64,000 nt of DNA from an uncultured delta proteobacterium (GTDB lineage Bacteria; Desulfobacterota; Desulfobacteria; Desulfobacterales; UBA2156), in the NCBI GenBank assembly GCA_963736855.1, contig CAVTQK010000021.1, positions 256,001 through 320,000 of the forward strand, read 5' to 3'. Position 1 is the first letter of the stretch, and each line of letters begins with the position of its first letter. The translations under genes were made by a program, and so were the position numbers. Below the pieces are notes generated by a model. It made no database searches. It saw nothing but the letters and a program-made list of their open reading frames with translations, and had not been told where the DNA came from. Positions 1 to 64,000 of this stretch are shown here, piece by piece.

Positions 1-408
1 TTCGTAAAGAAGAATCCTCCTCAGCTCCGGATGCCCCTTGAAGGTGATCCCGTACATATCGAACACTTCCCGTTCGAACCAATCGGCGGCGACCCAGACG
101 GAAACAATGGAGTCGATCGTGCAATCGGACTCGGAAACCCCCGCCTTGATCCGCACCCGTCGGTTATGTTTCAAGGAATACATATGGTAGACGACTTCGA
201 ACCGAGGCTCTCTGCCCAGGTAATCCACCGCCGTTAGATCCATCATGAAGTTGTAAAGAAGCTCTTCATCATCCCTCAGGAACATGCAGATTTCGAGGAT
301 ATCTTGCTTCTTTACAATCGCGGTGTCGTCGCCTCGATAGGACCGGGTTTCCAGGATCGAGCCGGAAAACCGTTGTGCCAGCTTTTTAAGGGTCACGCTT
401 GCATCCAT
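1..408 (-). CDS. nuoC: NADH-quinone oxidoreductase subunit C (runs off window start)
   Basis: Not in the ORF track. Manual translation from ATG at 408: MDASVTLKKL...DLTAVDYLGREPRFEVVYHMYS...ADWFEREVFDMYGITFKGHPELRRILLYE, carrying NuoC motifs; follows nuoB. Confidence 0.95.
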   Translation of the reverse strand, partial: MDASVTLKKLAQRFSGSILETRSYRGDDTAIVKKQDILEICMFLRDDEELLYNFMMDLTAVDYLGREPRFEVVYHMYSLKHNRRVRIKAGVSESDCTIDSIVSVWVAADWFEREVFDMYGITFKGHPELRRILLYE

Positions 409-429
409 GAACGAAAACTTCCTAAGGGT

Positions 430-1014
430 TCATTCCTGCTTCTTCAACATCGAAGTCACCGGCGCCGCACCGCGCGGCCAATCGGACCAGCGTTCCTTGG
501 CGACCTTCTCCTGCAGCGTCAGCAGGCCGTCCAGCACCATTTCCGGCCGCGGCGGACAACCCGGCACATACACGTCCACCGGAATCAAGGTATCGATCCC
601 CTGCACCACCGAGTAATTGTCGTAAAATCCACCGGATATCGCGCATACTCCAAACGCGAACACCCATTTCGGCTCGGCCATCTGATTGTACACCTTGACC
701 AGAATAGGAGCCTGCTTGTGACTGATCGTGCCGACCACCATCAGCAGGTCGGCCTGGCGCGGAGAAAACCGCGGCAATGCGGCGCCAAAACGGTCCAGGT
801 CGTACTTGGGGCCGGCCACGGACATGAATTCCATGCCGCAACAGGCCGTCACAAAAGGATAAAGGAAGAAGGAATACTTTCTGCTCCAATTGACGGCGGC
901 CTGCAGTTTGGTCAGAACCACGCTGCCGTCCAAAAGCCGTTCGGGGCCGGCCGAAGCGGACCCGCTTGGGATGGCCTTCTGAGAGGCGCCACTTTTTCCC
1001 AGCGTTATTCCCAT
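430..1014 (-). CDS. nuoB: NADH-quinone oxidoreductase subunit B
   Basis: TACCGMEF, FSPRQAD, GVCAISGG, YVPGCPPRPE motifs. Start placed at ATG 1014, overlapping the nuoA end. Confidence 0.95.
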   Translation of the reverse strand: MGITLGKSGASQKAIPSGSASAGPERLLDGSVVLTKLQAAVNWSRKYSFFLYPFVTACCGMEFMSVAGPKYDLDRFGAALPRFSPRQADLLMVVGTISHKQAPILVKVYNQMAEPKWVFAFGVCAISGGFYDNYSVVQGIDTLIPVDVYVPGCPPRPEMVLDGLLTLQEKVAKERWSDWPRGAAPVTSMLKKQE

Positions 1015-1358
1015 TCCAACGCCCCCCTTCTCCACACGTAAATCAAGCCGATCGTCAGAATGAAGATGAATATCATCATTTCAACGAAGCCGAACCAGCC
1101 GAGATTTTTGAACAGCACCGCCCACGGATAGACGAAAACTGCTTCAATATCGAAGATGACGAAGAACAGCGCCACCAGATAAAATTTTACCGAAAACCGC
1201 TGCTTCGAAGAAACGATCGGACTCTCCCCGCATTCAAAAGGCTCCATCTTGTCTGCGAATTTCTTCTTGGGGCCAATCAGGGAGGTGGCTACAATCATTC
1301 CCGCAGCCGTCGCCGCCGCCAGGAACAACATGATCAAGACAGGTATATATTCGCTCAT
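1005..1358 (-). CDS. nuoA: NADH-quinone oxidoreductase subunit A
   Basis: PFECG loop, FYLVALFFVIFDIE, C-terminal GALEWE, three hydrophobic segments. Confidence 0.95.
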   Translation of the reverse strand: MSEYIPVLIMLFLAAATAAGMIVATSLIGPKKKFADKMEPFECGESPIVSSKQRFSVKFYLVALFFVIFDIEAVFVYPWAVLFKNLGWFGFVEMMIFIFILTIGLIYVWRRGALEWE

Positions 1359-1578
1359 TCCCTCAATCCGATTTCGAGCTCTTCCCGGTTATATCGATCA
1401 TCATCCCGCGTCTATTTGGACCGCCATGCTACCTTCTCAAGCAAACCCTGCAACTGAGTTACACCCACCATCGACACCAGCAACTCAGTATCCGGAAGCT
1501 TTTCCTCCATTCACAGCAGCAACACCAGGGAACCAGTCGCCCAACGCCATCAACAAAAACTCATTTCGTGATGCGTGC

Positions 1579-1607
1579 CATATACCGGGCATCGGGACCA
1601 TGGTCAA
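1579..1607 (-). promoter_or_regulatory. sigma70-type promoter for the nuo operon
   Basis: Minus strand TTGACC (1607-1602), 17 nt spacer, TATATG (1584-1579). Confidence 0.6.
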
Positions 1608-1621
1608 GAAATATTTCACGA
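1604..1621. promoter_or_regulatory. Rex-like operator overlapping the nuo -35 element
   Basis: Minus strand TCGTGAAATATTTCTTGA, close to the palindromic Rex consensus TTGTGAAnnnnTTCACAA. Confidence 0.55.
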
Positions 1622-1938
1622 TCACCGGTGCAAAAAAATACCACTTTCCGGTCCCCCGATCTTGACCATCCGTGTATGAAATTTTCTCCGATCACGGCTT
1701 GAGATCCTTGTTATAAAGGCACGCTTTAAGGGGTCAGCGGTTGCCTGAGGGCTTGATTGTGGTCCGGCTGTTCGCTTGCCCTAATGTATTAGGAACGGTG
1801 CTTCGCCCTCGACAACGGTCAGACCGATAGCACCCACTTCCGTGGTTGTCAACAATGAACATGCGTCCTGTAGAGAACAAATAAGCTATCCGGATTTATA
1901 ACGCATAAACTGTCCGGTTCATGAAGTCACCGATGAGG

Positions 1939-2508
1939 TCACAGATACTTCTTTCCGACCTCAAACGCTTTTCCAATGAATGCTCCAATACCATTATAAC
2001 GCTGGCCCTCAGGGCTATAGACAATGGGTTGAATTTTATTGATATCCGGCTTCCCATCATCACCGAGCATGCTTTCATCTACCTTAACATCTAAAATCTC
2101 GCCCACGAAGTGGGTGTGTAACCCGATTTCATAGTGATGAATCACCCTGCATTCTAAAATCATCGGAAATTCCCCCACATATGGTGCATCGACCATCTCA
2201 GATTTGACCGGTGTGAGACCGGTTTTCTTGAATTTATCCTCATTCCGGCCAGATGCCATACCAAAATAATCAGCTTCATGAATATATTGGACTGAAGGAA
2301 CACTCAATGTGTATGCCTGTTTATTTATGATATTGCCATAGGTATAGGTGGCTTTGCGAAGGGAAATGGTTACACATGGCGGTTTGGAACAACAAATGCC
2401 TCCCCACGCAATGGTCATTACGTTGGGATTGCCGCCGGTGTTGTAAGAGCCCACGCACCAGACTGGTGTGGGAAAGATGAGCGTTTTTGCTCCAAATGAT
2501 TTTTTCAT
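1939..2508 (-). CDS. flavin reductase family protein (flavoredoxin-like)
   Basis: PTPVWCVGSY, NVMTIAWGGICCSKPP, ADYFGMASGR, LECRV...HTHFVGEI. Confidence 0.9.
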   Translation of the reverse strand: MKKSFGAKTLIFPTPVWCVGSYNTGGNPNVMTIAWGGICCSKPPCVTISLRKATYTYGNIINKQAYTLSVPSVQYIHEADYFGMASGRNEDKFKKTGLTPVKSEMVDAPYVGEFPMILECRVIHHYEIGLHTHFVGEILDVKVDESMLGDDGKPDINKIQPIVYSPEGQRYNGIGAFIGKAFEVGKKYL

Positions 2509-2599
2509 GTGGTTCCATCCTTTTTGGATAATGCAATTGATGTTTAAAGTAAAAACATATTATAAAGTCGGAGTCATAAATTTCAATCATGCAGAGTTT

Positions 2600-2752
2600 G
2601 ATGAACTCGTAAAAAGTCGAAAATCAGATTGCAAAGTAAAAAGTTCAAGTTCAAGGCGTCGCGAATCCCGTGTGATGAGTCGTACTTATCGTACGTCGAA
2701 ATCGCAATGGGATGAAGCGCAACGCAGAAATTGGACTTTTTACGAAGCCATC
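2600..2752. mobile_element. MITE, 153 bp, non-coding
   Basis: TIRs GATGAACTCGTAAAAAGTC and (reverse complement) GATGGCTTCGTAAAAAGTC match 16/19. Flanked by direct repeat AGAGTTT at 2593-2599 and 2753-2759. Confidence 0.8.
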
Positions 2753-2867
2753 AGAGTTTGAAAATTCAAAATCCGGACAAAGTTTAACCCAGGTATCGAA
2801 TTTTCAAAATGAGCTTGATAATCATAAGAATACAAAGCCAAGCAGGTGTGGACCCTTTTGGCGACGA

Positions 2868-2996
2868 TTATTTTTCCCGGCTCTTTTTTATGGCGGCAAA
2901 GATATTTTGAAAGGTGCCGACCACGGCAAAAGCCAGCACGCCGAAGATTGCAGCTTTGATAATCCAATCGGATATGCTCATGTTTGAAAAATCCAT
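2868..2996 (-). CDS. small single-pass membrane protein, 42 aa
   Basis: Below the ORF-track cutoff. MDFSNMSISDWIIKAAIFGVLAFAVVGTFQNIFAAIKKSREK, with AAGGA upstream, one TM helix and a basic tail. Confidence 0.55.
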   Translation of the reverse strand: MDFSNMSISDWIIKAAIFGVLAFAVVGTFQNIFAAIKKSREK

Positions 2997-3240
2997 AAAG
3001 TTGCTTCCTTTTCAAATCAAAGCCGCTGGTTCCTGCCCGTCAATCTCAAACGCCTTTTTCGCCGTAGGACGACGAATTACTATGGAGCATGTTTTGTGGG
3101 AATGGTTTTACCTTTTGACTCATATCCTTTATATCATAGGCGTTCCTTCACCGGAATTATTATTCGCTGATCTTTACCCTGCTGTTGCAAAAACCGAGGA
3201 TGCCCCAGATCCAATGCGTCCAAGGGCGAAGCCGTAGTAT

Positions 3241-3600
3241 TTACTCCTGCTTGGCAGGGGCCTGTTTCTTTTCTTTGGACTTTTTCTCTTTCTTTACGGT
3301 TTTGGCAGCGGCTTTTTTAGCGGTGGGGGCCTCGACCGGTTCGCTGGCCTGCTTTTTCTTAGCGGCCGCCTTTTCCTCTTTGTGTTGCAGCTTCTGGGCG
3401 ATGAGCTTTTCCTGGGCCGTCACCTGTGTCAGCCGACGATTGGCCTTGCGAATATCGGCTTTCAGTTTTCTGACCAGCACATCCTTTTCAATCGTTGGCT
3501 GGCCAGCGCCTTGAGTTTTAAGCAGGGCGATGCGGGCGGCAAGGTTCTGCTGTGCAACTTGTTTGTGGTGTTCTTCATACAGTTTAGCTTTAAGGTTCAT
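3241..3600 (-). CDS. hypothetical Lys/Ala-rich basic protein
   Basis: AAGGAG RBS before ATG 3600; helical N-terminal part and KKAAAKTVKKEKK tail; has its own promoter. Confidence 0.75.
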   Translation of the reverse strand: MNLKAKLYEEHHKQVAQQNLAARIALLKTQGAGQPTIEKDVLVRKLKADIRKANRRLTQVTAQEKLIAQKLQHKEEKAAAKKKQASEPVEAPTAKKAAAKTVKKEKKSKEKKQAPAKQE

Positions 3601-3651
3601 TGTATTCTCCTTAAGGTATCTGAGCGGCATCTTGTTGAAAAGATTGTCGAT

Positions 3652-3680
3652 ATACTAAACCGGCCATTTATTCTTGTCAA
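3652..3680 (-). promoter_or_regulatory. sigma70-type promoter
   Basis: Minus strand TTGACA, 17 nt spacer, TAGTAT, upstream of the 3600 start. Confidence 0.6.
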
Positions 3681-3734
3681 TGGCTATCCGGCGGGGGCGG
3701 AAGGGCTCAATCGGTTGACGCCCAGCATTGTTTT

Positions 3735-4127
3735 TTAAATCTCATCTTTCATCTTTTTTATCAGCGCCTCTAACTCCGCCAAGGGTTTGTGATCGAAAGA
3801 TAACGGCTGTTCGCGGTCCGATGAGGATGTATCGTAGGCATCTGCCACTGCCTGGCGGGCATGTTCGTTGTCGTGGCAGTAAAGGCAAAGCAACTCCCAG
3901 TTGCTGCCGTCGGGAGGGTTGTTGTCATGGTTGTGATCTTTGTGGTGCACCGTGAGCTCGCGCAACCGTTTGCCCGAAAATTCCCGACCGCAACGAGCGC
4001 AGATCGACGGGAACAGTTTCAGTGCCCGTTCCCGATAGCTCTTTTCCTGTTGTTCCCTGTGGCGTCGTGCCTCGGCAACGATTTGGTCTAGTCGCTGGCC
4101 ATCGGATGATCTCTTTTTGGGGTGCAT
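3735..4127 (-). CDS. yajD: YajD family HNH nuclease
   Basis: YRERALK..CARCGREF...LTVHHKDHNHDNNPPDGSNWELLCLYCHDNEH is the YajD-type signature. Confidence 0.85.
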   Translation of the reverse strand: MHPKKRSSDGQRLDQIVAEARRHREQQEKSYRERALKLFPSICARCGREFSGKRLRELTVHHKDHNHDNNPPDGSNWELLCLYCHDNEHARQAVADAYDTSSSDREQPLSFDHKPLAELEALIKKMKDEI

Positions 4128-4379
4128 TGAATTCTCCTACATGGATGATTGTGCGCCTTCTGCTGGTTACTCCCGGTGCTTGTGGTCCCTTTGTTTAACT
4201 CAGCTTCGGCAGTTTCGTGTATGTTTCCTTGTGCTGGGTTATCAACCCGTTGATGTTGTCGGATTCGTTTTTAGACCCATCAGCGACTCTTTATGATCGA
4301 AAGCTCTCATCCGGCTTGAGTCGATGAGAGGATGGTAAAGCCTGAATCCAAAAGCAGTCTACGGCATCGCCACGAAGGC

Positions 4380-6353
4380 CTATTCAAGCGAATCCTTTCG
4401 GAATTTCTGAGAGATGATCGTTGCAATTATCAGGGTGATGCCGATGGCATCGTAGAGTGCAGCAGGGTAGATCAGCAGAAGGCCGCCGGCGATCAGCATG
4501 AGACGCTCGTATAGGGTGGTTCTTTTGAAGAGCCAGTTTTCCACCCCTCCGGCCAGTGCCGTAAGTCCAATGAAGGAGGTCACCACGGTCCAGACCACAT
4601 CCAAAGGTTGACCCTTGAGAAGCAGGCCGACGCCTTTGGGGTCCAGGGTGAACATGAAGGGGACCACAAAGGCAGGAAGGGTGTATTTCCAGGCATAGAT
4701 GGTCGTCTTGTATGGATTCCCACCTGTCAGAGCCGCTGCCGCGAAACAGGAAAGGGCTGTGGGAGGAGAAACCTCGGAAAGGATGGCATAATAGAAAACA
4801 AACATGTGGGCAGCATAATCCGGAACTCCGAGAAGAATGAGGGCCGGAGCAGCGATGACCGCGGAGATAATATAGGAGGCCGTTACCGGGACAGCCAGCC
4901 CGATGACCCAGACGATCAGTGCCGTATAGATCGCGGTCAGGAGGAGGCTTCCTCCTGCGTAGGAAATAATGATGGAACTGAACTTCAGGCCCAAACCGGT
5001 TAATGTGACCACCCCCACGATAATCCCGGCCGCGGCGCAGGTCGAGGCCACGCTGAGAACCCCGATGGATCCTCCTCTCAAAGCCCGAATGAGTTTTCTT
5101 GGGTAAAGGGCCGTGTCTTTTCGGATGAAACTTGCGGCAAAGGCAATGACGGTAGCCCAGAAAACCGCCAAAATAGGCGTATACCCCACCAGCATGATGA
5201 CCACAATCGCGATCAAGGACAGGAAATGGAAGCCATAGAGATAGGTAAGCCGACCGATCGTATAGGTCTTGTCAAAGGTTACCTGCTTAGCCCCAAACTT
5301 CTTGGCATCCAGCTCCACCATGAGAAAGATGGACCAATAGTAGAGGCAGGTCGGGATCGTTGCCATGAGGATGACATCCAGGTAGGTGAGCTTGAGGAAC
5401 TCGGCAATGAGAAAAGCGGCTGCGCCGAGAACAGGAGGGGAGAGGATGGCCCCGATGCCGCCCGCAGCAAGGAGACCTCCTGCGGCATCCTTACTGTAGC
5501 CCGCCTTGGCGAGCATGGGGTAGGCCACCGATCCCAAGGTCACTGTGGTCGCTACGCCGCTCCCGGAAGGGCCGCCCAGAAGAAAAGAGGCGAGGGTAAC
5601 GGTTCGCCCCGCGCTGCTCGGCTTTCCGCCCATGGCGGCAAGGGAGAAATCGATGAAGAATTTTCCGGCTCCGGAGAACTCCAGGAAAGCTCCGTAAATG
5701 GTGAAAAGGATGATAAATGTGGATGAGACGTCAATGGGAACACCGAAGATGCCCTCGAGGGTCATGTACATGTGCCCTACGATGCGGCCGATATCATAAC
5801 CCCGGTGGGTCCAGGGTTTCGGCAGTTCCTGCCCGACCATGGCGTAAACCAAAAAGGCGATGACGATGGCCGGCATGATCCAACCCGAAGTTCTCCGGGT
5901 TGCTTCGAGTACCAACAGAATGAGAATGATCCCGAAAAACTGGTCCCAGAAGGTGGGCACGACCGAGCGGTAAATAAAGTCCTCGAAATCAACAAGCATG
6001 TAAGCGACGACGGCGATGCCGAGGATGGAGAGGAGAACATCAATCCAGAGGATGCGGTTCTTCAGGCCTTTCATGGAAGGAAAGACCAAGAAGGTCAGGA
6101 AGAGGACAAACATGACATGGATGCCCCTGAGAATCTGGGTCATCACGATGCCCGCAGCCGCGTAGAGGTGAAAGAGGGACATCCCGACCGCTACCGCCGT
6201 GACGAAGAGGTCCGTTTTCCCCGACAATCTTCGGGATGGGCCCTCTTCTTCCTCAATGTATTTTTCCGCTTTCTTCAGGGCATCTTCTGATATGATCTCT
6301 TCCTCAGAGTCGGTCTTCCGCTTTTCTTCCACCGCTCTTCCCCTTTTTATCAC
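4380..6353 (-). CDS. TRAP transporter fused 4TM/12TM permease (TAXI type)
   Basis: 657 aa polytopic; EGIFGVP, FGAFLEFSGAG-like segment, SEVSPP, PAFVVPFMF; adjacent to the TAXI binding protein. Confidence 0.92.
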   Translation of the reverse strand: MIKRGRAVEEKRKTDSEEEIISEDALKKAEKYIEEEEGPSRRLSGKTDLFVTAVAVGMSLFHLYAAAGIVMTQILRGIHVMFVLFLTFLVFPSMKGLKNRILWIDVLLSILGIAVVAYMLVDFEDFIYRSVVPTFWDQFFGIILILLVLEATRRTSGWIMPAIVIAFLVYAMVGQELPKPWTHRGYDIGRIVGHMYMTLEGIFGVPIDVSSTFIILFTIYGAFLEFSGAGKFFIDFSLAAMGGKPSSAGRTVTLASFLLGGPSGSGVATTVTLGSVAYPMLAKAGYSKDAAGGLLAAGGIGAILSPPVLGAAAFLIAEFLKLTYLDVILMATIPTCLYYWSIFLMVELDAKKFGAKQVTFDKTYTIGRLTYLYGFHFLSLIAIVVIMLVGYTPILAVFWATVIAFAASFIRKDTALYPRKLIRALRGGSIGVLSVASTCAAAGIIVGVVTLTGLGLKFSSIIISYAGGSLLLTAIYTALIVWVIGLAVPVTASYIISAVIAAPALILLGVPDYAAHMFVFYYAILSEVSPPTALSCFAAAALTGGNPYKTTIYAWKYTLPAFVVPFMFTLDPKGVGLLLKGQPLDVVWTVVTSFIGLTALAGGVENWLFKRTTLYERLMLIAGGLLLIYPAALYDAIGITLIIATIISQKFRKDSLE

Positions 6354-6868
6354 GGCTTCTTTATGGATGCATCGAGGTCCTGGCGGCGAAATATTCCGGA
6401 TCGAAGAAAGAATGCGAGCGAAACATCCTCCACACAGATCTGAATCCGATCTCCCCGGTTTCCCAGGGCGTGCAAGTCGATAATTTTATCGCCGATCCTG
6501 AGACTTTGATCTTGTCTCATACTTGCTTTAATCCAAAAAGCCTGCCCTAAATTTCTGTTCATGGTTTGAACCGGTCCGGAGCCATCAAAACCGTAATACT
6601 CCATCACGGCAGGAGAAGCGGTTCTCACCGCCTTCAGAACAATGTCGCCTTTCTTCACTTCGAATACTTCTTCGACGGGAGCGTTGTATATGGAGTTGGT
6701 GTAGCACAGGGTCATCTGCTCTGAAGGGGCCACGTTAAAATAAAAGGAATTCCGATCATCCGGATTTCTCAAGGCAAGAACCGTGATGGTCTTTGAAAAA
6801 AGAAAAACCCCTCCCGCTGCGATCAAGAAGACTATCCACGCGAAGAGGGGCCGGATTTTCTTTTTCAA
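6350..6868 (-). CDS. DUF1850-like TAXI-TRAP accessory protein
   Basis: N-terminal TM and YTNSIYNAPVEEVF motif; sits between the TAXI SBP and the permease. Confidence 0.7.
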   Translation of the reverse strand: MKKKIRPLFAWIVFLIAAGGVFLFSKTITVLALRNPDDRNSFYFNVAPSEQMTLCYTNSIYNAPVEEVFEVKKGDIVLKAVRTASPAVMEYYGFDGSGPVQTMNRNLGQAFWIKASMRQDQSLRIGDKIIDLHALGNRGDRIQICVEDVSLAFFLRSGIFRRQDLDASIKKP

Positions 6869-7828
6869 TTACTTCAGGTTCAGTCCTTTCTCTTTGAAAT
6901 ACTTGATTGCACCAGGATGGAAGGGAAGGGGTGATCCGTCCACCTGGGGCTCCAATGCGAGCTCCTCAGCCATTCTGTGAACCGCCACCAGTTCCGGTTT
7001 GTGCTCAAAAAGAGTCTTCACGATGTCATAGGCGACCGTGTCCTTCATGTCTTTGTTGCAGATGAGCAGGTTCGACACCCGGGCGATGCTCACGTCCTGA
7101 TCTTGGCCCGGATACATCTTGGCCGGGATAACACCCTTGAAATAGAGGGGCCCGTATTTCTCTGTCATTTTAGGGACGGCGTCCGCATGGGATATAAGTT
7201 TGATTTTGACGCCGGGCGTGGCGCCGAGGTCGGTTACCGAAGCGGTCGGCAGACCCCCGTCCCAGAAATAGGCATCAATTTTGCCGTCCTTGAGCGCACC
7301 CGCAGACTCCGAAGCACCCAATCGATCCCGGGTCATGTCTTTATCGGGATCAAGGCCGTAGGCTTCGAGAACTCTGAGGGCCTTCACCTCTGTTCCACTT
7401 CCCGGGGAGCCTGTAGAAACCCTCTTGCCTTTCAGGTCTGGGACCTTGTCGATCCCCTTTCCTTGGAGAGTAACGACGTGCATGTTGTTGATATAGAGCA
7501 CGGCAAGAGTCATGATGGGAAGCTTTTCCTTGAACTTTCCTTTTCCCTCAAGGGCGTCCCATCCGACGTCGGCCATAATAAGAGCCATGTCGGCTTTCTT
7601 GGCACCCACCAGGAGGCAGTTGTCCACTGACGCCGACGTCACCTCTGCCGTCGCCTCGGCGTATGGAATGTGTTTTGAGATGATATTGGCCATCCCGCCA
7701 CCCATGGGGTAGTACACGCCGCCCGTACCGCCGGTGGCAATGGAAAGGCGGACCTGCTTTTGGGCAAAGGCAATGGAAACACAGAGCACCAAGAAAAAGG
7801 TCAATCCGACAGTGGCCACGCGCTTCAT
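6869..7828 (-). CDS. TAXI family TRAP solute-binding protein
   Basis: Signal peptide, IATGGTGGVYYPMG, SASVDN, GSPGSGTE, PFHPGAIKYF. Confidence 0.93.
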   Translation of the reverse strand: MKRVATVGLTFFLVLCVSIAFAQKQVRLSIATGGTGGVYYPMGGGMANIISKHIPYAEATAEVTSASVDNCLLVGAKKADMALIMADVGWDALEGKGKFKEKLPIMTLAVLYINNMHVVTLQGKGIDKVPDLKGKRVSTGSPGSGTEVKALRVLEAYGLDPDKDMTRDRLGASESAGALKDGKIDAYFWDGGLPTASVTDLGATPGVKIKLISHADAVPKMTEKYGPLYFKGVIPAKMYPGQDQDVSIARVSNLLICNKDMKDTVAYDIVKTLFEHKPELVAVHRMAEELALEPQVDGSPLPFHPGAIKYFKEKGLNLK

Positions 7829-7923
7829 GGGGAAACCTCCTTGTCTCTTTGGCTGTTAAAGATGTTTTGGGGGGATTGAAAAGGCCTGGCTGTTTCAAGC
7901 ATCCTATATAATATAAATGTAAA

Positions 7924-7952
7924 AAACTACAAAGACTGTCGGAGTGTGTCAA
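7924..7952 (-). promoter_or_regulatory. sigma70-type promoter for the TAXI-TRAP operon
   Basis: Minus strand TTGACA (7952-7947), 17 nt spacer, TAGTTT (7929-7924). Confidence 0.55.
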
Positions 7953-8105
7953 CATAAAATTGCTGAGTTGTAGAGAAACGGGGCTCCTCCACGGAATACC
8001 GTCTTGCCCAGCGGGCCGATTATGTACCTGGAGATTCCAACGCACTCCGGCTGACACATCAATCCAAATAATCCCGTGTGTAGAGAACAAATAAACATTT
8101 TTCCC

Positions 8106-8171
8106 TTGACAGAACTTACCAGATATGTTCAATTCCCGAACGTACAAAAACTGAACGATCAATTTTATGAG
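8106..8171 (+). promoter_or_regulatory. promoter of the glycan locus with tandem 15-bp operator-like units
   Basis: TTGACA at 8106, then contiguous GTTCAATTCCCGAAC (8127-8141), GTACAAAAACTGAAC (8142-8156) and degenerate GATCAATTTTATGAG (8157-8171). Confidence 0.55.
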
Positions 8172-8255
8172 TTTTATCGGACGGATTTGACTCGAGTCCG
8201 ATGCAACCCACCAAGCGGAGCTTTTCTGCATCGCCCGTTCTCCCAAATAGATAAA

Positions 8256-8377
8256 GAGACCTTTGAAACACGACTCTTTCCCGTCATGCCGGACTTGATC
8301 AGGCATCCATAACATATTGAAATTACTGGATTCCGATTTTCACCGGAATGACAAATTTGGAATTATTCAAAGGTCTC
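8256..8377. mobile_element. MITE with IS5-like TIRs and an internal REP-like palindrome
   Basis: Perfect 12-bp TIR GAGACCTTTGAA / TTCAAAGGTCTC; internal GTCATGCCGGACTTGATCAGGCATCC...CCGGAATGAC hairpins. No clear TSD. Confidence 0.7.
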
Positions 8378-8412
8378 AACAAGCGATTTTTTCACATCAT
8401 CCCTGAATAATT

Positions 8413-8994
8413 ATGGATCACCGAGACCTACGAACGTTAAAGCTTCTTGAAGAGATCGAAAACAACCACGCCCCAAGCCAACGGGACCTGGCACGGAAGC
8501 TCAATATCTCGCTGGGGCTGGTGAATGCCTTCGTGAAGCGCCTGGCCCACAAGGGGTATTTCAAGATCACGACCATCCCCAAGAATCGGGTCATGTATAT
8601 CCTTACCCCAAAAGGGATAGCTGAAAAAACCCGCCTGACCTATGATTATATCCATTTTTCATTTCAGTTTTATCGGAAAGCCCGCGCCAAGCTCCAAGAC
8701 ATTTTCACCCGCATCGAGGAACAGGGAGGAGACAGCGTAATCTTCTACGGAGCAGGAGAACTGGCCGAAATCGCATTTATTTCCTTGCAGGAGACCGCGA
8801 TCCGTCTCGTCGCTGTTCTGGATGATGGTCGGACAGGGGAGTCTTTTCTTGGATTCACTCTGGAAAGTGTGGATGCCATCCGGAAATACGCTTTCGACAA
8901 AGTGGTTCTCACGGAGATGGAGACGGGGAACCAAAAGCTGGAAACACTTCTTTCAAAAGGGATCCCACATCATAAAATCGCGGTTATGGGATAA
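8413..8994 (+). CDS. winged helix-turn-helix regulator (MarR-like, polysaccharide-locus associated) with C-terminal Rossmann-like domain
   Basis: SQRDLARKLNISLGLVN..., YILTPKGIAEK, C-terminal FYGAGELAE; first gene of the glycan locus. Confidence 0.85.
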   Translation: MDHRDLRTLKLLEEIENNHAPSQRDLARKLNISLGLVNAFVKRLAHKGYFKITTIPKNRVMYILTPKGIAEKTRLTYDYIHFSFQFYRKARAKLQDIFTRIEEQGGDSVIFYGAGELAEIAFISLQETAIRLVAVLDDGRTGESFLGFTLESVDAIRKYAFDKVVLTEMETGNQKLETLLSKGIPHHKIAVMG

Positions 8995-9026
8995 ATCGCT
9001 TCAGAGGAGCATTGGGAAAAGAGCCG

Positions 9027-10403
9027 ATGGAACTTAAAAAAAAGATTCTTTGTATCGGTGCGGGCTACGTAGGCGGACCCACCATGGCCATGATCGCTTT
9101 CAAATGCCCCGATTACCAGGTGACGGTTGTGGATATCAACCCGGATAAGATCGCCCAGTGGAACTCGGATCGGCTTCCTATTTTCGAGCCGAGACTCGAT
9201 GCCATTGTGGAGGCCGTGCGAGGGAAGAACCTTTTTTTCAGCACCGACATTGAAAAGGGCATTCGGGAAAACGACATTATTTTTGTCAGCGTCAATACAC
9301 CCACTAAAAATTTTGGTGCCGGAAGCGGTATGGCCGCCGACCTACAATACTGGGAAAAGACTGCCCGGCAAATTGTAGAGCATTCTAAGTCTGCGAAAAT
9401 AATTATTGAAAAGAGCACCTTACCGGTGAAAACCGCCCAAGCTATGGAACGGATTCTCAAGGTAAATAGCAGAACTAACCGATTTGAAGTCCTTTCCAAC
9501 CCGGAGTTTTTAGCGGAAGGAAGCGCTGTAAAAGACCTGGAAAGCCCGGATCGAATTCTCATCGGTTCTCATCGGACACCGGAAGGTCTAAAGGCACAAG
9601 AGTCTCTTGTCGATATCTATACCCGATGGGTTCCGCGGGACCGAATCCTTACCTGTGATATTTGGAGTAGCGAACTTTCCAAGCTGGTATCCAACGCTTT
9701 TCTGGCGCAACGGGTTTCTTCAATCAACGCCATTTCGGCCTTGTGTGAAAAAACTGACGCCGATGTGACCCAAGTGGCCAAGGCCGTCGGAATGGATAAC
9801 CGGATCGGAAATCGGTTTCTCAACGCCAGCGTCGGTTTCGGAGGATCGTGTTTCCAGAAAGATATTCTTAACCTTGTATATCTTTGTCGAAATTACGGTC
9901 TTGACGAAGTCGCAGACTACTGGGAAGGGGTTGTCAAAATCAACAACCATCAGAAAGAGCGCTTCGTCCTCAACATGCTCAATGCCATGTTTAACACATT
10001 GGCGGGGAAAAAAATTTGTATCTTCGGATTTGCCTTCAAAGCCAATACCGGGGACACCAGGGAAAGCCCGGCAATATCTATTTCGAAAAGGCTTTTGGAA
10101 GAAAGGGCTGAGCTCATCATTACCGATCCCAAGGCCCTGTCAAACGCTAAAGTTGATTTAAGCGGAATCGACCAGCAGGTAAAGTATATCGAGGACCCTT
10201 ACAAGGCGGCCAGCGGAACCCATGCCATTGCCGTGTTGACCGAGTGGGATCTCTACCAGACACTTGATTTTGAGAAAATTTTTAACTCTATGGTTCATCC
10301 GACTTTTATTTTTGACGGGAGAAATATACTTGATCATAAAGCGATGTTTCAGATCGGATTCAATGTCTATCCTGTCGGAAAACCGCCCCTGACCCATTTT
10401 TAG
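9027..10403 (+). CDS. ugd: UDP-glucose 6-dehydrogenase
   Basis: [49 protein letters not shown]. Confidence 0.95.
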
Positions 10404-10417
10404 AAAGATCGGAAAAA

Positions 10418-11395
10418 ATGCACAGGCAGAAACGAATTCTGGTTACCGGCGGCGCCGGCTTCTTGGGCTCGCATCTGTGTGACCGGCTGGTGGGCGAAGG
10501 GCATGACGTGCTTTGCCTGGACAATTTTTTCACCGGCACCAAGAAAAACATCGCACATCTCGTCGGAAAACCGAACTTCGAGCTGATCCGCCATGATCTG
10601 GTCCATCCCATATTCATCGAAACGGATGAGATTTATAACCTCGCCTGCCCGGCTTCTCCGGTGCATTACCAGTACAATCCGGTCAAGACCGTGAAAACCT
10701 CGGTCATGGGCGCCATCCACATGCTGGGGCTGGCCAAGCGGGTTCGGGCCAAGATCCTCCAGGCCTCCAGCAGCGAAGTATACGGAAATCCCACGGTACA
10801 TCCCCAAGAAGAATCCTACTGGGGAAATGTGAATCCCATCGGACCCAGGTCCTGTTACGATGAGGGAAAGCGTTGTGCGGAAACGCTCTTTTTTGATTAT
10901 CACCGACAAAACCAGGTGAACATCCGCGTGGTTCGGATCTTTAACACCTACGGTCCTCGAATGTACCCCGACGACGGCCGGGTGGTGAGCAATTTCATTG
11001 TCCAGGCTCTTAAAAACCAGGATGTGACGGTTTTCGGCGACGGCTCCCAGACACGCTCTTTTTGCTTCGTTGACGACATGATCGACGGAATGATCCGCAT
11101 GATGAACGGACCGGACGACTTCATCGGTCCGGTAAATTTGGGAAGCTCTGACGAATATACGGTGATGGAGCTTGCGAAAAAGATCATCACCCTTACCGGT
11201 TCTCGATCCAGGATAGTATTTGCGAATCTTCCTGTCGATGATCCTGTCCAACGCCGCCCAGACGTTCATCTGGCCCGTGAAAAACTTGGTTGGGAAACTC
11301 GAATGGGTTTACAAGAGGGTATGGAAAAATCAATTGAGTATTTTCGAAGCATTCTATCCGATAAAGATCTAAATTCAGTTTCAAAGGTATCATGA
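10418..11395 (+). CDS. uxs: UDP-glucuronate decarboxylase (UDP-xylose synthase)
   Basis: [49 protein letters not shown]. Confidence 0.92.
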
Positions 11396-12015
11396 AAAAA
11401 GCTAATTCAAACAACTGCATTCGGTTTGATGGATTCGTATCGCGCAACGATCGTGAACGGCTTCACGGTCACAAAGGGGCGGTCGTTTGGTTTACCGGTT
11501 TTTCGGCCTCGGGAAAATCCACCATCGCCCATCTTCTGGAAAAGCTGCTTCATGACAGGGGATGTTCAACGTACGTCTTTGACGGTGATAACGTACGCCA
11601 TGGTCTATGCGCCGACCTGGCGTTTTCACAAACCGACCGCACGGAAAATCTCCGGCGTATCGGCGAGATGACCCGGCTTTTTATAGATGCGGGGATCATC
11701 GCCATTACAGCTTTTATTTCCCCATTTCGGAAAGACCGTCAGAAGCTGAAAGCCTGTTTTGCCGCTGGAGACTTTTTTGAAATATATGTCCAGTGTCCCT
11801 TGGAGGTCTGTGAAAAAAGAGATAAAAAAGGGATATACAAGTTGGCGCGAGAAGGAGTCATAAAGGAATTTACGGGGATTTCCTCTCCTTACGAAGTTCC
11901 TGAATCTCCGGATCTGATTATTCGATCGAATGAAATGACCCCTGAGGAGGCTGCCCAAAAAACCCTCGCTCTGTTGGAAAAAGAAAATATCATGCCGGGT
12001 CGAATCTCCATATGA
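11392..12015 (+). CDS. cysC: adenylyl-sulfate kinase
   Basis: [36 protein letters not shown]. Confidence 0.95.
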
Positions 12016-12067
12016 ACGGTATCTTATTGATATGATAGAAATTATCTATTGAATAAAGATTTGATTG

Positions 12068-12871
12068 ATGCTTAAGAGCTTTTATTTTTTTATGCGCCTG
12101 ATCATCTCGCAAAAACACCTGATTATTTCAATGGCAAAACGAGAAATTCTAACCCAATATATCGGATCACTTCTCGGTTTTATTTGGACTTTCATCCACC
12201 CATTGATTTTGATTTTGATCTTATGGTTGGTATTCAGCGTCGGGTTCAGGGTAAAACCCACCGAAAATGTTCCCTTTGTGGTATGGTTGACGGCCGGCAT
12301 GGCTGCCTGGATCGTTTTTGCAGATATTGTCAATGGTTCCGCTAATATTCTCGTCGCCAACGCACATTTGATTAAAAAGACATTGTTTCAATCCCAAATA
12401 TTGCCGGTCGTTAAAGTTGCATCTTCTTTGATAACCCATGGGATTTTTTTATCCGTGCTTATCGGGCTGATTTTGATTTTGGGCCTTCCGTTCAGTTTTT
12501 ATTTTCTGCAATTTTTTTATTATCTATCATGTTTAATCATCTTGGCGTTAGGGTTCGGGTGGATCGTTTCTTCTTTAAACGTGTTTATGAGAGATGTCGG
12601 ACAAATGGTGAGTGTTCTCCTTCAGATCGGTTTTTGGGCCACTCCGATCTTCTGGGATATCCGCATTATGCCTGCTGAAATTCAATTTATTTTAAAGTTA
12701 AACCCGATGTTTTATATCGTTCAGGGATACCGGGAAACATTTATTTATTTCTTACCCTTTTGGGTACATCCCTTACAAACCGCATATTTCTGGGTCCTGG
12801 CTTCAGTGATCTTTATTTTTGGAGCCAGAGTTTTTCAAAAATTGAAGCCTCAATTTGCCGATGTGTTGTGA
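12068..12871 (+). CDS. wzm: ABC-2 polysaccharide exporter permease
   Basis: YIGSLLGFIW, RDVGQ..FWATPIFW, LNPMFYIVQGYR, FADVL. Confidence 0.9.
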   Translation: MLKSFYFFMRLIISQKHLIISMAKREILTQYIGSLLGFIWTFIHPLILILILWLVFSVGFRVKPTENVPFVVWLTAGMAAWIVFADIVNGSANILVANAHLIKKTLFQSQILPVVKVASSLITHGIFLSVLIGLILILGLPFSFYFLQFFYYLSCLIILALGFGWIVSSLNVFMRDVGQMVSVLLQIGFWATPIFWDIRIMPAEIQFILKLNPMFYIVQGYRETFIYFLPFWVHPLQTAYFWVLASVIFIFGARVFQKLKPQFADVL

Positions 12872-14211
12872 TGTCCGTGATGAAGAAAAAAGCTGCGATA
12901 GCAGTCGAAAACGTTACGAAAGCCTATAAGCTCTATGATCGCCGTTTGGAAAGGATCATAGAAACATTTCATCCTTTTAAAAAAAAATACCATAAGCACT
13001 TTTTTGCTTTAAAGGACGTATCGTTTGAGGTTAAAAAAGGGGAGGCGGTTGGAGTAATCGGAAGAAACGGAAGCGGAAAATCCACCCTGTTGCAAATTCT
13101 TTGCGGCATTTTAAAGCCGACGGCAGGAACCGTAAAAGTCGACGGCCGTGTTACGGCGCTTCTTGAACTTGGCGCAGGGTTTAATCCCGAATTCACGGGT
13201 AAAGAAAATGTTTATTTAAACGGAGCAATTCTGGGCTTCAACAAGAAAGAAATGGATGCCCGGTACGAAAAAATCCTCAACTTCGCTGAGATCGGCGAAT
13301 TCATCGATAAACCCGTTAAAACCTTCTCAAGCGGAATGTATGTTCGACTGGCTTTTGCGGTTCAAACCTGCATGGATCCGGATATTCTGATCGTGGATGA
13401 GGCCCTGAGTGTCGGCGATTTTTTCTTTCAGCAAAAATGCATGAAGCACATGCTTTCCATGCGTCAAAACGGAGTCACTTTGATATTCGTTTCTCATGAC
13501 TCATCGATGATTCGCGATTTATGCGACAAGGTGCTTTATCTGAAAAACGGTCGAACCATGTTTTTCGGCCCCAGTCAACAAGCCATTCAACACTATTATC
13601 ATGAAGAATCCATGCAATCCTATCCTGATGAATGCGTGCTGGACGAAAATCTCGAACAAAAATTCCACATTCATACGGAACCATCCAATATTGTTGATAT
13701 ATTGAAGGAGAAAGCCGTTTGGACGGCGGACAGCATTGAAAATGAAGAATCGAAAGAAGCAAAACTACTGGCGGTTTTAGTGCTGAACGACCGAAACGAG
13801 ACCACTCTCAAGGCCAATGTAGGAGAGAGAATTAAGTTCAAGGTGTTATATCGCTTACTTGCCGAAGAGCCGATCCATGTCACGCTGACGATAAAAAACC
13901 GATATAATCAGATCATTAATTGCAATGGATCTTATCTGAGCAGCATAGAGCCTTTAAGGGCAATAAAAGGTTCGTACATGTTGTTTGAAATGACGATGGA
14001 TTGCATGATCGAGCTGGGATTTTATTCGTTTTCTTTCAATTTATGTAAAATTACGCTGCCTAATCGAGGAATTACCGTTGATGAAACCCCGTGGTTGGGG
14101 CCGTTGGCGATTAACTGGGACTATGAAAACGAAAAAGCGCCATTTCTGGGCATGTTTAATATTCCCTTTTATAACGCCAAATTTATGCCGGCAGATGAGA
14201 GTTGTTTTTAG
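12871..14211 (+). CDS. wzt: ABC polysaccharide exporter ATPase with C-terminal carbohydrate-binding domain
   Basis: GRNGSGKST, LELGAGFNPEFTG, FSSGMYVRLAF, DEALSVGD, plus a C-terminal extension. ATG overlaps the wzm stop. Confidence 0.92.
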   Translation: MSVMKKKAAIAVENVTKAYKLYDRRLERIIETFHPFKKKYHKHFFALKDVSFEVKKGEAVGVIGRNGSGKSTLLQILCGILKPTAGTVKVDGRVTALLELGAGFNPEFTGKENVYLNGAILGFNKKEMDARYEKILNFAEIGEFIDKPVKTFSSGMYVRLAFAVQTCMDPDILIVDEALSVGDFFFQQKCMKHMLSMRQNGVTLIFVSHDSSMIRDLCDKVLYLKNGRTMFFGPSQQAIQHYYHEESMQSYPDECVLDENLEQKFHIHTEPSNIVDILKEKAVWTADSIENEESKEAKLLAVLVLNDRNETTLKANVGERIKFKVLYRLLAEEPIHVTLTIKNRYNQIINCNGSYLSSIEPLRAIKGSYMLFEMTMDCMIELGFYSFSFNLCKITLPNRGITVDETPWLGPLAINWDYENEKAPFLGMFNIPFYNAKFMPADESCF

Positions 14212-14379
14212 CCCGATCATCCGAATTGGAGAGAGAGGAAAACAATCAGAGCAATTCAGCCGCTACATGTCCAAGTTGAAAAATTCAGATCGTGGTTAAA
14301 GCCGAAAGTCGGAAGGCTTGATCTTCACCCGCCAAGACCGATTAAAATTCCTGGAAAATATTTTAAAAAAAGAGAGTGT

Positions 14380-15168
14380 GTGAATTATCCTAAAATTTCA
14401 ATGGTGACACCATCATTGAACAGCGTCGATTTCATTGAAGATACCATTAAAAGCGTGTTGGACCAGAATTATCCGAGTCTGGAATATGTCATCCAGGATG
14501 GAGGATCTCGGGATGGAACAACCGAAATAATACAAAAATATGGCGACCAACTGCTTAGATGGGAATCCAGAAGTGACAAAGGGCAGGCATCTGCCATTAA
14601 TGAGGGATATCAAGAAACCGGCGGCGAGATCATGGCGTATCTGAATGCAGACGATGTTCTTCTTCCCGGATCCCTTCATTATATTGCTAGGTGTTTTGAG
14701 AGATATGCTGATATCGATGTGATCTATGGTCATCGGATATTGATCAATGAAAAAAACATGGAAATCGGTCGGTGGGTTTTACCCCCGCATTGCAACTATA
14801 CCATTTTATGGCATGATTTTATCCCTCAAGAGACCCTTTTCTGGAGAAGAAGCATATGGGATAAAACGGGTGGATATCTGGATGAGAGTTTTCAGTTTGC
14901 AATGGACTGGGATCTCATTCTCCGGTTTCGAGCAGTAGGGGCGAGATTCAAGCGCCTCCCCAGATTCTTAGGGGCCATGCGGATCCACGCAAACATGAAA
15001 AGCATCAGGAGTATTAACGATATCGGAAACAGGGAAATGGACCGTCTGCGGGAGCGTTGGCAGGATCAAAGACTGTCCGATGAAAGCCAGGAAAAGTATA
15101 TCAAGAGATATCTTTTTCATCATGTCGTTTTTGACAAATTGTATTTGGCAGGATTGTTACGCTATTAA
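14380..15168 (+). CDS. GT2 glycosyltransferase
   Basis: ISMVTPSLN, DGGSRDGT, YLNADD, AMDWDL. The open frame extends upstream, so the true start may be earlier. Confidence 0.88.
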   Translation: MNYPKISMVTPSLNSVDFIEDTIKSVLDQNYPSLEYVIQDGGSRDGTTEIIQKYGDQLLRWESRSDKGQASAINEGYQETGGEIMAYLNADDVLLPGSLHYIARCFERYADIDVIYGHRILINEKNMEIGRWVLPPHCNYTILWHDFIPQETLFWRRSIWDKTGGYLDESFQFAMDWDLILRFRAVGARFKRLPRFLGAMRIHANMKSIRSINDIGNREMDRLRERWQDQRLSDESQEKYIKRYLFHHVVFDKLYLAGLLRY

Positions 15169-15190
15169 TACCGGCTTCAAATCCTGCTGA

Positions 15191-18160
15191 ATGAATATTC
15201 GAGCAAACCAGATGAATCGTTTACTAAAGATCGGAATAATATGCCTTGCAGTCATTGTATGTTCAGTTGCGGTTCATCTTATCTATTCGATACGGCAGCC
15301 ATCCCGCGCATCACTTGAAGTGACGTTGAATACGGAATCACCCGACAACTTTAAAATTTACTGGGCGTTGGAAAACGATGAATTTAATGAGACAAAAAGC
15401 TGCTCGGTTGAAATCATTCCAACAAACAGCGAATATCGGCTTAATCTTTCAGACTTTAAAGAGGTCGAGAAGCTACGCATTGATCCGATGGAAAATACCG
15501 GGCGCCTGACAATCAAGCAAATAACCCTTACCCAAGTCGGATATGCCCCGGTTGAATTTAAAACAGAGGAGCAATTTAAATCTCTCTATCCTGCTAATCA
15601 GATAAGAGCGCTTAATTTTTCCTCAAAAGGTCTTATGGTCGTTTCAGAAGGCGACGATCCTCAATTGGAAGTCAGGATCGTCCCTTCCGTCAGTTACTTC
15701 AGTTATGTTCAAAATAGCTTCATGAAAATGTATAGAAGCAGTTTGGGATTGTTTTTTGAAAGAGCGTCATACCTCGGATTAGAGCCAATCTCTTTTGCAT
15801 TTTTCTTTATTGATTTCCTGATCATCGTAAGCATTTCCGCTTCCATTCTCAGGATCATGAGATTTGATTTTGGTGACAGCACTTCAACGGCGGTGGCTGC
15901 AGGTATAATGTTTTTTTGCATGGTAGTGCTCTCAACAATGCTCATGGGTGTTTTCAAGCTGTTGACATGGAAGTGCATATCGGTTTTTCATTTGCTCCTG
16001 TGGATCGGGGTACATACCTACCTTTCTTTAAATCAGAAAAAGCGATTTATCCTTTCCGCCCTCGATAGTTTTACCGGTCTTGTCAATTCAATATTTACTC
16101 CTTTTAAAACAGTCGCGAATAGAAAAAATTGGGGAAAGGAGTCTTTTCTTACATCAATACTCATTATCACCATCACAATTATCCTGATAATATATTTCAT
16201 CCCCAGTGTTTTTACGTTGCCGCTTAATTTTGATTCCAATAATTACCGTCTTCCAAGGATAGGATATTGGCTTCAAGAAAGGAACCTATACCACTATAAT
16301 GCACTGGATCCCAGACAACTATATATGCCGATTAATGCAGATTTGGTGATGTTATGGGCGACATCATTTTTTAATCAGGGATATCCACTGGTTCACCTTC
16401 CACAATTTTTAGGCGGGGTGTTGAGCTGTATTTCAACGTTTGCAATCGGAAGAAAAGTCGGTCTTACGAAATTGTTTTCATTGGCCGCTGCTTTGTTTTT
16501 TTTGGGAATTCCAAACAGCGCAAGCCAAATGTTTACATCTCAGACGGATTTGTTTACAACCGGATGCTTGGTTGCAGGTATTTATTTTTTATTTGACGGG
16601 CTGAAAACGGGATCAGCAAAATTCTATTTGCTTTTCGGATTAGGATTAGGATTGGCGGTTGGGGCGAAGGGAACGGTTTTTTTTTGGGGTCCGGGGCTTG
16701 CGGTACTGTTTCTAGGATTGATGGTCTACCAGAGACCAAAGTTAAGCAAGGTTGTTTCCGGATTATTATTGGCAGTCGTCGCAATGGTCGGCATCGGCGG
16801 ATTCAATTACGCACAAAATTTATTAACCTATAAAAATATTTTGGCACCTTCTGAAAAAGTAGTCTTTGAGACATTCCCAAAACATACAAACCGATCCATG
16901 AGCGAGAGCGTATTGATTCGAGCCATGGCTCTTTTTTGGCAGGTTTTTGACCCAAGTTCAAACATACCTATTCTCCATCCGATTACGAATGCCGGATTGA
17001 AAAATATGGAGAAACAGATCAGAAGCCGCATGGAAGGATTGAAATCCCCATATGTAAAGCGATTTGACAAGGCAACCAGATGGATCGGAAGCCAGAAGCT
17101 CAATGAAGACTATATGACTTTTGGATTTTTAAGCCTTCTTTTATTCGGTCTCGGTGGAATGACGGCAGGGTTCAATATGTTGCGGTTCAGAGATTCGAAA
17201 GCTATTCCGGTCCTATTGATCGCTATATCGGTAATAGTTTATTTCATTTTTTTCCCTATAGTGAGGGGATGGTCGGTTCATCAATATCGGTATGCAGTTA
17301 TATTGACGCCATTTATGAGCATCGTTTCCCTGTATTTTTTTCAAAATGTTTTTTATGCTCTCACGATATCATCGTTAAAGGCAGTTGTCGCCACCATCAT
17401 CTTCGTGGTCCTTTTAGGGCAAACATATATGGCATTTTACATTTCTTTTAATAGTCTGAATCATGGATGGAATGCTATTTTAAGATTTAAAAAACGACCA
17501 AATTACTACTATTTGTCTGAAATGAATAAATTGTTAAAAAAATTTGAGGACAAACAATACAAAATCGGGCTGCTGGTCGGAAAAGGACCTTGGACATCAG
17601 TCTTTTATCGTCGCCCGTTGCATCACCATATTACATATTTAAATCTCCCGTTGCCGAAGACAATCGACTTCGATTATTTTATAAAAAACAATATTGATGT
17701 CATGGTCATTCAGCATTGGTCAGGTGTAAGGCTTAAAGGAGATTACAACGTTTATCAGACCAAGCAAAATCTCGCAGCCATCATGCCTTGCAATAAATCC
17801 GAGAATTGCCATCCGTGGATATCTCACAAGGATATGTTTGATGATCGATGGCTTGCCTCGGAAGGTTCATTTCAACTAGGAAATTGGCCAAAGTCAATAT
17901 TTGATTGGAAGCTTTCAAATCCAACTCCGCTACAAAGGAAAATCATATTGTCTTCTTCTTTAGATATTAAAGAAATCGATATTTCTGCTGATCAGTCAGA
18001 TTTTTTTAATGCCAGTCTTAAAATTGCTGAAAATGATACAATAGAATGGAAAATTATTCCTTCCTACATACCTAAGAAGCATATGGATTCAAAAGATGAA
18101 AGAAAACTTGGGTTAAAATATTTTCTTAAACCGATAAGCATAAATGAAGACAAAAAATAG
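15191..18160 (+). CDS. large polytopic membrane protein, GT-C (ArnT/PMT-like) candidate
   Basis: 989 aa; extracytoplasmic N-terminal domain, more than 10 TM segments, DSNNYRLPR, QTDLF and GAKGT motifs. Confidence 0.65.
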   Translation: MNIRANQMNRLLKIGIICLAVIVCSVAVHLIYSIRQPSRASLEVTLNTESPDNFKIYWALENDEFNETKSCSVEIIPTNSEYRLNLSDFKEVEKLRIDPMENTGRLTIKQITLTQVGYAPVEFKTEEQFKSLYPANQIRALNFSSKGLMVVSEGDDPQLEVRIVPSVSYFSYVQNSFMKMYRSSLGLFFERASYLGLEPISFAFFFIDFLIIVSISASILRIMRFDFGDSTSTAVAAGIMFFCMVVLSTMLMGVFKLLTWKCISVFHLLLWIGVHTYLSLNQKKRFILSALDSFTGLVNSIFTPFKTVANRKNWGKESFLTSILIITITIILIIYFIPSVFTLPLNFDSNNYRLPRIGYWLQERNLYHYNALDPRQLYMPINADLVMLWATSFFNQGYPLVHLPQFLGGVLSCISTFAIGRKVGLTKLFSLAAALFFLGIPNSASQMFTSQTDLFTTGCLVAGIYFLFDGLKTGSAKFYLLFGLGLGLAVGAKGTVFFWGPGLAVLFLGLMVYQRPKLSKVVSGLLLAVVAMVGIGGFNYAQNLLTYKNILAPSEKVVFETFPKHTNRSMSESVLIRAMALFWQVFDPSSNIPILHPITNAGLKNMEKQIRSRMEGLKSPYVKRFDKATRWIGSQKLNEDYMTFGFLSLLLFGLGGMTAGFNMLRFRDSKAIPVLLIAISVIVYFIFFPIVRGWSVHQYRYAVILTPFMSIVSLYFFQNVFYALTISSLKAVVATIIFVVLLGQTYMAFYISFNSLNHGWNAILRFKKRPNYYYLSEMNKLLKKFEDKQYKIGLLVGKGPWTSVFYRRPLHHHITYLNLPLPKTIDFDYFIKNNIDVMVIQHWSGVRLKGDYNVYQTKQNLAAIMPCNKSENCHPWISHKDMFDDRWLASEGSFQLGNWPKSIFDWKLSNPTPLQRKIILSSSLDIKEIDISADQSDFFNASLKIAENDTIEWKIIPSYIPKKHMDSKDERKLGLKYFLKPISINEDKK

Positions 18161-19108
18161 ATGAAAAAAAATATTAAATTGATTATACAAATACCATGTT
18201 TTAATGAAGAAGAGTCGCTTCCGGTCACTTTAAAAGAATTGCCGAGAGAACTTGCAGGAATCGACCAAGTTGAATGGCTCATCATTGATGACGGAAGCAC
18301 GGATAAAACCGTTGACGTTGCAAAAGAGCACGGTGTAGATCATATCATTTCCCATTCCAGAAATTTTGGTTTAGCCAAGGCATTCATGACAGGTATAAGA
18401 GCGTGTCTTGAGCTCGGAGCAGACATTATTGTCAATACAGATGCGGATAATCAATATTCAGCAGAAAGTATTCCGGAACTAATACGCCCGATACTCGAAA
18501 ATCGAGCTGATTTTGTCATCGGGGCACGTCCCATTGACGATATAAAAGAATTTTCTCTGGCAAAAAAAGTATTTCAAAAAATTGGAAGCTGGGTTGTAAG
18601 AATTGCAAGTAATACCAGAATTCCGGATGCCCCAAGCGGTTTTCGAGCTATTTCGAGTAAGGCAGCAAAAGAATTCAATATATTTAATAATTATACCTAC
18701 ACCATAGAAACGATCATTCAGGCAGGACAAAAAAATATCGCCATGGAATGGGTCCCTGTTAAAACTAATAAAATGATAAGACAATCCAGGCTTATTAAAA
18801 GCGTTCCGAATTATTTGTTCAGGTCATTTGTTACTATTATTAGGATTTTTGTTGTATATCGACCCTTTCGTTTTTTTATGACCATCGGCCTGATTCTTTT
18901 AACTCCAGGTTGCCTTTTAGGAGTCAGATATTTGATATACTATTTCACCGTCGGTGGCGTTGGACACATTCAGTCTCTGATTTTATCGAGCATTTTAATG
19001 GGGATGGGATTTCAAACCATTATGATTGCTTTTGTGGTTGATCTTTTAAGTGTCAATAGAAGACTCCTGGAAGAAATGCTATACAAATCCAGGGAGAAAA
19101 AGATCTGA
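18161..19108 (+). CDS. GT2 polyprenol-phosphate glycosyltransferase-like protein
   Basis: IPCFNEE, DDGSTD, NTDADNQY, DAPSGFRA; two C-terminal TM helices. Confidence 0.88.
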   Translation: MKKNIKLIIQIPCFNEEESLPVTLKELPRELAGIDQVEWLIIDDGSTDKTVDVAKEHGVDHIISHSRNFGLAKAFMTGIRACLELGADIIVNTDADNQYSAESIPELIRPILENRADFVIGARPIDDIKEFSLAKKVFQKIGSWVVRIASNTRIPDAPSGFRAISSKAAKEFNIFNNYTYTIETIIQAGQKNIAMEWVPVKTNKMIRQSRLIKSVPNYLFRSFVTIIRIFVVYRPFRFFMTIGLILLTPGCLLGVRYLIYYFTVGGVGHIQSLILSSILMGMGFQTIMIAFVVDLLSVNRRLLEEMLYKSREKKI

Positions 19109-19142
19109 ATTCAGTTATAAGGTAAGATCTGTTTATTGTATT

Positions 19143-20198
19143 ATGCGACTATTAGTTGAATTTTCTCACCCTGCACAAGTTCATAAATTTAAGCATGTAT
19201 TCAATGGGTTGATACATAAGGGACATAAAATTCTCATTTTAGCCCGCAAAAAGGATGTGATGACACATCTCCTCGATGTCTACCGTCTGCCTTACAAATG
19301 CATCAGCAGGGCCGGAGACGATCTTAAAGAAATGATGGCCGAACTGATCATTCGGGAATTCAGAACATTGAAAGAAACCCTAAAGTTTAAGCCAGATCTG
19401 ATGCTGTCCGCACATTCGGTTGCGATTACCCATATCGGTTGGCTTTTAAGAATACCGGTGATCCTGCATGACGACACAGAACATGCTTCCTTGCAACAAA
19501 AACTATATCTGCCGTTTGCGGATTACATCGTTACATCAACCGTTTATCAAAAAGACTTTGGACCAAAACATTTTAGGCTCAACTCATTGGAACCTCTGGC
19601 CTATCTTCATCCGGATCATTTTAAAGCCGATCCAGAAATCATCAAAAAATATGGGTTGACAGAAAATATTTCTTACGGCGTTTTAAGGTTTGTATCATGG
19701 AATGCTGCTCATGATACCCATTTGAATGTGAAATCATCATCAGAGAAAATAGTACATTTAATAGAGCGACTGTGTTCGATGGGAATCCGTAAAATCGTTT
19801 TATCTACAGAAAATAATGGGTTAAAAATCAAACACCCCGCGGTTTTCTCAGTCCAGCCTGAAGATTTGCATCATGTTTTGGCATTTTCGAATATTTGTAT
19901 ATCTGAAGGAGGATCCATAGCAAATGAAGCAGCGGTGTTGGGAATTCCGACTATTTTGATAAATCCTTTGAAAGCAGGAATTTTTGATTCTCTGGAGTCT
20001 TATGGACTTCTGATAAGAGCTGAGGATATCAATGAGGCTTGTGAAAAGGCCTCTCTTTTTTTGAGGGATCCTTCGACGAAAATTAGGGTAGAAGAATCTC
20101 GAAAAAGGCTTTTACGAGATAAAGAAAACATGGCAAAAGCAATGGAAATTTTTTTATTATCACGGCTTAATCAAAGAAAAACAGCATTAAAACAATAA
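19143..20198 (+). CDS. DUF354-like GT-B fold protein
   Basis: HPAQVH.FK, DDTEHA, LAYLHP..F, LRFVSWNAAHD, EAAVLGIP. Confidence 0.8.
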   Translation: MRLLVEFSHPAQVHKFKHVFNGLIHKGHKILILARKKDVMTHLLDVYRLPYKCISRAGDDLKEMMAELIIREFRTLKETLKFKPDLMLSAHSVAITHIGWLLRIPVILHDDTEHASLQQKLYLPFADYIVTSTVYQKDFGPKHFRLNSLEPLAYLHPDHFKADPEIIKKYGLTENISYGVLRFVSWNAAHDTHLNVKSSSEKIVHLIERLCSMGIRKIVLSTENNGLKIKHPAVFSVQPEDLHHVLAFSNICISEGGSIANEAAVLGIPTILINPLKAGIFDSLESYGLLIRAEDINEACEKASLFLRDPSTKIRVEESRKRLLRDKENMAKAMEIFLLSRLNQRKTALKQ

Positions 20199-21271
20199 TG
20201 AATGTATTGGTGACTGCACTTCTGAGTGATCACAAATTAAAAACAAAACTGATGGGGTTGAATTATAGCGATCGCATAAACAAAATTATTTTGGTCAGGA
20301 AAATACCTCTGGCAGGATTGGAAAAGATTCAAAATATCAATCCGGTTGGGATTTGGGGTAAAACGAAAGTTCTTTATGAAATATGGCGCCTATACATAAT
20401 GTTGAAATATATTTTGACCGAAAAGCTGGATGTGCTTATCGGTATTCAACTCCAACTACATGGATTGGTGGTTGCATTTGTAGGATGTCTGACAAGATGC
20501 CCCAGTGTAATCCAGGTGATCGGGAGTGACATTTACTTATTTTTAAATAACCCGTGGAAAAAACCGTTTATAAGTTGGACGCTAAGGCATTCTGATGCAG
20601 TAATTATTTTAGGATCCGATTCCAAGCGAATCCTCAGATCGTTGGGGGTTCATCCGGAAAGGATCCATGAAATCCAGAATTATCAGGACGAAGCCAGGTT
20701 TTTTGACCGTCCGATGGAAAAACGATTTGATTTGTTATTTGTTGGAGGCTTGATTCCGAGAAAAAGGCTGAAAAATTTGATTGAGGTAATCCCTGAAGTT
20801 ATCAGTAAAATCGGTCCAATAAAAGTCGGTATTTTAGGAGACGGTTGTGAAAGGAACTTGCTGGAAGAGCATGTAAAAAATTTAGGCCTTTCAGATTGTA
20901 TCGAATTTTTAGGATATTCAAATGAAGTTGATAAATTTTTGAACGCTTCCAAAGTGTTCATCATGGTTTCATATGCGGAAGGTATGCCGGCTGCTGCAGT
21001 GGAAGCCATGTTTTGCGGTTTACCGGTTATTCTAACAGATGTCGGAAACATACGAGACATTTTTGATGATGAAAAAAATGCGATCATAATAAAATTAGGA
21101 GATCGGGATGCCCTCGTTGAGGCGATTGTCAGAGTATTAGCTGATAACGAGGTTTATAAAAAGCTTCAAGCCGGCGCTTTAGAATCAAGAGCAAATTATA
21201 TAAGCCGATGGAGTATCGACAAACAAAGCCAGGGTTGGTTGAATGTCATTGATCATGCTGTTTCTAAATAA
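20198..21271 (+). CDS. GT4 glycosyltransferase
   Basis: FVGGLIPRKR, SYAEGMPAAAVEAMFCGLPVI (EX7E motif). Confidence 0.9.
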   Translation: MNVLVTALLSDHKLKTKLMGLNYSDRINKIILVRKIPLAGLEKIQNINPVGIWGKTKVLYEIWRLYIMLKYILTEKLDVLIGIQLQLHGLVVAFVGCLTRCPSVIQVIGSDIYLFLNNPWKKPFISWTLRHSDAVIILGSDSKRILRSLGVHPERIHEIQNYQDEARFFDRPMEKRFDLLFVGGLIPRKRLKNLIEVIPEVISKIGPIKVGILGDGCERNLLEEHVKNLGLSDCIEFLGYSNEVDKFLNASKVFIMVSYAEGMPAAAVEAMFCGLPVILTDVGNIRDIFDDEKNAIIIKLGDRDALVEAIVRVLADNEVYKKLQAGALESRANYISRWSIDKQSQGWLNVIDHAVSK

Positions 21272-21294
21272 TTGGGGAACGAATAACAGAAAAA

Positions 21295-23094
21295 ATGTTA
21301 AAATTATCAATAATTAGAAGTTTTTTCAGATATTTCTCAATTTTTTATCAATACACGGGGAACAAATTATTCCTTTTTATTTTGTCGGTTTTCATGATCG
21401 GTATTGCCGATGGCTTAGGAATATCCGCTGTGATTCCATTGTTAAATATTTCCATGACCAAGACGATATCAAATGATAAAATATCTCTTTTTTTCAACAA
21501 TATCTATAATTACTTTAATACTGAAATTACATTAGGGTCTATATTGATATTAATCACAGCCCTCTTTTTTTTGAAAAATATTTTTGTTTTTTTTCAATCA
21601 GCTATTCAGGCAAACATCAGCACATGGCTTTTAGAAAAGATATGTAAAGGATTGTTAAGACAATATGAAGCGATGAAATTCAGTTATTATCGAGGAACAA
21701 ATATTGGATATTTGAATAATGTCATCAATAATGAAGCGACGAGGTTAAAAAGTTCTTTTAAGGAGTTTTCAGAATTTATTTCGATTGCCTGCAAAGGAGT
21801 TGTTTACTCGCTGATATCTTTGGCGATCAATTTAAAGCTGTCGATAATTGTAATATCTCTAGGATTATTTTTATATGTTATATATGTTGGAATCCGCCGT
21901 AAGACCAGAAAACTATCGCTCCTGCACTCTCAATTTAATGCGGAATCTCAACAATGGCTAATCCAATTCATCCAGTATTTTAAATATATTAAAGCAACAT
22001 CGGGATCTGAAAAACTTGTTTCGAAGCTTTTTGAAATATTTAATAAAATCAGAAAAATTACATTTCAGTCGGCCATGCTGCAAGGATTTACAAAATCCTC
22101 TCTAGAGTTTATTGTCGTTTCAATATTATGCTTCTTCTTTTATTACCTTACCAAGATTGAAAACCAACCCGTTTCAGAGGTAATAATTCCGCTGGTTTTA
22201 GCCAACCGGATATTATCATTTACGACTGCGATGCAAAAAACGTGGCAAAATTTTCTTTCTTTATCAGGCGGAATAGCAGTTGTTGAAAATGCAAGAGCGC
22301 AACTTGATCAACATTTAGAAAAGGATAATGGAATTGTTCTGAAGGAATTTGAAAAGGATATTATTTTTAAAAAGGTCAATCTTGAATTTAATGGAAATAA
22401 AGTTATAAATGACGTAGACCTCCTTATTACCAAATGTAAATGCATCGGAATTGCAGGGGAATCCGGATCCGGAAAAACGACCTTGATGGATCTTTTATCC
22501 GGTCTGCTGCGACCTTCCTCAGGAAAGCTCATTATTGACAGTATTGATTATAACGATTTGAATTTGAAACAATTGAGATCCAAAATTGGTTACATAACCC
22601 AGGAACCGACGATATTCAACGATACCATTGCAAATAATATCAGTTTCTGGAATTGTGACTCAACTGATCCGTTGTGCAGAAATAAAATTGAACAATCCGC
22701 AATGGCCAGCCATTGTTGGGAATTTATTGAGAAAGCAGAAAAAGGAATCGATGAGATACTGGGTGATAAAGGTATCCGTCTTTCAGGAGGTCAGAGACAA
22801 CGAATCGCCATTGCAAGAGAAATATTTCGGGATGTGGACATTCTCATTTTTGATGAAGCTACGTCATCATTGGACTCATATTCGGAACGATTGATCATGA
22901 AAAGTATAGAAAATCTGCTCGGTCGGAAAACCATTATTCTCATTGCACATCGGTTATCGACATTAAAATTTTGTGACATCATCTATGTGGTTAAAAATGG
23001 ATTCATTGTTGAAAATGGATCCTGGGAAAAACTAATGAATAATGAAAATTCTGTTTTTTCGAAAATGTGCAAGGAACAGGGTTTCCATATTTGA
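21295..23094 (+). CDS. ABC transporter fused permease/ATPase (MsbA/PglK-like glycolipid flippase)
   Basis: N-terminal TM domain, GESGSGKTT, LSGGQRQR, DEATSSLD, IAHRLST. Confidence 0.88.
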   Translation: MLKLSIIRSFFRYFSIFYQYTGNKLFLFILSVFMIGIADGLGISAVIPLLNISMTKTISNDKISLFFNNIYNYFNTEITLGSILILITALFFLKNIFVFFQSAIQANISTWLLEKICKGLLRQYEAMKFSYYRGTNIGYLNNVINNEATRLKSSFKEFSEFISIACKGVVYSLISLAINLKLSIIVISLGLFLYVIYVGIRRKTRKLSLLHSQFNAESQQWLIQFIQYFKYIKATSGSEKLVSKLFEIFNKIRKITFQSAMLQGFTKSSLEFIVVSILCFFFYYLTKIENQPVSEVIIPLVLANRILSFTTAMQKTWQNFLSLSGGIAVVENARAQLDQHLEKDNGIVLKEFEKDIIFKKVNLEFNGNKVINDVDLLITKCKCIGIAGESGSGKTTLMDLLSGLLRPSSGKLIIDSIDYNDLNLKQLRSKIGYITQEPTIFNDTIANNISFWNCDSTDPLCRNKIEQSAMASHCWEFIEKAEKGIDEILGDKGIRLSGGQRQRIAIAREIFRDVDILIFDEATSSLDSYSERLIMKSIENLLGRKTIILIAHRLSTLKFCDIIYVVKNGFIVENGSWEKLMNNENSVFSKMCKEQGFHI

Positions 23095-23128
23095 TGGTTT
23101 AAGAGCAATAAAAATAGTGAGGGCGGAG

Positions 23129-24178
23129 ATGAAAAAGGAAATATGGATTGAGGATAAAATGATAGGTGATGATTCGGACTGTTACGTTGTAGCCGAAATA
23201 GGTCATAATCATCAGGGTAGTATTGAAAAAGCGAAAGACTTATTTCGCGTGGCTAAAGAATGCGGGGCCGATGCCGTCAAGCTCCAAAAACGCGACAACC
23301 GGTCTCTTTTTACAAAAACGCTCTATGATACACCTTATGACAATGAAAACAGTTTCGGGTTGACTTATGGGGCTCATCGGGAAGCGTTGGAATTCGGAAG
23401 ATCACAATACCTTGAGTTGCAAGAATATGCCAAAAAAATAGATATAACAATGTTTGCCACCCCCTTTGATTTTAAAAGCGCCGATTTCCTGGCAGATTTA
23501 GAAATGCCTGCATTTAAAATAGCCTCGGGCGATCTAAAAAATACGCCTCTTTTAAAACATGTGGCTAAATTTGGAAAACCGATTATTCTGAGCACTGGGG
23601 GCGGAAATATGGATGATATTCAAAGGGCATTTAACACGGTTATGCCCATTAACGACCAGCTTATTTTTCTTCAATGCACGGCCGCTTATCCTGCAGACGC
23701 GGAATTGCTGAATCTCAAAGTGATTACGGCGTTGAAAAATGAATTCCCAGACAATATCGTAGGGTTATCGGATCATGAAAATGGAATTGCGATGGCGGTT
23801 GCAGCATATGTTTTGGGCGCGAGAGTCATAGAAAAGCACTTTACTCTAAACCACACCTGGAAAGGAACCGATCATGTTTTTTCGCTCGAACCTATCGGAA
23901 TGCGAAAACTGGTTCGCGATTTGCGTCGGGCTCGCCTGGCAATGGGAGATGGAGTCAAGAGGCCGTTGGACTGCGAAAGAAAACCACTTTTAAAAATGTC
24001 AAAAAAAATCGTTGCAGCAAAGAATTTAAAAAAAGGGACCGTTTTAGAGGAAAGCCTTCTTGCTCTTAAATCGCCCGGTGACGGGCTTGAGCCGTATCAA
24101 ATGGATCATATTTTAGGAAAACGTCTTTTAATTGATGTCGCGGAAGATGGGAATATCGGTTTTGAAATGCTGGGATAA
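23129..24178 (+). CDS. NeuB-family ulosonic acid synthase #1 (with C-terminal SAF domain)
   Basis: AEIGHNHQG, AVKLQKR, KIASGD, LSTGG, SDHENG, IEKHFTL, KSPGDGL. Confidence 0.9.
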   Translation: MKKEIWIEDKMIGDDSDCYVVAEIGHNHQGSIEKAKDLFRVAKECGADAVKLQKRDNRSLFTKTLYDTPYDNENSFGLTYGAHREALEFGRSQYLELQEYAKKIDITMFATPFDFKSADFLADLEMPAFKIASGDLKNTPLLKHVAKFGKPIILSTGGGNMDDIQRAFNTVMPINDQLIFLQCTAAYPADAELLNLKVITALKNEFPDNIVGLSDHENGIAMAVAAYVLGARVIEKHFTLNHTWKGTDHVFSLEPIGMRKLVRDLRRARLAMGDGVKRPLDCERKPLLKMSKKIVAAKNLKKGTVLEESLLALKSPGDGLEPYQMDHILGKRLLIDVAEDGNIGFEMLG

Positions 24179-24190
24179 GGTTGCTGGAGA

Positions 24191-25014
24191 ATGAAAATTA
24201 CTGATATTTTTAACTTAAAAGGAAAAATTGCAGTTATAACCGGAGGAATGGGTCAGCTCGGAAAAATTTATGCGGAAGCGTTTGTTAAAAATGGAGCAAA
24301 AGTCGCGATTTTAGACCAGGACAAAGAGCCGAAGGAAAAAAGCGATACTGTCAACTCAGGATTTGCCGAAGGAAACATCAAAGCCTATCAAGTGGATATC
24401 ACAAAAAAAAATGAAGTAACAACCGCACTCCAACAAGTTGTTTCTGATTTAGGCGTTCCTCATGTGTTAATTAATAATGCGGCAATTGATTCTCCGCCTA
24501 GTTCCCCTGCTTCCGAAGTCGGGCCGTTTGAAACATATCCGGAAACCTCTTTTGATAAAATCATGGAAGTAAATGTTAAGGGAACATTTATTTGCTGCCA
24601 AGTTATAGGAGCAATAATGGCAGAGCATCAGAGAGGAGCCATCATTAATGTATCGTCTATTTACGGATTGCTTTCTCCGTGCCAGGACATATATGAATTT
24701 CGACGCAAAAAAGGAGAACCTTTTTTTAAACCCGTTGCATATTCCGTATCGAAATCGGCCATTTTTAACTTGACTCGATATCTAGCAACCTATTGGGCAA
24801 AAAAGAATGTCCGGGTCAATACGATTACTTTTGCCGGGGTTTTCAATAACCAAGACTAAAGAATTTATCAGCGCTTACTGTTCAAAGATATCCCATCGGA
24901 AGGATGGCGAATGCTGAGGAATTCATCGGACCCATTTTGTTTCTTGCCTCTGATGCTTCTTCTTATATGACCGGGTCAAACCTAATTGTAGATGGGGGAT
25001 GGACGGCATGGTAA
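24191..25014 (+). CDS. SDR oxidoreductase (frameshifted near 24856 and 24890)
   Basis: [17 protein letters not shown]. The C-terminus PIGRMA...[17 protein letters not shown] continues in another frame to TAA 25014. Confidence 0.85.
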
Positions 25015-26500
25015 AAGTCGAGAAACTTAAAGCCGACCTGTTTCCAAATGAAATTCACAATTGGATAGGGGGAAAGCAGGTTTTTGCCGATTCTGGAGAA
25101 TTTTTCAACAAAATGAATCCGGCAGATGGAGAATTGATTTGCCGAGTTGCAAGGTCAAAAGATATTGATGTCAAACTTGCTGTTCGTCATGCTAAAGAGG
25201 CTCAAGTGTCTTGGTCGGATACTCCACCCGTAAAGCGAGGGATGATTTTGCATGAAATTGTAAGAACGATGCAGGATAAGAAATATGATATTGCGTCTAT
25301 TGTTGCCTTGGAAACCGGAAAATCGAGGGGCGATGCTTTAGGAGAAACGGAAGGGGCTATTGAACTCGGCTTATTTTATTCAAGTGAAGGACAACGGCTT
25401 TACGGCCGGACAACAACCAGTCGAGTATCAAACCGATATGCAATGACCATCCGTCAACCTGTCGGAGTTGCAGGACTAATAGTTGCAGCTAACACGCCGA
25501 TTGCGAATATTGCTTGGAAAGTTTTCCCTGCCCTTATTTGCGGAAATAGCGCAGTCTTAAAACCTGCCGAGGATAGCCCTATTACCGCATGGTTTTTCGG
25601 CAAAATCTCTCACGATTCGGGAATCCCAAAAGGAGTTCTTAATATTATTCAAGGACTTGGTAATGAATGCGGCGCTTCCTTGGTCGAAAATGCTGATGTC
25701 GGTGTCATCAGTTTTACAGGATCAACAAAGATTGGAATCCACATTCTGGCAACGGCAGGTAAACGACTTGCAAAAGTTTCATTGGAGCTGGGAGGTAAGA
25801 ATCCCTTGATCGTATGCGATGACGCCGATCTTGAAAATGCCGCAAAATGGACGATTCTTTCAGCTTTCAGCAACGCAGGACAGCGATGTGCAGCGGCAAG
25901 CAGAATCATTATTTTCGATGCCGTATATGATCGTTTCCGTGAAATGCTTATAGAAAAAACAAAACAATTAAATGTTGGACCAAATGATGACGATGATCTT
26001 GGACCGGTAATCAGCGAAAAGCAGCTTCATCGGATGTTGTCTGCTGTTGAAAATGCGCGAAAGAAAAACGCTACCATTTTAACAGGGGGACAAAGGCTTT
26101 TAGATGGTAAACAGCCGAAAGGGCTTTTTCATGGCTCCAACACTTATCGAAAATGTTACACCTGAAGATGATATTTCAATTACGGAATTATTTGGACCCA
26201 TTGCATGTCTTTATCGGGTGAAAAATTTTCACGAAGCATTGGCTCTATCCAACAATTCTCCATACGGATTGACTTCCAGTATACATACAAAAAGCTTTGA
26301 CCGGGCAATTCTATTCACTCAAAAAGTGAAAACAGGAACGGTTACCGTCAATGCGGGAACATTTGGAAGCGAACCGCATATGCCATTTGGAGGGCTAGGA
26401 CAGCTCTGGAAACGGGTCCCGAGAACCGGGGACTGAAGCTTTGGATGTATATTCCGAAATCAAGAATGTTTATATGAATGTCGATCCTGAAAAAATATAA
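25008..26500 (+). CDS. aldehyde dehydrogenase family protein (frameshifted twice near the 3' end)
   Basis: [28 protein letters not shown]; continues [16 protein letters not shown]. Confidence 0.9.
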
Positions 26501-26541
26501 CATATCTTATTCAAGTATCGATAGATAGGGGAGTGATTTGA

Positions 26542-28122
26542 ATGCAAGTCATATTGACTGGGTATGATTCTTTTTGGAAAGCGATTGCAGAATACTTGAT
26601 TGAAAACAATATCAATATCCGGTACATCATAACCCTCCTAATTGCTCTAAATGATGCATCGACATCACAGCCAAGCTTTTAATAACACGGAATTTTTAAA
26701 TCTGGAAAAATTTGTATGCCCGGAACAAATCACAAAACTAAATTTAAATAGCAGATATTGTCTTTCATCGGACCTTTTAAATGATTTCTGTGAATCTGAA
26801 AATATTTTTTTGTCCATTTCGGATCGTTTGACATTTTTTCCATTAAGTGTTCAGAAAAAGAAAAGAGCTGTTTCAGGATCTTTTGTTGTATTGGTATTCA
26901 TTTATTATACGAATCGAAAATTACACATATAATACTTCAGGGATGCGCCTCACATGGCCTGGGATAATGTACTATATGATTTGGCAAAGTATTTGGGAAT
27001 AAAAACTCTATTTGTTGAAAAAACGATGATCATCGACAGGGTCTTGGTGATGAAGGATTATCGCAAGGTCAATAAAGTACCTTCGGATTATTTGACTCAA
27101 ATTGAAACTGATGATATTGCAGATATCGTAGGTGAAAATCTGATTCAAGAAGTTTTTAAAACAAGCGGATGGATAAATTTGCAGATAAAAAAAATATGAA
27201 GGTATTAGCGACACATAACAATTATTCTTAATATTAAAAAAAATCTCGAAAAGTTAGTTGAAGCATTTCGTTCTGAGAAAGTTTTTTATTTTCCTTTTAA
27301 AACTTTTTAATTTTTTAAAAATAAAAATATTCGATAGTATTGACAAGCATATCTAAATTATTCAAAAAACGCTTTTTGAGTGCGCTATTTTTTAATGGAC
27401 AGTACGATGGATAACAACTTGGTTGTTTTCGTTGCCTTTTAAAAGAAAAATCAAAAAATTATATAAATCCTATTCAAATCCTGCAGTGCAAGTAAATTTT
27501 AATCAAAAATATATCTTTTTTCCATTACATTATCAGCCAGAAAAAAATACATCCCCATTAGGAGGAGTTTTTGAGAATCAACTCCTTGCCGTTAAAATAT
27601 TGTCCGAAGCCGTTCCTGAAAATTGGATAATTTATGTAAAGGAACATCCACGCCAATTTTCTTATGTAATGCGTCAAAGACATTATCGTGATATCGATTA
27701 TTATGAAAAATTATTGGGGATTCCAAAAGTGCAAACTAGTAAATATTCAGGAAAATGCAGATGAGCTGATTGAAAAAGCAATTTGTACCGTTACAGTTAC
27801 CGGAAGCAGTGGATGGAAAAGTCTTAAAAAAGGAAAAGCATGTATCGCTTTTGGAAATCCTTGGTATGCACCGTGTAACAGTTGCTTTTTAGTAAGATCG
27901 TTGGAGGACTGCAAAAAAGCAATTGAAAATATTTTGATATTGGATGAGTCAGATGTAAAAAGGGATCTTTTAAAATTTATTGCATATTATAAGGATCGAT
28001 TTATAATTTCAAGCACTAGCCATAATTTCGCAAAAAAATCAAAAATTCCTTATGAAATCCTGGTAGAAAATCTTGGCGAAAGATTGAAAGAAGCTGTTGT
28101 TGGGAGTTTGAAGGCAAACTGA
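26542..28122 (+). CDS. KpsS/LipB-like capsule biosynthesis protein, copy 1 (multiple frameshifts)
   Basis: Fragments are collinear with the intact paralog at 43083: FLSISDRL, PHMAWDN, PLHYQPEKNTSPLGG, KEHPRQF, GSSGW. Confidence 0.75.
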
Positions 28123-28180
28123 ACTTCATAACAATTATAGAAGGTATTATTTTATTCAAACAGGTTGATGACAGTGATGG

Positions 28181-29302
28181 GTGATGATGAAACTTTTATA
28201 TCGTATCAAGGAGTTCCTCAATCACCGAAGATTTCATTGCCAGGTTGTCGCCTATCAAGTGGAGAGATTGCTTCCCGAACTGTCCATCGAAGACTTGGGT
28301 AATCCGATAAAAGATAAAAGGAATCGGCGGGTTTATTTCACTCGAAGCCGGTACGGAAACGTCATCGTCAAAATTTATCAACAAAACCGCATGAACCACG
28401 CCCTCAATTACAGTCTGGCGTATCAAGCCTTCAAGCAAACAGGTGTTCGTATTCCCAGGCTTTTATTTCAAGACTTATCTATAGAGAGTAGTCAAAAATA
28501 CGGATTTTCATGTATGGTTCAGGAGTATGTGCAAGGAGAGCACTTTGATTTTGCGAGGCATTTATCGAGTTTGCCCAAACTGGCACAAATTCTGTCATCC
28601 CTTCATGGCCACACCTCGCCGCAGTTTGGTTTTTTAGCTCAACCAGCCACCGGCTTTTTCTGGCAAAACTTCCTATTTGATATCTTAAAAAGAAAGATCA
28701 AGATTGTATCAGCTTTACCTTTTCCTGAGCCGGAAAGAAGAAAGGTCATCAATTACTTTAGGGCCTGGAGCAATCGACTGGGTCAGGGAATCGAGGGTTG
28801 GAGCTTGCTACACTGGGACCTGACAAATAAAAATTGTCTGATAGATGACGAAGGCCAACCGGTGTTGATCGACTTCGATAATTCGACGAGAGCCCTTTAC
28901 GGCCTTGAACTGATCCGCATTCCCTTCTGGTTCCTTTTGCCTAAGAAAGAAATTCTGGATTTGTCCTCACCGGAAGCCTTTTGGGACAATTGTGGGACGC
29001 TTTTGGAGCCTTTTCTTGAACTTTACTTCAAAGGACTGCCCCTAGCATTCCGGCGGGACTGGGAGATTAACCGTGACTGCTACTTGGTTTGGGGTATGCT
29101 CATTCATACAGCCTCGCTCACCAAATCAATTATTAATCCAAGAAGTATCCAGATGGCAAAGACCGATGGATATGATTCAAATCGCAGAGAAGTTTTTAAG
29201 GGTCGCTTGAATCAAACTCAATATGACAAGGTTGACCTCCAAGAAGTCAAAGCTCGCGCAGTCAAACAGTGGCAAAACTTGATTCGGGTGATAGATGGTT
29301 GA
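28181..29302 (+). CDS. APH/choline-kinase-like phosphotransferase
   Basis: VIVK, LHWDLTNKN (HxDxxxxN) and LIDFD motifs. Confidence 0.75.
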   Translation: MMMKLLYRIKEFLNHRRFHCQVVAYQVERLLPELSIEDLGNPIKDKRNRRVYFTRSRYGNVIVKIYQQNRMNHALNYSLAYQAFKQTGVRIPRLLFQDLSIESSQKYGFSCMVQEYVQGEHFDFARHLSSLPKLAQILSSLHGHTSPQFGFLAQPATGFFWQNFLFDILKRKIKIVSALPFPEPERRKVINYFRAWSNRLGQGIEGWSLLHWDLTNKNCLIDDEGQPVLIDFDNSTRALYGLELIRIPFWFLLPKKEILDLSSPEAFWDNCGTLLEPFLELYFKGLPLAFRRDWEINRDCYLVWGMLIHTASLTKSIINPRSIQMAKTDGYDSNRREVFKGRLNQTQYDKVDLQEVKARAVKQWQNLIRVIDG

Positions 29303-29403
29303 TATCCCTTCTGAAGAAAAATTAATTGTTGTTAAAGACGTTTGACAAATCATGCACACAATTTCAGACATGCCCTTCTTGAGAATGTAGCAATTCCGTA
29401 GAT

Positions 29404-30522
29404 ATGATTTCAAAAAACAAAAAAATGTGGATAATACGTCGATATTATTCAATTATTCGCAGATTTGCGACAATGGCTTTAACCGAATTAGCTTATATTA
29501 AAAAACTTAATTCAAAATCAAAATTTAAATATTATTTAGATATCGATTTTCCATTAGAATTTAATTGTTATGTCACCTCAGAAAAAGGAATATTTAAAAT
29601 TGAGAATGGAAAACTTGAAAAAGTTTTAAATCTATGGGTGTTTGGGATAGCTTTAGACAAGCATAATGCATTTATTTCTTGTGCAAGCGATATCTCCCAA
29701 TCCTATTCTTATATCTTATCTTTAGATGTAAAAGCCTTAACTACACAACATATAAAGCTCAATATGAAAGAGCTATATCGAATTCCACTATCTTCTAAGC
29801 GCCAAAGAATCCATCAAATATGCTTAAATGAAAACTCAATCTGGGCAGCAAATACTGCACGAAACACCTTAATGGAAATAAACAGAGATAATGGCTGCAT
29901 AATTAAAGAGATCGCTCCATTTAAGGATTTGTTTGGTAAGCCGATTCTTCATGATCATAATCATATAAATAGCATTTGGCATACGGGCGAGGCTTTGCTG
30001 TTTGTTGCATTTAGAATTGGCGAGCGATCAATGATCGGTGTTGTAGGAGAAGATGAGATTAAAGGATTTGCATATAGAAATTATGGTGCTCATGATATAG
30101 CAATACGGAAAAAAGATTTTTATTTTTCTGACACTTTAGGCAAAGATAAACCTGATGAGGGAGGCTGCTTAATAATAAATGGATATCCGATTGACGAAAA
30201 TTTTTTTCAAAAGCCGCTAGGATGTATCGTTAGAGGAATTGCTGGAAATAATAATCAATTGGTAATTGGTCATTCTCACAAGGGTAAGCGAACCACAAGA
30301 TTTGACGGAAAAGGTGCGCTTCTTTTTGCACAAAATAACAAAATCGTACGAAAAATTGAAATGCCTTTTTCTCAAGTTTACGATATCATCCGTTCTGACG
30401 GAAAAAGGTTCAACGAAGAGCCTGAAGCTGTTTCATTCTCAGAAGTGTATGAATTGTTGAAAAAATATTTAGGCAAACCTATATATTCCGAAAAAGTAAA
30501 GGATTGTATTATCAAAGAATGA
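29404..30522 (+). CDS. hypothetical beta-propeller-like protein
   Basis: 372 aa open frame with repeated His-initiated strands RIHQI, HINSI and AHDI. Confidence 0.65.
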   Translation: MISKNKKMWIIRRYYSIIRRFATMALTELAYIKKLNSKSKFKYYLDIDFPLEFNCYVTSEKGIFKIENGKLEKVLNLWVFGIALDKHNAFISCASDISQSYSYILSLDVKALTTQHIKLNMKELYRIPLSSKRQRIHQICLNENSIWAANTARNTLMEINRDNGCIIKEIAPFKDLFGKPILHDHNHINSIWHTGEALLFVAFRIGERSMIGVVGEDEIKGFAYRNYGAHDIAIRKKDFYFSDTLGKDKPDEGGCLIINGYPIDENFFQKPLGCIVRGIAGNNNQLVIGHSHKGKRTTRFDGKGALLFAQNNKIVRKIEMPFSQVYDIIRSDGKRFNEEPEAVSFSEVYELLKKYLGKPIYSEKVKDCIIKE

Positions 30523-30529
30523 GCAGATA

Positions 30530-30955
30530 TGATGTAGGTTGAAAATAATGGACACCAAAGTTTACAATGATTGATAGATGGAGGTGTCAGGATGGAAAAG
30601 GTACCATACAGCAAATACAGCAAAGAGTTTCGCTTGGAGGCGGTTCGTCTTGTTACCGAAGGGGGTCTATCGGTTGGAGAGGGAGCCATGCGCCTTTCCC
30701 TTCCGAAATCGACTTTGGAGAACTGGGTTCGTGCTTTCAAGGCCGGGAAGCTGGAGAGGATCGGTTCGACGCACATGCCTTTGACTGAGGTGGAGGTTGA
30801 GCTGGCCCGGGTGAAGCGGGAACTGGTCCTTGTGAAGATGGAGCGAGACATACTAAAAAAAGCCGCCGCGTACTTTGCCAAGGAGTCGCTACACGGCACG
30901 CGGTGAGGGAGCAGATGCGACTCGACTATCCACTTGGGGTACTGTGTCGGGTATT
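30530..30955 (+). mobile_element. IS3-family element, left part only (truncated by IS5)
   Basis: TG-starting end TGATGTAGGTTGAAAATAATGGACACC; orfA; A6G frameshift motif at about 30855-30862; orfB start (..YPLGVLCRVL) cut at 30955. Confidence 0.85.
30592..30906 (+). CDS. IS3-family transposase OrfA
   Basis: YSKEFRLEAVRLV HTH and ERDILKKAAAYFAKES; GGAGG RBS. Confidence 0.9.
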   Translation: MEKVPYSKYSKEFRLEAVRLVTEGGLSVGEGAMRLSLPKSTLENWVRAFKAGKLERIGSTHMPLTEVEVELARVKRELVLVKMERDILKKAAAYFAKESLHGTR

Positions 30956-32385
30956 GAGACGTTTGAAAAACTCTTCAGATTTCGGGTTTTAGATTTTTGG
31001 GAGAATTTTCAGAAAAGTTTAGGGTTTATGGTATCGAGTTTGATTCATTTTTTGTTCCAACGCAACGGAGAATCGGGCTCTATTCCGTCTCGATTTTCAT
31101 CATTTTCATGCCGAGTTCCTTCAATTTTACTCTTTGGGCGCACCTCCTCGTTTTATATGAACGCCAGTTTTAAAATTCTCAATCCTCTTTTTATATTGAA
31201 CGCCGCCTGTCGGCACCAGCAATCGAACTTGTTTTTGGGGATGTTGGGAAACCGAGCCCTGATAGGCATGATCGTGAAGATGACTCAACCCGAAATATTG
31301 TTCGACCATGTATCGGATCTTCGAGATCTTTTTGTTTCGTTCAATTTCATAAGGAGTTAACTTGGCCGTCGTTGTATCTTTTCTCATGATGCCGTCTTCG
31401 ATTTTATTTTCGGCAAGGAAAGCTCCGGTTTGGCTCTCCGAAATATCCTTTATCGGCATATGCCTTTTTAATGGGTTGTTTCGTATGACGGGAAAAGACC
31501 GTGCAATACGGAAAGTAGTTGGTATCGCTTTCGGAAGCCGGAGTGAGGGTTGTGGCCAGGATAAAGCCGTGGTTCACATCCACCGAGGCATGTTCTTTCA
31601 ACCCATAATGGGGGTTATTTTCATCCTTGGCATTCCAGTCTGATTCCAGGTCTCGGGTATACTTTTTGGGTTTGCCGTTTTTATCGAGTTTTCCTTCCGG
31701 GGTTTGGGGTTTATCTCTCAGTTCCTTGATTTTGTCGTTACTGATGGGGCGGCTTACCGATTGGACCAGTCGGGCATCGACGGCGATGCCTTCGTTGATG
31801 GTCAATCCCTGTCGTTCGAACTGTCTGAGGATTTCGGAGTTGATCTGATCCATGGCATTTTTAGAAAGCCGGCTTCTGAATCGGGAAAAGGTGGAATGAT
31901 CCGGAGAGGGTTTATCCAAGGGAAGCCCCAGGAAGCGTTTGAAGGAAAACCGGTCGTTGATCTGGCTTTCCAGTTCAGGGTCGGATTGAATTCTAAACCA
32001 TTTTTGGAGCATCAGGCATTTATACAGCAACAACGGCGGATAGGCATCGGCGCCTTCGCCGCTGGTACCGACGGTATAATGACTCATCAAAACGGATTCG
32101 ATTCGGGGCCAGTTGATGGATTTATTCGATCTTTTCCAGGGTCTTGAGGCTTCGGTTGTGCTCCAGGGTCTCTTTCATGGCCAGATCGGCGAAGGTCAAG
32201 GACTCGTTCAGTCTTTTGAATCCCATGGTCATCCTCCTGTTGGTTTTTTACAGAAGGATACCCTGATAAAATGATAAATGTCAATATAAAAAAGATATAA
32301 ATAAATATTTATAGAGTAATCTATTGAGTCTGGAAAAGGAAGTCATGAAACAAGGTGGGAAAATCAGAGGTTATGCAAAGGCCTC
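30956..32385 (-). mobile_element. IS5-family insertion sequence, about 1430 bp
   Basis: Imperfect TIRs GAGACGTTTGAAAAAC and (reverse complement) GAGGCCTTTGCATAAC; contains a transposase gene. Confidence 0.88.
31153..32226 (-). pseudogene. IS5-family transposase (frameshifted)
   Basis: MGFKRLNESLTFAD...; LQKWF..SDPELE, PDHSTFSRFR, VDAR, YGLKEH, YADKGY, RYMVEQYFG, spread over several frames. Confidence 0.85.
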
Positions 32386-32450
32386 ATATCACATCTCGGG
32401 GGACGCTACTTTTATTTCCAGAAATAAGCTCTCAATTGAGGATGTAACCA

Positions 32451-33230
32451 ATGAATGTTATTAAACACTTTGTGGAAGCGACTATCAAGGCATTTGGGCG
32501 CGGCAGGATTAACAAAGTCCTGAACTGCGCAGATATCAAATTTGAAATCGCTAAGAGTGGCGCAACGTACTATGATTACTATTGGCATAAAGCGAATAAG
32601 AAAATTGATTTGAGAACAATAGGTGACTTTTGGGAAGTAGCAACAAGAGTTATTAAAGAAAAAAAAACCTTTCTCTACTATGATCGGCTTTTTACGTTAT
32701 GGCAGGGTATTTTGAGCTTAAATTCTTCTGATTGTTCAATAGCAGAGATAGGAACTTATAAGGGGGGGTCAGCTAGATTCATCATAGAAACACTTAATAA
32801 AAATAAATATAAAAACAAATTTTTTGTGTTTGATACTTTTAAAGGCCATTCCGTAGTTGATGAACGTGTTGATGGAAGGCACAAAATCGGCAACTTTGGT
32901 GACACATCTTATGAGGAAGTGAAAACCTATCTCAATGCACCCGATGTAGTGATATATGAAGGTAATTTTTTAGATACCTCTCAGTTTATTGATCGTATCT
33001 TTAACTTTGGAATGGTCCATATCGATGTCGATGTTTACCCTGTGACAAAGTTTTGCTTAGAATTTTTTGAAAAACATACCATCCCTGGAAGTCTAATAAT
33101 CATAGATGATTACGGAAACAATAATTGTAAAGGGCTCAAAAAGGCTGTTGATGAATACATTTGCACCCATTCTTATTTCAAAATGTTTTACTTATTAACC
33201 GGACAAGCGCTATTGATAAAATATTGTTAA
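32451..33230 (+). CDS. TylF/MycF/NovP-family O-methyltransferase, copy 1
   Basis: AEIGTYKGGS, FDTFKG, VHIDVDVY, IIDDYG...GLKKAVDEY. Confidence 0.85.
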   Translation: MNVIKHFVEATIKAFGRGRINKVLNCADIKFEIAKSGATYYDYYWHKANKKIDLRTIGDFWEVATRVIKEKKTFLYYDRLFTLWQGILSLNSSDCSIAEIGTYKGGSARFIIETLNKNKYKNKFFVFDTFKGHSVVDERVDGRHKIGNFGDTSYEEVKTYLNAPDVVIYEGNFLDTSQFIDRIFNFGMVHIDVDVYPVTKFCLEFFEKHTIPGSLIIIDDYGNNNCKGLKKAVDEYICTHSYFKMFYLLTGQALLIKYC

Positions 33231-33474
33231 TAAGCATATGAATGACTGGTAATCTTGATTCTTCAACTTGTAGAATTTAGACCTTGAACACTTTTAGAGT
33301 AATCAAAAGCTTCACCATCAACATTGTCATACGGTTTACGATCAATTTTATTTAATTTGTTCTCGATCCCGACCGTTAGGCGAGCCTATCCCATTGAAGT
33401 TGGTTGAAAAGATAAAATAGGCTAATTCTATAAAAGTTTTTCCAAGGCATTGATTTATAATTTAGAAATTATTT

Positions 33475-34240
33475 TTGAGAATCGATATCAAGACAAAAAC
33501 TATCATAGCGCTAATACCTGCAAGATCGGGATCAAAACGTTTAAAAGAAAAGAATATCAAGCTATTAAGCGGTCATCCGTTAATGAGTTATACAATTTCT
33601 GCTGCCCTGAAAAGCAAAATATTTAATTCGGTAATCGTTTCAACCGACTCGAAAATTATACTCAAAGATAGCAAAACATTATGGCGCAGAGGTGCCAATT
33701 TTAAGACCGGTCAGAAATATCGGGAGATACATCACCGGATATTGAATGGGTGGAATACACTTTGAGGAAATCTCAAAGATAACGGCAAAGAATATGACTG
33801 TTTTTCTATTTTACGTCCAACTAATCCTTTTCGTATGCCGGAAACCATTCAAAGAGCATGGAACTCATTTCTTAAACGAAAAAGGAATCGATTCCCTCAG
33901 AGCCGTTGAAAAATGCAAACAACATCCGGGGAAAATGTGGGTAATTAGAAATGATAGGATGCTACCCCTTCTCCCTCTCAGCCCTGCAGAGCAGCCATGG
34001 CACAGCAGTCAGTATCAATCCCTTCCGGAAGTATTGTACAAAATGCAAGTTTAGAAATTTCTTGGACTCGAAATGTATTCGAAGGATCGAACAATAGCAG
34101 GAACGATTATGATGCCGTTTTACACCGCTGGTTATGAAGGATTTGATATCAACTACCCGTATGATTGGAAAATTGCTGAAGAACTTATTTCCACCGGTCA
34201 AGCAATATTACCGTCTATAAACGAACTGCCGTATATTTGA
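33475..34240 (+). CDS. NeuA-family CMP-ulosonate synthetase #1 (frameshifted)
   Basis: ALIPARSGSKR..KN, VSTDS, LRPTNPFR, EGFDINYPYDW across frames. Confidence 0.85.
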
Positions 34241-34260
34241 AATAATATGGGGTCTTGATC

Positions 34261-36183
34261 ATGATTGATTTAAAACTCATCCCTTTATCGGAATTTAATA
34301 GGATAAACAATTCAACGCGAAAAGATAAATATGACAAATTGCATTTGATTGCTGATATGTGTCGAGCAAATACTTTAGTTGCCGTGAAAAAAGCCGGTTC
34401 AGGCCACTTAGGGATCCAGCTTCAGCTCGATCGATATTGTTGTCTGGCTTTATTATTGCAAAATGAACACGATCGAAATAGGTCTGGATAATCCCGATAG
34501 AGATATTTATTTTTCTTCGAAAGGACATGACGCGCCTGGCCTTTACAGCGTTTTGTATTCCTTGGGGATTTTGGATAAGCAAAAGTTGCTCAAACTCAGA
34601 AGAATCAGCGGATTGGACGGTCATCCCCATATCAGCATTCCGGGAATCGAGGCAAATTCCGGATCTTTGGGAATGGGAATTTCCAAGGCAAAAGGAATCG
34701 CCTTTGCAAAGAAAATCAAAGGGGGAGAATGGATGTGTTTCGTGATGACCGGAGACGGTGAATTCCAGGAAGGGCAAATTTATGAGGCGCTGCAAACTGC
34801 CCCACATCAAAAGATCACAAATCTTGTTGTCATCATGGATCACAATAAAATACAGACAGATAAACCCGTTGAAAATGTAATTAGCCTCGGTCCATTGAAG
34901 AAAAAATACGCTCTTTTGGATGGCATTGCGAACGATGTAACGGTCATGACTTTAGAAGCATCGAAGATGCTTTTCATAAGTTGGATAAGATTGCTTCAAG
35001 ACCAAAGGTGCTCGTAGCCGATACGATCAAAGGGAGAGGCGTTTATTTCATGGAACATCCATACGACCTGGAAAAGACCGGCGGTTTTTACCGCTGGCAT
35101 TCGGGAGCTCCGGATGATGAATCTTTTAAAAAAGCCTTCGATGAACTGATTGATCGAATCAGCCTTCGTTGTCAGAAATTGAAATTGGAACCCATCTCGT
35201 TTGAAACGATTCCTGTTGAAAAGAAGAAAAAAAGCGGTGTCACTCTCAGAATATGTTGCGGATGCTTTCGGAGAAGCTCTTGTTGATATCGCAGAAGCCC
35301 GAAAGGATGTTATCGTACTGGATTCGGATTTGGCTGCAGATTGCCGTCTTCGCGCTTTTGAAGCCAAATACCCGGAGCGATTTATTGAGAATGGGATTGC
35401 CGAACAGGATATGGTTTCAATGGCAGGGGGGATTGCATCTCAGGGCTTATTACCTGTTGTCAATACGTTTGGAGCCTTTTTATCTTCCGAGCAAACGAGC
35501 AAATCTACAATAATGCCAGCGAATTGAACAAAAATCATCTATGTTTGCCACTATGCGGGGTTGATTCCGGCAGGACCCGGATTATCCCATCAGTCGATTA
35601 GAGATATATCGCTGGTTGGAGCATTGCCGAATATTACATTTTGCAGCCCTGTAACGCGGTAGAGACTCGTTTACTTTTTGAATATTGCATAAACGAAGCC
35701 GATCAAAATTGCATGATCAGACTTAATATCGGTCCATCTCCGGGTAAAATCGAATTGCCGTCTGGCTACCGGATTGAGGAAGGTCGCGGATCGGTATTAC
35801 ACAACGGAAAAGATGCCGTCCTCTTCGCGTACGGGCCTGTAATGTTAAACGAAGCCTTGAAAGCGGCGTCAATACTGAAAAATGAAGATTTTGGAATTCG
35901 GGTTATTAATATGCCGTGGCTGAACCGAATTGATGATCTCTGGATTGCAGATGCTATATCTAAAGTCAAAAATATTTTCGTTATAGAGGATCACAGCCCA
36001 ACTGGAGCGTTAGGAGATTACCTATTAAATACATTGGAATCAAGGAGCTTGCTAAAAGGCAGACGATTTCATAAATTCTCCGTTGAGGGATATCCTGCAT
36101 GGGGTACGCCTCAAGAAGTACTTCGGTATCATCGGCTAGATGCGATATCATTAGTAAAAAGAGTTATCACGGAAATTAGATAG
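34261..36183 (+). CDS. single-chain transketolase/DXS-like ThDP enzyme (frameshifted)
   Basis: AGSGHLG, SKGHDAP, LDGHP, GSLGMG, GDGEFQEG...DHN (ThDP motif), TIKGRG, GIAEQDM, SHQS, EDH. Confidence 0.88.
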
Positions 36184-36195
36184 GAAATTTCTGTT

Positions 36196-37560
36196 ATGAT
36201 TCCTAACGTTCTATTTCTTCCAAGTAACAATTATAATTTTATTGAGATGCACAATTGGGGAAGTACCTTTTAAGTCGACACCTTGCTTATCCAGTCATGC
36301 TTTTAACGAACAGTTCGATATCTAAATACAAAAATCAGTTTGATAATAGTGGAATTCAATATATCAATCCAAATAATAAATTATTGGAAAAAATACAGAG
36401 GAAAGTATTAAAAGCTTTTGATGAAATCTTTAAAAATAAATTGAGTAATATTAAAAAGGAATTGTTTTCCATCGTACTGAAAAGGCGTGAGCATGATATC
36501 ATCGGGTTTATTGAAAAAATATGACCCCAGGTCAGTGGTTGTAAAGGGCGATCGACATTGGAATAATGGTTGGGAACCAGCCATGATAAGAACATGCAAT
36601 GATCAGAGGAATCCCGTCCATTATTATTCCTATGGCACTTTCAAATATCGAATCGCTGGCTAAGAAGAAGGCCTAATCAAAAATTAAATGCTAAGTTTTA
36701 TCCATATATAAAACAATATTATCCGAAACAATGCTTATGGGATAGCAGAACCAGCAGTTATTATCTGTATAGAGAGCCTTCGTTGATTTTAGCTCTGGCA
36801 AAAAGAGATATGTTGCCGGATAATCCATGGATTATGGGAGGAGGAAAAAGTACTTTCGTTTTGGTTGAAGGAGAAGATATCAAGCGGCGCTATATCGAGT
36901 GGGGATGTAATAAAGATAAAATCATTGTGACCGGTCGTGCCGCGCATGATTATTTGTTTGAAGGATTCAAACAAAAGCAAAATATTAGGGATAGGCTTTT
37001 TAAGAAATATCATTTTAATCAAGATGTTAAACTTATTCTTGTCGCTCTACCGCAGTATGCAGAAGAAGGTTTGTTGAGTTGGGAAAAACATTTGAACGAA
37101 ATCAATTTTATAGGAAGTATTTATCAGCAATTAAATGCAAATTGTCTTATATCCCTACACCCAAGAATGGAACGGAATAACTATTTATTTTTAGAGAAAG
37201 AATATTCATTGGTAATTGCTGAAGAACCTTTATCGGATATTTTACCGGCTGCTGATATTTTTACAGCAACTTATTCATCTACGGTTCCTTGGGCTGTTTT
37301 ATGTCAAATACCTACAGTTGTTTTCGATTTTCTGGACTTCGGGTATGAGTCATTTAATTATCCGGGGACTATCATAGTTAAAGATAAGGAAAAATATAAT
37401 GTCGGAATTAGAAAAATTATTGAATAACGATTATTACTATTCTTTTATGAAAAAAGAACAAATAGATGCATCTCAAAATATATCCACCTTTGATGGAAAA
37501 TGTATGGAAAGAATTGCAGATATTGTTATAAATACCGGAAACTATTTGAAAGGTAATTAA
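36196..37560 (+). CDS. GT-B-like protein with HP and SS/T motifs, candidate ulosonate transferase, copy 1 (frameshifted)
   Basis: NPWIMGGGKS, SLHPRM, YSSTVPWAV, FDGKC; paralog of the gene at 45748. Confidence 0.6.
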
Positions 37561-37947
37561 TGATTTATTACATAACCAAACAGTCTCATAGATATAAAAG
37601 ACAAATTCGAAATAGGAGCGAGAATGATAAATCAAAAGCAACACAATTAAATTAAGTGATCTGAAAACATTTGATCGGGAATTTAACAGAAATGATTTAG
37701 AAACTACATACAATTTTTCAACCAGAAAATATTACCGTATCTATTTTTACGATTTATTAAAAAGGAGGTTATCTGGTTAAAAAATATTGAAAATGGTCAA
37801 TGTCAAGAATTTCTAATAACATACCCGCTGTATAATCTGATATGTAGTTCATTTTTTGATTTTGCTCTTCGCTCTGCGAAAAGGCGATGATTTTATTATC
37901 GGTAGGGAATAGTTAACATTCACATTGAAAAGAATATAGGTGATTTC

Positions 37948-38974
37948 GTGCAAAAAAACGAATATGAGTCCATGGCAATACCTGTTGAATTAGACAAAAA
38001 GATAAGCGAATTTGTTGAAAACAGCGAGGGGATAGTGTCAAATAAAATCCAGGCGATATCCCAAGCGTGGCAGATATATGAAAAATTATTTCTACAAGAA
38101 AAAAATCCTGGGACCATAAAGATCGGCAACAAATTTGTCGGACATAATCAGCCAATTTTCGTGACAGCTGAAATAGGAATAAACCACAACGGAAGTTTGG
38201 ATATTTGTAAAAGATTGATTGATTTGGCCTTTGAAGTTGGTTGTGACGCTGTAAAATTTCAAAAACGAACTATTGATATAATTTATACAAAAGAGGAATT
38301 GGAAAAATTTCGAGAGAGCCCATTCGGACAAACAAACGGGGACTTAAAACGAAAATTGGAGTTTGGAGAAAAAGAATATTCCGAGATTGATCAATATTGC
38401 AAAAAAAAAGGAATTATTTGGTATGCATCTCCTTGGGACATACCAAGTGTTGAATTTTTAGAAAAATTTAATGTTCCTTGCCATAAAATTGCTTCAGCTT
38501 GCATAACAGATAAAGAGCTATTAATAAAAATAAAAGAAACAAAAAAGCCGGTCATATTATCTACCGGAATGAGCACTCTCAAACAGATAAACAAAGCGGT
38601 AAAATTATTAGGAGAAGAAAATTTGATAATTTTGCACTGCACTTCCACATATCCAACCGCAGAAAGTGAACATAACCTCAACACTTTAAAAACATTAAGA
38701 AAATATTTTAATTGTCCAATTGGTTATAGCGGCCATGAAACGGGAATTTGGCCGACAATAATTGCAACAGCGTTGGGCGCATGTGTTTTAGAAAGGCATA
38801 TAACTTTAGATAGAACGATGTTTGGAAGCGATCAAGCCGCTAAACCTTGAAAGAAAAGGGATTGAGACAATATGTAAAATTGCTAAAATTACAAATGTAT
38901 ATCTAGGCAATGGGAAAAAAATAGTTTATGATTCAGAAAAACAAATTCTTAAAAAATTAAGAAGAGTTGAATAA
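37948..38974 (+). CDS. NeuB-family synthase #2, no SAF domain, N-terminal extension of about 55 aa (frameshift near 38845)
   Basis: AEIGINHNGS, VKFQKRT, KIASAC, LSTGMS, HCTSTYP, YSGHE, ERHITLDR. GTG start preceded by AGGTGA. Confidence 0.88.
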
Positions 38975-38994
38975 TCTTTAAAATAGGTGGTTGT

Positions 38995-39623
38995 ATGAAT
39001 AAAATTGTATCTATAATACCAGCAAGAGGAGGAAGTAAAAGAATTCCAAAAAAAAACCTTATAAAAATCAATGGTAAACCTTTAATTTATTATATGATTA
39101 AAGCTTCTTTGGAATCCAAAGTAGATGAAACATGGGTTAGTTCGGAAGATGATGAAATATTACGAGTAGCAAAAAAATATGGCGCTAAAATAATTAAAAG
39201 ACCAGAAGAGTTGGCAACGGATACATCATCAAGCGAATCTGTTTTATTACATTTTGCAGATAATTGTTCTTTTGATATACTTGTATTTTTAGATACCTAC
39301 TTCTCCATTGACTACACCAGAAGACATCAATAAATCCATAGAGCTAATGAAATATTATGACTCTGTCGACAGTATCCGAACTGACACAATTTATATGGTT
39401 TGAAAATAATCCATCCTATGATTTAAATAATAGACAAAGAACGCAAGATTGCAAAAAGACTTATATTGAAACTGGGGCAATTTTTATAACCAATAGAGAA
39501 AACCTTTTAAAAACAAAAAATAGGCTTAGCGGAAAAATTGGTTTTTGTATAGTACCCAAAATTCGTTCATTTGATATAGATTCATATGAAGATCTTGAAT
39601 TAATTAAGAGGTTGATAATATGA
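38995..39623 (+). CDS. NeuA-family CMP-ulosonate synthetase #2 (frameshifted)
   Basis: IIPARGGSKRIPKKN, PTSPL, ETGAIF, SFDIDSYED. Confidence 0.88.
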
Positions 39624-40347
39624 ATAAGGAAATATTATTTGGGAAGAATTGCTTTATAACTGGGGCAAAAGGAGGATTAGGAAAAGAAATTGCATTCGAA
39701 ATGGCTAAATGTGGGTGTAATTTATTTTTAACAGGCAGAAATACATCAAACTTGGAAATGCTGAAAAGCGAACTTAAAAAAATAAATAAAAATATAAAAA
39801 TATTTTTCGAAAAATGTGACTTAAATAATTTTGATGAAATTAAACGGATTATTAGTAAAGCTAAAAACTAGTTTAGAAATGTTGACATTTTAATTAACTG
39901 TGCTGGAGTTTTTCCGGTTAAAAAATTCATTGATTCTGAGATCGAAGATTTTGATAAATGTTTTAATATAAATATAAAAGCCCCATTTATATTATGTAAA
40001 GAATTTAGCAAAGAGATGGTTAAAAATAAATGGGGAAGAATTGTCAATGTAGGATCTTCGTCGGCTTATAGTGGTTTCAGGGAAACATCAATATACTGTG
40101 CCTCCAAACATGCCATTTTAGGACTGTCAAGAGCAATTTATAATGAGCTTAAAGATTACAATGTCAGAACATTTTGCATTTCACCAGGTTCTATAAAAAC
40201 AGAAATGGGGAAACAGGTTAAAAACCAGAAATTTGATACCTTTTATCCAACCAAAAGAAATTGCTAAATACATTTCATTTGTAATCTCGTTTGATGGATA
40301 CATGATTTCAGAAGAGGTAAGACTTAATAGGATGTTTATACAATGAC
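39620..40347 (+). CDS. SDR oxidoreductase (in-frame stop at 39869 and a frameshift)
   Basis: TGAKGGLG, INCAG, YCASKH, SPGSIKTEM. Confidence 0.8.
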
Positions 40348-41119
40348 TTATTTGGAAACACTGTTTTCATTAAAAGGAAAAGTTGCATTGGTCACTGGTG
40401 CAGCAAGAGGCAATGGAAAAGCGATTGCAGAATCTTTGTTGAGAGCAGGCGCTAAAGTATTACTATTCGATGTGTTAGAGAAAGAACTTAATGAAACTGC
40501 AGATCATTTTAAAAGCGAATATTTAGACGCTATACCTTACGTGTGTGATCTTTCTAATTTTGGTAAAATTGATGAAATGATAATTTTTATTAAAAATATA
40601 ACTGAAAAAGTTGATATTCTCATAAATAACGCAGGGGTTAGTTTTAGCAATCCAGTATTTGATTACCCTGATGAATTCTGGGAAAAAACGTACAAAGTCA
40701 ATGTAAATGCTCCCTTCGAATTATCAAAAAAAATAGGGAAGCTTATGAGGAAGTATAAATCCGGAGTGATTATAAACATAACAAGCTTAAATGCCGAATT
40801 GGCATTTGCTGACAACCCGGCATATGTTTCTGCTAAAGGTGCTTTAAAGCAGTTATCAAAATCTTTGGCTATGGATTTAGGAAAATATGGGATTAGAGTG
40901 AATAATGTCGGCCCAGGTTATTTCAAAACTCAGTATGAACAAAAAAAAGTTGGGATGATACTGTTTTAAATAAGCAAAGAAAAAACCGAACTATTTTAGG
41001 AAGGTGGGGCTTCCCTGAAGATTTAGCAGGAATTATTGTTTTTTTATTTCAAATTATCTTCATATATAACCGGCCAAGACATTTATGTCGATGGTGGTTG
41101 GCTAATAAAAGGATTATAA
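40343..41119 (+). CDS. SDR oxidoreductase (frameshifted near the 3' end)
   Basis: TGAARGNG, INNAG, YVSAKG, GPGYF; continues LGRWG...TGQDIYVDGGWL. Confidence 0.85.
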
Positions 41120-41130
41120 AAATACATTAA

Positions 41131-41817
41131 ATGGTTTTTAATAAAGAAACAAGCGACAAAGAAAAATTGTACAATAAATTTTATAACGGAAATGAGTATG
41201 AATATTGGGAACACGCGCCAGGCAAAAATGTGATTATAGTAGCTGTAGCTGATTTTTTAAAGAAAGGACTGTTACCAAAATCAGCAAAGATCGTTGATGT
41301 AGGGTGCGGAACCGGTTTTTTCATGGATAGGATTTATAAGGAAGTAAATAACAATGTTGAATTGTCGGGCATTGATATATCATCTGAGGCGATAGCTATT
41401 GGCAAAAAAAAATACCCATATCTTGCAAAACAGCTATTTAATGGTGATGGATGTGAAACCGGATTCAATAGAAATTATTTTGACCTTCTTATTTGTTATG
41501 GGTCATATGAACATTTTAAATCACCATATTTGGGATTAAAAGAAGCGGCACGAATTTTAAAAAAGGGAGGATATATCATGATAATGGTTCCCACATTAGG
41601 TATTGATCGCACTGATAGAAAAGATGAGGGGTGGTATGAGAAAAGGAGAAGTTGTGAACAACCACGAACTTGGCAAATGCAGTGGAATTACTACAGGAAA
41701 ACGTGGGAAGATTTGTTAAAAAAGGCATCTTTTAAATTGTATCCTATTGATATCCCTATTAATTATGGCGAATTAAACGGGCGTTTTTTATTTCGGAAGA
41801 AAAGGATCAAAGCCTGA
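41131..41817 (+). CDS. class I SAM-dependent methyltransferase
   Basis: VDVGCGTG, GIDIS, EH...EAARILKKGG. Confidence 0.85.
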   Translation: MVFNKETSDKEKLYNKFYNGNEYEYWEHAPGKNVIIVAVADFLKKGLLPKSAKIVDVGCGTGFFMDRIYKEVNNNVELSGIDISSEAIAIGKKKYPYLAKQLFNGDGCETGFNRNYFDLLICYGSYEHFKSPYLGLKEAARILKKGGYIMIMVPTLGIDRTDRKDEGWYEKRRSCEQPRTWQMQWNYYRKTWEDLLKKASFKLYPIDIPINYGELNGRFLFRKKRIKA

Positions 41818-41842
41818 GGATATTTAAAAATAGAGGTGATAT

Positions 41843-43042
41843 CAGTGCTGTCCAAAATTAATTCGAGTTAGCGTTTTGGTATCAATAATATCAAGCAGTT
41901 ACTTTTCAAAAAGGCTTTTTCAAAGATAAGGTTCTATTTTTCATGTTAGTAGATGCTGTTCAAGAGCGGAGAAAGGCAGGGGGTATTGGATAGATTTTAG
42001 AGTTATCGGTAATGTTTCAAAGGGTCTGTCGATCCATTCCCATGAATTGCGGTATGTAAAGAGGTGCTAGCCCCAAAATCCAGGTGTTTGGTCAAAAAGA
42101 TGCATATTTCTCCGGATTCCGGATCTATGCGGACGATTCGGCGTAGGGTGTGGGGGCAATGCTTTTTGGAGTAATAACCGGAAAACCGGATCTGTTCATC
42201 GGATACGATGTTCCGATGTAGGGGAGGTTCCCTTTTCTCCAAAACGACGTAGTCGGCATTGTCTTTGAAGCGTGTGACAAAAAAGATGCCTTGTCGGGTC
42301 CAGTGGTCAAAGAGGCAGTAATCGGTATAACCCCGGTCGACGGCCACGATGGAGCCCGGGACGAAAGAAACCTGGCGCGCAATTCGAATATCGTGTTTTT
42401 CCCCTTCCGTAATACAGGCAAAAGTGGGAAGATACCCGTCATGATCCAAAAGCAGATGCAGCTTGATTGCCCCTTTTGTCCAGCGGAAACTGGCTCACAG
42501 GAAAAGGGATAGGCACAGGGATACGAGGGTACTATCCAATGTCAACAACTTGTTTTTGAACCGAAAGCGTTTGGGTTTATGCGGTGCGCCTTTCTGACAG
42601 AACTCCAGCGTTTGATAAAACAGATCTTGGAAGAGCTGCCACGGGCGATGGGCATTGGCATAGGAAAGGGTCGATTTGTTGGGAGACACTTTAACTCCCA
42701 AATGCTTCAGTTTCCCTAAACAGCTGGCCAGTCCCCCACTGATCTATCTAAGACTCTTGGCCTGTGCAAGCTGGCAAAACAACATGGTAATAAAACGATC
42801 CCAGGAATGAAACAGCTTGGCAAATCGTTCGGATCCGTGACGAAAAACCAATTCATGAAATCGTTGACGGTTGAACACGGCAAGCAGTTGACTGAACAGA
42901 CTGGCATGGCGTATCATCACTCATCCTCCTTTTCGGACTTTCTCGGTTATTGTTTTGGGCAACATAACCATGCCCTATAAGTAGGATTTTTTTCAGCTGT
43001 CAATTCCCATTAACTTACGAAAAGCGTTTTTGGACAAGTCTG
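41843..43042 (-). mobile_element. IS4-family element, internally deleted, transposase pseudogene
   Basis: TIRs CAGTGCTGTCCAAAA and (reverse complement) CAGACTTGTCCAAAA. Transposase from 42917: MIRHASLFSQL...SLR*ISGG (in-frame stop), KSTLSYAN, LDST, VDRGY; jumps from FGAST directly to the C-terminal LFTY..WEWID. Confidence 0.85.
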
Positions 43043-43082
43043 AACCCTATTATTTGTGACTTATTTGTGAAAGATCAAATCA

Positions 43083-44645
43083 ATGACAAGCGTATTGTCT
43101 ATTGTCTATGATAATTTTTGGAAGGCCATAGTCGAGCGATTAATAAAAAAAGGCGTTAATATTAAATACGTAATATTACCATCAAAAATAAAAAAAGATT
43201 TCGAGATCGAGAAGCACACTTTTAAAAACACCATTTTTTTGTCATTGGATCAATTTGTTTTTCCCGAACAGATTAATAAATTAAATTCCAATAACAGGAT
43301 GTGTCTTTCGTCTGCTTTCTTAAAGAACTTCTGTGAATGCGAAAATTTATTTCTATCGATATCAGACAGACTGTCTTTTTTTCCATTGAGTGTTCAAAAA
43401 AGGAAAGAACTGTTTCAAGATTTGCTGTTATTTTGGTTTAAATTATTATCGGAATCAGATTTAAAAACCATAATATTCGATACAACACCTCATATGGCTT
43501 GGGATAATATTTTATATTATTTGGCGAAATATCTTGGAATAAAAACTCTATTTGTTGAAAAAACGATGATAAGCGATAGAGTAATGCTTCTGCAGGATTA
43601 TCTTCAACTTGGTATTAAGATCCCCAATGATTATCTAAGTAAAACAAGCGTGGATGATATAAAAGAAATTATAGGTAAAGAGTTGATCGAGGAGGCTTTT
43701 AAAACAAGCATATGGACTAAATTCGCTGATAATAAAAATATAAATGTGATGTCTATCCATAATGAAGATACTCGAACAAAAACTATTGATAAATTAATTA
43801 ACAAATATTACCAATTTAATTTTATCGTATTTTCCTTAAAGCTATTCGAGTATATTAAAAATAGGTTTTATGTTATGATAAATAATACTTTTATCATCTT
43901 TAAAAAGCGCTTCTTGAGTTCCTTATTTTTTAACGGTCAATACAGATGGATAACAACATGGATATTTTTTTTACAGTTTAAGCAAAATGTTAAAAAGCTA
44001 TATAAGTTCTATATCAAATCTTGTAGTGATGTGAATTATAGTCATCCTTATGTTTTTTTCCCGTTGCATTATCAGCCTGAAAAGAACACATCGCCCTTAG
44101 GCGGTATTTTCGAAAATCAATTTCTTGCCGCAAAAATACTATCTGAAGCCATTCCGGAAGATTGGATCCTTTATATCAAAGAACATCCTAGACAATTTTC
44201 ATATGCAATGAGACAGAAGCATTATCGAGATCCCTGTTATTATAAAAAATTGTTAAGTTTGCCTAAAGTGAAACTGGTAAATGTTCAAGAAGATGCGGAA
44301 GCATTGATAGATAATGCCATGTGCACAGCAACAATCACTGGAAGCAGCGGGTGGAAAAGCCTTAAAAAAGGAAAAGCGTGTATCGCTTTTGGAAATCCTT
44401 GGTATGCAGCATGCAACAGCTGCTTTTTAGTTAGATCTTTGGAAGAGTGTAAGAAAGCAATTACAAATATTGTGCAATTAAAGGAATTAGACATAAGAAA
44501 AGATCTTTTAAGGTTTATTGCCTATTACAAAGATAAATTCATAATTTCGAGTACGGGGCATAATTTTGCTAAAAAATCAAAAATTCCATATGAAACTTTA
44601 GTCGAAAATCTTGCGGAAAAGTTTACAGAGCAAATTTTTGATTAA
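43083..44645 (+). CDS. KpsS/LipB-like capsule biosynthesis protein, copy 2 (intact)
   Basis: FPLHYQPE..TSP, YIKEHP, TITGSSGW..L..GK..IAFG.PWY, typical of the KpsS/KpsC (Capsule_synth) C-terminal region. Confidence 0.75.
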   Translation: MTSVLSIVYDNFWKAIVERLIKKGVNIKYVILPSKIKKDFEIEKHTFKNTIFLSLDQFVFPEQINKLNSNNRMCLSSAFLKNFCECENLFLSISDRLSFFPLSVQKRKELFQDLLLFWFKLLSESDLKTIIFDTTPHMAWDNILYYLAKYLGIKTLFVEKTMISDRVMLLQDYLQLGIKIPNDYLSKTSVDDIKEIIGKELIEEAFKTSIWTKFADNKNINVMSIHNEDTRTKTIDKLINKYYQFNFIVFSLKLFEYIKNRFYVMINNTFIIFKKRFLSSLFFNGQYRWITTWIFFLQFKQNVKKLYKFYIKSCSDVNYSHPYVFFPLHYQPEKNTSPLGGIFENQFLAAKILSEAIPEDWILYIKEHPRQFSYAMRQKHYRDPCYYKKLLSLPKVKLVNVQEDAEALIDNAMCTATITGSSGWKSLKKGKACIAFGNPWYAACNSCFLVRSLEECKKAITNIVQLKELDIRKDLLRFIAYYKDKFIISSTGHNFAKKSKIPYETLVENLAEKFTEQIFD

Positions 44646-44677
44646 TCCAGACTCTTAATCAATAGTTATCATACTTA

Positions 44678-45460
44678 ATGAATGGATCAAAAACCATGTT
44701 TGAGATATTTGAGTTTATTCAGCTTGTAATGAAAAAGATGGGATTTTATTTTTGTAAATACAATAAGAATTATCTCTATATGCCTAAAATTCATTGCCCG
44801 AACTATGAAAAACTAATAGATATTACAGAGATCGATGAATTTTATAAACATGCGAGAATTGTTGTTGAAAACAAAAAAACCACTCTTGATTATAAACGAC
44901 TATATATCATTTACCAGGTCATTAAAATTGTCAAAGATATTGCTATAAACGGTAATAACAATTTTTGCGAAATGGGTGTTTTTAAAGGTGGAAGTACTTA
45001 TTTCATATCATCTGTTGCCAATCAAATTATTAAACCGCCTCCAAATATTTTTTGTTTCGATACATTTGAAGGGCACCCGGATGACATAACACCAATATTG
45101 GATGGGGAACATAGAAAAGGGCAATTTAATAAAACATCTTTTGGAGAAGTAAAGAATTATTTATCAATATTCACAAACGTTTCCGTATTGAAAGGTCGTT
45201 TTCAGAATAATTTTGAAGATATTAATAAAAAGCTATTTTCATTTGTCCATCTTGATGTTGACATCTATTCTGCCACCAAAGACGCTTTGCATTTATTCGA
45301 AAATAAAATAGTCAAGAATGGAATAATATTAACCGATGATTATGGGTTTACAACCTGTAAAGGAGTGAAGAAAGCTGTCGATGAATTTACGAATAACAAT
45401 AAAAATTATATCAAATTGGATGTGCTCACGGGTCAATGTATTTTAATGAAAATAAATTAA
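44678..45460 (+). CDS. TylF/MycF/NovP-family O-methyltransferase, copy 2
   Basis: CEMGVFKGGS, FDTFEG, VHLDVDIY, DDYG..CKGVKKAVDEF. Confidence 0.85.
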   Translation: MNGSKTMFEIFEFIQLVMKKMGFYFCKYNKNYLYMPKIHCPNYEKLIDITEIDEFYKHARIVVENKKTTLDYKRLYIIYQVIKIVKDIAINGNNNFCEMGVFKGGSTYFISSVANQIIKPPPNIFCFDTFEGHPDDITPILDGEHRKGQFNKTSFGEVKNYLSIFTNVSVLKGRFQNNFEDINKKLFSFVHLDVDIYSATKDALHLFENKIVKNGIILTDDYGFTTCKGVKKAVDEFTNNNKNYIKLDVLTGQCILMKIN

Positions 45461-45490
45461 ATGTTTTTATAACAGCCACATATTTTAATA

Positions 45491-45746
45491 ATGAAGAAAG
45501 CGAGTATCACAAAGAAATCAATCATAGCTTTGATACCCGCCAGGTCGTAGGGATCACGGTCCATTCGGTGGTCTTGGAGATTGTCTTTTAAATATAATGT
45601 GCTCTAATCAGGTTTTAAAAAATAGGCGTCTTTTTAAGTTTGCCGTTGAGGGCTATCCGGCATGGGGGACTCCTTCCGAAGTGCTTCGGTTTAATAAATT
45701 GGATGCAAAATCGATCGCAAAGAAGATTGTTAAGTTAATAAATTAA
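45491..45746 (+). pseudogene. fused remnant: NeuA 5' end joined to transketolase 3' end
   Basis: MKKASITKKSIIALIPARS* then DHGPFGGLGDCLLN...FKFAVEGYPAWGTPSEVLRFNKLDA..*, matching the start of 33475 and the end of 36183. Confidence 0.85.
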
Positions 45747-45747
45747 A

Positions 45748-47126
45748 ATGAAGCCCAACATCCTTTTTCTTCCAAGCAATAATTACAATTTTATAGAGAT
45801 GCACCGGTTGGCTAAATATTTAATACATAAATATTTGGCAACACCGTTTATGATATTAACCAATGCAGACGTAGCTTCTTTTAGACAAAAATTTGACAAT
45901 GATGGAATCGTATTTATTGACCAGAACAACCGTCTCTTAGAAAAACTCCAGAAGAGATTATTAAAAAGTTTTGATAACTATGATAATGTTGTTTTTAAAG
46001 AAAGAATACAGATAAAATATCTTTCTTTGTTTCTAAAAAACCGAAAAAGAAATTTGAAATATTTTTTAGGGAAAATAAACCCAAGATCGGTTATTCTGAA
46101 AGGAGACCATCATTGGGGTAATGGATGGGAGCCGGCCAGCGATTAAGGCATGTTATGAGGTAAAATTACCTCAACCCTCCTTCTTCCCATGGCCCTTTCA
46201 AGCCCAGAATCCCTCTTGGCAAGAAGGCGACCTTTTTCCAAATTGCATATCGAAAAGAAGTCTTACATAAGAAAACAATTCCCAAGCCAATGTCTGTGGG
46301 ATGAGGTTACTCAGAGTTATCTTCTTTATAAACCACGGGTAATGATTGAAGCATTAGGGATCACCGATATGCTTTCCGAAAATCCATGGGTTATGGGCGG
46401 TGGGAAAAGTACCTTCGTTTTAGTGGATGGAGAAGAAATTAGACAACGCTACATCGAATGGGGATGCAATGAAAATAAAATAATAATTACGGGCTGCGGA
46501 GTTCACGACGATTTATTTAATCGTTGGTTAAATAAGGAAAATGCTCGAAACTTAATTTGTGAAAAGTATCGGTTTGATAAAAATAATAAGCTGATCTTAG
46601 TGGCTTTACCGCAATTTGCTGAAGAAGCGATTTTAGACTTAGGTGAACATCTCAATGAAATCCATTTTTTATTGGAAAATTTGAATAATCTTGAGAAGCA
46701 AATTGTTTAATATCATTACACCCACGAATGGATAAAAAAAATTATGATTTTATTTCAAATTACTATTCACTAAGAGTTGCCGAAGAACCTCTAAGCGAAA
46801 TACTCCCATCCGCAGATGTGTTTTTATCATCTTATTCATCAACTATTCCATGGGCGGTTTTATGCCGAATCCCATCAGTCATTGTCGATTTTATACATAG
46901 CGACTATCAATATTTTAATTATTCAGGGGTTAATATCGTTCAAGAAAAGGCTAGCCTTAAAATGGAATTGAATAAATTGCTCTCAGATAATATTTACTAC
47001 AAAACATTACAAAAAAAACAAAAAGAGTCCCTATCAAGGATATCTCCTTTTGATGGAAAATGTCTCGAACGGATTTCGGACATTTCGGTTAATCCTGATA
47101 AATATTTGAACTTAAGAATGAACTAA
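45748..47126 (+). CDS. GT-B-like candidate ulosonate transferase, copy 2 (frameshifted)
   Basis: NILFLPSNNYNFIEMH is near-identical to copy 1; NPWVMGGGKS, HPRM, YSSTIPWAV, FDGKC. Confidence 0.6.
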
Positions 47127-47178
47127 GCATATTTTAATAGAGGAATTATAACTAAATTCAAAACATCTATTTTAAAAA

Positions 47179-48333
47179 ATGAAAGAAAATTATATGATAG
47201 AAATTTCAAGTCCGAACCTTTGCGGAAACGAGAAGAAATATCTGAATGAATGCGTGGAAAGCAATTTTGTCTCTTCAGTGGGGCCGTTTGTTGATAAATT
47301 TGAAAAAATAGTCGCAAAAGAGACCGGAGCCAAGTATTGTGTGGCAACATCTTCCGGAACTACAGGACTGCATGCAGCACTGACGGCTATAGGGGTTAAA
47401 CCCGGTGATTTAGTTATTGTTCCATCGTTTACATTTATCGCCAGCGCGAATTCAATTGCACATTGTGGTGCAATTCCGCTTTTGTTCGATATCGATAATG
47501 AGAATTGGACAATAAACCCAGACCTGCTCAAAAATTATTTGGAAAAACAAACTGCAATAAGAAGTGGTATGGTTTTTGACAAAAAAACCGGAAAAATCGT
47601 TCGCGCTATTATGCCGGTTTATACTTTAGGGAATCCGGCTGATATGGATGCGATAATGAGCATCGCTAAAAAATACGAATTAACCGTCATTGCCGATGCT
47701 GCCCCTGCCATCGGGGCTCGTTACAAAGGTAAAAGCATAGGTGAACTTGCGGATCTATCTGTTATCTCTTTTAACGGCAATAAAACCGTAACCGCGGGCG
47801 GTGGGGGCGCAGTGATCGGAAGCGATGAAGAACTGCTTCGCTTGGTGCGTCATCTGACTACGACGGCAAGAGTAGGAACTGATTACGATCATGACCGAGT
47901 TGGATTTAATTACAGGATGACCAACCTTCAAGCTGCGGTGGGTCTTGCACAGATGGAAAATTTAGAATCTTTTGTTAAGATAAAAAGAAGAATAAGGGAT
48001 GTTTACGATCATGCCTTTAAGGATTTACCTCAAGTCGGTCTTTTCCCTCGGCCATCATGGATTCAGAGTGCTTGTTGGTTCTCAGGCATTACGATTGACC
48101 AATCTTCTACCAATATTGATAAGATGATTCATTTTTTTAAAATGGATGGTGTTAATGCACGACGATTTTGGAAACCGGTACATTTTCAAAAACCATACTT
48201 TGATTCGCCAAAAATGGAGATGACGGTTACGGGTACAATATGGAATAAAATATTGATTTTTCCGTGTTCAACCCATTTATCTCCATTTAAACAGCAAATC
48301 GTTATTGATATAGTTAAAAAAGTAATTAAATAA
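47179..48333 (+). CDS. legC: LegC-like PLP aminotransferase (DegT family)
   Basis: VSSVGPFV, SGTTGLH, SFNGNKTVTAGGGG, HDRVGFNYRMTN; next to legionaminic acid genes. Confidence 0.8.
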   Translation: MKENYMIEISSPNLCGNEKKYLNECVESNFVSSVGPFVDKFEKIVAKETGAKYCVATSSGTTGLHAALTAIGVKPGDLVIVPSFTFIASANSIAHCGAIPLLFDIDNENWTINPDLLKNYLEKQTAIRSGMVFDKKTGKIVRAIMPVYTLGNPADMDAIMSIAKKYELTVIADAAPAIGARYKGKSIGELADLSVISFNGNKTVTAGGGGAVIGSDEELLRLVRHLTTTARVGTDYDHDRVGFNYRMTNLQAAVGLAQMENLESFVKIKRRIRDVYDHAFKDLPQVGLFPRPSWIQSACWFSGITIDQSSTNIDKMIHFFKMDGVNARRFWKPVHFQKPYFDSPKMEMTVTGTIWNKILIFPCSTHLSPFKQQIVIDIVKKVIK

Positions 48334-48366
48334 TTGAACAAATTAAGGTCGAACGGATGACTTAAA

Positions 48367-48951
48367 ATGAAAAATGATATTGTATTGATCGGAGGTGGGG
48401 GACACTGTAAATCTTGTATTGATGTTATTGAAGCTGATGAGAAATTTAGAATTGCAGGGATTGTTGATAAAAAAATTAATTTACATAACAAAGTTTTAGG
48501 TTATGAGATATTTGCAATAGATAATGACATAGCAAAACTATCTCAAACATATAAGTACTTTTTTATTACATTTGCTTTCATAAAGAATCCTCAACGACGC
48601 ATAGAAGTGTTTAACGAACTTAAAAGTCTTGATGTACAATTACCTGTTATTATATCCCCCTTAGCTCATGTTTCAAAATATTCCGAAATTGGAGAAGGTA
48701 CAATTATAATGCATCATGCATTAATAAATGCAGGATCACGAATAGGAATAAACTGCATTATTAACACAAAAGCCTTGATTGAACATGAAGTTTCAATAGG
48801 AGACAACTGCCATATTGCAACTGCTGCAGTAATAAATGGTGGCGTTGTTATTGAATCAGAAACTTTTATAGGAAGTAATTCAACATGCCGTGAAAATATA
48901 AGAATTGCAAAGAAAAGTATCATATCTTTTCACAGTAGGGTAGCTGAATAA
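48367..48951 (+). CDS. NeuD/PglD-family hexapeptide acetyltransferase
   Basis: IGGGGHCKSCIDV, hexapeptide repeats, IINTKALIEHE. Confidence 0.88.
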   Translation: MKNDIVLIGGGGHCKSCIDVIEADEKFRIAGIVDKKINLHNKVLGYEIFAIDNDIAKLSQTYKYFFITFAFIKNPQRRIEVFNELKSLDVQLPVIISPLAHVSKYSEIGEGTIIMHHALINAGSRIGINCIINTKALIEHEVSIGDNCHIATAAVINGGVVIESETFIGSNSTCRENIRIAKKSIISFHSRVAE

Positions 48952-48972
48952 TTAAAGAAAAGTAAATTTCTA

Positions 48973-49980
48973 ATGAATATTGTATTTATAATTGCCGAAG
49001 CAGGTGTAAATCACAATGGAAAATAGAAATTGCCTTTGATTTAATAGATGCGCTTCTAGATCAGGGGCCGATGCAATAAAATTCCAAACCTTTAAAGCTG
49101 AAAAAATGGCCAGCAGATATGCTGAAAAAGCAAACTATCAAAAGAAAAATACTAAAGAAACAGAATCACAGCTAGGTATGTTAAAAAGATATGAATTAGA
49201 CGAAGAGAGCCATAAAGAATTAATTAAATATTGCAAGAAACTAAATATTCAATTTATTTCATCGCCTTTTGATCTGGATAGCATTGATCTGCTTAATAGA
49301 CTCAGTTTAAAAATATTAAAAATTCCTTCAGGTGAAATAACGAACCTACCTTATCTAAAAAAAATTGGTACTCTCAATAAAGAGCTTATTGTTTCAACAG
49401 GCATGGCGGATTTGGGAGAAATCGAAGATGCCATTGATATTACTAGTAAATAGCGGGACTCCTATAAGTAAAATTACGGTTATGCACTGCAATACCGAAT
49501 ATCCAACTGCCATATAGCGATGTGAACTTAAACGCAATGTTAACGATTAAGGCAGCTTTTTCCGGAATTAAGGTTGGCTATTCGGATCATACGCTTGGAA
49601 TTGAAATTGCTTTAGCGGCTGTTGCATTGGGTGCAAGTGTTATTGAAAAGCACTTCACAATGGACAGGAAAATGAAAGGTCCGGACCACAAAGCATCCTT
49701 AGAGCCGGATGAGCTTAAGGCAATGGTAAAAGCGATACGAAATATAGAAATGGCCATGGGCAGTGGCATTAAAAAACCTTCGGAATCCGAAAAAATAAAT
49801 ATTCCAATAGCGAGAAAAAGTATCGTGGCGGCTTGCAATATCAAAAGAGGGGATCAGTTTACGTTAGAAAATATTACGGTTAAAAGACCCGGAACCGGTA
49901 TAAGTCCGATGCAATACGAAAAACTTCTTGGTAAGAGAGCTTCTAAAGATTATTATCCGGACGAATTGATTTTGATATAA
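48973..49980 (+). CDS. legI: NeuB-family synthase #3, LegI-like (frameshifted)
   Basis: IIAEAGVNHNG, KFQTF, KIPSGEITNLPYL, HCNTEYP, GYSDHTLG, GPDHKASLEP, KRPGTGISP. Confidence 0.8.
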
Positions 49981-49997
49981 AGAACTCCTAAATCCAA

Positions 49998-51172
49998 ATG
50001 AAGCGAAAAATATGCATTGTAACCGGAACGGAGCCGAATACGGTCTCTTGAGCCGGTTAATGAAAATTATTAAAAACAAAAAGAATTCTATATTGCAAAT
50101 TATTGCGACCGGAATGCATCTATCTCACGAATTTGGCCTTACTTATCGAGAGATCGAAAAAGATGGATTTTAATCGATAAAAAACTGGAAATCCTTCTTT
50201 CATCTGATACACCTGCCGGCATATCAAAATCAATCGGGTTGGCAACGATCGCTTTTGCAGATTCATTTAAATGAACTTAAACCTGATATCCTCGTTTTGC
50301 TAGGAGACCGTTTTGAGTTATTGGCAGCATCAACCGCAGCGTTGATCGCAGATACCGATAGCTCATTTCACATGGAGGTGAGCTTACTCAAGGTGCATTC
50401 GATGAGGCGATAAGGCATTGCGATTACAAAAATGAGCCATCTGCATTTTGCAGCACCGAAGAATATGGACAAAGAATAATACAAATGGGAGAACAACCTG
50501 AAAAAGTTTATAATGTTGGATCTCTTGGGGTTGAAAATATAAATAAACTTAGATTGCTGAAAAAAATAGTCTCGAGAAAAAAATTCGATTTTCTATAAAA
50601 AAGCCAACGATACTTTTGACATTTCATCCGGTTACTACTGAAAATGCCACCTCAGAGAAACAATTCAAAATGATCCTTGAAGCGTTAGATACAAACAAGG
50701 ATTATCCGCATTATTTTTACAAAGGCTAATGCAGATACGGGTGGAAGAATAATAAATCAAATGATTGATGATTTTGTTGCAAAAAACAAATTCAGAGCAA
50801 TATCCTTTCCTTCCATGGGAAGACTTTACTATCTTAGTGCAATGAAATATGTCGATGCCGTTCTTGGCAATTCTTCCAGCGGAATCATAGAAACACCAAG
50901 TTTTAAAATACCGACAGTCAATGTCGGAGACAGACAAAAAGGCAGAGTAAAAGCTGAAAGTATAATAGATTGTAAACCTACAGTTAAAAGCATAAGGAAT
51001 GCCCTGAAATTAGCCTTATCGCCAGGATTTAGAATGAAGATTCAAAAAATCAAAAATCCTTACGAGCAAAAGAACACCGCTTCAATAATAGTCGATATTC
51101 TTGAAAAGATGAAAGCTTAACGGTATCATAAAAAAAGAATTCAAAGACTTAAATATATTGCATCAATCTTAA
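49998..51172 (+). CDS. legG: hydrolysing NDP-sugar 2-epimerase NeuC/LegG #1 (many frameshifts)
   Basis: KICIVTG..AEYGLL, TGMHLS.EFG, LLGDRFE, HGGE, FHPVT, GNSSSGIIE, GDRQKGR. Confidence 0.8.
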
Positions 51173-51209
51173 GTTTAAAAAACTGATTGATAAAATTAGG
51201 AAGCACGTA

Positions 51210-52271
51210 ATGAGAAATTGGGAGGAAGCATTAATACCGAAAACTGCAAATGTGATGCAAGCAATAGAAATAATTGATAAATCTTCCATTCAGATCGGTT
51301 TGGTTGTTGGTTCCAAAAGAAAGCTTTTAGGTGTCATTACCGACGGAGATATTCGAAGAGCCATTCTAAAAGGAATATCGATGCTTGATAGCGTATCGAA
51401 CATCATGGTTACCAATTTTATTTACGCTTCGGATAAAGATGATATTGATGAACTGTTATCTTTAATGCAGCGAGAAGATATTCGACAAATCCCAATATTA
51501 AATGCAAATAGTCAAATCGTTGGTCTTAAGGTTTTGATGGATTTCGTTCGCCCCACTTTCCATAAGAATCCGGTTGTATTAATGGCCGGCGGTATGGGTA
51601 CTGGATTAAGACCTCTTACCAACGAACGGCCAAAGCCCCTTTTGAGTGTTGGAGGAAAACCGGTTCTCGAAACCATTTTAAGAAACTTTGTGGAACAGGG
51701 ATTCAATAATATTATCATTTCGTTGAATTACAAAGGAAAACTGATTGAAGAATATTTCGGGAATGGAGATAAATTTGGTGCTAAGATAGATTATATTCAT
51801 GAGAAGGAACCACTTGGGACTGCAGGTTCACTAAGATTAATCCATATTAAGGAGACCAAAGATCCATTGATTGTAATGAACGGCGATTTGCTCACAAAAG
51901 TTAATTTTATTCAGTTATTAAACTTTCATTCCGAATATCGATCCACGGCGACAATGTGCGTTCGTAACTACGAATTTCAAGTTCCTTTCGGAGTTGCGAG
52001 TATTCATGACAATCAATTATTGAGTTTAGACGAAAAACCAACCCAAAGACTCTTTATCAATGCGGGCATCTATGTGCTTGAATATGATATTTTAAACTTG
52101 ATTCCGAAAAATAAGCTATTCAATATGACCGATTTGTTCCAAGTTTTACTATCAAACAATTACAAAACAACCGCATTTCCGATCCATGAATATTGGATTG
52201 ACATCGGACAAATGCATGACCTCGAAAGAGCAAACGGAGAATTTACTGAGTATTTTAATGCTTGTTCCTAA
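51210..52271 (+). CDS. CBS-domain sugar-1-phosphate nucleotidyltransferase (PtmE-like)
   Basis: TDGDIRR CBS pair, MAGGMGT.LRPLT..PKPLL, EPLGTAG, MNGDLL, YWIDIG. Confidence 0.88.
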   Translation: MRNWEEALIPKTANVMQAIEIIDKSSIQIGLVVGSKRKLLGVITDGDIRRAILKGISMLDSVSNIMVTNFIYASDKDDIDELLSLMQREDIRQIPILNANSQIVGLKVLMDFVRPTFHKNPVVLMAGGMGTGLRPLTNERPKPLLSVGGKPVLETILRNFVEQGFNNIIISLNYKGKLIEEYFGNGDKFGAKIDYIHEKEPLGTAGSLRLIHIKETKDPLIVMNGDLLTKVNFIQLLNFHSEYRSTATMCVRNYEFQVPFGVASIHDNQLLSLDEKPTQRLFINAGIYVLEYDILNLIPKNKLFNMTDLFQVLLSNNYKTTAFPIHEYWIDIGQMHDLERANGEFTEYFNACS

Positions 52272-52304
52272 AGATTTGAAACATCCTAATTCAAACCAAG
52301 CCGC

Positions 52305-53168
52305 ATGTATTTCAGAATAATTCCGAAGCTCGATATCAAAGGCCCGAACCTTGTTAAGGGAATTAATTTCGAAGGGCTTCGTGTTTTAGGCAAACCTGAA
52401 AATTTTGCGAGAATTTACTATGAACAGGGAGCTGATGAGCTCTTCTACCAGGATGCTGTCGCCAGCTTATACGGCAGAAACAGTCTACTTAACATGATCG
52501 AAAAAACATCCAAGGAAATATTTATTCCTTTATGTGTCGGAGGCGGTTTAAGATCGATCGAGGATATACGAGAAGTTTTACGTTCAGGTGCAGATAAGGT
52601 TGCCATAAATACTGCCGCTATAAAAAGACCACAATTGATTCGTGAAGTAGCGGAGACTTTTGGTTCATCGACAGTGGTAGTTTCAATCGAAGCAATTAAG
52701 AGGTCAGACGAGTCCTATGAGGCTTATATCGATTATGGGCGCCAAAACACGGGATTGGATGCCTATGAATGGGCTCAGGAAGCTGCCTCACTCGGTGCAG
52801 GGGAGCTGGTGGTTACATCAATTAATCGAGAAGGAACCGGAGAAGGTTATGATTTGGAATTAACCAGGAAGATCGCTACGAGCGTTTCAATACCGGTTAT
52901 CGCATGTGGAGGTTGCGGTAAAAAAGCACATGTCGTTGATGTGATCAGAAAAGGGGAGGCGGATGCAGTCAGCATGGCGTCCATCTTGCATTATGATATC
53001 TTAAAAAATGAGAGCCCGAATATAGATTCACATGATTATGCCAAGGAGGGGAATATAGAATTTCTGCGCTCATCCCAATCCTTTTCCACCGTTGATGCTG
53101 CTTCGATTCGTGAGATAAAAAAATTCCTCTATTCAGAGAAAATTCCCTGCCGATATTTTGATAATTAA
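52305..53168 (+). CDS. HisF paralogue (WbuZ-like amidotransferase cyclase-fold subunit)
   Basis: RIIPKLDIK..LVKG..EGLR, VGGGLRS, GADKV.INT; clustered with HisH and WbuX paralogues in a glycan locus. Confidence 0.85.
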   Translation: MYFRIIPKLDIKGPNLVKGINFEGLRVLGKPENFARIYYEQGADELFYQDAVASLYGRNSLLNMIEKTSKEIFIPLCVGGGLRSIEDIREVLRSGADKVAINTAAIKRPQLIREVAETFGSSTVVVSIEAIKRSDESYEAYIDYGRQNTGLDAYEWAQEAASLGAGELVVTSINREGTGEGYDLELTRKIATSVSIPVIACGGCGKKAHVVDVIRKGEADAVSMASILHYDILKNESPNIDSHDYAKEGNIEFLRSSQSFSTVDAASIREIKKFLYSEKIPCRYFDN

Positions 53169-53176
53169 TCTCATTA

Positions 53177-53851
53177 ATGAAATCAAAAATTGCAATCGTT
53201 GATTACGGACTGGGTAATTTATTCAGCATAAAAAATGCCTGCGAATTCGTTGGCCTTCAGGTAGTTGTGACATCAGATAAAGCGGACATCAAATCCGCTG
53301 ATGCCGTCATTCTTCCGGGGGTGGGCGCTTTTGGGGATGCAATGCGCTCATTATCTCAGCTCGGTTTAGTAGGATTATTGAAGGATTTGGCAGAGTCGAA
53401 AAAACCGCTTATTGGAATTTGCTTAGGGCTTCAACTCCTTTTTTCAGAAAGTGAAGAATTCGGTTTTCATAAAGGATTAGATATTATCAAGGGGCGAGTT
53501 ACTCGTCTCGATGAATCACAAACTGAAAAAGCAAGGATAAAGGTTCCTCAGGTTGGATGGAATTCAATTCACTTTTCATATAATTTCGAAAATTACGATT
53601 GCCTATCTGATAATAGGAAATATCTTCTCAGGAATATCGATGAAGGAGAATTCATGTATTTTGTTCATAGCTTTTACGCCATTCCTAATGATTCTTCAAT
53701 TATATTGACCCATACGAGATATGGAGATTTGAATTTTTGTTCATCATTGAAATTTAAAAATATTTATGCCTTTCAATTCCATCCTGAAAGAAGCGGCCCT
53801 AATGGTTTGAAAATATATAAAAATATGGCATTAATAATAAAAAGAGATTAA
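53177..53851 (+). CDS. HisH paralogue (WbuY-like glutaminase subunit)
   Basis: DYGLGNL, LPGVGAF, GICLGLQ, YFVHSF, QFHPERS. Confidence 0.88.
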   Translation: MKSKIAIVDYGLGNLFSIKNACEFVGLQVVVTSDKADIKSADAVILPGVGAFGDAMRSLSQLGLVGLLKDLAESKKPLIGICLGLQLLFSESEEFGFHKGLDIIKGRVTRLDESQTEKARIKVPQVGWNSIHFSYNFENYDCLSDNRKYLLRNIDEGEFMYFVHSFYAIPNDSSIILTHTRYGDLNFCSSLKFKNIYAFQFHPERSGPNGLKIYKNMALIIKRD

Positions 53852-53852
53852 C

Positions 53853-55067
53853 ATGAGCGATATTCGAAAAGCATTTTATGGCCTTCCGGAGAAAGTCGTT
53901 TTCTGTAAACGCTGTGTCATGTCGAATCAAAGACCAAGTTCTTATCCGGAATTCAAACATACAAAAAATCGCATTACACCAACACTTCATATTGATGAAG
54001 AAGGAATATGCGATGCTTGCCGTTATGCTGAAAGAAAAAAAAATATCGATTGGGAGCAGCGTGAAAAACAGCTTTTTCAGTTATGTGATAAATACCGAAG
54101 AACGGATGGATATTATGATTGTATTGTTCCAGGCAGCGGAGGGAAAGACAGTGCCTATGCGGCTTATCTTTTAAAATATAAATTTGGAATGAATCCATTG
54201 ACGGTCACCTGGCCGCCAATATTATACACCGAATACGGATATTGCAATTATCGCAATTGGATTGAAAAGGGCGGATTCGATAATATCACGTTTAAAGTAA
54301 ATGGACGGGCGCATCGATTGATCACAAAGCTTGCTATTGAGAACCTTTTGCATCCGTTCCAAACTTTTATCTTAGGACAAAAAAATCTGGCGCCGAAAAT
54401 TGCTATTCAATTCAAAATACCGCTGGTTTTTTACGGTGAACCGGAGGCGGAATATGGGAATCCTATTGCTGAAACATCAACATCTCTTAGAGATAAATCA
54501 TATTATTCAATGAAGAATATCGATGAGATTTATTTAGGCGGTGTGCGTGTTAACGAATTGATAGAACGATACAAATTAAGAAAAAATGAAATTTTGGCTT
54601 ATTTCCCTCCTGACTACCATGACCTTGAAAAATTAGACATAAGAGTGCATTATTTGGGATATTATATTAAATGGACCCCTCAGGAGGCATTCTATTTTGC
54701 TGCTGAAAAGACGGGATTTAAGCCGAGACCATTTCGTACTCAAGGAACTTACAGCAAATATAACAGCATCGATGATAAAATAGACGATTTGCACTACTAT
54801 ACAACCTATATCAAATTTGGTCTTGGCAGAGCATCGTATGATGCTTCCCAAGAAATTCGAAATAGTCATATAACCAGAGAAGAAGGAATAGCTTTGGTAA
54901 AAAAGTTTGATGGTGAATTTCCAGATAGATATTTCAGAGAAATCATGGATTTCCTTGATATTGACGAAGGCCACTTTCATGGATTATGTGAATATGCAAG
55001 ATCACCTCATCTATGGAATAAAGAGAATGATAAGTGGAAATTAAGATTTCCTGTTTGGGAAGCTTAG
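53853..55067 (+). CDS. N-acetyl sugar amidotransferase (WbuX/PseA family)
   Basis: CKRC...CDAC zinc site, PGSGGKDS PP-loop, KFGLGRA..DASQEIR..ITREEG. Confidence 0.88.
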   Translation: MSDIRKAFYGLPEKVVFCKRCVMSNQRPSSYPEFKHTKNRITPTLHIDEEGICDACRYAERKKNIDWEQREKQLFQLCDKYRRTDGYYDCIVPGSGGKDSAYAAYLLKYKFGMNPLTVTWPPILYTEYGYCNYRNWIEKGGFDNITFKVNGRAHRLITKLAIENLLHPFQTFILGQKNLAPKIAIQFKIPLVFYGEPEAEYGNPIAETSTSLRDKSYYSMKNIDEIYLGGVRVNELIERYKLRKNEILAYFPPDYHDLEKLDIRVHYLGYYIKWTPQEAFYFAAEKTGFKPRPFRTQGTYSKYNSIDDKIDDLHYYTTYIKFGLGRASYDASQEIRNSHITREEGIALVKKFDGEFPDRYFREIMDFLDIDEGHFHGLCEYARSPHLWNKENDKWKLRFPVWEA

Positions 55068-55082
55068 AAAAAAGTTTAACAA

Positions 55083-55765
55083 ATGATCGCAGAAAAAACA
55101 ATATTAGCGATAATTCCTGCAAGGGGAGGTTCAAAAGGAATTCCTAGAAAAATATAATGAAAGTTAGAGGCAAACCGTTAATTGCTTATACGATCGAAGA
55201 GGCCAAAAAATGCTCTTTTATAGATAGAATGATACTTTCATCGGAAGATGATGAAATAATTCAAACAGCAAAAAACTGGGGATGTGAAGCCCCATTCGTT
55301 CGTCCGAATAAATTCGCTCAAGATGATACCCCTATGATGGACACAATTTTTCATGCAATAGAGTCCTTACCTGAAAAATATGATTATGTGCTTCTGCTGC
55401 AACCCACATCACCTCTTAGGAAATCAGATGATATAAAAAATGCAATTCAATTATGCATCGATTATAATGCTCCCGCATGCGTATCAGTTGCAGTAGCAGA
55501 CAAAAGCCCATATTGGATGGTAAAGATTAATGGCCTTGGAAGATTAAAACCGCTTATTAATCATAATTTTTCATCAGAATATCGAAGACAGGATTTGCCT
55601 ATCATTTATCAGGTAAACGGAGCTATATACTTTGGAAAAACAACCTGGTTGCTGGAAACAAAAACATTTTTCACGGAACAGACATTGGCCTATATAATGA
55701 ATAAAGAAAGATCATTAGATATTGATACTGAATTTGACCTAAAAATATTAAATATATTGATTTAA
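55083..55765 (+). CDS. NeuA-family CMP-ulosonate synthetase #3, LegF-like (frameshift near 55150)
   Basis: IIPARGGSKGIPRK, LLQPTSPLR, RRQDLP, NGAIY, SLDIDT. Confidence 0.88.
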
Positions 55766-55883
55766 GTGGGTATGCAATTATTGGGACATAAATGCAGAAA
55801 CAAATGGATCTTTTGAGTTTCAGACTTCATTAAACACTATTTAGGAATTGGCCAAGAAATAGTTTAATGTTATAAAGGGCATT

Positions 55884-56887
55884 ATGACAAAAGCATTATT
55901 AGGTAAAAAAGTACTTAGTTACCGGAGCGGGAGGTTTTATTGGGAGCCATCTTGTTGAAGCACTTATCGAGGAGGGATGCGATGTCCGTGCATTTGTGCG
56001 CTATAATTCATCAAATCGATGGGGTTGGCTTGATTCGTTTAATGAAAATAATTTAAAATATATTGAGGTGTATAAAGGTGACATCAGAGATGAATCATCA
56101 GTAAGATCATCAGTAAGAGGGTGTAATATTGTATTTCATTTAGCAGCACTTATCGGTATACCTTATAGTTGTGCACAACCCTGAAGGCTATGTCGCAACA
56201 AATGTCTATGGTACATTATACATTCTTCAAGCTTGTCGCGAATATTCTGTTGATAAAGTCTTGGTCGCTTCGACTTCAGAAGTATATGGTACTGCTAATA
56301 ATATTCCCATAACAGAAGCACATCCACGACAACCTCAATCGCCATATTCTGCTACTAAAATTGCATCAGATAGTCTTGCAGAATCGTTTTACCGAAGCTT
56401 TGAATCTCCGGTGACTATTGTTAGGCCATTTAATACCTATGGTCCTCGCCAATCATCTCGTGCAATTATACCCACAATAATTACTCAATTATTGGCGAAT
56501 CAGAAACAAATACATCTCGGTGATCTTCAGCCGACACGTGATTTTGTGTATGTAAAAGATACTGCGCGTGGATTTATTGAACTTGCTAAATCCGCAGCGG
56601 CGATTGGAAAGCATGTAAATATTGCTACTGGTAATGAATACGCAATAAAAGAAGTAGCTGATAAGTTAATAAGAAAGATAAGATCTTTAGCAAAAGTCGT
56701 AACTGATGAAGAACGCCTAAGGCCATCAAAAAGTGAAGTCATGCGATTATGCGGTAGTAATGACACTTTATTCTCCTTAACAGGCTGGAGACCAGTCATT
56801 GATTTTGACACCGGGCTTAACGAAACAATTGAATGGTATAAATCACATTGGCATGAGATAAAATATGAATTAATGTTTACAAAATGA
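55884..56887 (+). CDS. legB: LegB-like NDP-GlcNAc 4,6-dehydratase (frameshifted)
   Basis: TGAGGFIGSHL, YNS..WGWLD, LAALIGIPYS, STSEVYG, QSPYSATK, RPFNTYGPRQS.RA.IP, RLRP.KSEV.RL. Confidence 0.82.
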
Positions 56888-58410
56888 AAATAGTAAAAAC
56901 AGGAGATAAAAAGTTGAAAGTACTGTTTATTTATCCTGAAATGGCTGAACATGGAAATATACCTATAGCATTGACAATCCTTACAGCCGTATTGAGAAAA
57001 GCAGGACATTCAGTAACAATATTTGATTGTTCAGTATATGTCCCTAAAAATGATTTAGTTAAAGCGTTTGAAGAAATTGGAATGTTTAAAGTCGCTCCTC
57101 CACTTTCAATTCCTCGACCTGTATCTAAATGTATTGAAAATATGGAAGAAGATTTAATTAAGATTGTTAAAGCATGTGATGCAAAACTTATTGGGATTAC
57201 AACAAACACCGGTACGTTCTCGTTAGGATTAAAATGCAGTAAGATATTAAAAAAGCATTTTCCAAGTATTTATATCATTTTTGGAGGTATTCATCCGACA
57301 ATCTGTCCGGATGAGGTAATACGGGAACCTTCAGTTGATATGATTTGCATTGGTGAAGGAGAGGATGCGCTTTTAGAAATTTGTGATACGTTTGATAATG
57401 ACATAAACAAGATAAAATCAATTAAGAATATATGGTTTAAAGATAAAAGTAACCCGGAATTAATTTATAAAAATCCATTAAGAGACTTAATAGAACTAGA
57501 TTCACTTCCTCCGCAGGATTTTTCTGATTTCAATGAATATGATTTCTATCGTCCTCTTGATGGTAAGATGTACAAAATGATGTATACTGAAATAAGCCGG
57601 GGATGTATTTTTAATTGCTCTTATTGTGCTAATCATGTATTAAAAAATATCTTCAAAAAATGTGGCCCTTACCATAGACGTAAAAGCCCGGAAAAAACGA
57701 TAGAGCAACTTAAATATTTAAAAGATAAATATAAGTTTGAAATGATCCGATTCTGGGATGAGGATTTTACAGTTTTCTCTATTGGTTATCTTAAAAAATT
57801 GGCCGAACTCTACAAAAGAGAAATTCAATTGCCGTTTCTTATTTATGCAGGAACCCGAACAATAAGCGAAGATAAAGTCTCAGTTCTGAAAGATATGAAT
57901 TGTGTTACTATAGCAATGGCGATTGAGAGCGGAAATGAATGGATGAGAAAGTATATACTTAATAGAAATATTTCTGATGATGATATAATAAGAAAATATG
58001 ACATTGTTAAAAAAAGCGGTATTCGAGTTTCTGCATATAATATGATAGGGCTTCCTTTTGAGACAAGAGAAATGATTTTTGAAACTATTCATTTAAATAG
58101 AAAAATTAATCCAGCAACCTCATCAGTATCAATCTTTAAACCGTATCCTAAAACTAGATTGTATGAGATTGTTAAAGATTTTGGCTTTTTAAAGTCACAG
58201 CCTCAATACTTAATCGAAAAATCTGATATAGATTCTCCTTTTATTAAAAACGAAGAAATTAACGGATTGCAAAGGACCTTCGCATTATATACTAAAGTCC
58301 GAGAAAAAGAATTTCCTTTATTAAAGAAATGCGAGAAAGATGAAGAACTTGCGAAAGAAGTTTTTCCGAACATGATAAAATCATTAGCAGTTGATAGAAT
58401 TAGAAATTAA
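56884..58410 (+). CDS. B12-binding radical SAM protein
   Basis: GGIHPT, GEGE, SRGCIFNCSYC (CxxxCxxC), IESG, MIGLPFET. Confidence 0.88.
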   Translation: MKIVKTGDKKLKVLFIYPEMAEHGNIPIALTILTAVLRKAGHSVTIFDCSVYVPKNDLVKAFEEIGMFKVAPPLSIPRPVSKCIENMEEDLIKIVKACDAKLIGITTNTGTFSLGLKCSKILKKHFPSIYIIFGGIHPTICPDEVIREPSVDMICIGEGEDALLEICDTFDNDINKIKSIKNIWFKDKSNPELIYKNPLRDLIELDSLPPQDFSDFNEYDFYRPLDGKMYKMMYTEISRGCIFNCSYCANHVLKNIFKKCGPYHRRKSPEKTIEQLKYLKDKYKFEMIRFWDEDFTVFSIGYLKKLAELYKREIQLPFLIYAGTRTISEDKVSVLKDMNCVTIAMAIESGNEWMRKYILNRNISDDDIIRKYDIVKKSGIRVSAYNMIGLPFETREMIFETIHLNRKINPATSSVSIFKPYPKTRLYEIVKDFGFLKSQPQYLIEKSDIDSPFIKNEEINGLQRTFALYTKVREKEFPLLKKCEKDEELAKEVFPNMIKSLAVDRIRN

Positions 58411-58440
58411 ATTCGAAACGTTGTATTAATTCAGTGAAAT

Positions 58441-59412
58441 ATGAAAGACGATATCAATCCCATATTTATATGCGGTTATCCAAAATCCGGGACAACCCTT
58501 TTAGTCTCACTTTTGGATGGTCATAGCGAGTTATTGGTTATTCCTGAAGAAACAAAATATTTTAAAATGGTATTAGGAGCAAAAATCGATCAAAAATTCG
58601 AAATCCTTTTTAAAAAAACAAACATAGCAGCGTTAAGCAGAGGAATTGTTGACGAACCCTCAGGATATCGCGATTATTCAAATATCGATTTTAATAAACT
58701 ATTAAGTTTTTCAAAAGATATTTGGGAGCGTTCGGAAAAAAAAGACAAAGATTTATTTGAAAGTTTAGTTGCAGGATATTCCAAAGTCACCGGGAAATCT
58801 CATTATAAATATTGGGTAGAGAAAACACCTAAAAATGAGCTATATTTACCTATTATTAATAAAATGTGGCCGAAAGCAAAAATTATCTATATCATTCGAG
58901 ACCCGAGACAGACATACTGTTCACATAAAGAATATAAAAAAGTAAAAAGCAGCAAAAAAAAAGTTAATGCAGATGAATTTACAGTTCAATTTGAAAAAAG
59001 CTTTAAAGCTATTAACGACTTTATTACAAAGAAAAGAGAAGGAATAATCATTAAATATGAGGACTTGGTAAGAGAAACTGAAAACGTAATGAAAAGGATA
59101 TCTCAATATTTGGAAATACAGTTTGAAAATAAACTGGTAATACCGACAAGAGCTGGAACTATCTGGAAAGGAAATTCCGCGTTTAAAGAAAAGTACGAAG
59201 GTGTTGGATTTAGGAAAAATAATTACTTTGAAATATTAGAAGAAAAAGAGATAAATATCATTGAATTGAATTTAATGAAAATTATGATCGAATTAAACTA
59301 TCCCATAAAAATTAAATATAATAAAATGAATGCAACTCGATCTCTTATCAGCAGACAAAGAACAAAAATAAATATGATAGCTAGAAAATATACCAAAAGT
59401 AAAGCATCGTAA
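58441..59412 (+). CDS. PAPS-dependent sulfotransferase
   Basis: GYPKSGTTLL (5'-PSB), WVEKTP, IIRDPR (3'-PB), IKYEDLV. Confidence 0.88.
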   Translation: MKDDINPIFICGYPKSGTTLLVSLLDGHSELLVIPEETKYFKMVLGAKIDQKFEILFKKTNIAALSRGIVDEPSGYRDYSNIDFNKLLSFSKDIWERSEKKDKDLFESLVAGYSKVTGKSHYKYWVEKTPKNELYLPIINKMWPKAKIIYIIRDPRQTYCSHKEYKKVKSSKKKVNADEFTVQFEKSFKAINDFITKKREGIIIKYEDLVRETENVMKRISQYLEIQFENKLVIPTRAGTIWKGNSAFKEKYEGVGFRKNNYFEILEEKEINIIELNLMKIMIELNYPIKIKYNKMNATRSLISRQRTKINMIARKYTKSKAS

Positions 59413-59507
59413 TAATTAAAAGCAATACATCTCTGAAAAGATGTTTTTAAATAGGATACCTTCCTTAGCTCGATTAAGCCTATCCTGATATCAATATTTA
59501 TGCTGAG

Positions 59508-59548
59508 CTAGTAAACTACCACCGAAATTGTCGGTGGTAGTTTACTAG
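59508..59548. repeat. perfect 18-bp inverted repeat with 5-nt loop
   Basis: CTAGTAAACTACCACCGA-AATTG-TCGGTGGTAGTTTACTAG. Confidence 0.9.
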
Positions 59549-59569
59549 ACAGAAATACCGAGAAATAAG

Positions 59570-60583
59570 ATGATGCCTAAAGAAAAAAGATTTGTAAAAA
59601 TTATATCCGAGGTTGGTTCCGTGCATGACGGAAGTTTCGGAAATGCAAAGCATCTAGCAAAAACCGCTAAAATGTGCGGCGCCGATGCCGTAAAGTTTCA
59701 AACCCATATTGCAGAAGCTGAAACCTTAAAGGATGCGCCAGTGCCTCCGTATTTTAAAGGAGAGCCTCGATATCAGTATTTTCAAAGAACGGCCTTCTCA
59801 AAAAGTGAGTGGGAAGAATTAAAAAAATATTGCGAAAAAATTGATATCGAATTTATGTCTTCGCCATTTTCAATAGAAGCCGCATATCTTTTAAAAAAGA
59901 TTGGCATGAATTCATATAAAATCCCTTCGGGAGAGATCACTAATATTCCAATGTTGGAATTTATTTCAAAAACCGGAAAGCCCATTATTTTATCGTCCGG
60001 AATGAGTTCCTGGGAAGAACTCGATCTAGCCGTTGATACCATCAGGCGATTTCATAATAGAATAACCATATTGCAATGCACTTCGGAATACCCTTGCAAG
60101 TATGAATCAGCGGGGATCAACGTCATGGTTGAAATGCAAAAGCGCTATGAAGTGCCGGTGGGTTTATCGGATCATTCCTTGACAACGTATCCGTCATTTC
60201 TCGCTGTTTCTCTCGGAGCTTCGGTTATTGAGAAGCATTTAACTTTCAGCCGATTGATGTATGGAAGCGATGCACGCCATTCGATTGAGCCGGATGAATT
60301 TAAAACTTTGGTTGAAGGGATTCGGGCAATTGAAATTATGAAAAATACTCCGATAAATAAGGATAAGTCAGCCGTCAAAATGAGAAACATGAAAGAAATA
60401 TTTGAAAAAAGTATTGTATCTGTTCAGAATATTCCGAAAGGAAAAGTCATATGTAAAGAAATGTTGGGCATGAAAAAACCCGGGGGTGGAATTCCACCAA
60501 AAAAATTAAAGGAGATAATTGGCAAACGAGCAGCTCATTTTATTAAAAAAGACAGTCTGATAAAAGAAGATGATTTTATTTAA
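59570..60583 (+). CDS. NeuB-family synthase #4
   Basis: SEVGSVHDGSFG, VKFQTHIAEAE, KIPSGEITN, QCTSEYP, SDHS, IEKH, KKPGGGI. Confidence 0.9.
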   Translation: MMPKEKRFVKIISEVGSVHDGSFGNAKHLAKTAKMCGADAVKFQTHIAEAETLKDAPVPPYFKGEPRYQYFQRTAFSKSEWEELKKYCEKIDIEFMSSPFSIEAAYLLKKIGMNSYKIPSGEITNIPMLEFISKTGKPIILSSGMSSWEELDLAVDTIRRFHNRITILQCTSEYPCKYESAGINVMVEMQKRYEVPVGLSDHSLTTYPSFLAVSLGASVIEKHLTFSRLMYGSDARHSIEPDEFKTLVEGIRAIEIMKNTPINKDKSAVKMRNMKEIFEKSIVSVQNIPKGKVICKEMLGMKKPGGGIPPKKLKEIIGKRAAHFIKKDSLIKEDDFI

Positions 60584-60619
60584 ACAAAAGGTGGTTATCG
60601 AATACTGCGAGTCAATTTT

Positions 60620-61771
60620 ATGAGAAAGATATGCGTCGTTATCGGCTCCAGGGCAAATTACAGCAGTATCAAATCGGCCATGAGAGCAGTCAATAGACAC
60701 GAAGAGCTGAAACTACAGTTGGTGGTGGGTGCGTCGGCTTTGCTCGATCGATACGGAGAAGTGGTCAACTTAATTGAAAAGGATGGCTTTCTACCGTCCG
60801 CTAAGGTGTATATGCTGATAGAGGGTGAAAATCCGGTCACCATGGCAAAATCAACGGGCCTGGGACTGCTTGAACTCCCGACAATCCTCGAACAGTTGAA
60901 GCCGGATATTGTTTTAACGGTGGGCGATCGATTCGAGACGATGGCAACGGCATTGGCGGCTACGTACATGAACGTTGCATTGGCCCATTCAATGGGAGGT
61001 GAAATATCCGGAACGATAGATGAAAGCATTCGACATGCCGTTACCAAGTTGGCGCATATTCATTTTCCGGCTTGTTCGGACGCCAGAGAACGGATTATCA
61101 AGCTCGGAGAAAGGCCTCAGGACGTTTATCTTGTAGGCTGCCCCCGAATCGACCTGGTTGCGGAAATACTGGAAAGAGAAGAAAACGGATTAGGGCCTGA
61201 TCTTTTTGCCCAGGGGGTTGGAGGAAAATTCGACCTTGATTCTCCGTTTCTGCTGGTTTCACAACACCCTGTCACGACTGAATACGGATTCGGGGAGCAA
61301 CAAATTGCTGAAACGCTTACGGCCATCGAGCAGCATGGCATTCCGGCCATCATTCTGTGGCCCAATGCCGATGCCGGAGCGAACGATGTTGCACGAGGCA
61401 TAAGAAGATTCCGTGAATATCATGACGATTCGAAGATGCACTTCTTTAAAAATTTGCCTGTTGACGTATATGTTGCCTTGATGCGTCGAACCGCTTGCCT
61501 GGTCGGAAACTCAAGCAGCGGCATAAGAGAGGGAGCCTTTATCGGAACACCAACGGTTAACATCGGCACCAGGCAGAATGGAAGAGAAAGAGGAAAAAAT
61601 GTTGTTGATATCGATTATAACAGCTCTGCCATTGCCGACGCCATCACTTCTCAGATCAAAAACGGAAAGTACGATTCCGAGCCCATTTACGGTGACGGCC
61701 ATGCCGGAGAACGGATTGCTGAAATACTCGCACACGGCCAGTGGCGGTTGCAAAAACAGATTACTTTCTGA
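60620..61771 (+). CDS. neuC: hydrolysing UDP-GlcNAc 2-epimerase NeuC #2
   Basis: SRANYS, VGDRFE, GGEISGTIDESIRHA, QHPVTTE, GNSSSGIRE, YGDG. Confidence 0.85.
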   Translation: MRKICVVIGSRANYSSIKSAMRAVNRHEELKLQLVVGASALLDRYGEVVNLIEKDGFLPSAKVYMLIEGENPVTMAKSTGLGLLELPTILEQLKPDIVLTVGDRFETMATALAATYMNVALAHSMGGEISGTIDESIRHAVTKLAHIHFPACSDARERIIKLGERPQDVYLVGCPRIDLVAEILEREENGLGPDLFAQGVGGKFDLDSPFLLVSQHPVTTEYGFGEQQIAETLTAIEQHGIPAIILWPNADAGANDVARGIRRFREYHDDSKMHFFKNLPVDVYVALMRRTACLVGNSSSGIREGAFIGTPTVNIGTRQNGRERGKNVVDIDYNSSAIADAITSQIKNGKYDSEPIYGDGHAGERIAEILAHGQWRLQKQITF

Positions 61772-62487
61772 TGAAACAAATCCTTGGATTTATCCCCGCA
61801 AGGGGAGGATCGAAAAGCATCCCGCATAAAAACATCGCGCTGCTTTCAGGACTCCCGCTTCTTTGTTATACGTGTCAAGCCGCTCTTGCGTCTCGTTCCA
61901 TTCATCGTGTTTTTCTTTCTACGGATGATGAAAAGATCGCATCCGTCGGAAAATCGTGCGGCGTGGAGGTTCCGTTCCTGAGGCCATCCGAACTTGCTCA
62001 AGATACGACGCCGAGTGTCGATGTCGCCCTGCATGCGTTGGAATGGATAAATTTACATGAAAAATGGGTTCCGGATATTTTGGTGCTGTTGCAGCCGACA
62101 TCGCCATTGAGAAGAACCGAACACATCGATGAATCAATCGAGCTATTCGTCAAGAGCAATGCCGATACCCTGGTCAGCGTGGTTGAAGTTCCACATCGAT
62201 ATAGCCCATTTAATCTAATGAGATTTGAAAACGGGCTTCTAAAGGAATTTTGGAAAGAGCCCATTTTGTTTAATCGATTCAGACGCCAGGAAATTCCTCC
62301 GTTATATGCACGCAATGGACCGGCGATTTTAATCTCGAAAGTATCGACCATCCAAAATGATAAAAGCTTCTACGGGAACAAGATCGTTCCTTATTTAATG
62401 AAACAGGAGGATTCGGTGGATATCGACGAGGAATGGGATCTGAGAATTGCCGAATGCATTATCGAAAACAGGAAGGGGAAAGCTTAA
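61771..62487 (+). CDS. NeuA-family CMP-ulosonate synthetase #4
   Basis: IPARGGSKSIPHKN, LLQPTSPLR, RRQE, SVDID. ATG overlaps the neuC stop. Confidence 0.9.
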   Translation: MKQILGFIPARGGSKSIPHKNIALLSGLPLLCYTCQAALASRSIHRVFLSTDDEKIASVGKSCGVEVPFLRPSELAQDTTPSVDVALHALEWINLHEKWVPDILVLLQPTSPLRRTEHIDESIELFVKSNADTLVSVVEVPHRYSPFNLMRFENGLLKEFWKEPILFNRFRRQEIPPLYARNGPAILISKVSTIQNDKSFYGNKIVPYLMKQEDSVDIDEEWDLRIAECIIENRKGKA

Positions 62488-64000
62488 TGTGCGGCATCGC
62501 GGGAATAATCGGTCCTGAATCGGAAATACAAACCGTTCAAAGGATGATCGAAGTGCAAAAACACCGAGGTCCGGACGGTCGAGGCGCCTGGGGCAAATCG
62601 GGAGAAATCGCATTAGGTCACTGTCGGTTAAAAATCATCGACTTGAGCGATGACGGGCGACAACCCATGAGCACTGAAGATGGACGATATACAATCGTAT
62701 ACAACGGAGAAGTCTACAATTTTAAGGATCTTAAGCGGGAAATGCCGGGAATTAAATTCCGCTCGGAAACCGACACCGAAGTGGTTTTATATGCGTATTC
62801 ATTATGGGGATCCAAATGTCTTGAGCGGTTTATCGGAATGTATGGTTTTGCCATATGGGATGATCTTGAAAAAATTCTGTTTTGCGCACGCGACAGAGTC
62901 GGGATAAAGCCGTTCTATTTCAGCCGGCAAGGCGAAACTTTCTTTTTTTCATCTGAAATCAGGGGTCTCTTAGCCGCAGGTATAAAACCGGAAGCCAATA
63001 ACGGAATTATATATGATTTCTTAATGAAAGATTACTATGAACATACGGATGAGACGTTTTTCCTGAACATCCGTAAACTCCCACCTAGCCATTACATGGT
63101 GGTTGAAAACGGGGTTCCGAAAACCCCGATACGATATTGGGAGTTTGATCAGCAAAAGTGCAATGATGTCAGTAAAATCAGTGTTCAGGAAAGGGATGAG
63201 AAATTTGTCGAACTGGCACTGGATGCCCTTCGACTTCATTTGCGAAGCGATGTTCCGGTGGGAGTAGCATTGAGCGGAGGACTTGACTCGGCCATGCTAT
63301 TGGCTCTTTTGGTGAGGACTCATCCGGATCCGCAAAAAGTTGAAGCTTTCTCATTCGTTTTCAACGATGAAAAATACAGCGAAAGGCCGTATGTTGAAAA
63401 AATGATTCACCATACCGGGCAGCGCGGCCATTTTGTTGAAATATCACCGGAAATTTTCATAGATGACACGCAAGCTTTATGCATCAGTCAGGAAGAACCG
63501 TTTGCCGGACTGCCTATCGCCGCGTATGCAGCTTCCTTTAAAGAAGCGAGAGAAAACAGGTTTATTGTTATGATGGATGGGAGCGGCTTGGATGAGGGAT
63601 TAGCAGGGTACGATCGCTTTTTTCCTGCCTATTGGGTTGATCTGTTTGCTGAAGGAAAATTTGAAAAATTGGATCTTGAGTTATCCGCAAAAGGCATCAT
63701 GACTCCAGGAGAAAGAAAACGAGCCGTTTTCCAAATGTCCGAAGCACTTCGGTCAGACTCCGATTCTGGAAAAGGCCAGGACTTGACCGAAAGTGTGAGG
63801 CCGAATTGTGTTAATACGGATTTCTCCAAAAAATACGCAACTTCTTACCACTTTTTCGAAAGACCGTTTCAAGACAACTTGCGGAATTTAATGTATCGAG
63901 AACTACGATATACCAAGCTGCCGAGAGCACTGAGGTTTAGAGACCGCCTAAGTATGGCTGTCGGAACAGAATTGCGACCCCCTTTTCTCGATCATCGGCT
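62487..64000 (+). CDS. asnB: asparagine synthase-like glutamine amidotransferase (runs off window end)
   Basis: Not in the ORF track. MCGIAG...HRGPD...RLKIIDLS..GRQPM...YNGEVYN...RDRVGIKP...LSGGLDS; open to the window end. Confidence 0.92.
   Translation, partial: MCGIAGIIGPESEIQTVQRMIEVQKHRGPDGRGAWGKSGEIALGHCRLKIIDLSDDGRQPMSTEDGRYTIVYNGEVYNFKDLKREMPGIKFRSETDTEVVLYAYSLWGSKCLERFIGMYGFAIWDDLEKILFCARDRVGIKPFYFSRQGETFFFSSEIRGLLAAGIKPEANNGIIYDFLMKDYYEHTDETFFLNIRKLPPSHYMVVENGVPKTPIRYWEFDQQKCNDVSKISVQERDEKFVELALDALRLHLRSDVPVGVALSGGLDSAMLLALLVRTHPDPQKVEAFSFVFNDEKYSERPYVEKMIHHTGQRGHFVEISPEIFIDDTQALCISQEEPFAGLPIAAYAASFKEARENRFIVMMDGSGLDEGLAGYDRFFPAYWVDLFAEGKFEKLDLELSAKGIMTPGERKRAVFQMSEALRSDSDSGKGQDLTESVRPNCVNTDFSKKYATSYHFFERPFQDNLRNLMYRELRYTKLPRALRFRDRLSMAVGTELRPPFLDHR

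Follow-up and report, generated by a model that had tools for sequence, protein, structure and literature searches.

How a bacterium would use a sialic acid synthase of the NeuB family that is encoded together with a transketolase (TK), a short-chain dehydrogenase (SDR) and an aldehyde dehydrogenase (ALDH) is the question raised by a module at positions 23129-37560 of the 64,000-nucleotide stretch analysed here (the window). Our leading answer is a tentative one, to which we give slightly less than an even chance: a Kdn-type C9 sugar would be oxidised at C8, the TK would remove C8-C9 and the ALDH would oxidise the C7 aldehyde, yielding an L-arabino heptulosaric acid and not D-lyxo Dha. To our knowledge, known ulosonic-acid pathways alter substituents or stereocentres and keep the chain that the synthase made. 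If the proposal is true, a thiamine diphosphate (ThDP) enzyme that resizes a sugar after the synthase would be new chemistry, and the route would lead to a class of sugars that current screens, with their C8/C9 markers, could miss.

Gene content of the module

Profile searches of the window placed all the named genes on the + strand in the order given by an earlier sequence-only reading, with the ALDH gene overlapping the end of the SDR gene by 7 bases, and found no NeuC, aminotransferase or dehydratase within 23129-37560, as that reading had also stated. NeuC-family genes at about 50174-51120 and 60620-61771 lie outside the module and serve other NeuB genes. Two candidate transferases are present. 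The KpsS-like protein (about 26542-28122) is a candidate ulosonyl transferase, possibly of PF05159, the family of the KpsS/KpsC beta-Kdo transferases, its fragment scoring 19.6 bits against a cut-off of 20, and an intact paralogue (43083-44645) reaching 25 bits and falling in Atlas clusters that are 69-80% PF05159. The GT-B protein (about 36196-37555, end approximate) is in pieces, matches PF04464 weakly, carries its HP motif at 37158 and has a paralogue at 45748-47126. An APH-family phosphotransferase, the kinase (28184-29302; PF01636), and a TylF-family O-methyltransferase (32451-33230), a recurrent accessory, complete the peripheral genes already named. The sequence-only reading had passed over a + strand gene for a 372-aa protein with no Pfam family (29404-30522) and two insertion-sequence remnants (30571-32230; an HTH_Tnp_1 frame on the + strand and a DUF772/DDE transposase on the - strand) that split the module; pieces matching the remnant stretch occur in many public contigs.

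A conserved but flexible cassette

The NeuB-SDR-ALDH-NeuA-TK cassette is widespread, being common in uncultured bacteria of soil, sediment and sludge, and apparently undescribed so far. The co-occurrence that the sequence-only reading called for is found in other genomes as a conserved unit, and since the same gene order recurs in Chloroflexota, Gemmatimonadota and Desulfobacterota, the grouping is not due to chance. In the 52 related loci that extend 7 kb or more beyond NeuB on its downstream side, NeuA is present in all 52, ALDH in 48, TK in 44 and SDR in 32; for 25 metagenome loci centred on TK and reaching 6.5 kb or more upstream, the counts are 25 for NeuA-family genes, 23 each for NeuB and ALDH, and 12 for SDR. 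NeuC appears in 7 of 80 loci, each time beside a second NeuB or NeuA. The KpsS-like protein, kinase and GT-B protein, which had been read as fixed parts, had no match in 80 and 81 related loci (APH kinase 0/80 and 0/81); these three and the 372-aa gene are local add-ons. A TylF or FkbM gene occurs in 17 of the 52 long loci by a two-query screen, and a HAD phosphatase in 21 of the 52 by a rough screen as well as in a Streptomyces cluster. There is no HAD gene inside the window's module; a KdsC-type gene, 34% identical, lies on another contig of this genome (C24).

NeuB-SDR-NeuA is kept without TK in near-complete genomes. ALDH with intact catalytic residues persists without TK in some genomes, including one that is 100% complete (G173); conversely, a complete chromosome (L076/G016) and every phage copy have TK but no ALDH. 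The full route is therefore not obligatory.

The synthase and the cytidylyltransferase

The intact cassette-core NeuB (23129-24178; PF03102 and the SAF domain PF08666) is, judged by alignment, animal-NANS-like and of the aldose-phosphate type. It scores 307.8 bits against TIGR03569 (classical bacterial NeuB/LegI; cut-off 399.65) and 252.6 bits against TIGR03586 (PseI; cut-off 340.25), below both thresholds. PMC8208679 gives Glu134 as catalytic and Arg314 as lying in the SAF domain (N. meningitidis numbering); the cassette enzyme aligns Asp and Ser at these positions, and E134D, the loss of R314, a loop and a linker are marks common to named arthropod NANS, to which it is 38-40% identical. In a FastTree phylogeny, it falls in an 87-row clade with support 100, apart from the classical bacterial Neu/Leg/Pse types, in keeping with the sequence-only reading. 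That clade joins the NANS branch with support of 63, in a tree without a characterised bacterial Kdn synthase, so the suggested sister relation to animal NANS is weakly supported. A SAF-less Kdn-type NeuB at 37948 is distinct from the cassette enzyme. The cassette-specific NeuA-family cytidylyltransferase (about 33475-34240, start approximate), core in the glycan and phage copies, matches an intact orthologue at 71%.

An SDR predicted to act at C8

The second core gene (24191-25014) encodes an SDR of the ElaC/PtmA type. Its best solved structure is 6UH2, which was the search model used for ElaC, and its spacing S155-Y157-V160-I166-Y167...P180-Y183-K187 matches ElaC S145-Y147-V150-I156-Y157...P165-Y168-K172 as given in PMC13656337. 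The S-x-Y motif and the long V...P substrate loop before YxxxK are present, the loop being 5 residues longer than that of ElaC. ElaC M164, described in PMC13656337 as lining the 7-N-acetyl pocket, corresponds to an invariant Lys in cassette SDRs. NCBIfam PRK09186 is still the best family model, at 165.9 bits below its cut-off of 255. The cassette SDR, which carries the ElaC motif, is a predicted C8 oxidoreductase of CMP-nonulosonates. Counting against its proposed role as an oxidase, ElaC is described in PMC13656337 as a reductase, and its function there is based on docking and deletions.

In favour of an SDR step, each of the 21 Anaerolineales genomes tested whose cassette lacks the SDR has one of the same family at another place. 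This co-occurrence is weak, since that SDR belongs to a separate NeuA-HAD/NeuB2-type module and 79 of 121 genomes of the order have it anyway.

A remodelled transketolase and its dependent dehydrogenase

The single-chain TK-like enzyme (34261-36183) retains the ThDP motif, catalytic Glu and active-site His, is about 30% identical to human TKT and falls below every NCBIfam transketolase cut-off. In human TKT numbering, taken from an alignment to 4kxu, all 129 cassette TKs have Asp at S345, Pro at D424 and Tyr, Leu or Phe at H416, and Arg stands at the R318 and R474 positions in 0 of 129; H258 and E366 are kept in every one, as are H37, H77 and H110 in the 121 sequences covering them. Ordinary TKs within the same sequence sets retain these residues. 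The sugar-phosphate site (two Arg, His and Ser) and the hydroxyl-binding Asp are also replaced in 120 of 120 actinomycete-type TKs. D424 is the residue that we take to bind the substrate 2-OH. The Arg/Arg/His set is credited with phosphate binding in PMC3352088. With both the phosphate site and the hydroxyl-binding Asp lost, the enzyme is unlikely to supply a tetrose phosphate. The subfamily has probably been remodelled to shorten a sugar tail: by our own reasoning, an 8-oxo-Kdn tail would offer the D-threo C7/C6 geometry of TK donors with no phosphate, and would put the ring oxygen at the spot that a D424-bound hydroxyl would occupy.

The accessory ALDH (25008-26500), with its active-site Asn, Glu and Cys kept, depends on TK: once TK has gone, it decays or its evolution speeds up. 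One TK-less clade (support 100) has it lost, displaced or diverging at 1.8 times the core-gene rate; the corresponding figure for relatives that bear TK is 0.99, in a comparison of 10 and 15 pairs that are not independent. Streptomyces copies have a class III aminotransferase, an RmlD-like reductase and an RraA aldolase in its place; all of these act on carbonyls, which we count in favour of tail cutting.

A proposed route

Firstly, NeuB would condense PEP with an aldohexose 6-phosphate, of which mannose 6-phosphate is the likeliest, the hexose being a guess from NANS/Kdn precedent and the use of a phosphate being suggested by sequence and the linked phosphatase. Secondly, a KdsC-type HAD phosphatase, inside many copies and elsewhere in this genome, would take off the 9-phosphate, after which NeuA, whose family is clear, would make the CMP-glycoside, probably in this order. 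The SDR with NAD+ may then run the ElaC reaction in reverse, oxidising C8 to leave a CH(OH)-CO-CH2OH tail, and the active site of the TK suggests that it could use this ketol as donor and cut C7-C8, the C2 unit departing as glycolaldehyde or on a small acceptor. Splitting into two aldehydes needs a pull, which counts against the route. Finally, ALDH would turn the C7 aldehyde into a carboxylate; with mannose 6-phosphate as the start, the result would be 3-deoxy-L-arabino-hept-2-ulosaric acid. The methyltransferase may O-methylate this product, and variable transferases could attach it to a surface glycan that the ABC systems nearby export. Where a copy lacks ALDH or TK, the pathway would halt at an earlier step or have another ending.

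Alternative readings

Chain extension or branching, in which the SDR makes a tail carbonyl, the TK adds a two-carbon ketol to give a C11 or branched ulosonic acid, and the ALDH caps an aldehyde, either making a second product or closing the pathway, is unlikely but has substance. The loss of D424 is compatible with an unusual acceptor aldehyde as well, phage copies have TK and no ALDH, ElaC-type SDRs are described as reducing the penultimate ketone that such an extension would leave, and a CMP-linked higher-carbon ulosonic acid is seen in Magnetospirillum (bioRxiv 10.64898/2026.04.20.719630). That sugar, however, is di-N-acetylated and the main text of the preprint mentions no transketolase; the donor would have to use the same site, where Asp at S345 should repel abundant phosphorylated donors; and in most copies the acceptor aldehyde would be consumed by the ALDH encoded beside TK.

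Irrespective of what the cassette does elsewhere, the copy in this window could be a decaying pseudogene block, which we consider improbable. Frame-aware alignment to intact homologues revealed 26 single-base indels (SDR 2, ALDH 2, KpsS-like 10, NeuA 6, TK 6), the GT-B gene is likewise fragmented, two insertion-sequence remnants lie inside the module, a partial duplicate lies downstream, and 5 other genomes of the genus yielded no NeuB of the cassette type. Yet in the same alignment all five genes are free of in-frame stops, the low-GC island also contains broken genes of the unrelated Leg pathway, and a relative's short-read contig (depth about 4) has a compensating indel at the NeuA breaks at 33771, 34034 and 34087; the indels are probably read errors.

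The same tail cut could have another ending, though we think this distinctly improbable, with ALDH only clearing glycolaldehyde and the C7 aldehyde being reduced or left, so that the product is either 3-deoxy-L-arabino-heptulosonic acid, with a single carboxyl, or a reactive sugar aldehyde. Phages and L076 do without ALDH, its dependence on TK fits either aldehyde, and the structure nearest to it belongs to a broad ALDH from Thermus; against this, it is a subfamily of its own, strongly conserved, whose many invariant residues in the channel seem more than the disposal of a by-product would demand, and its best family models, though below cut-off, are 2-oxo-acid semialdehyde dehydrogenases.

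As far as is known, the products of NeuB enzymes have the C4 configuration of Neu, Leg and Pse, which in sugar nomenclature is opposite to that of D-lyxo Dha. The route first proposed for this DNA, in which TK gives a tetrose phosphate, NeuB extends it to C7, and SDR and ALDH oxidise the terminal CH2OH to yield Dha or a stereoisomer, is very improbable. In its favour, NeuB is of the aldose-phosphate type, ALDH persists in some TK-less genomes where housekeeping erythrose 4-phosphate could serve, and at the time of PMC3355719 no activated form of Dha had been identified. Against it, binding or releasing a sugar phosphate should be difficult for the TK, which is also missing from near-complete genomes that keep NeuB-SDR-NeuA; the motif of the SDR indicates C8 as its target; constraint on ALDH loosens once TK is gone; and the facial selectivity of NeuB would give the wrong C4. 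Passages of PMC12531865 gave nothing on the C4 configuration of NeuB products. What survives of the earlier proposal of a non-canonical dicarboxylic ulosonate is the second carboxyl and the seven-carbon product, still our best guess; Dha itself is not supported.

Relation to known systems

The tail-cutting route shares a NANS-hallmark synthase, a HAD phosphatase, a CMP-transferase and the absence of NeuC with the animal NANS route and with the Kdn-9-phosphate route of Bacteroides thetaiotaomicron and Prymnesium parvum, as set out in PMC6200933; in contrast to both, the cassette adds SDR, remodelled TK and ALDH, and its synthase forms its own clade. C8 epimerisation of CMP-nonulosonates in Acinetobacter baumannii (ElaA/ElaC, EpaA/EpaB, AciE) employs the same SDR subfamily and substrate loop, with an 8-keto intermediate according to PMC13656337 and PMC12053666. 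The cassette, however, has no partner Gfo/Idh/MocA or aldo-keto oxidoreductase, and its sugar would bear a 9-OH and no N-acyl group, its 8-keto form being predicted to be cut and not reduced. Human TKT and the split Carboxydothermus TK have the same three-domain ThDP fold, cofactor site and ketol-binding His/Glu, whereas the sugar-phosphate residues and hydroxyl-binding Asp are replaced in every cassette member. Like Dha, the predicted product would be a C7 2-keto-3-deoxy diacid of the same mass, but its predicted L-arabino configuration mirrors that of the DAH skeleton. The analysis found nothing that ties the cassette to a Dha producer.

Actinomycete and phage copies

Beyond bacterial glycan loci, NeuB-SDR-TK is present, with NeuA absent, in actinomycete NRPS clusters, and tailed phages carry NeuB-SDR-NeuA-TK-methyltransferase among their head genes, between terminase and portal, together with a CstII-like transferase. 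It is possible, though we lean against it, that the TK subfamily is a C-C lyase trimming CMP-Kdn-type sugars within a portable NeuB-SDR-TK unit that has three outlets: a C7 diacid on bacterial glycans, a polyhydroxy amino-acid block in actinomycete peptide clusters, and phage-virion glycosylation through the CstII-like transferase. As cultured, tractable actinomycetes carry the cassette, its chemistry is open to direct testing; the phage copies, for their part, suggest that virions might be glycosylated in a sialic-acid-like manner. The conserved phage protein beside the cassette has CstII as its closest fold (Foldseek E 1.8e-4, TM about 0.4); this likeness concerns the phage copies alone, and the protein shares 15-19% identity with CstII and GT42 sialyltransferases and has no Pfam match. 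Phage TK members are without the C-terminal domain, and an FkbM methyltransferase follows the cassette in the phage copies.

Conservation of the cassette

The cassette at window positions 23129 to 37560, comprising genes for NeuB, an SDR, an aldehyde dehydrogenase (ALDH), NeuA and a transketolase-like ThDP enzyme (TK), is genuine and departs in a new way from the CMP-ulosonate pathway of Kdn type; its product is a predicted one. The sequence-only reading had taken these genes for one pathway, and they do co-occur in other genomes of three phyla: among the best 80 of 181 GTDB loci with a relative of this NeuB (61–69% identity), the order NeuB-(SDR)-ALDH-NeuA-TK was seen in Chloroflexota, Gemmatimonadota and Desulfobacterota. 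Fifty-two of these 80 loci had at least 7 kb of downstream sequence, and carried NeuA (52/52), ALDH (48/52), TK (44/52) and SDR (32/52); all four partners were present in 23, only SDR was missing from 20, only TK from five, both ALDH and TK from three, and only ALDH from one. Metagenomic loci centred on TK gave NeuB in 23, ALDH in 23 and SDR in 12 of the 25 (from 80) with enough upstream DNA. Distribution of this NeuB type is patchy: within the class it occurs in 8 of 201 genomes, and within the genus in none of five others. Neither a NeuB-transketolase-ALDH cassette nor a gene-defined pathway to a heptulosaric acid was found in the literature searched, which takes in few subscription journals, and an earlier description may exist.

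Genes around this core vary locally. The kinase, 372-aa, KpsS-like and GT-B genes of the window were considered as cassette parts and rejected, with no matches in related NeuB or TK loci, where other transferase-like genes occupy their place. Profiles of nine neighbouring protein clusters reached only E 0.002–0.004 at best against window ORFs. The common downstream protein among them (cluster 9) has a GT-B fold and best matches UDP-GlcNAc 2-epimerases at 10–13% identity, a match that does not settle its function. Next to NeuB, several copies from Chloroflexota and Desulfobacterales have an inserted 394-aa gene (604–1785 in locus L033) whose product is a GHL10-like barrel. A search for a Gfo/Idh partner found none, and carries no weight (five genomes, one query, no positive control).

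State of the window copy

Every gene named from the sequence alone was recovered, in the order given and on the + strand, with a 7-base overlap between the SDR and ALDH genes. The host genome (3.9 Mb, 100% complete) carries the cassette within a glycan island of low GC (30–44%), and belongs to the same order as genomes with loci labelled Desulfobacterales. Intact ORFs in the module are confined to four genes (NeuB, kinase, methyltransferase and the unnamed 372-aa gene); frame-aware alignment placed 26 single-base indels and no in-frame stops across the SDR, ALDH, KpsS-like, NeuA and TK genes. Long-ORF coverage is 27–52% in this part of the contig vs ~75% for large contigs, and at three of the NeuA breaks a relative's short-read contig has a compensating indel (among the matches listed; depth ~4). 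The breaks more probably reflect read errors, in an island left unpolished, than decay of this copy, which is less likely but has in its favour the two IS remnants that interrupt the module. An old duplicate of the KpsS-like/TylF/GT-B block lies at 43083–47126 (72.5% DNA identity over 1.4 kb); of TK it keeps no more than the final 60 codons, at 45549–45734.

Active sites of the cassette enzymes

The cassette NeuB scores under the cut-offs of both the NeuB and PseI families, and has Asp at the position of E134 and no Arg at that of R314 (N. meningitidis numbering). These two changes are marks of eukaryotic NANS (PMC8208679), and the substrate loop and linker are also common to a named arthropod NANS. 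A FastTree phylogeny of 127 rows set it outside the LegI and PseI clades, within an 87-row clade also separate from Kdn-type NeuB and linked to the NANS branch with weak support (63). Residues 155–158 (window gene 23129–24178) read STGG, in place of the STGM of other NeuB types aligned, in almost every one of the 81 cassette NeuBs as well as in a Streptomyces NeuB, which may mark altered substrate use. A HAD phosphatase occurs in 21 of the 52 long loci (rough screen).

The best structural match of the SDR is 6UH2, the search model used for ElaC, an SDR acting at C8 of CMP-nonulosonates and proposed as an 8-keto-CMP-legionaminate reductase (PMC13656337). Residue spacing agrees with ElaC, and the Met of the ElaC 7-N-acetyl pocket is replaced by an invariant Lys.

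The closest match of TK is human TKT, and its catalytic Glu and His residues are retained throughout the 129 cassette TKs. Elsewhere in the active site (human TKT numbering) Asp replaces S345, Pro replaces D424 and Tyr, Leu or Phe replaces H416, with Arg absent at both 318 and 474 (an Arg lies one position past 318 in 56/129); the window's own TK has the same replacements, and the lost Asp (D424) is a hydroxyl-binding residue of transketolase. The equivalent Arg/Arg/His set forms the phosphate site (PMC3352088). With phosphate-site residues replaced in 129/129, TK appears unable to hold a sugar phosphate and would be a poor source of aldose phosphate for NeuB, the role that it had been assigned from sequence.

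Loss patterns and the proposed pathway

No TK orthologue was found elsewhere in 19/19 genomes with a TK-less locus (mostly incomplete MAGs; one further genome served as positive control), and ALDH was not found in 9/10 genomes whose locus is without it. Among near-complete genomes, G197 has both ALDH and TK, G173 (source of locus L048) ALDH only, and G195 and G198 (source of L071) neither, while the complete chromosome of L076 has TK only; every combination is thereby represented. A 27-row tree of NeuB plus NeuA contains a TK-less clade of eight (support 100) in which ALDH was lost three times and displaced once; where it is retained in this clade, its divergence relative to core genes is 1.8x, vs 0.99 among relatives that have TK (from 10 and 15 pairs that are not independent). 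Loss and faster divergence of ALDH without TK suggest that ALDH acts on what TK makes. A same-family SDR lies elsewhere in 21/21 SDR-less Anaerolineales genomes tested, which is weak support because 79/121 genomes of the order have one; its neighbours in the six Anaerolineales regions read are a fused NeuA-HAD gene and a NeuB of the Kdn type. This order-wide module (L124–L129: Gfo/Idh ... SDR, NeuA-HAD fusion, Kdn-type NeuB) has the look of a Kdn pathway with C8 epimerisation, so far undescribed.

By Fischer projections, a nonulosonate that bears an 8-oxo group and a free 9-OH is a phosphate-free ketol with the D-threo geometry of transketolase donors, its ring oxygen sitting where the lost Asp would bind. 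This fit, and a TK lacking its phosphate site, favour a route in which the sugar tail is cut. NeuB would condense a hexose 6-phosphate with PEP into an ulosonate phosphate, to be dephosphorylated and CMP-activated; C8 of the CMP-sugar would then be oxidised, the C7–C8 bond cleaved and C7 oxidised, giving 3-deoxy-L-arabino-heptulosaric acid from mannose 6-phosphate. The whole sequence, every step of it inferred, is offered tentatively, at somewhat less than even confidence; the TK step is probably new ThDP chemistry.

Chain extension or branching driven by TK is an unlikely alternative. A by-product role for ALDH is more doubtful still. The order of steps in the sequence-only reading, with TK first supplying tetrose phosphate, is very improbable for an enzyme of this active site. 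The product that it named as an example, 3-deoxy-lyxo-heptulosaric acid (Dha), is not supported either: Dha is D-lyxo with a Kdo-type C4, to our knowledge no NeuB product has a Kdo-type C4, and the favoured product is L-arabino.

Actinomycete and phage versions

On a replicon of Streptomyces sp. NBC_01237 (NZ_CP108509.1; L136, 6544–17404), NeuB (49–50% to the window NeuB), SDR and TK are consecutive inside an NRPS cluster, which also holds HmaS-, Hmo- and aminotransferase-like genes, an RraA aldolase, an RmlD-like reductase, a HAD phosphatase and a class III aminotransferase. NeuA and ALDH had no match within 26 kb, and no known compound matched the cluster in a literature search. Enzymes of these TK and NeuB types occur widely among cultured actinomycetes and may make a new amino-acid building block. 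The Asp/Pro signature is kept in 120/120 nearest TKs, the named ones being actinomycetes, and 43 of these 120 share the size of their longest contig with one of the 120 nearest NeuBs (15/43 under 25 kb), which points to linkage, with one cluster read.

Tailed phages have a version too: sixteen IMG/VR contigs (L222–L237; 15 found via TK, one via NeuB) carry the cassette, as a complete NeuB-SDR-NeuA-TK-FkbM set in 10/16 and with TK missing in one; ALDH was seen in 0/16. Portal homologues occur in 15/16, and in L227 (529–15415) the cassette lies between terminase and portal genes (PHROG). Phage TK lacks the C-terminal domain and keeps the Asp/Pro signature. A conserved phage protein past the head genes has a fold closest to the sialyltransferase CstII (pLDDT 74, E 1.8e-4), and virion glycosylation is possible. 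Actinomycete and phage copies, with their differing partners, suggest that NeuB-SDR-TK is a portable unit and that the finishing enzymes vary.

Other glycan modules in the window

Four NeuB systems share the island. A second NeuC-less module (37948–41817) comprises a SAF-less Kdn-type NeuB, NeuA, a methyltransferase and two SDRs of other subfamilies. The legionaminic-acid-type gene set at 47179–56887, several of its genes frameshifted, includes an aminotransferase, an acetyltransferase, a LegI-like NeuB, a NeuC-family hydrolase, a CBS nucleotidyltransferase, a HisF/HisH pair, NeuA and a dehydratase. At 56884–64000 lie a B12 radical SAM enzyme, a sulfotransferase, an amidotransferase resembling asparagine synthase, and a fourth NeuB accompanied by NeuC and NeuA; the sulfotransferase region, with an APS kinase at 11392, suggests that the island's glycans are sulfated. 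A 41-base inverted repeat (59508–59548) stands directly upstream of the fourth NeuB.
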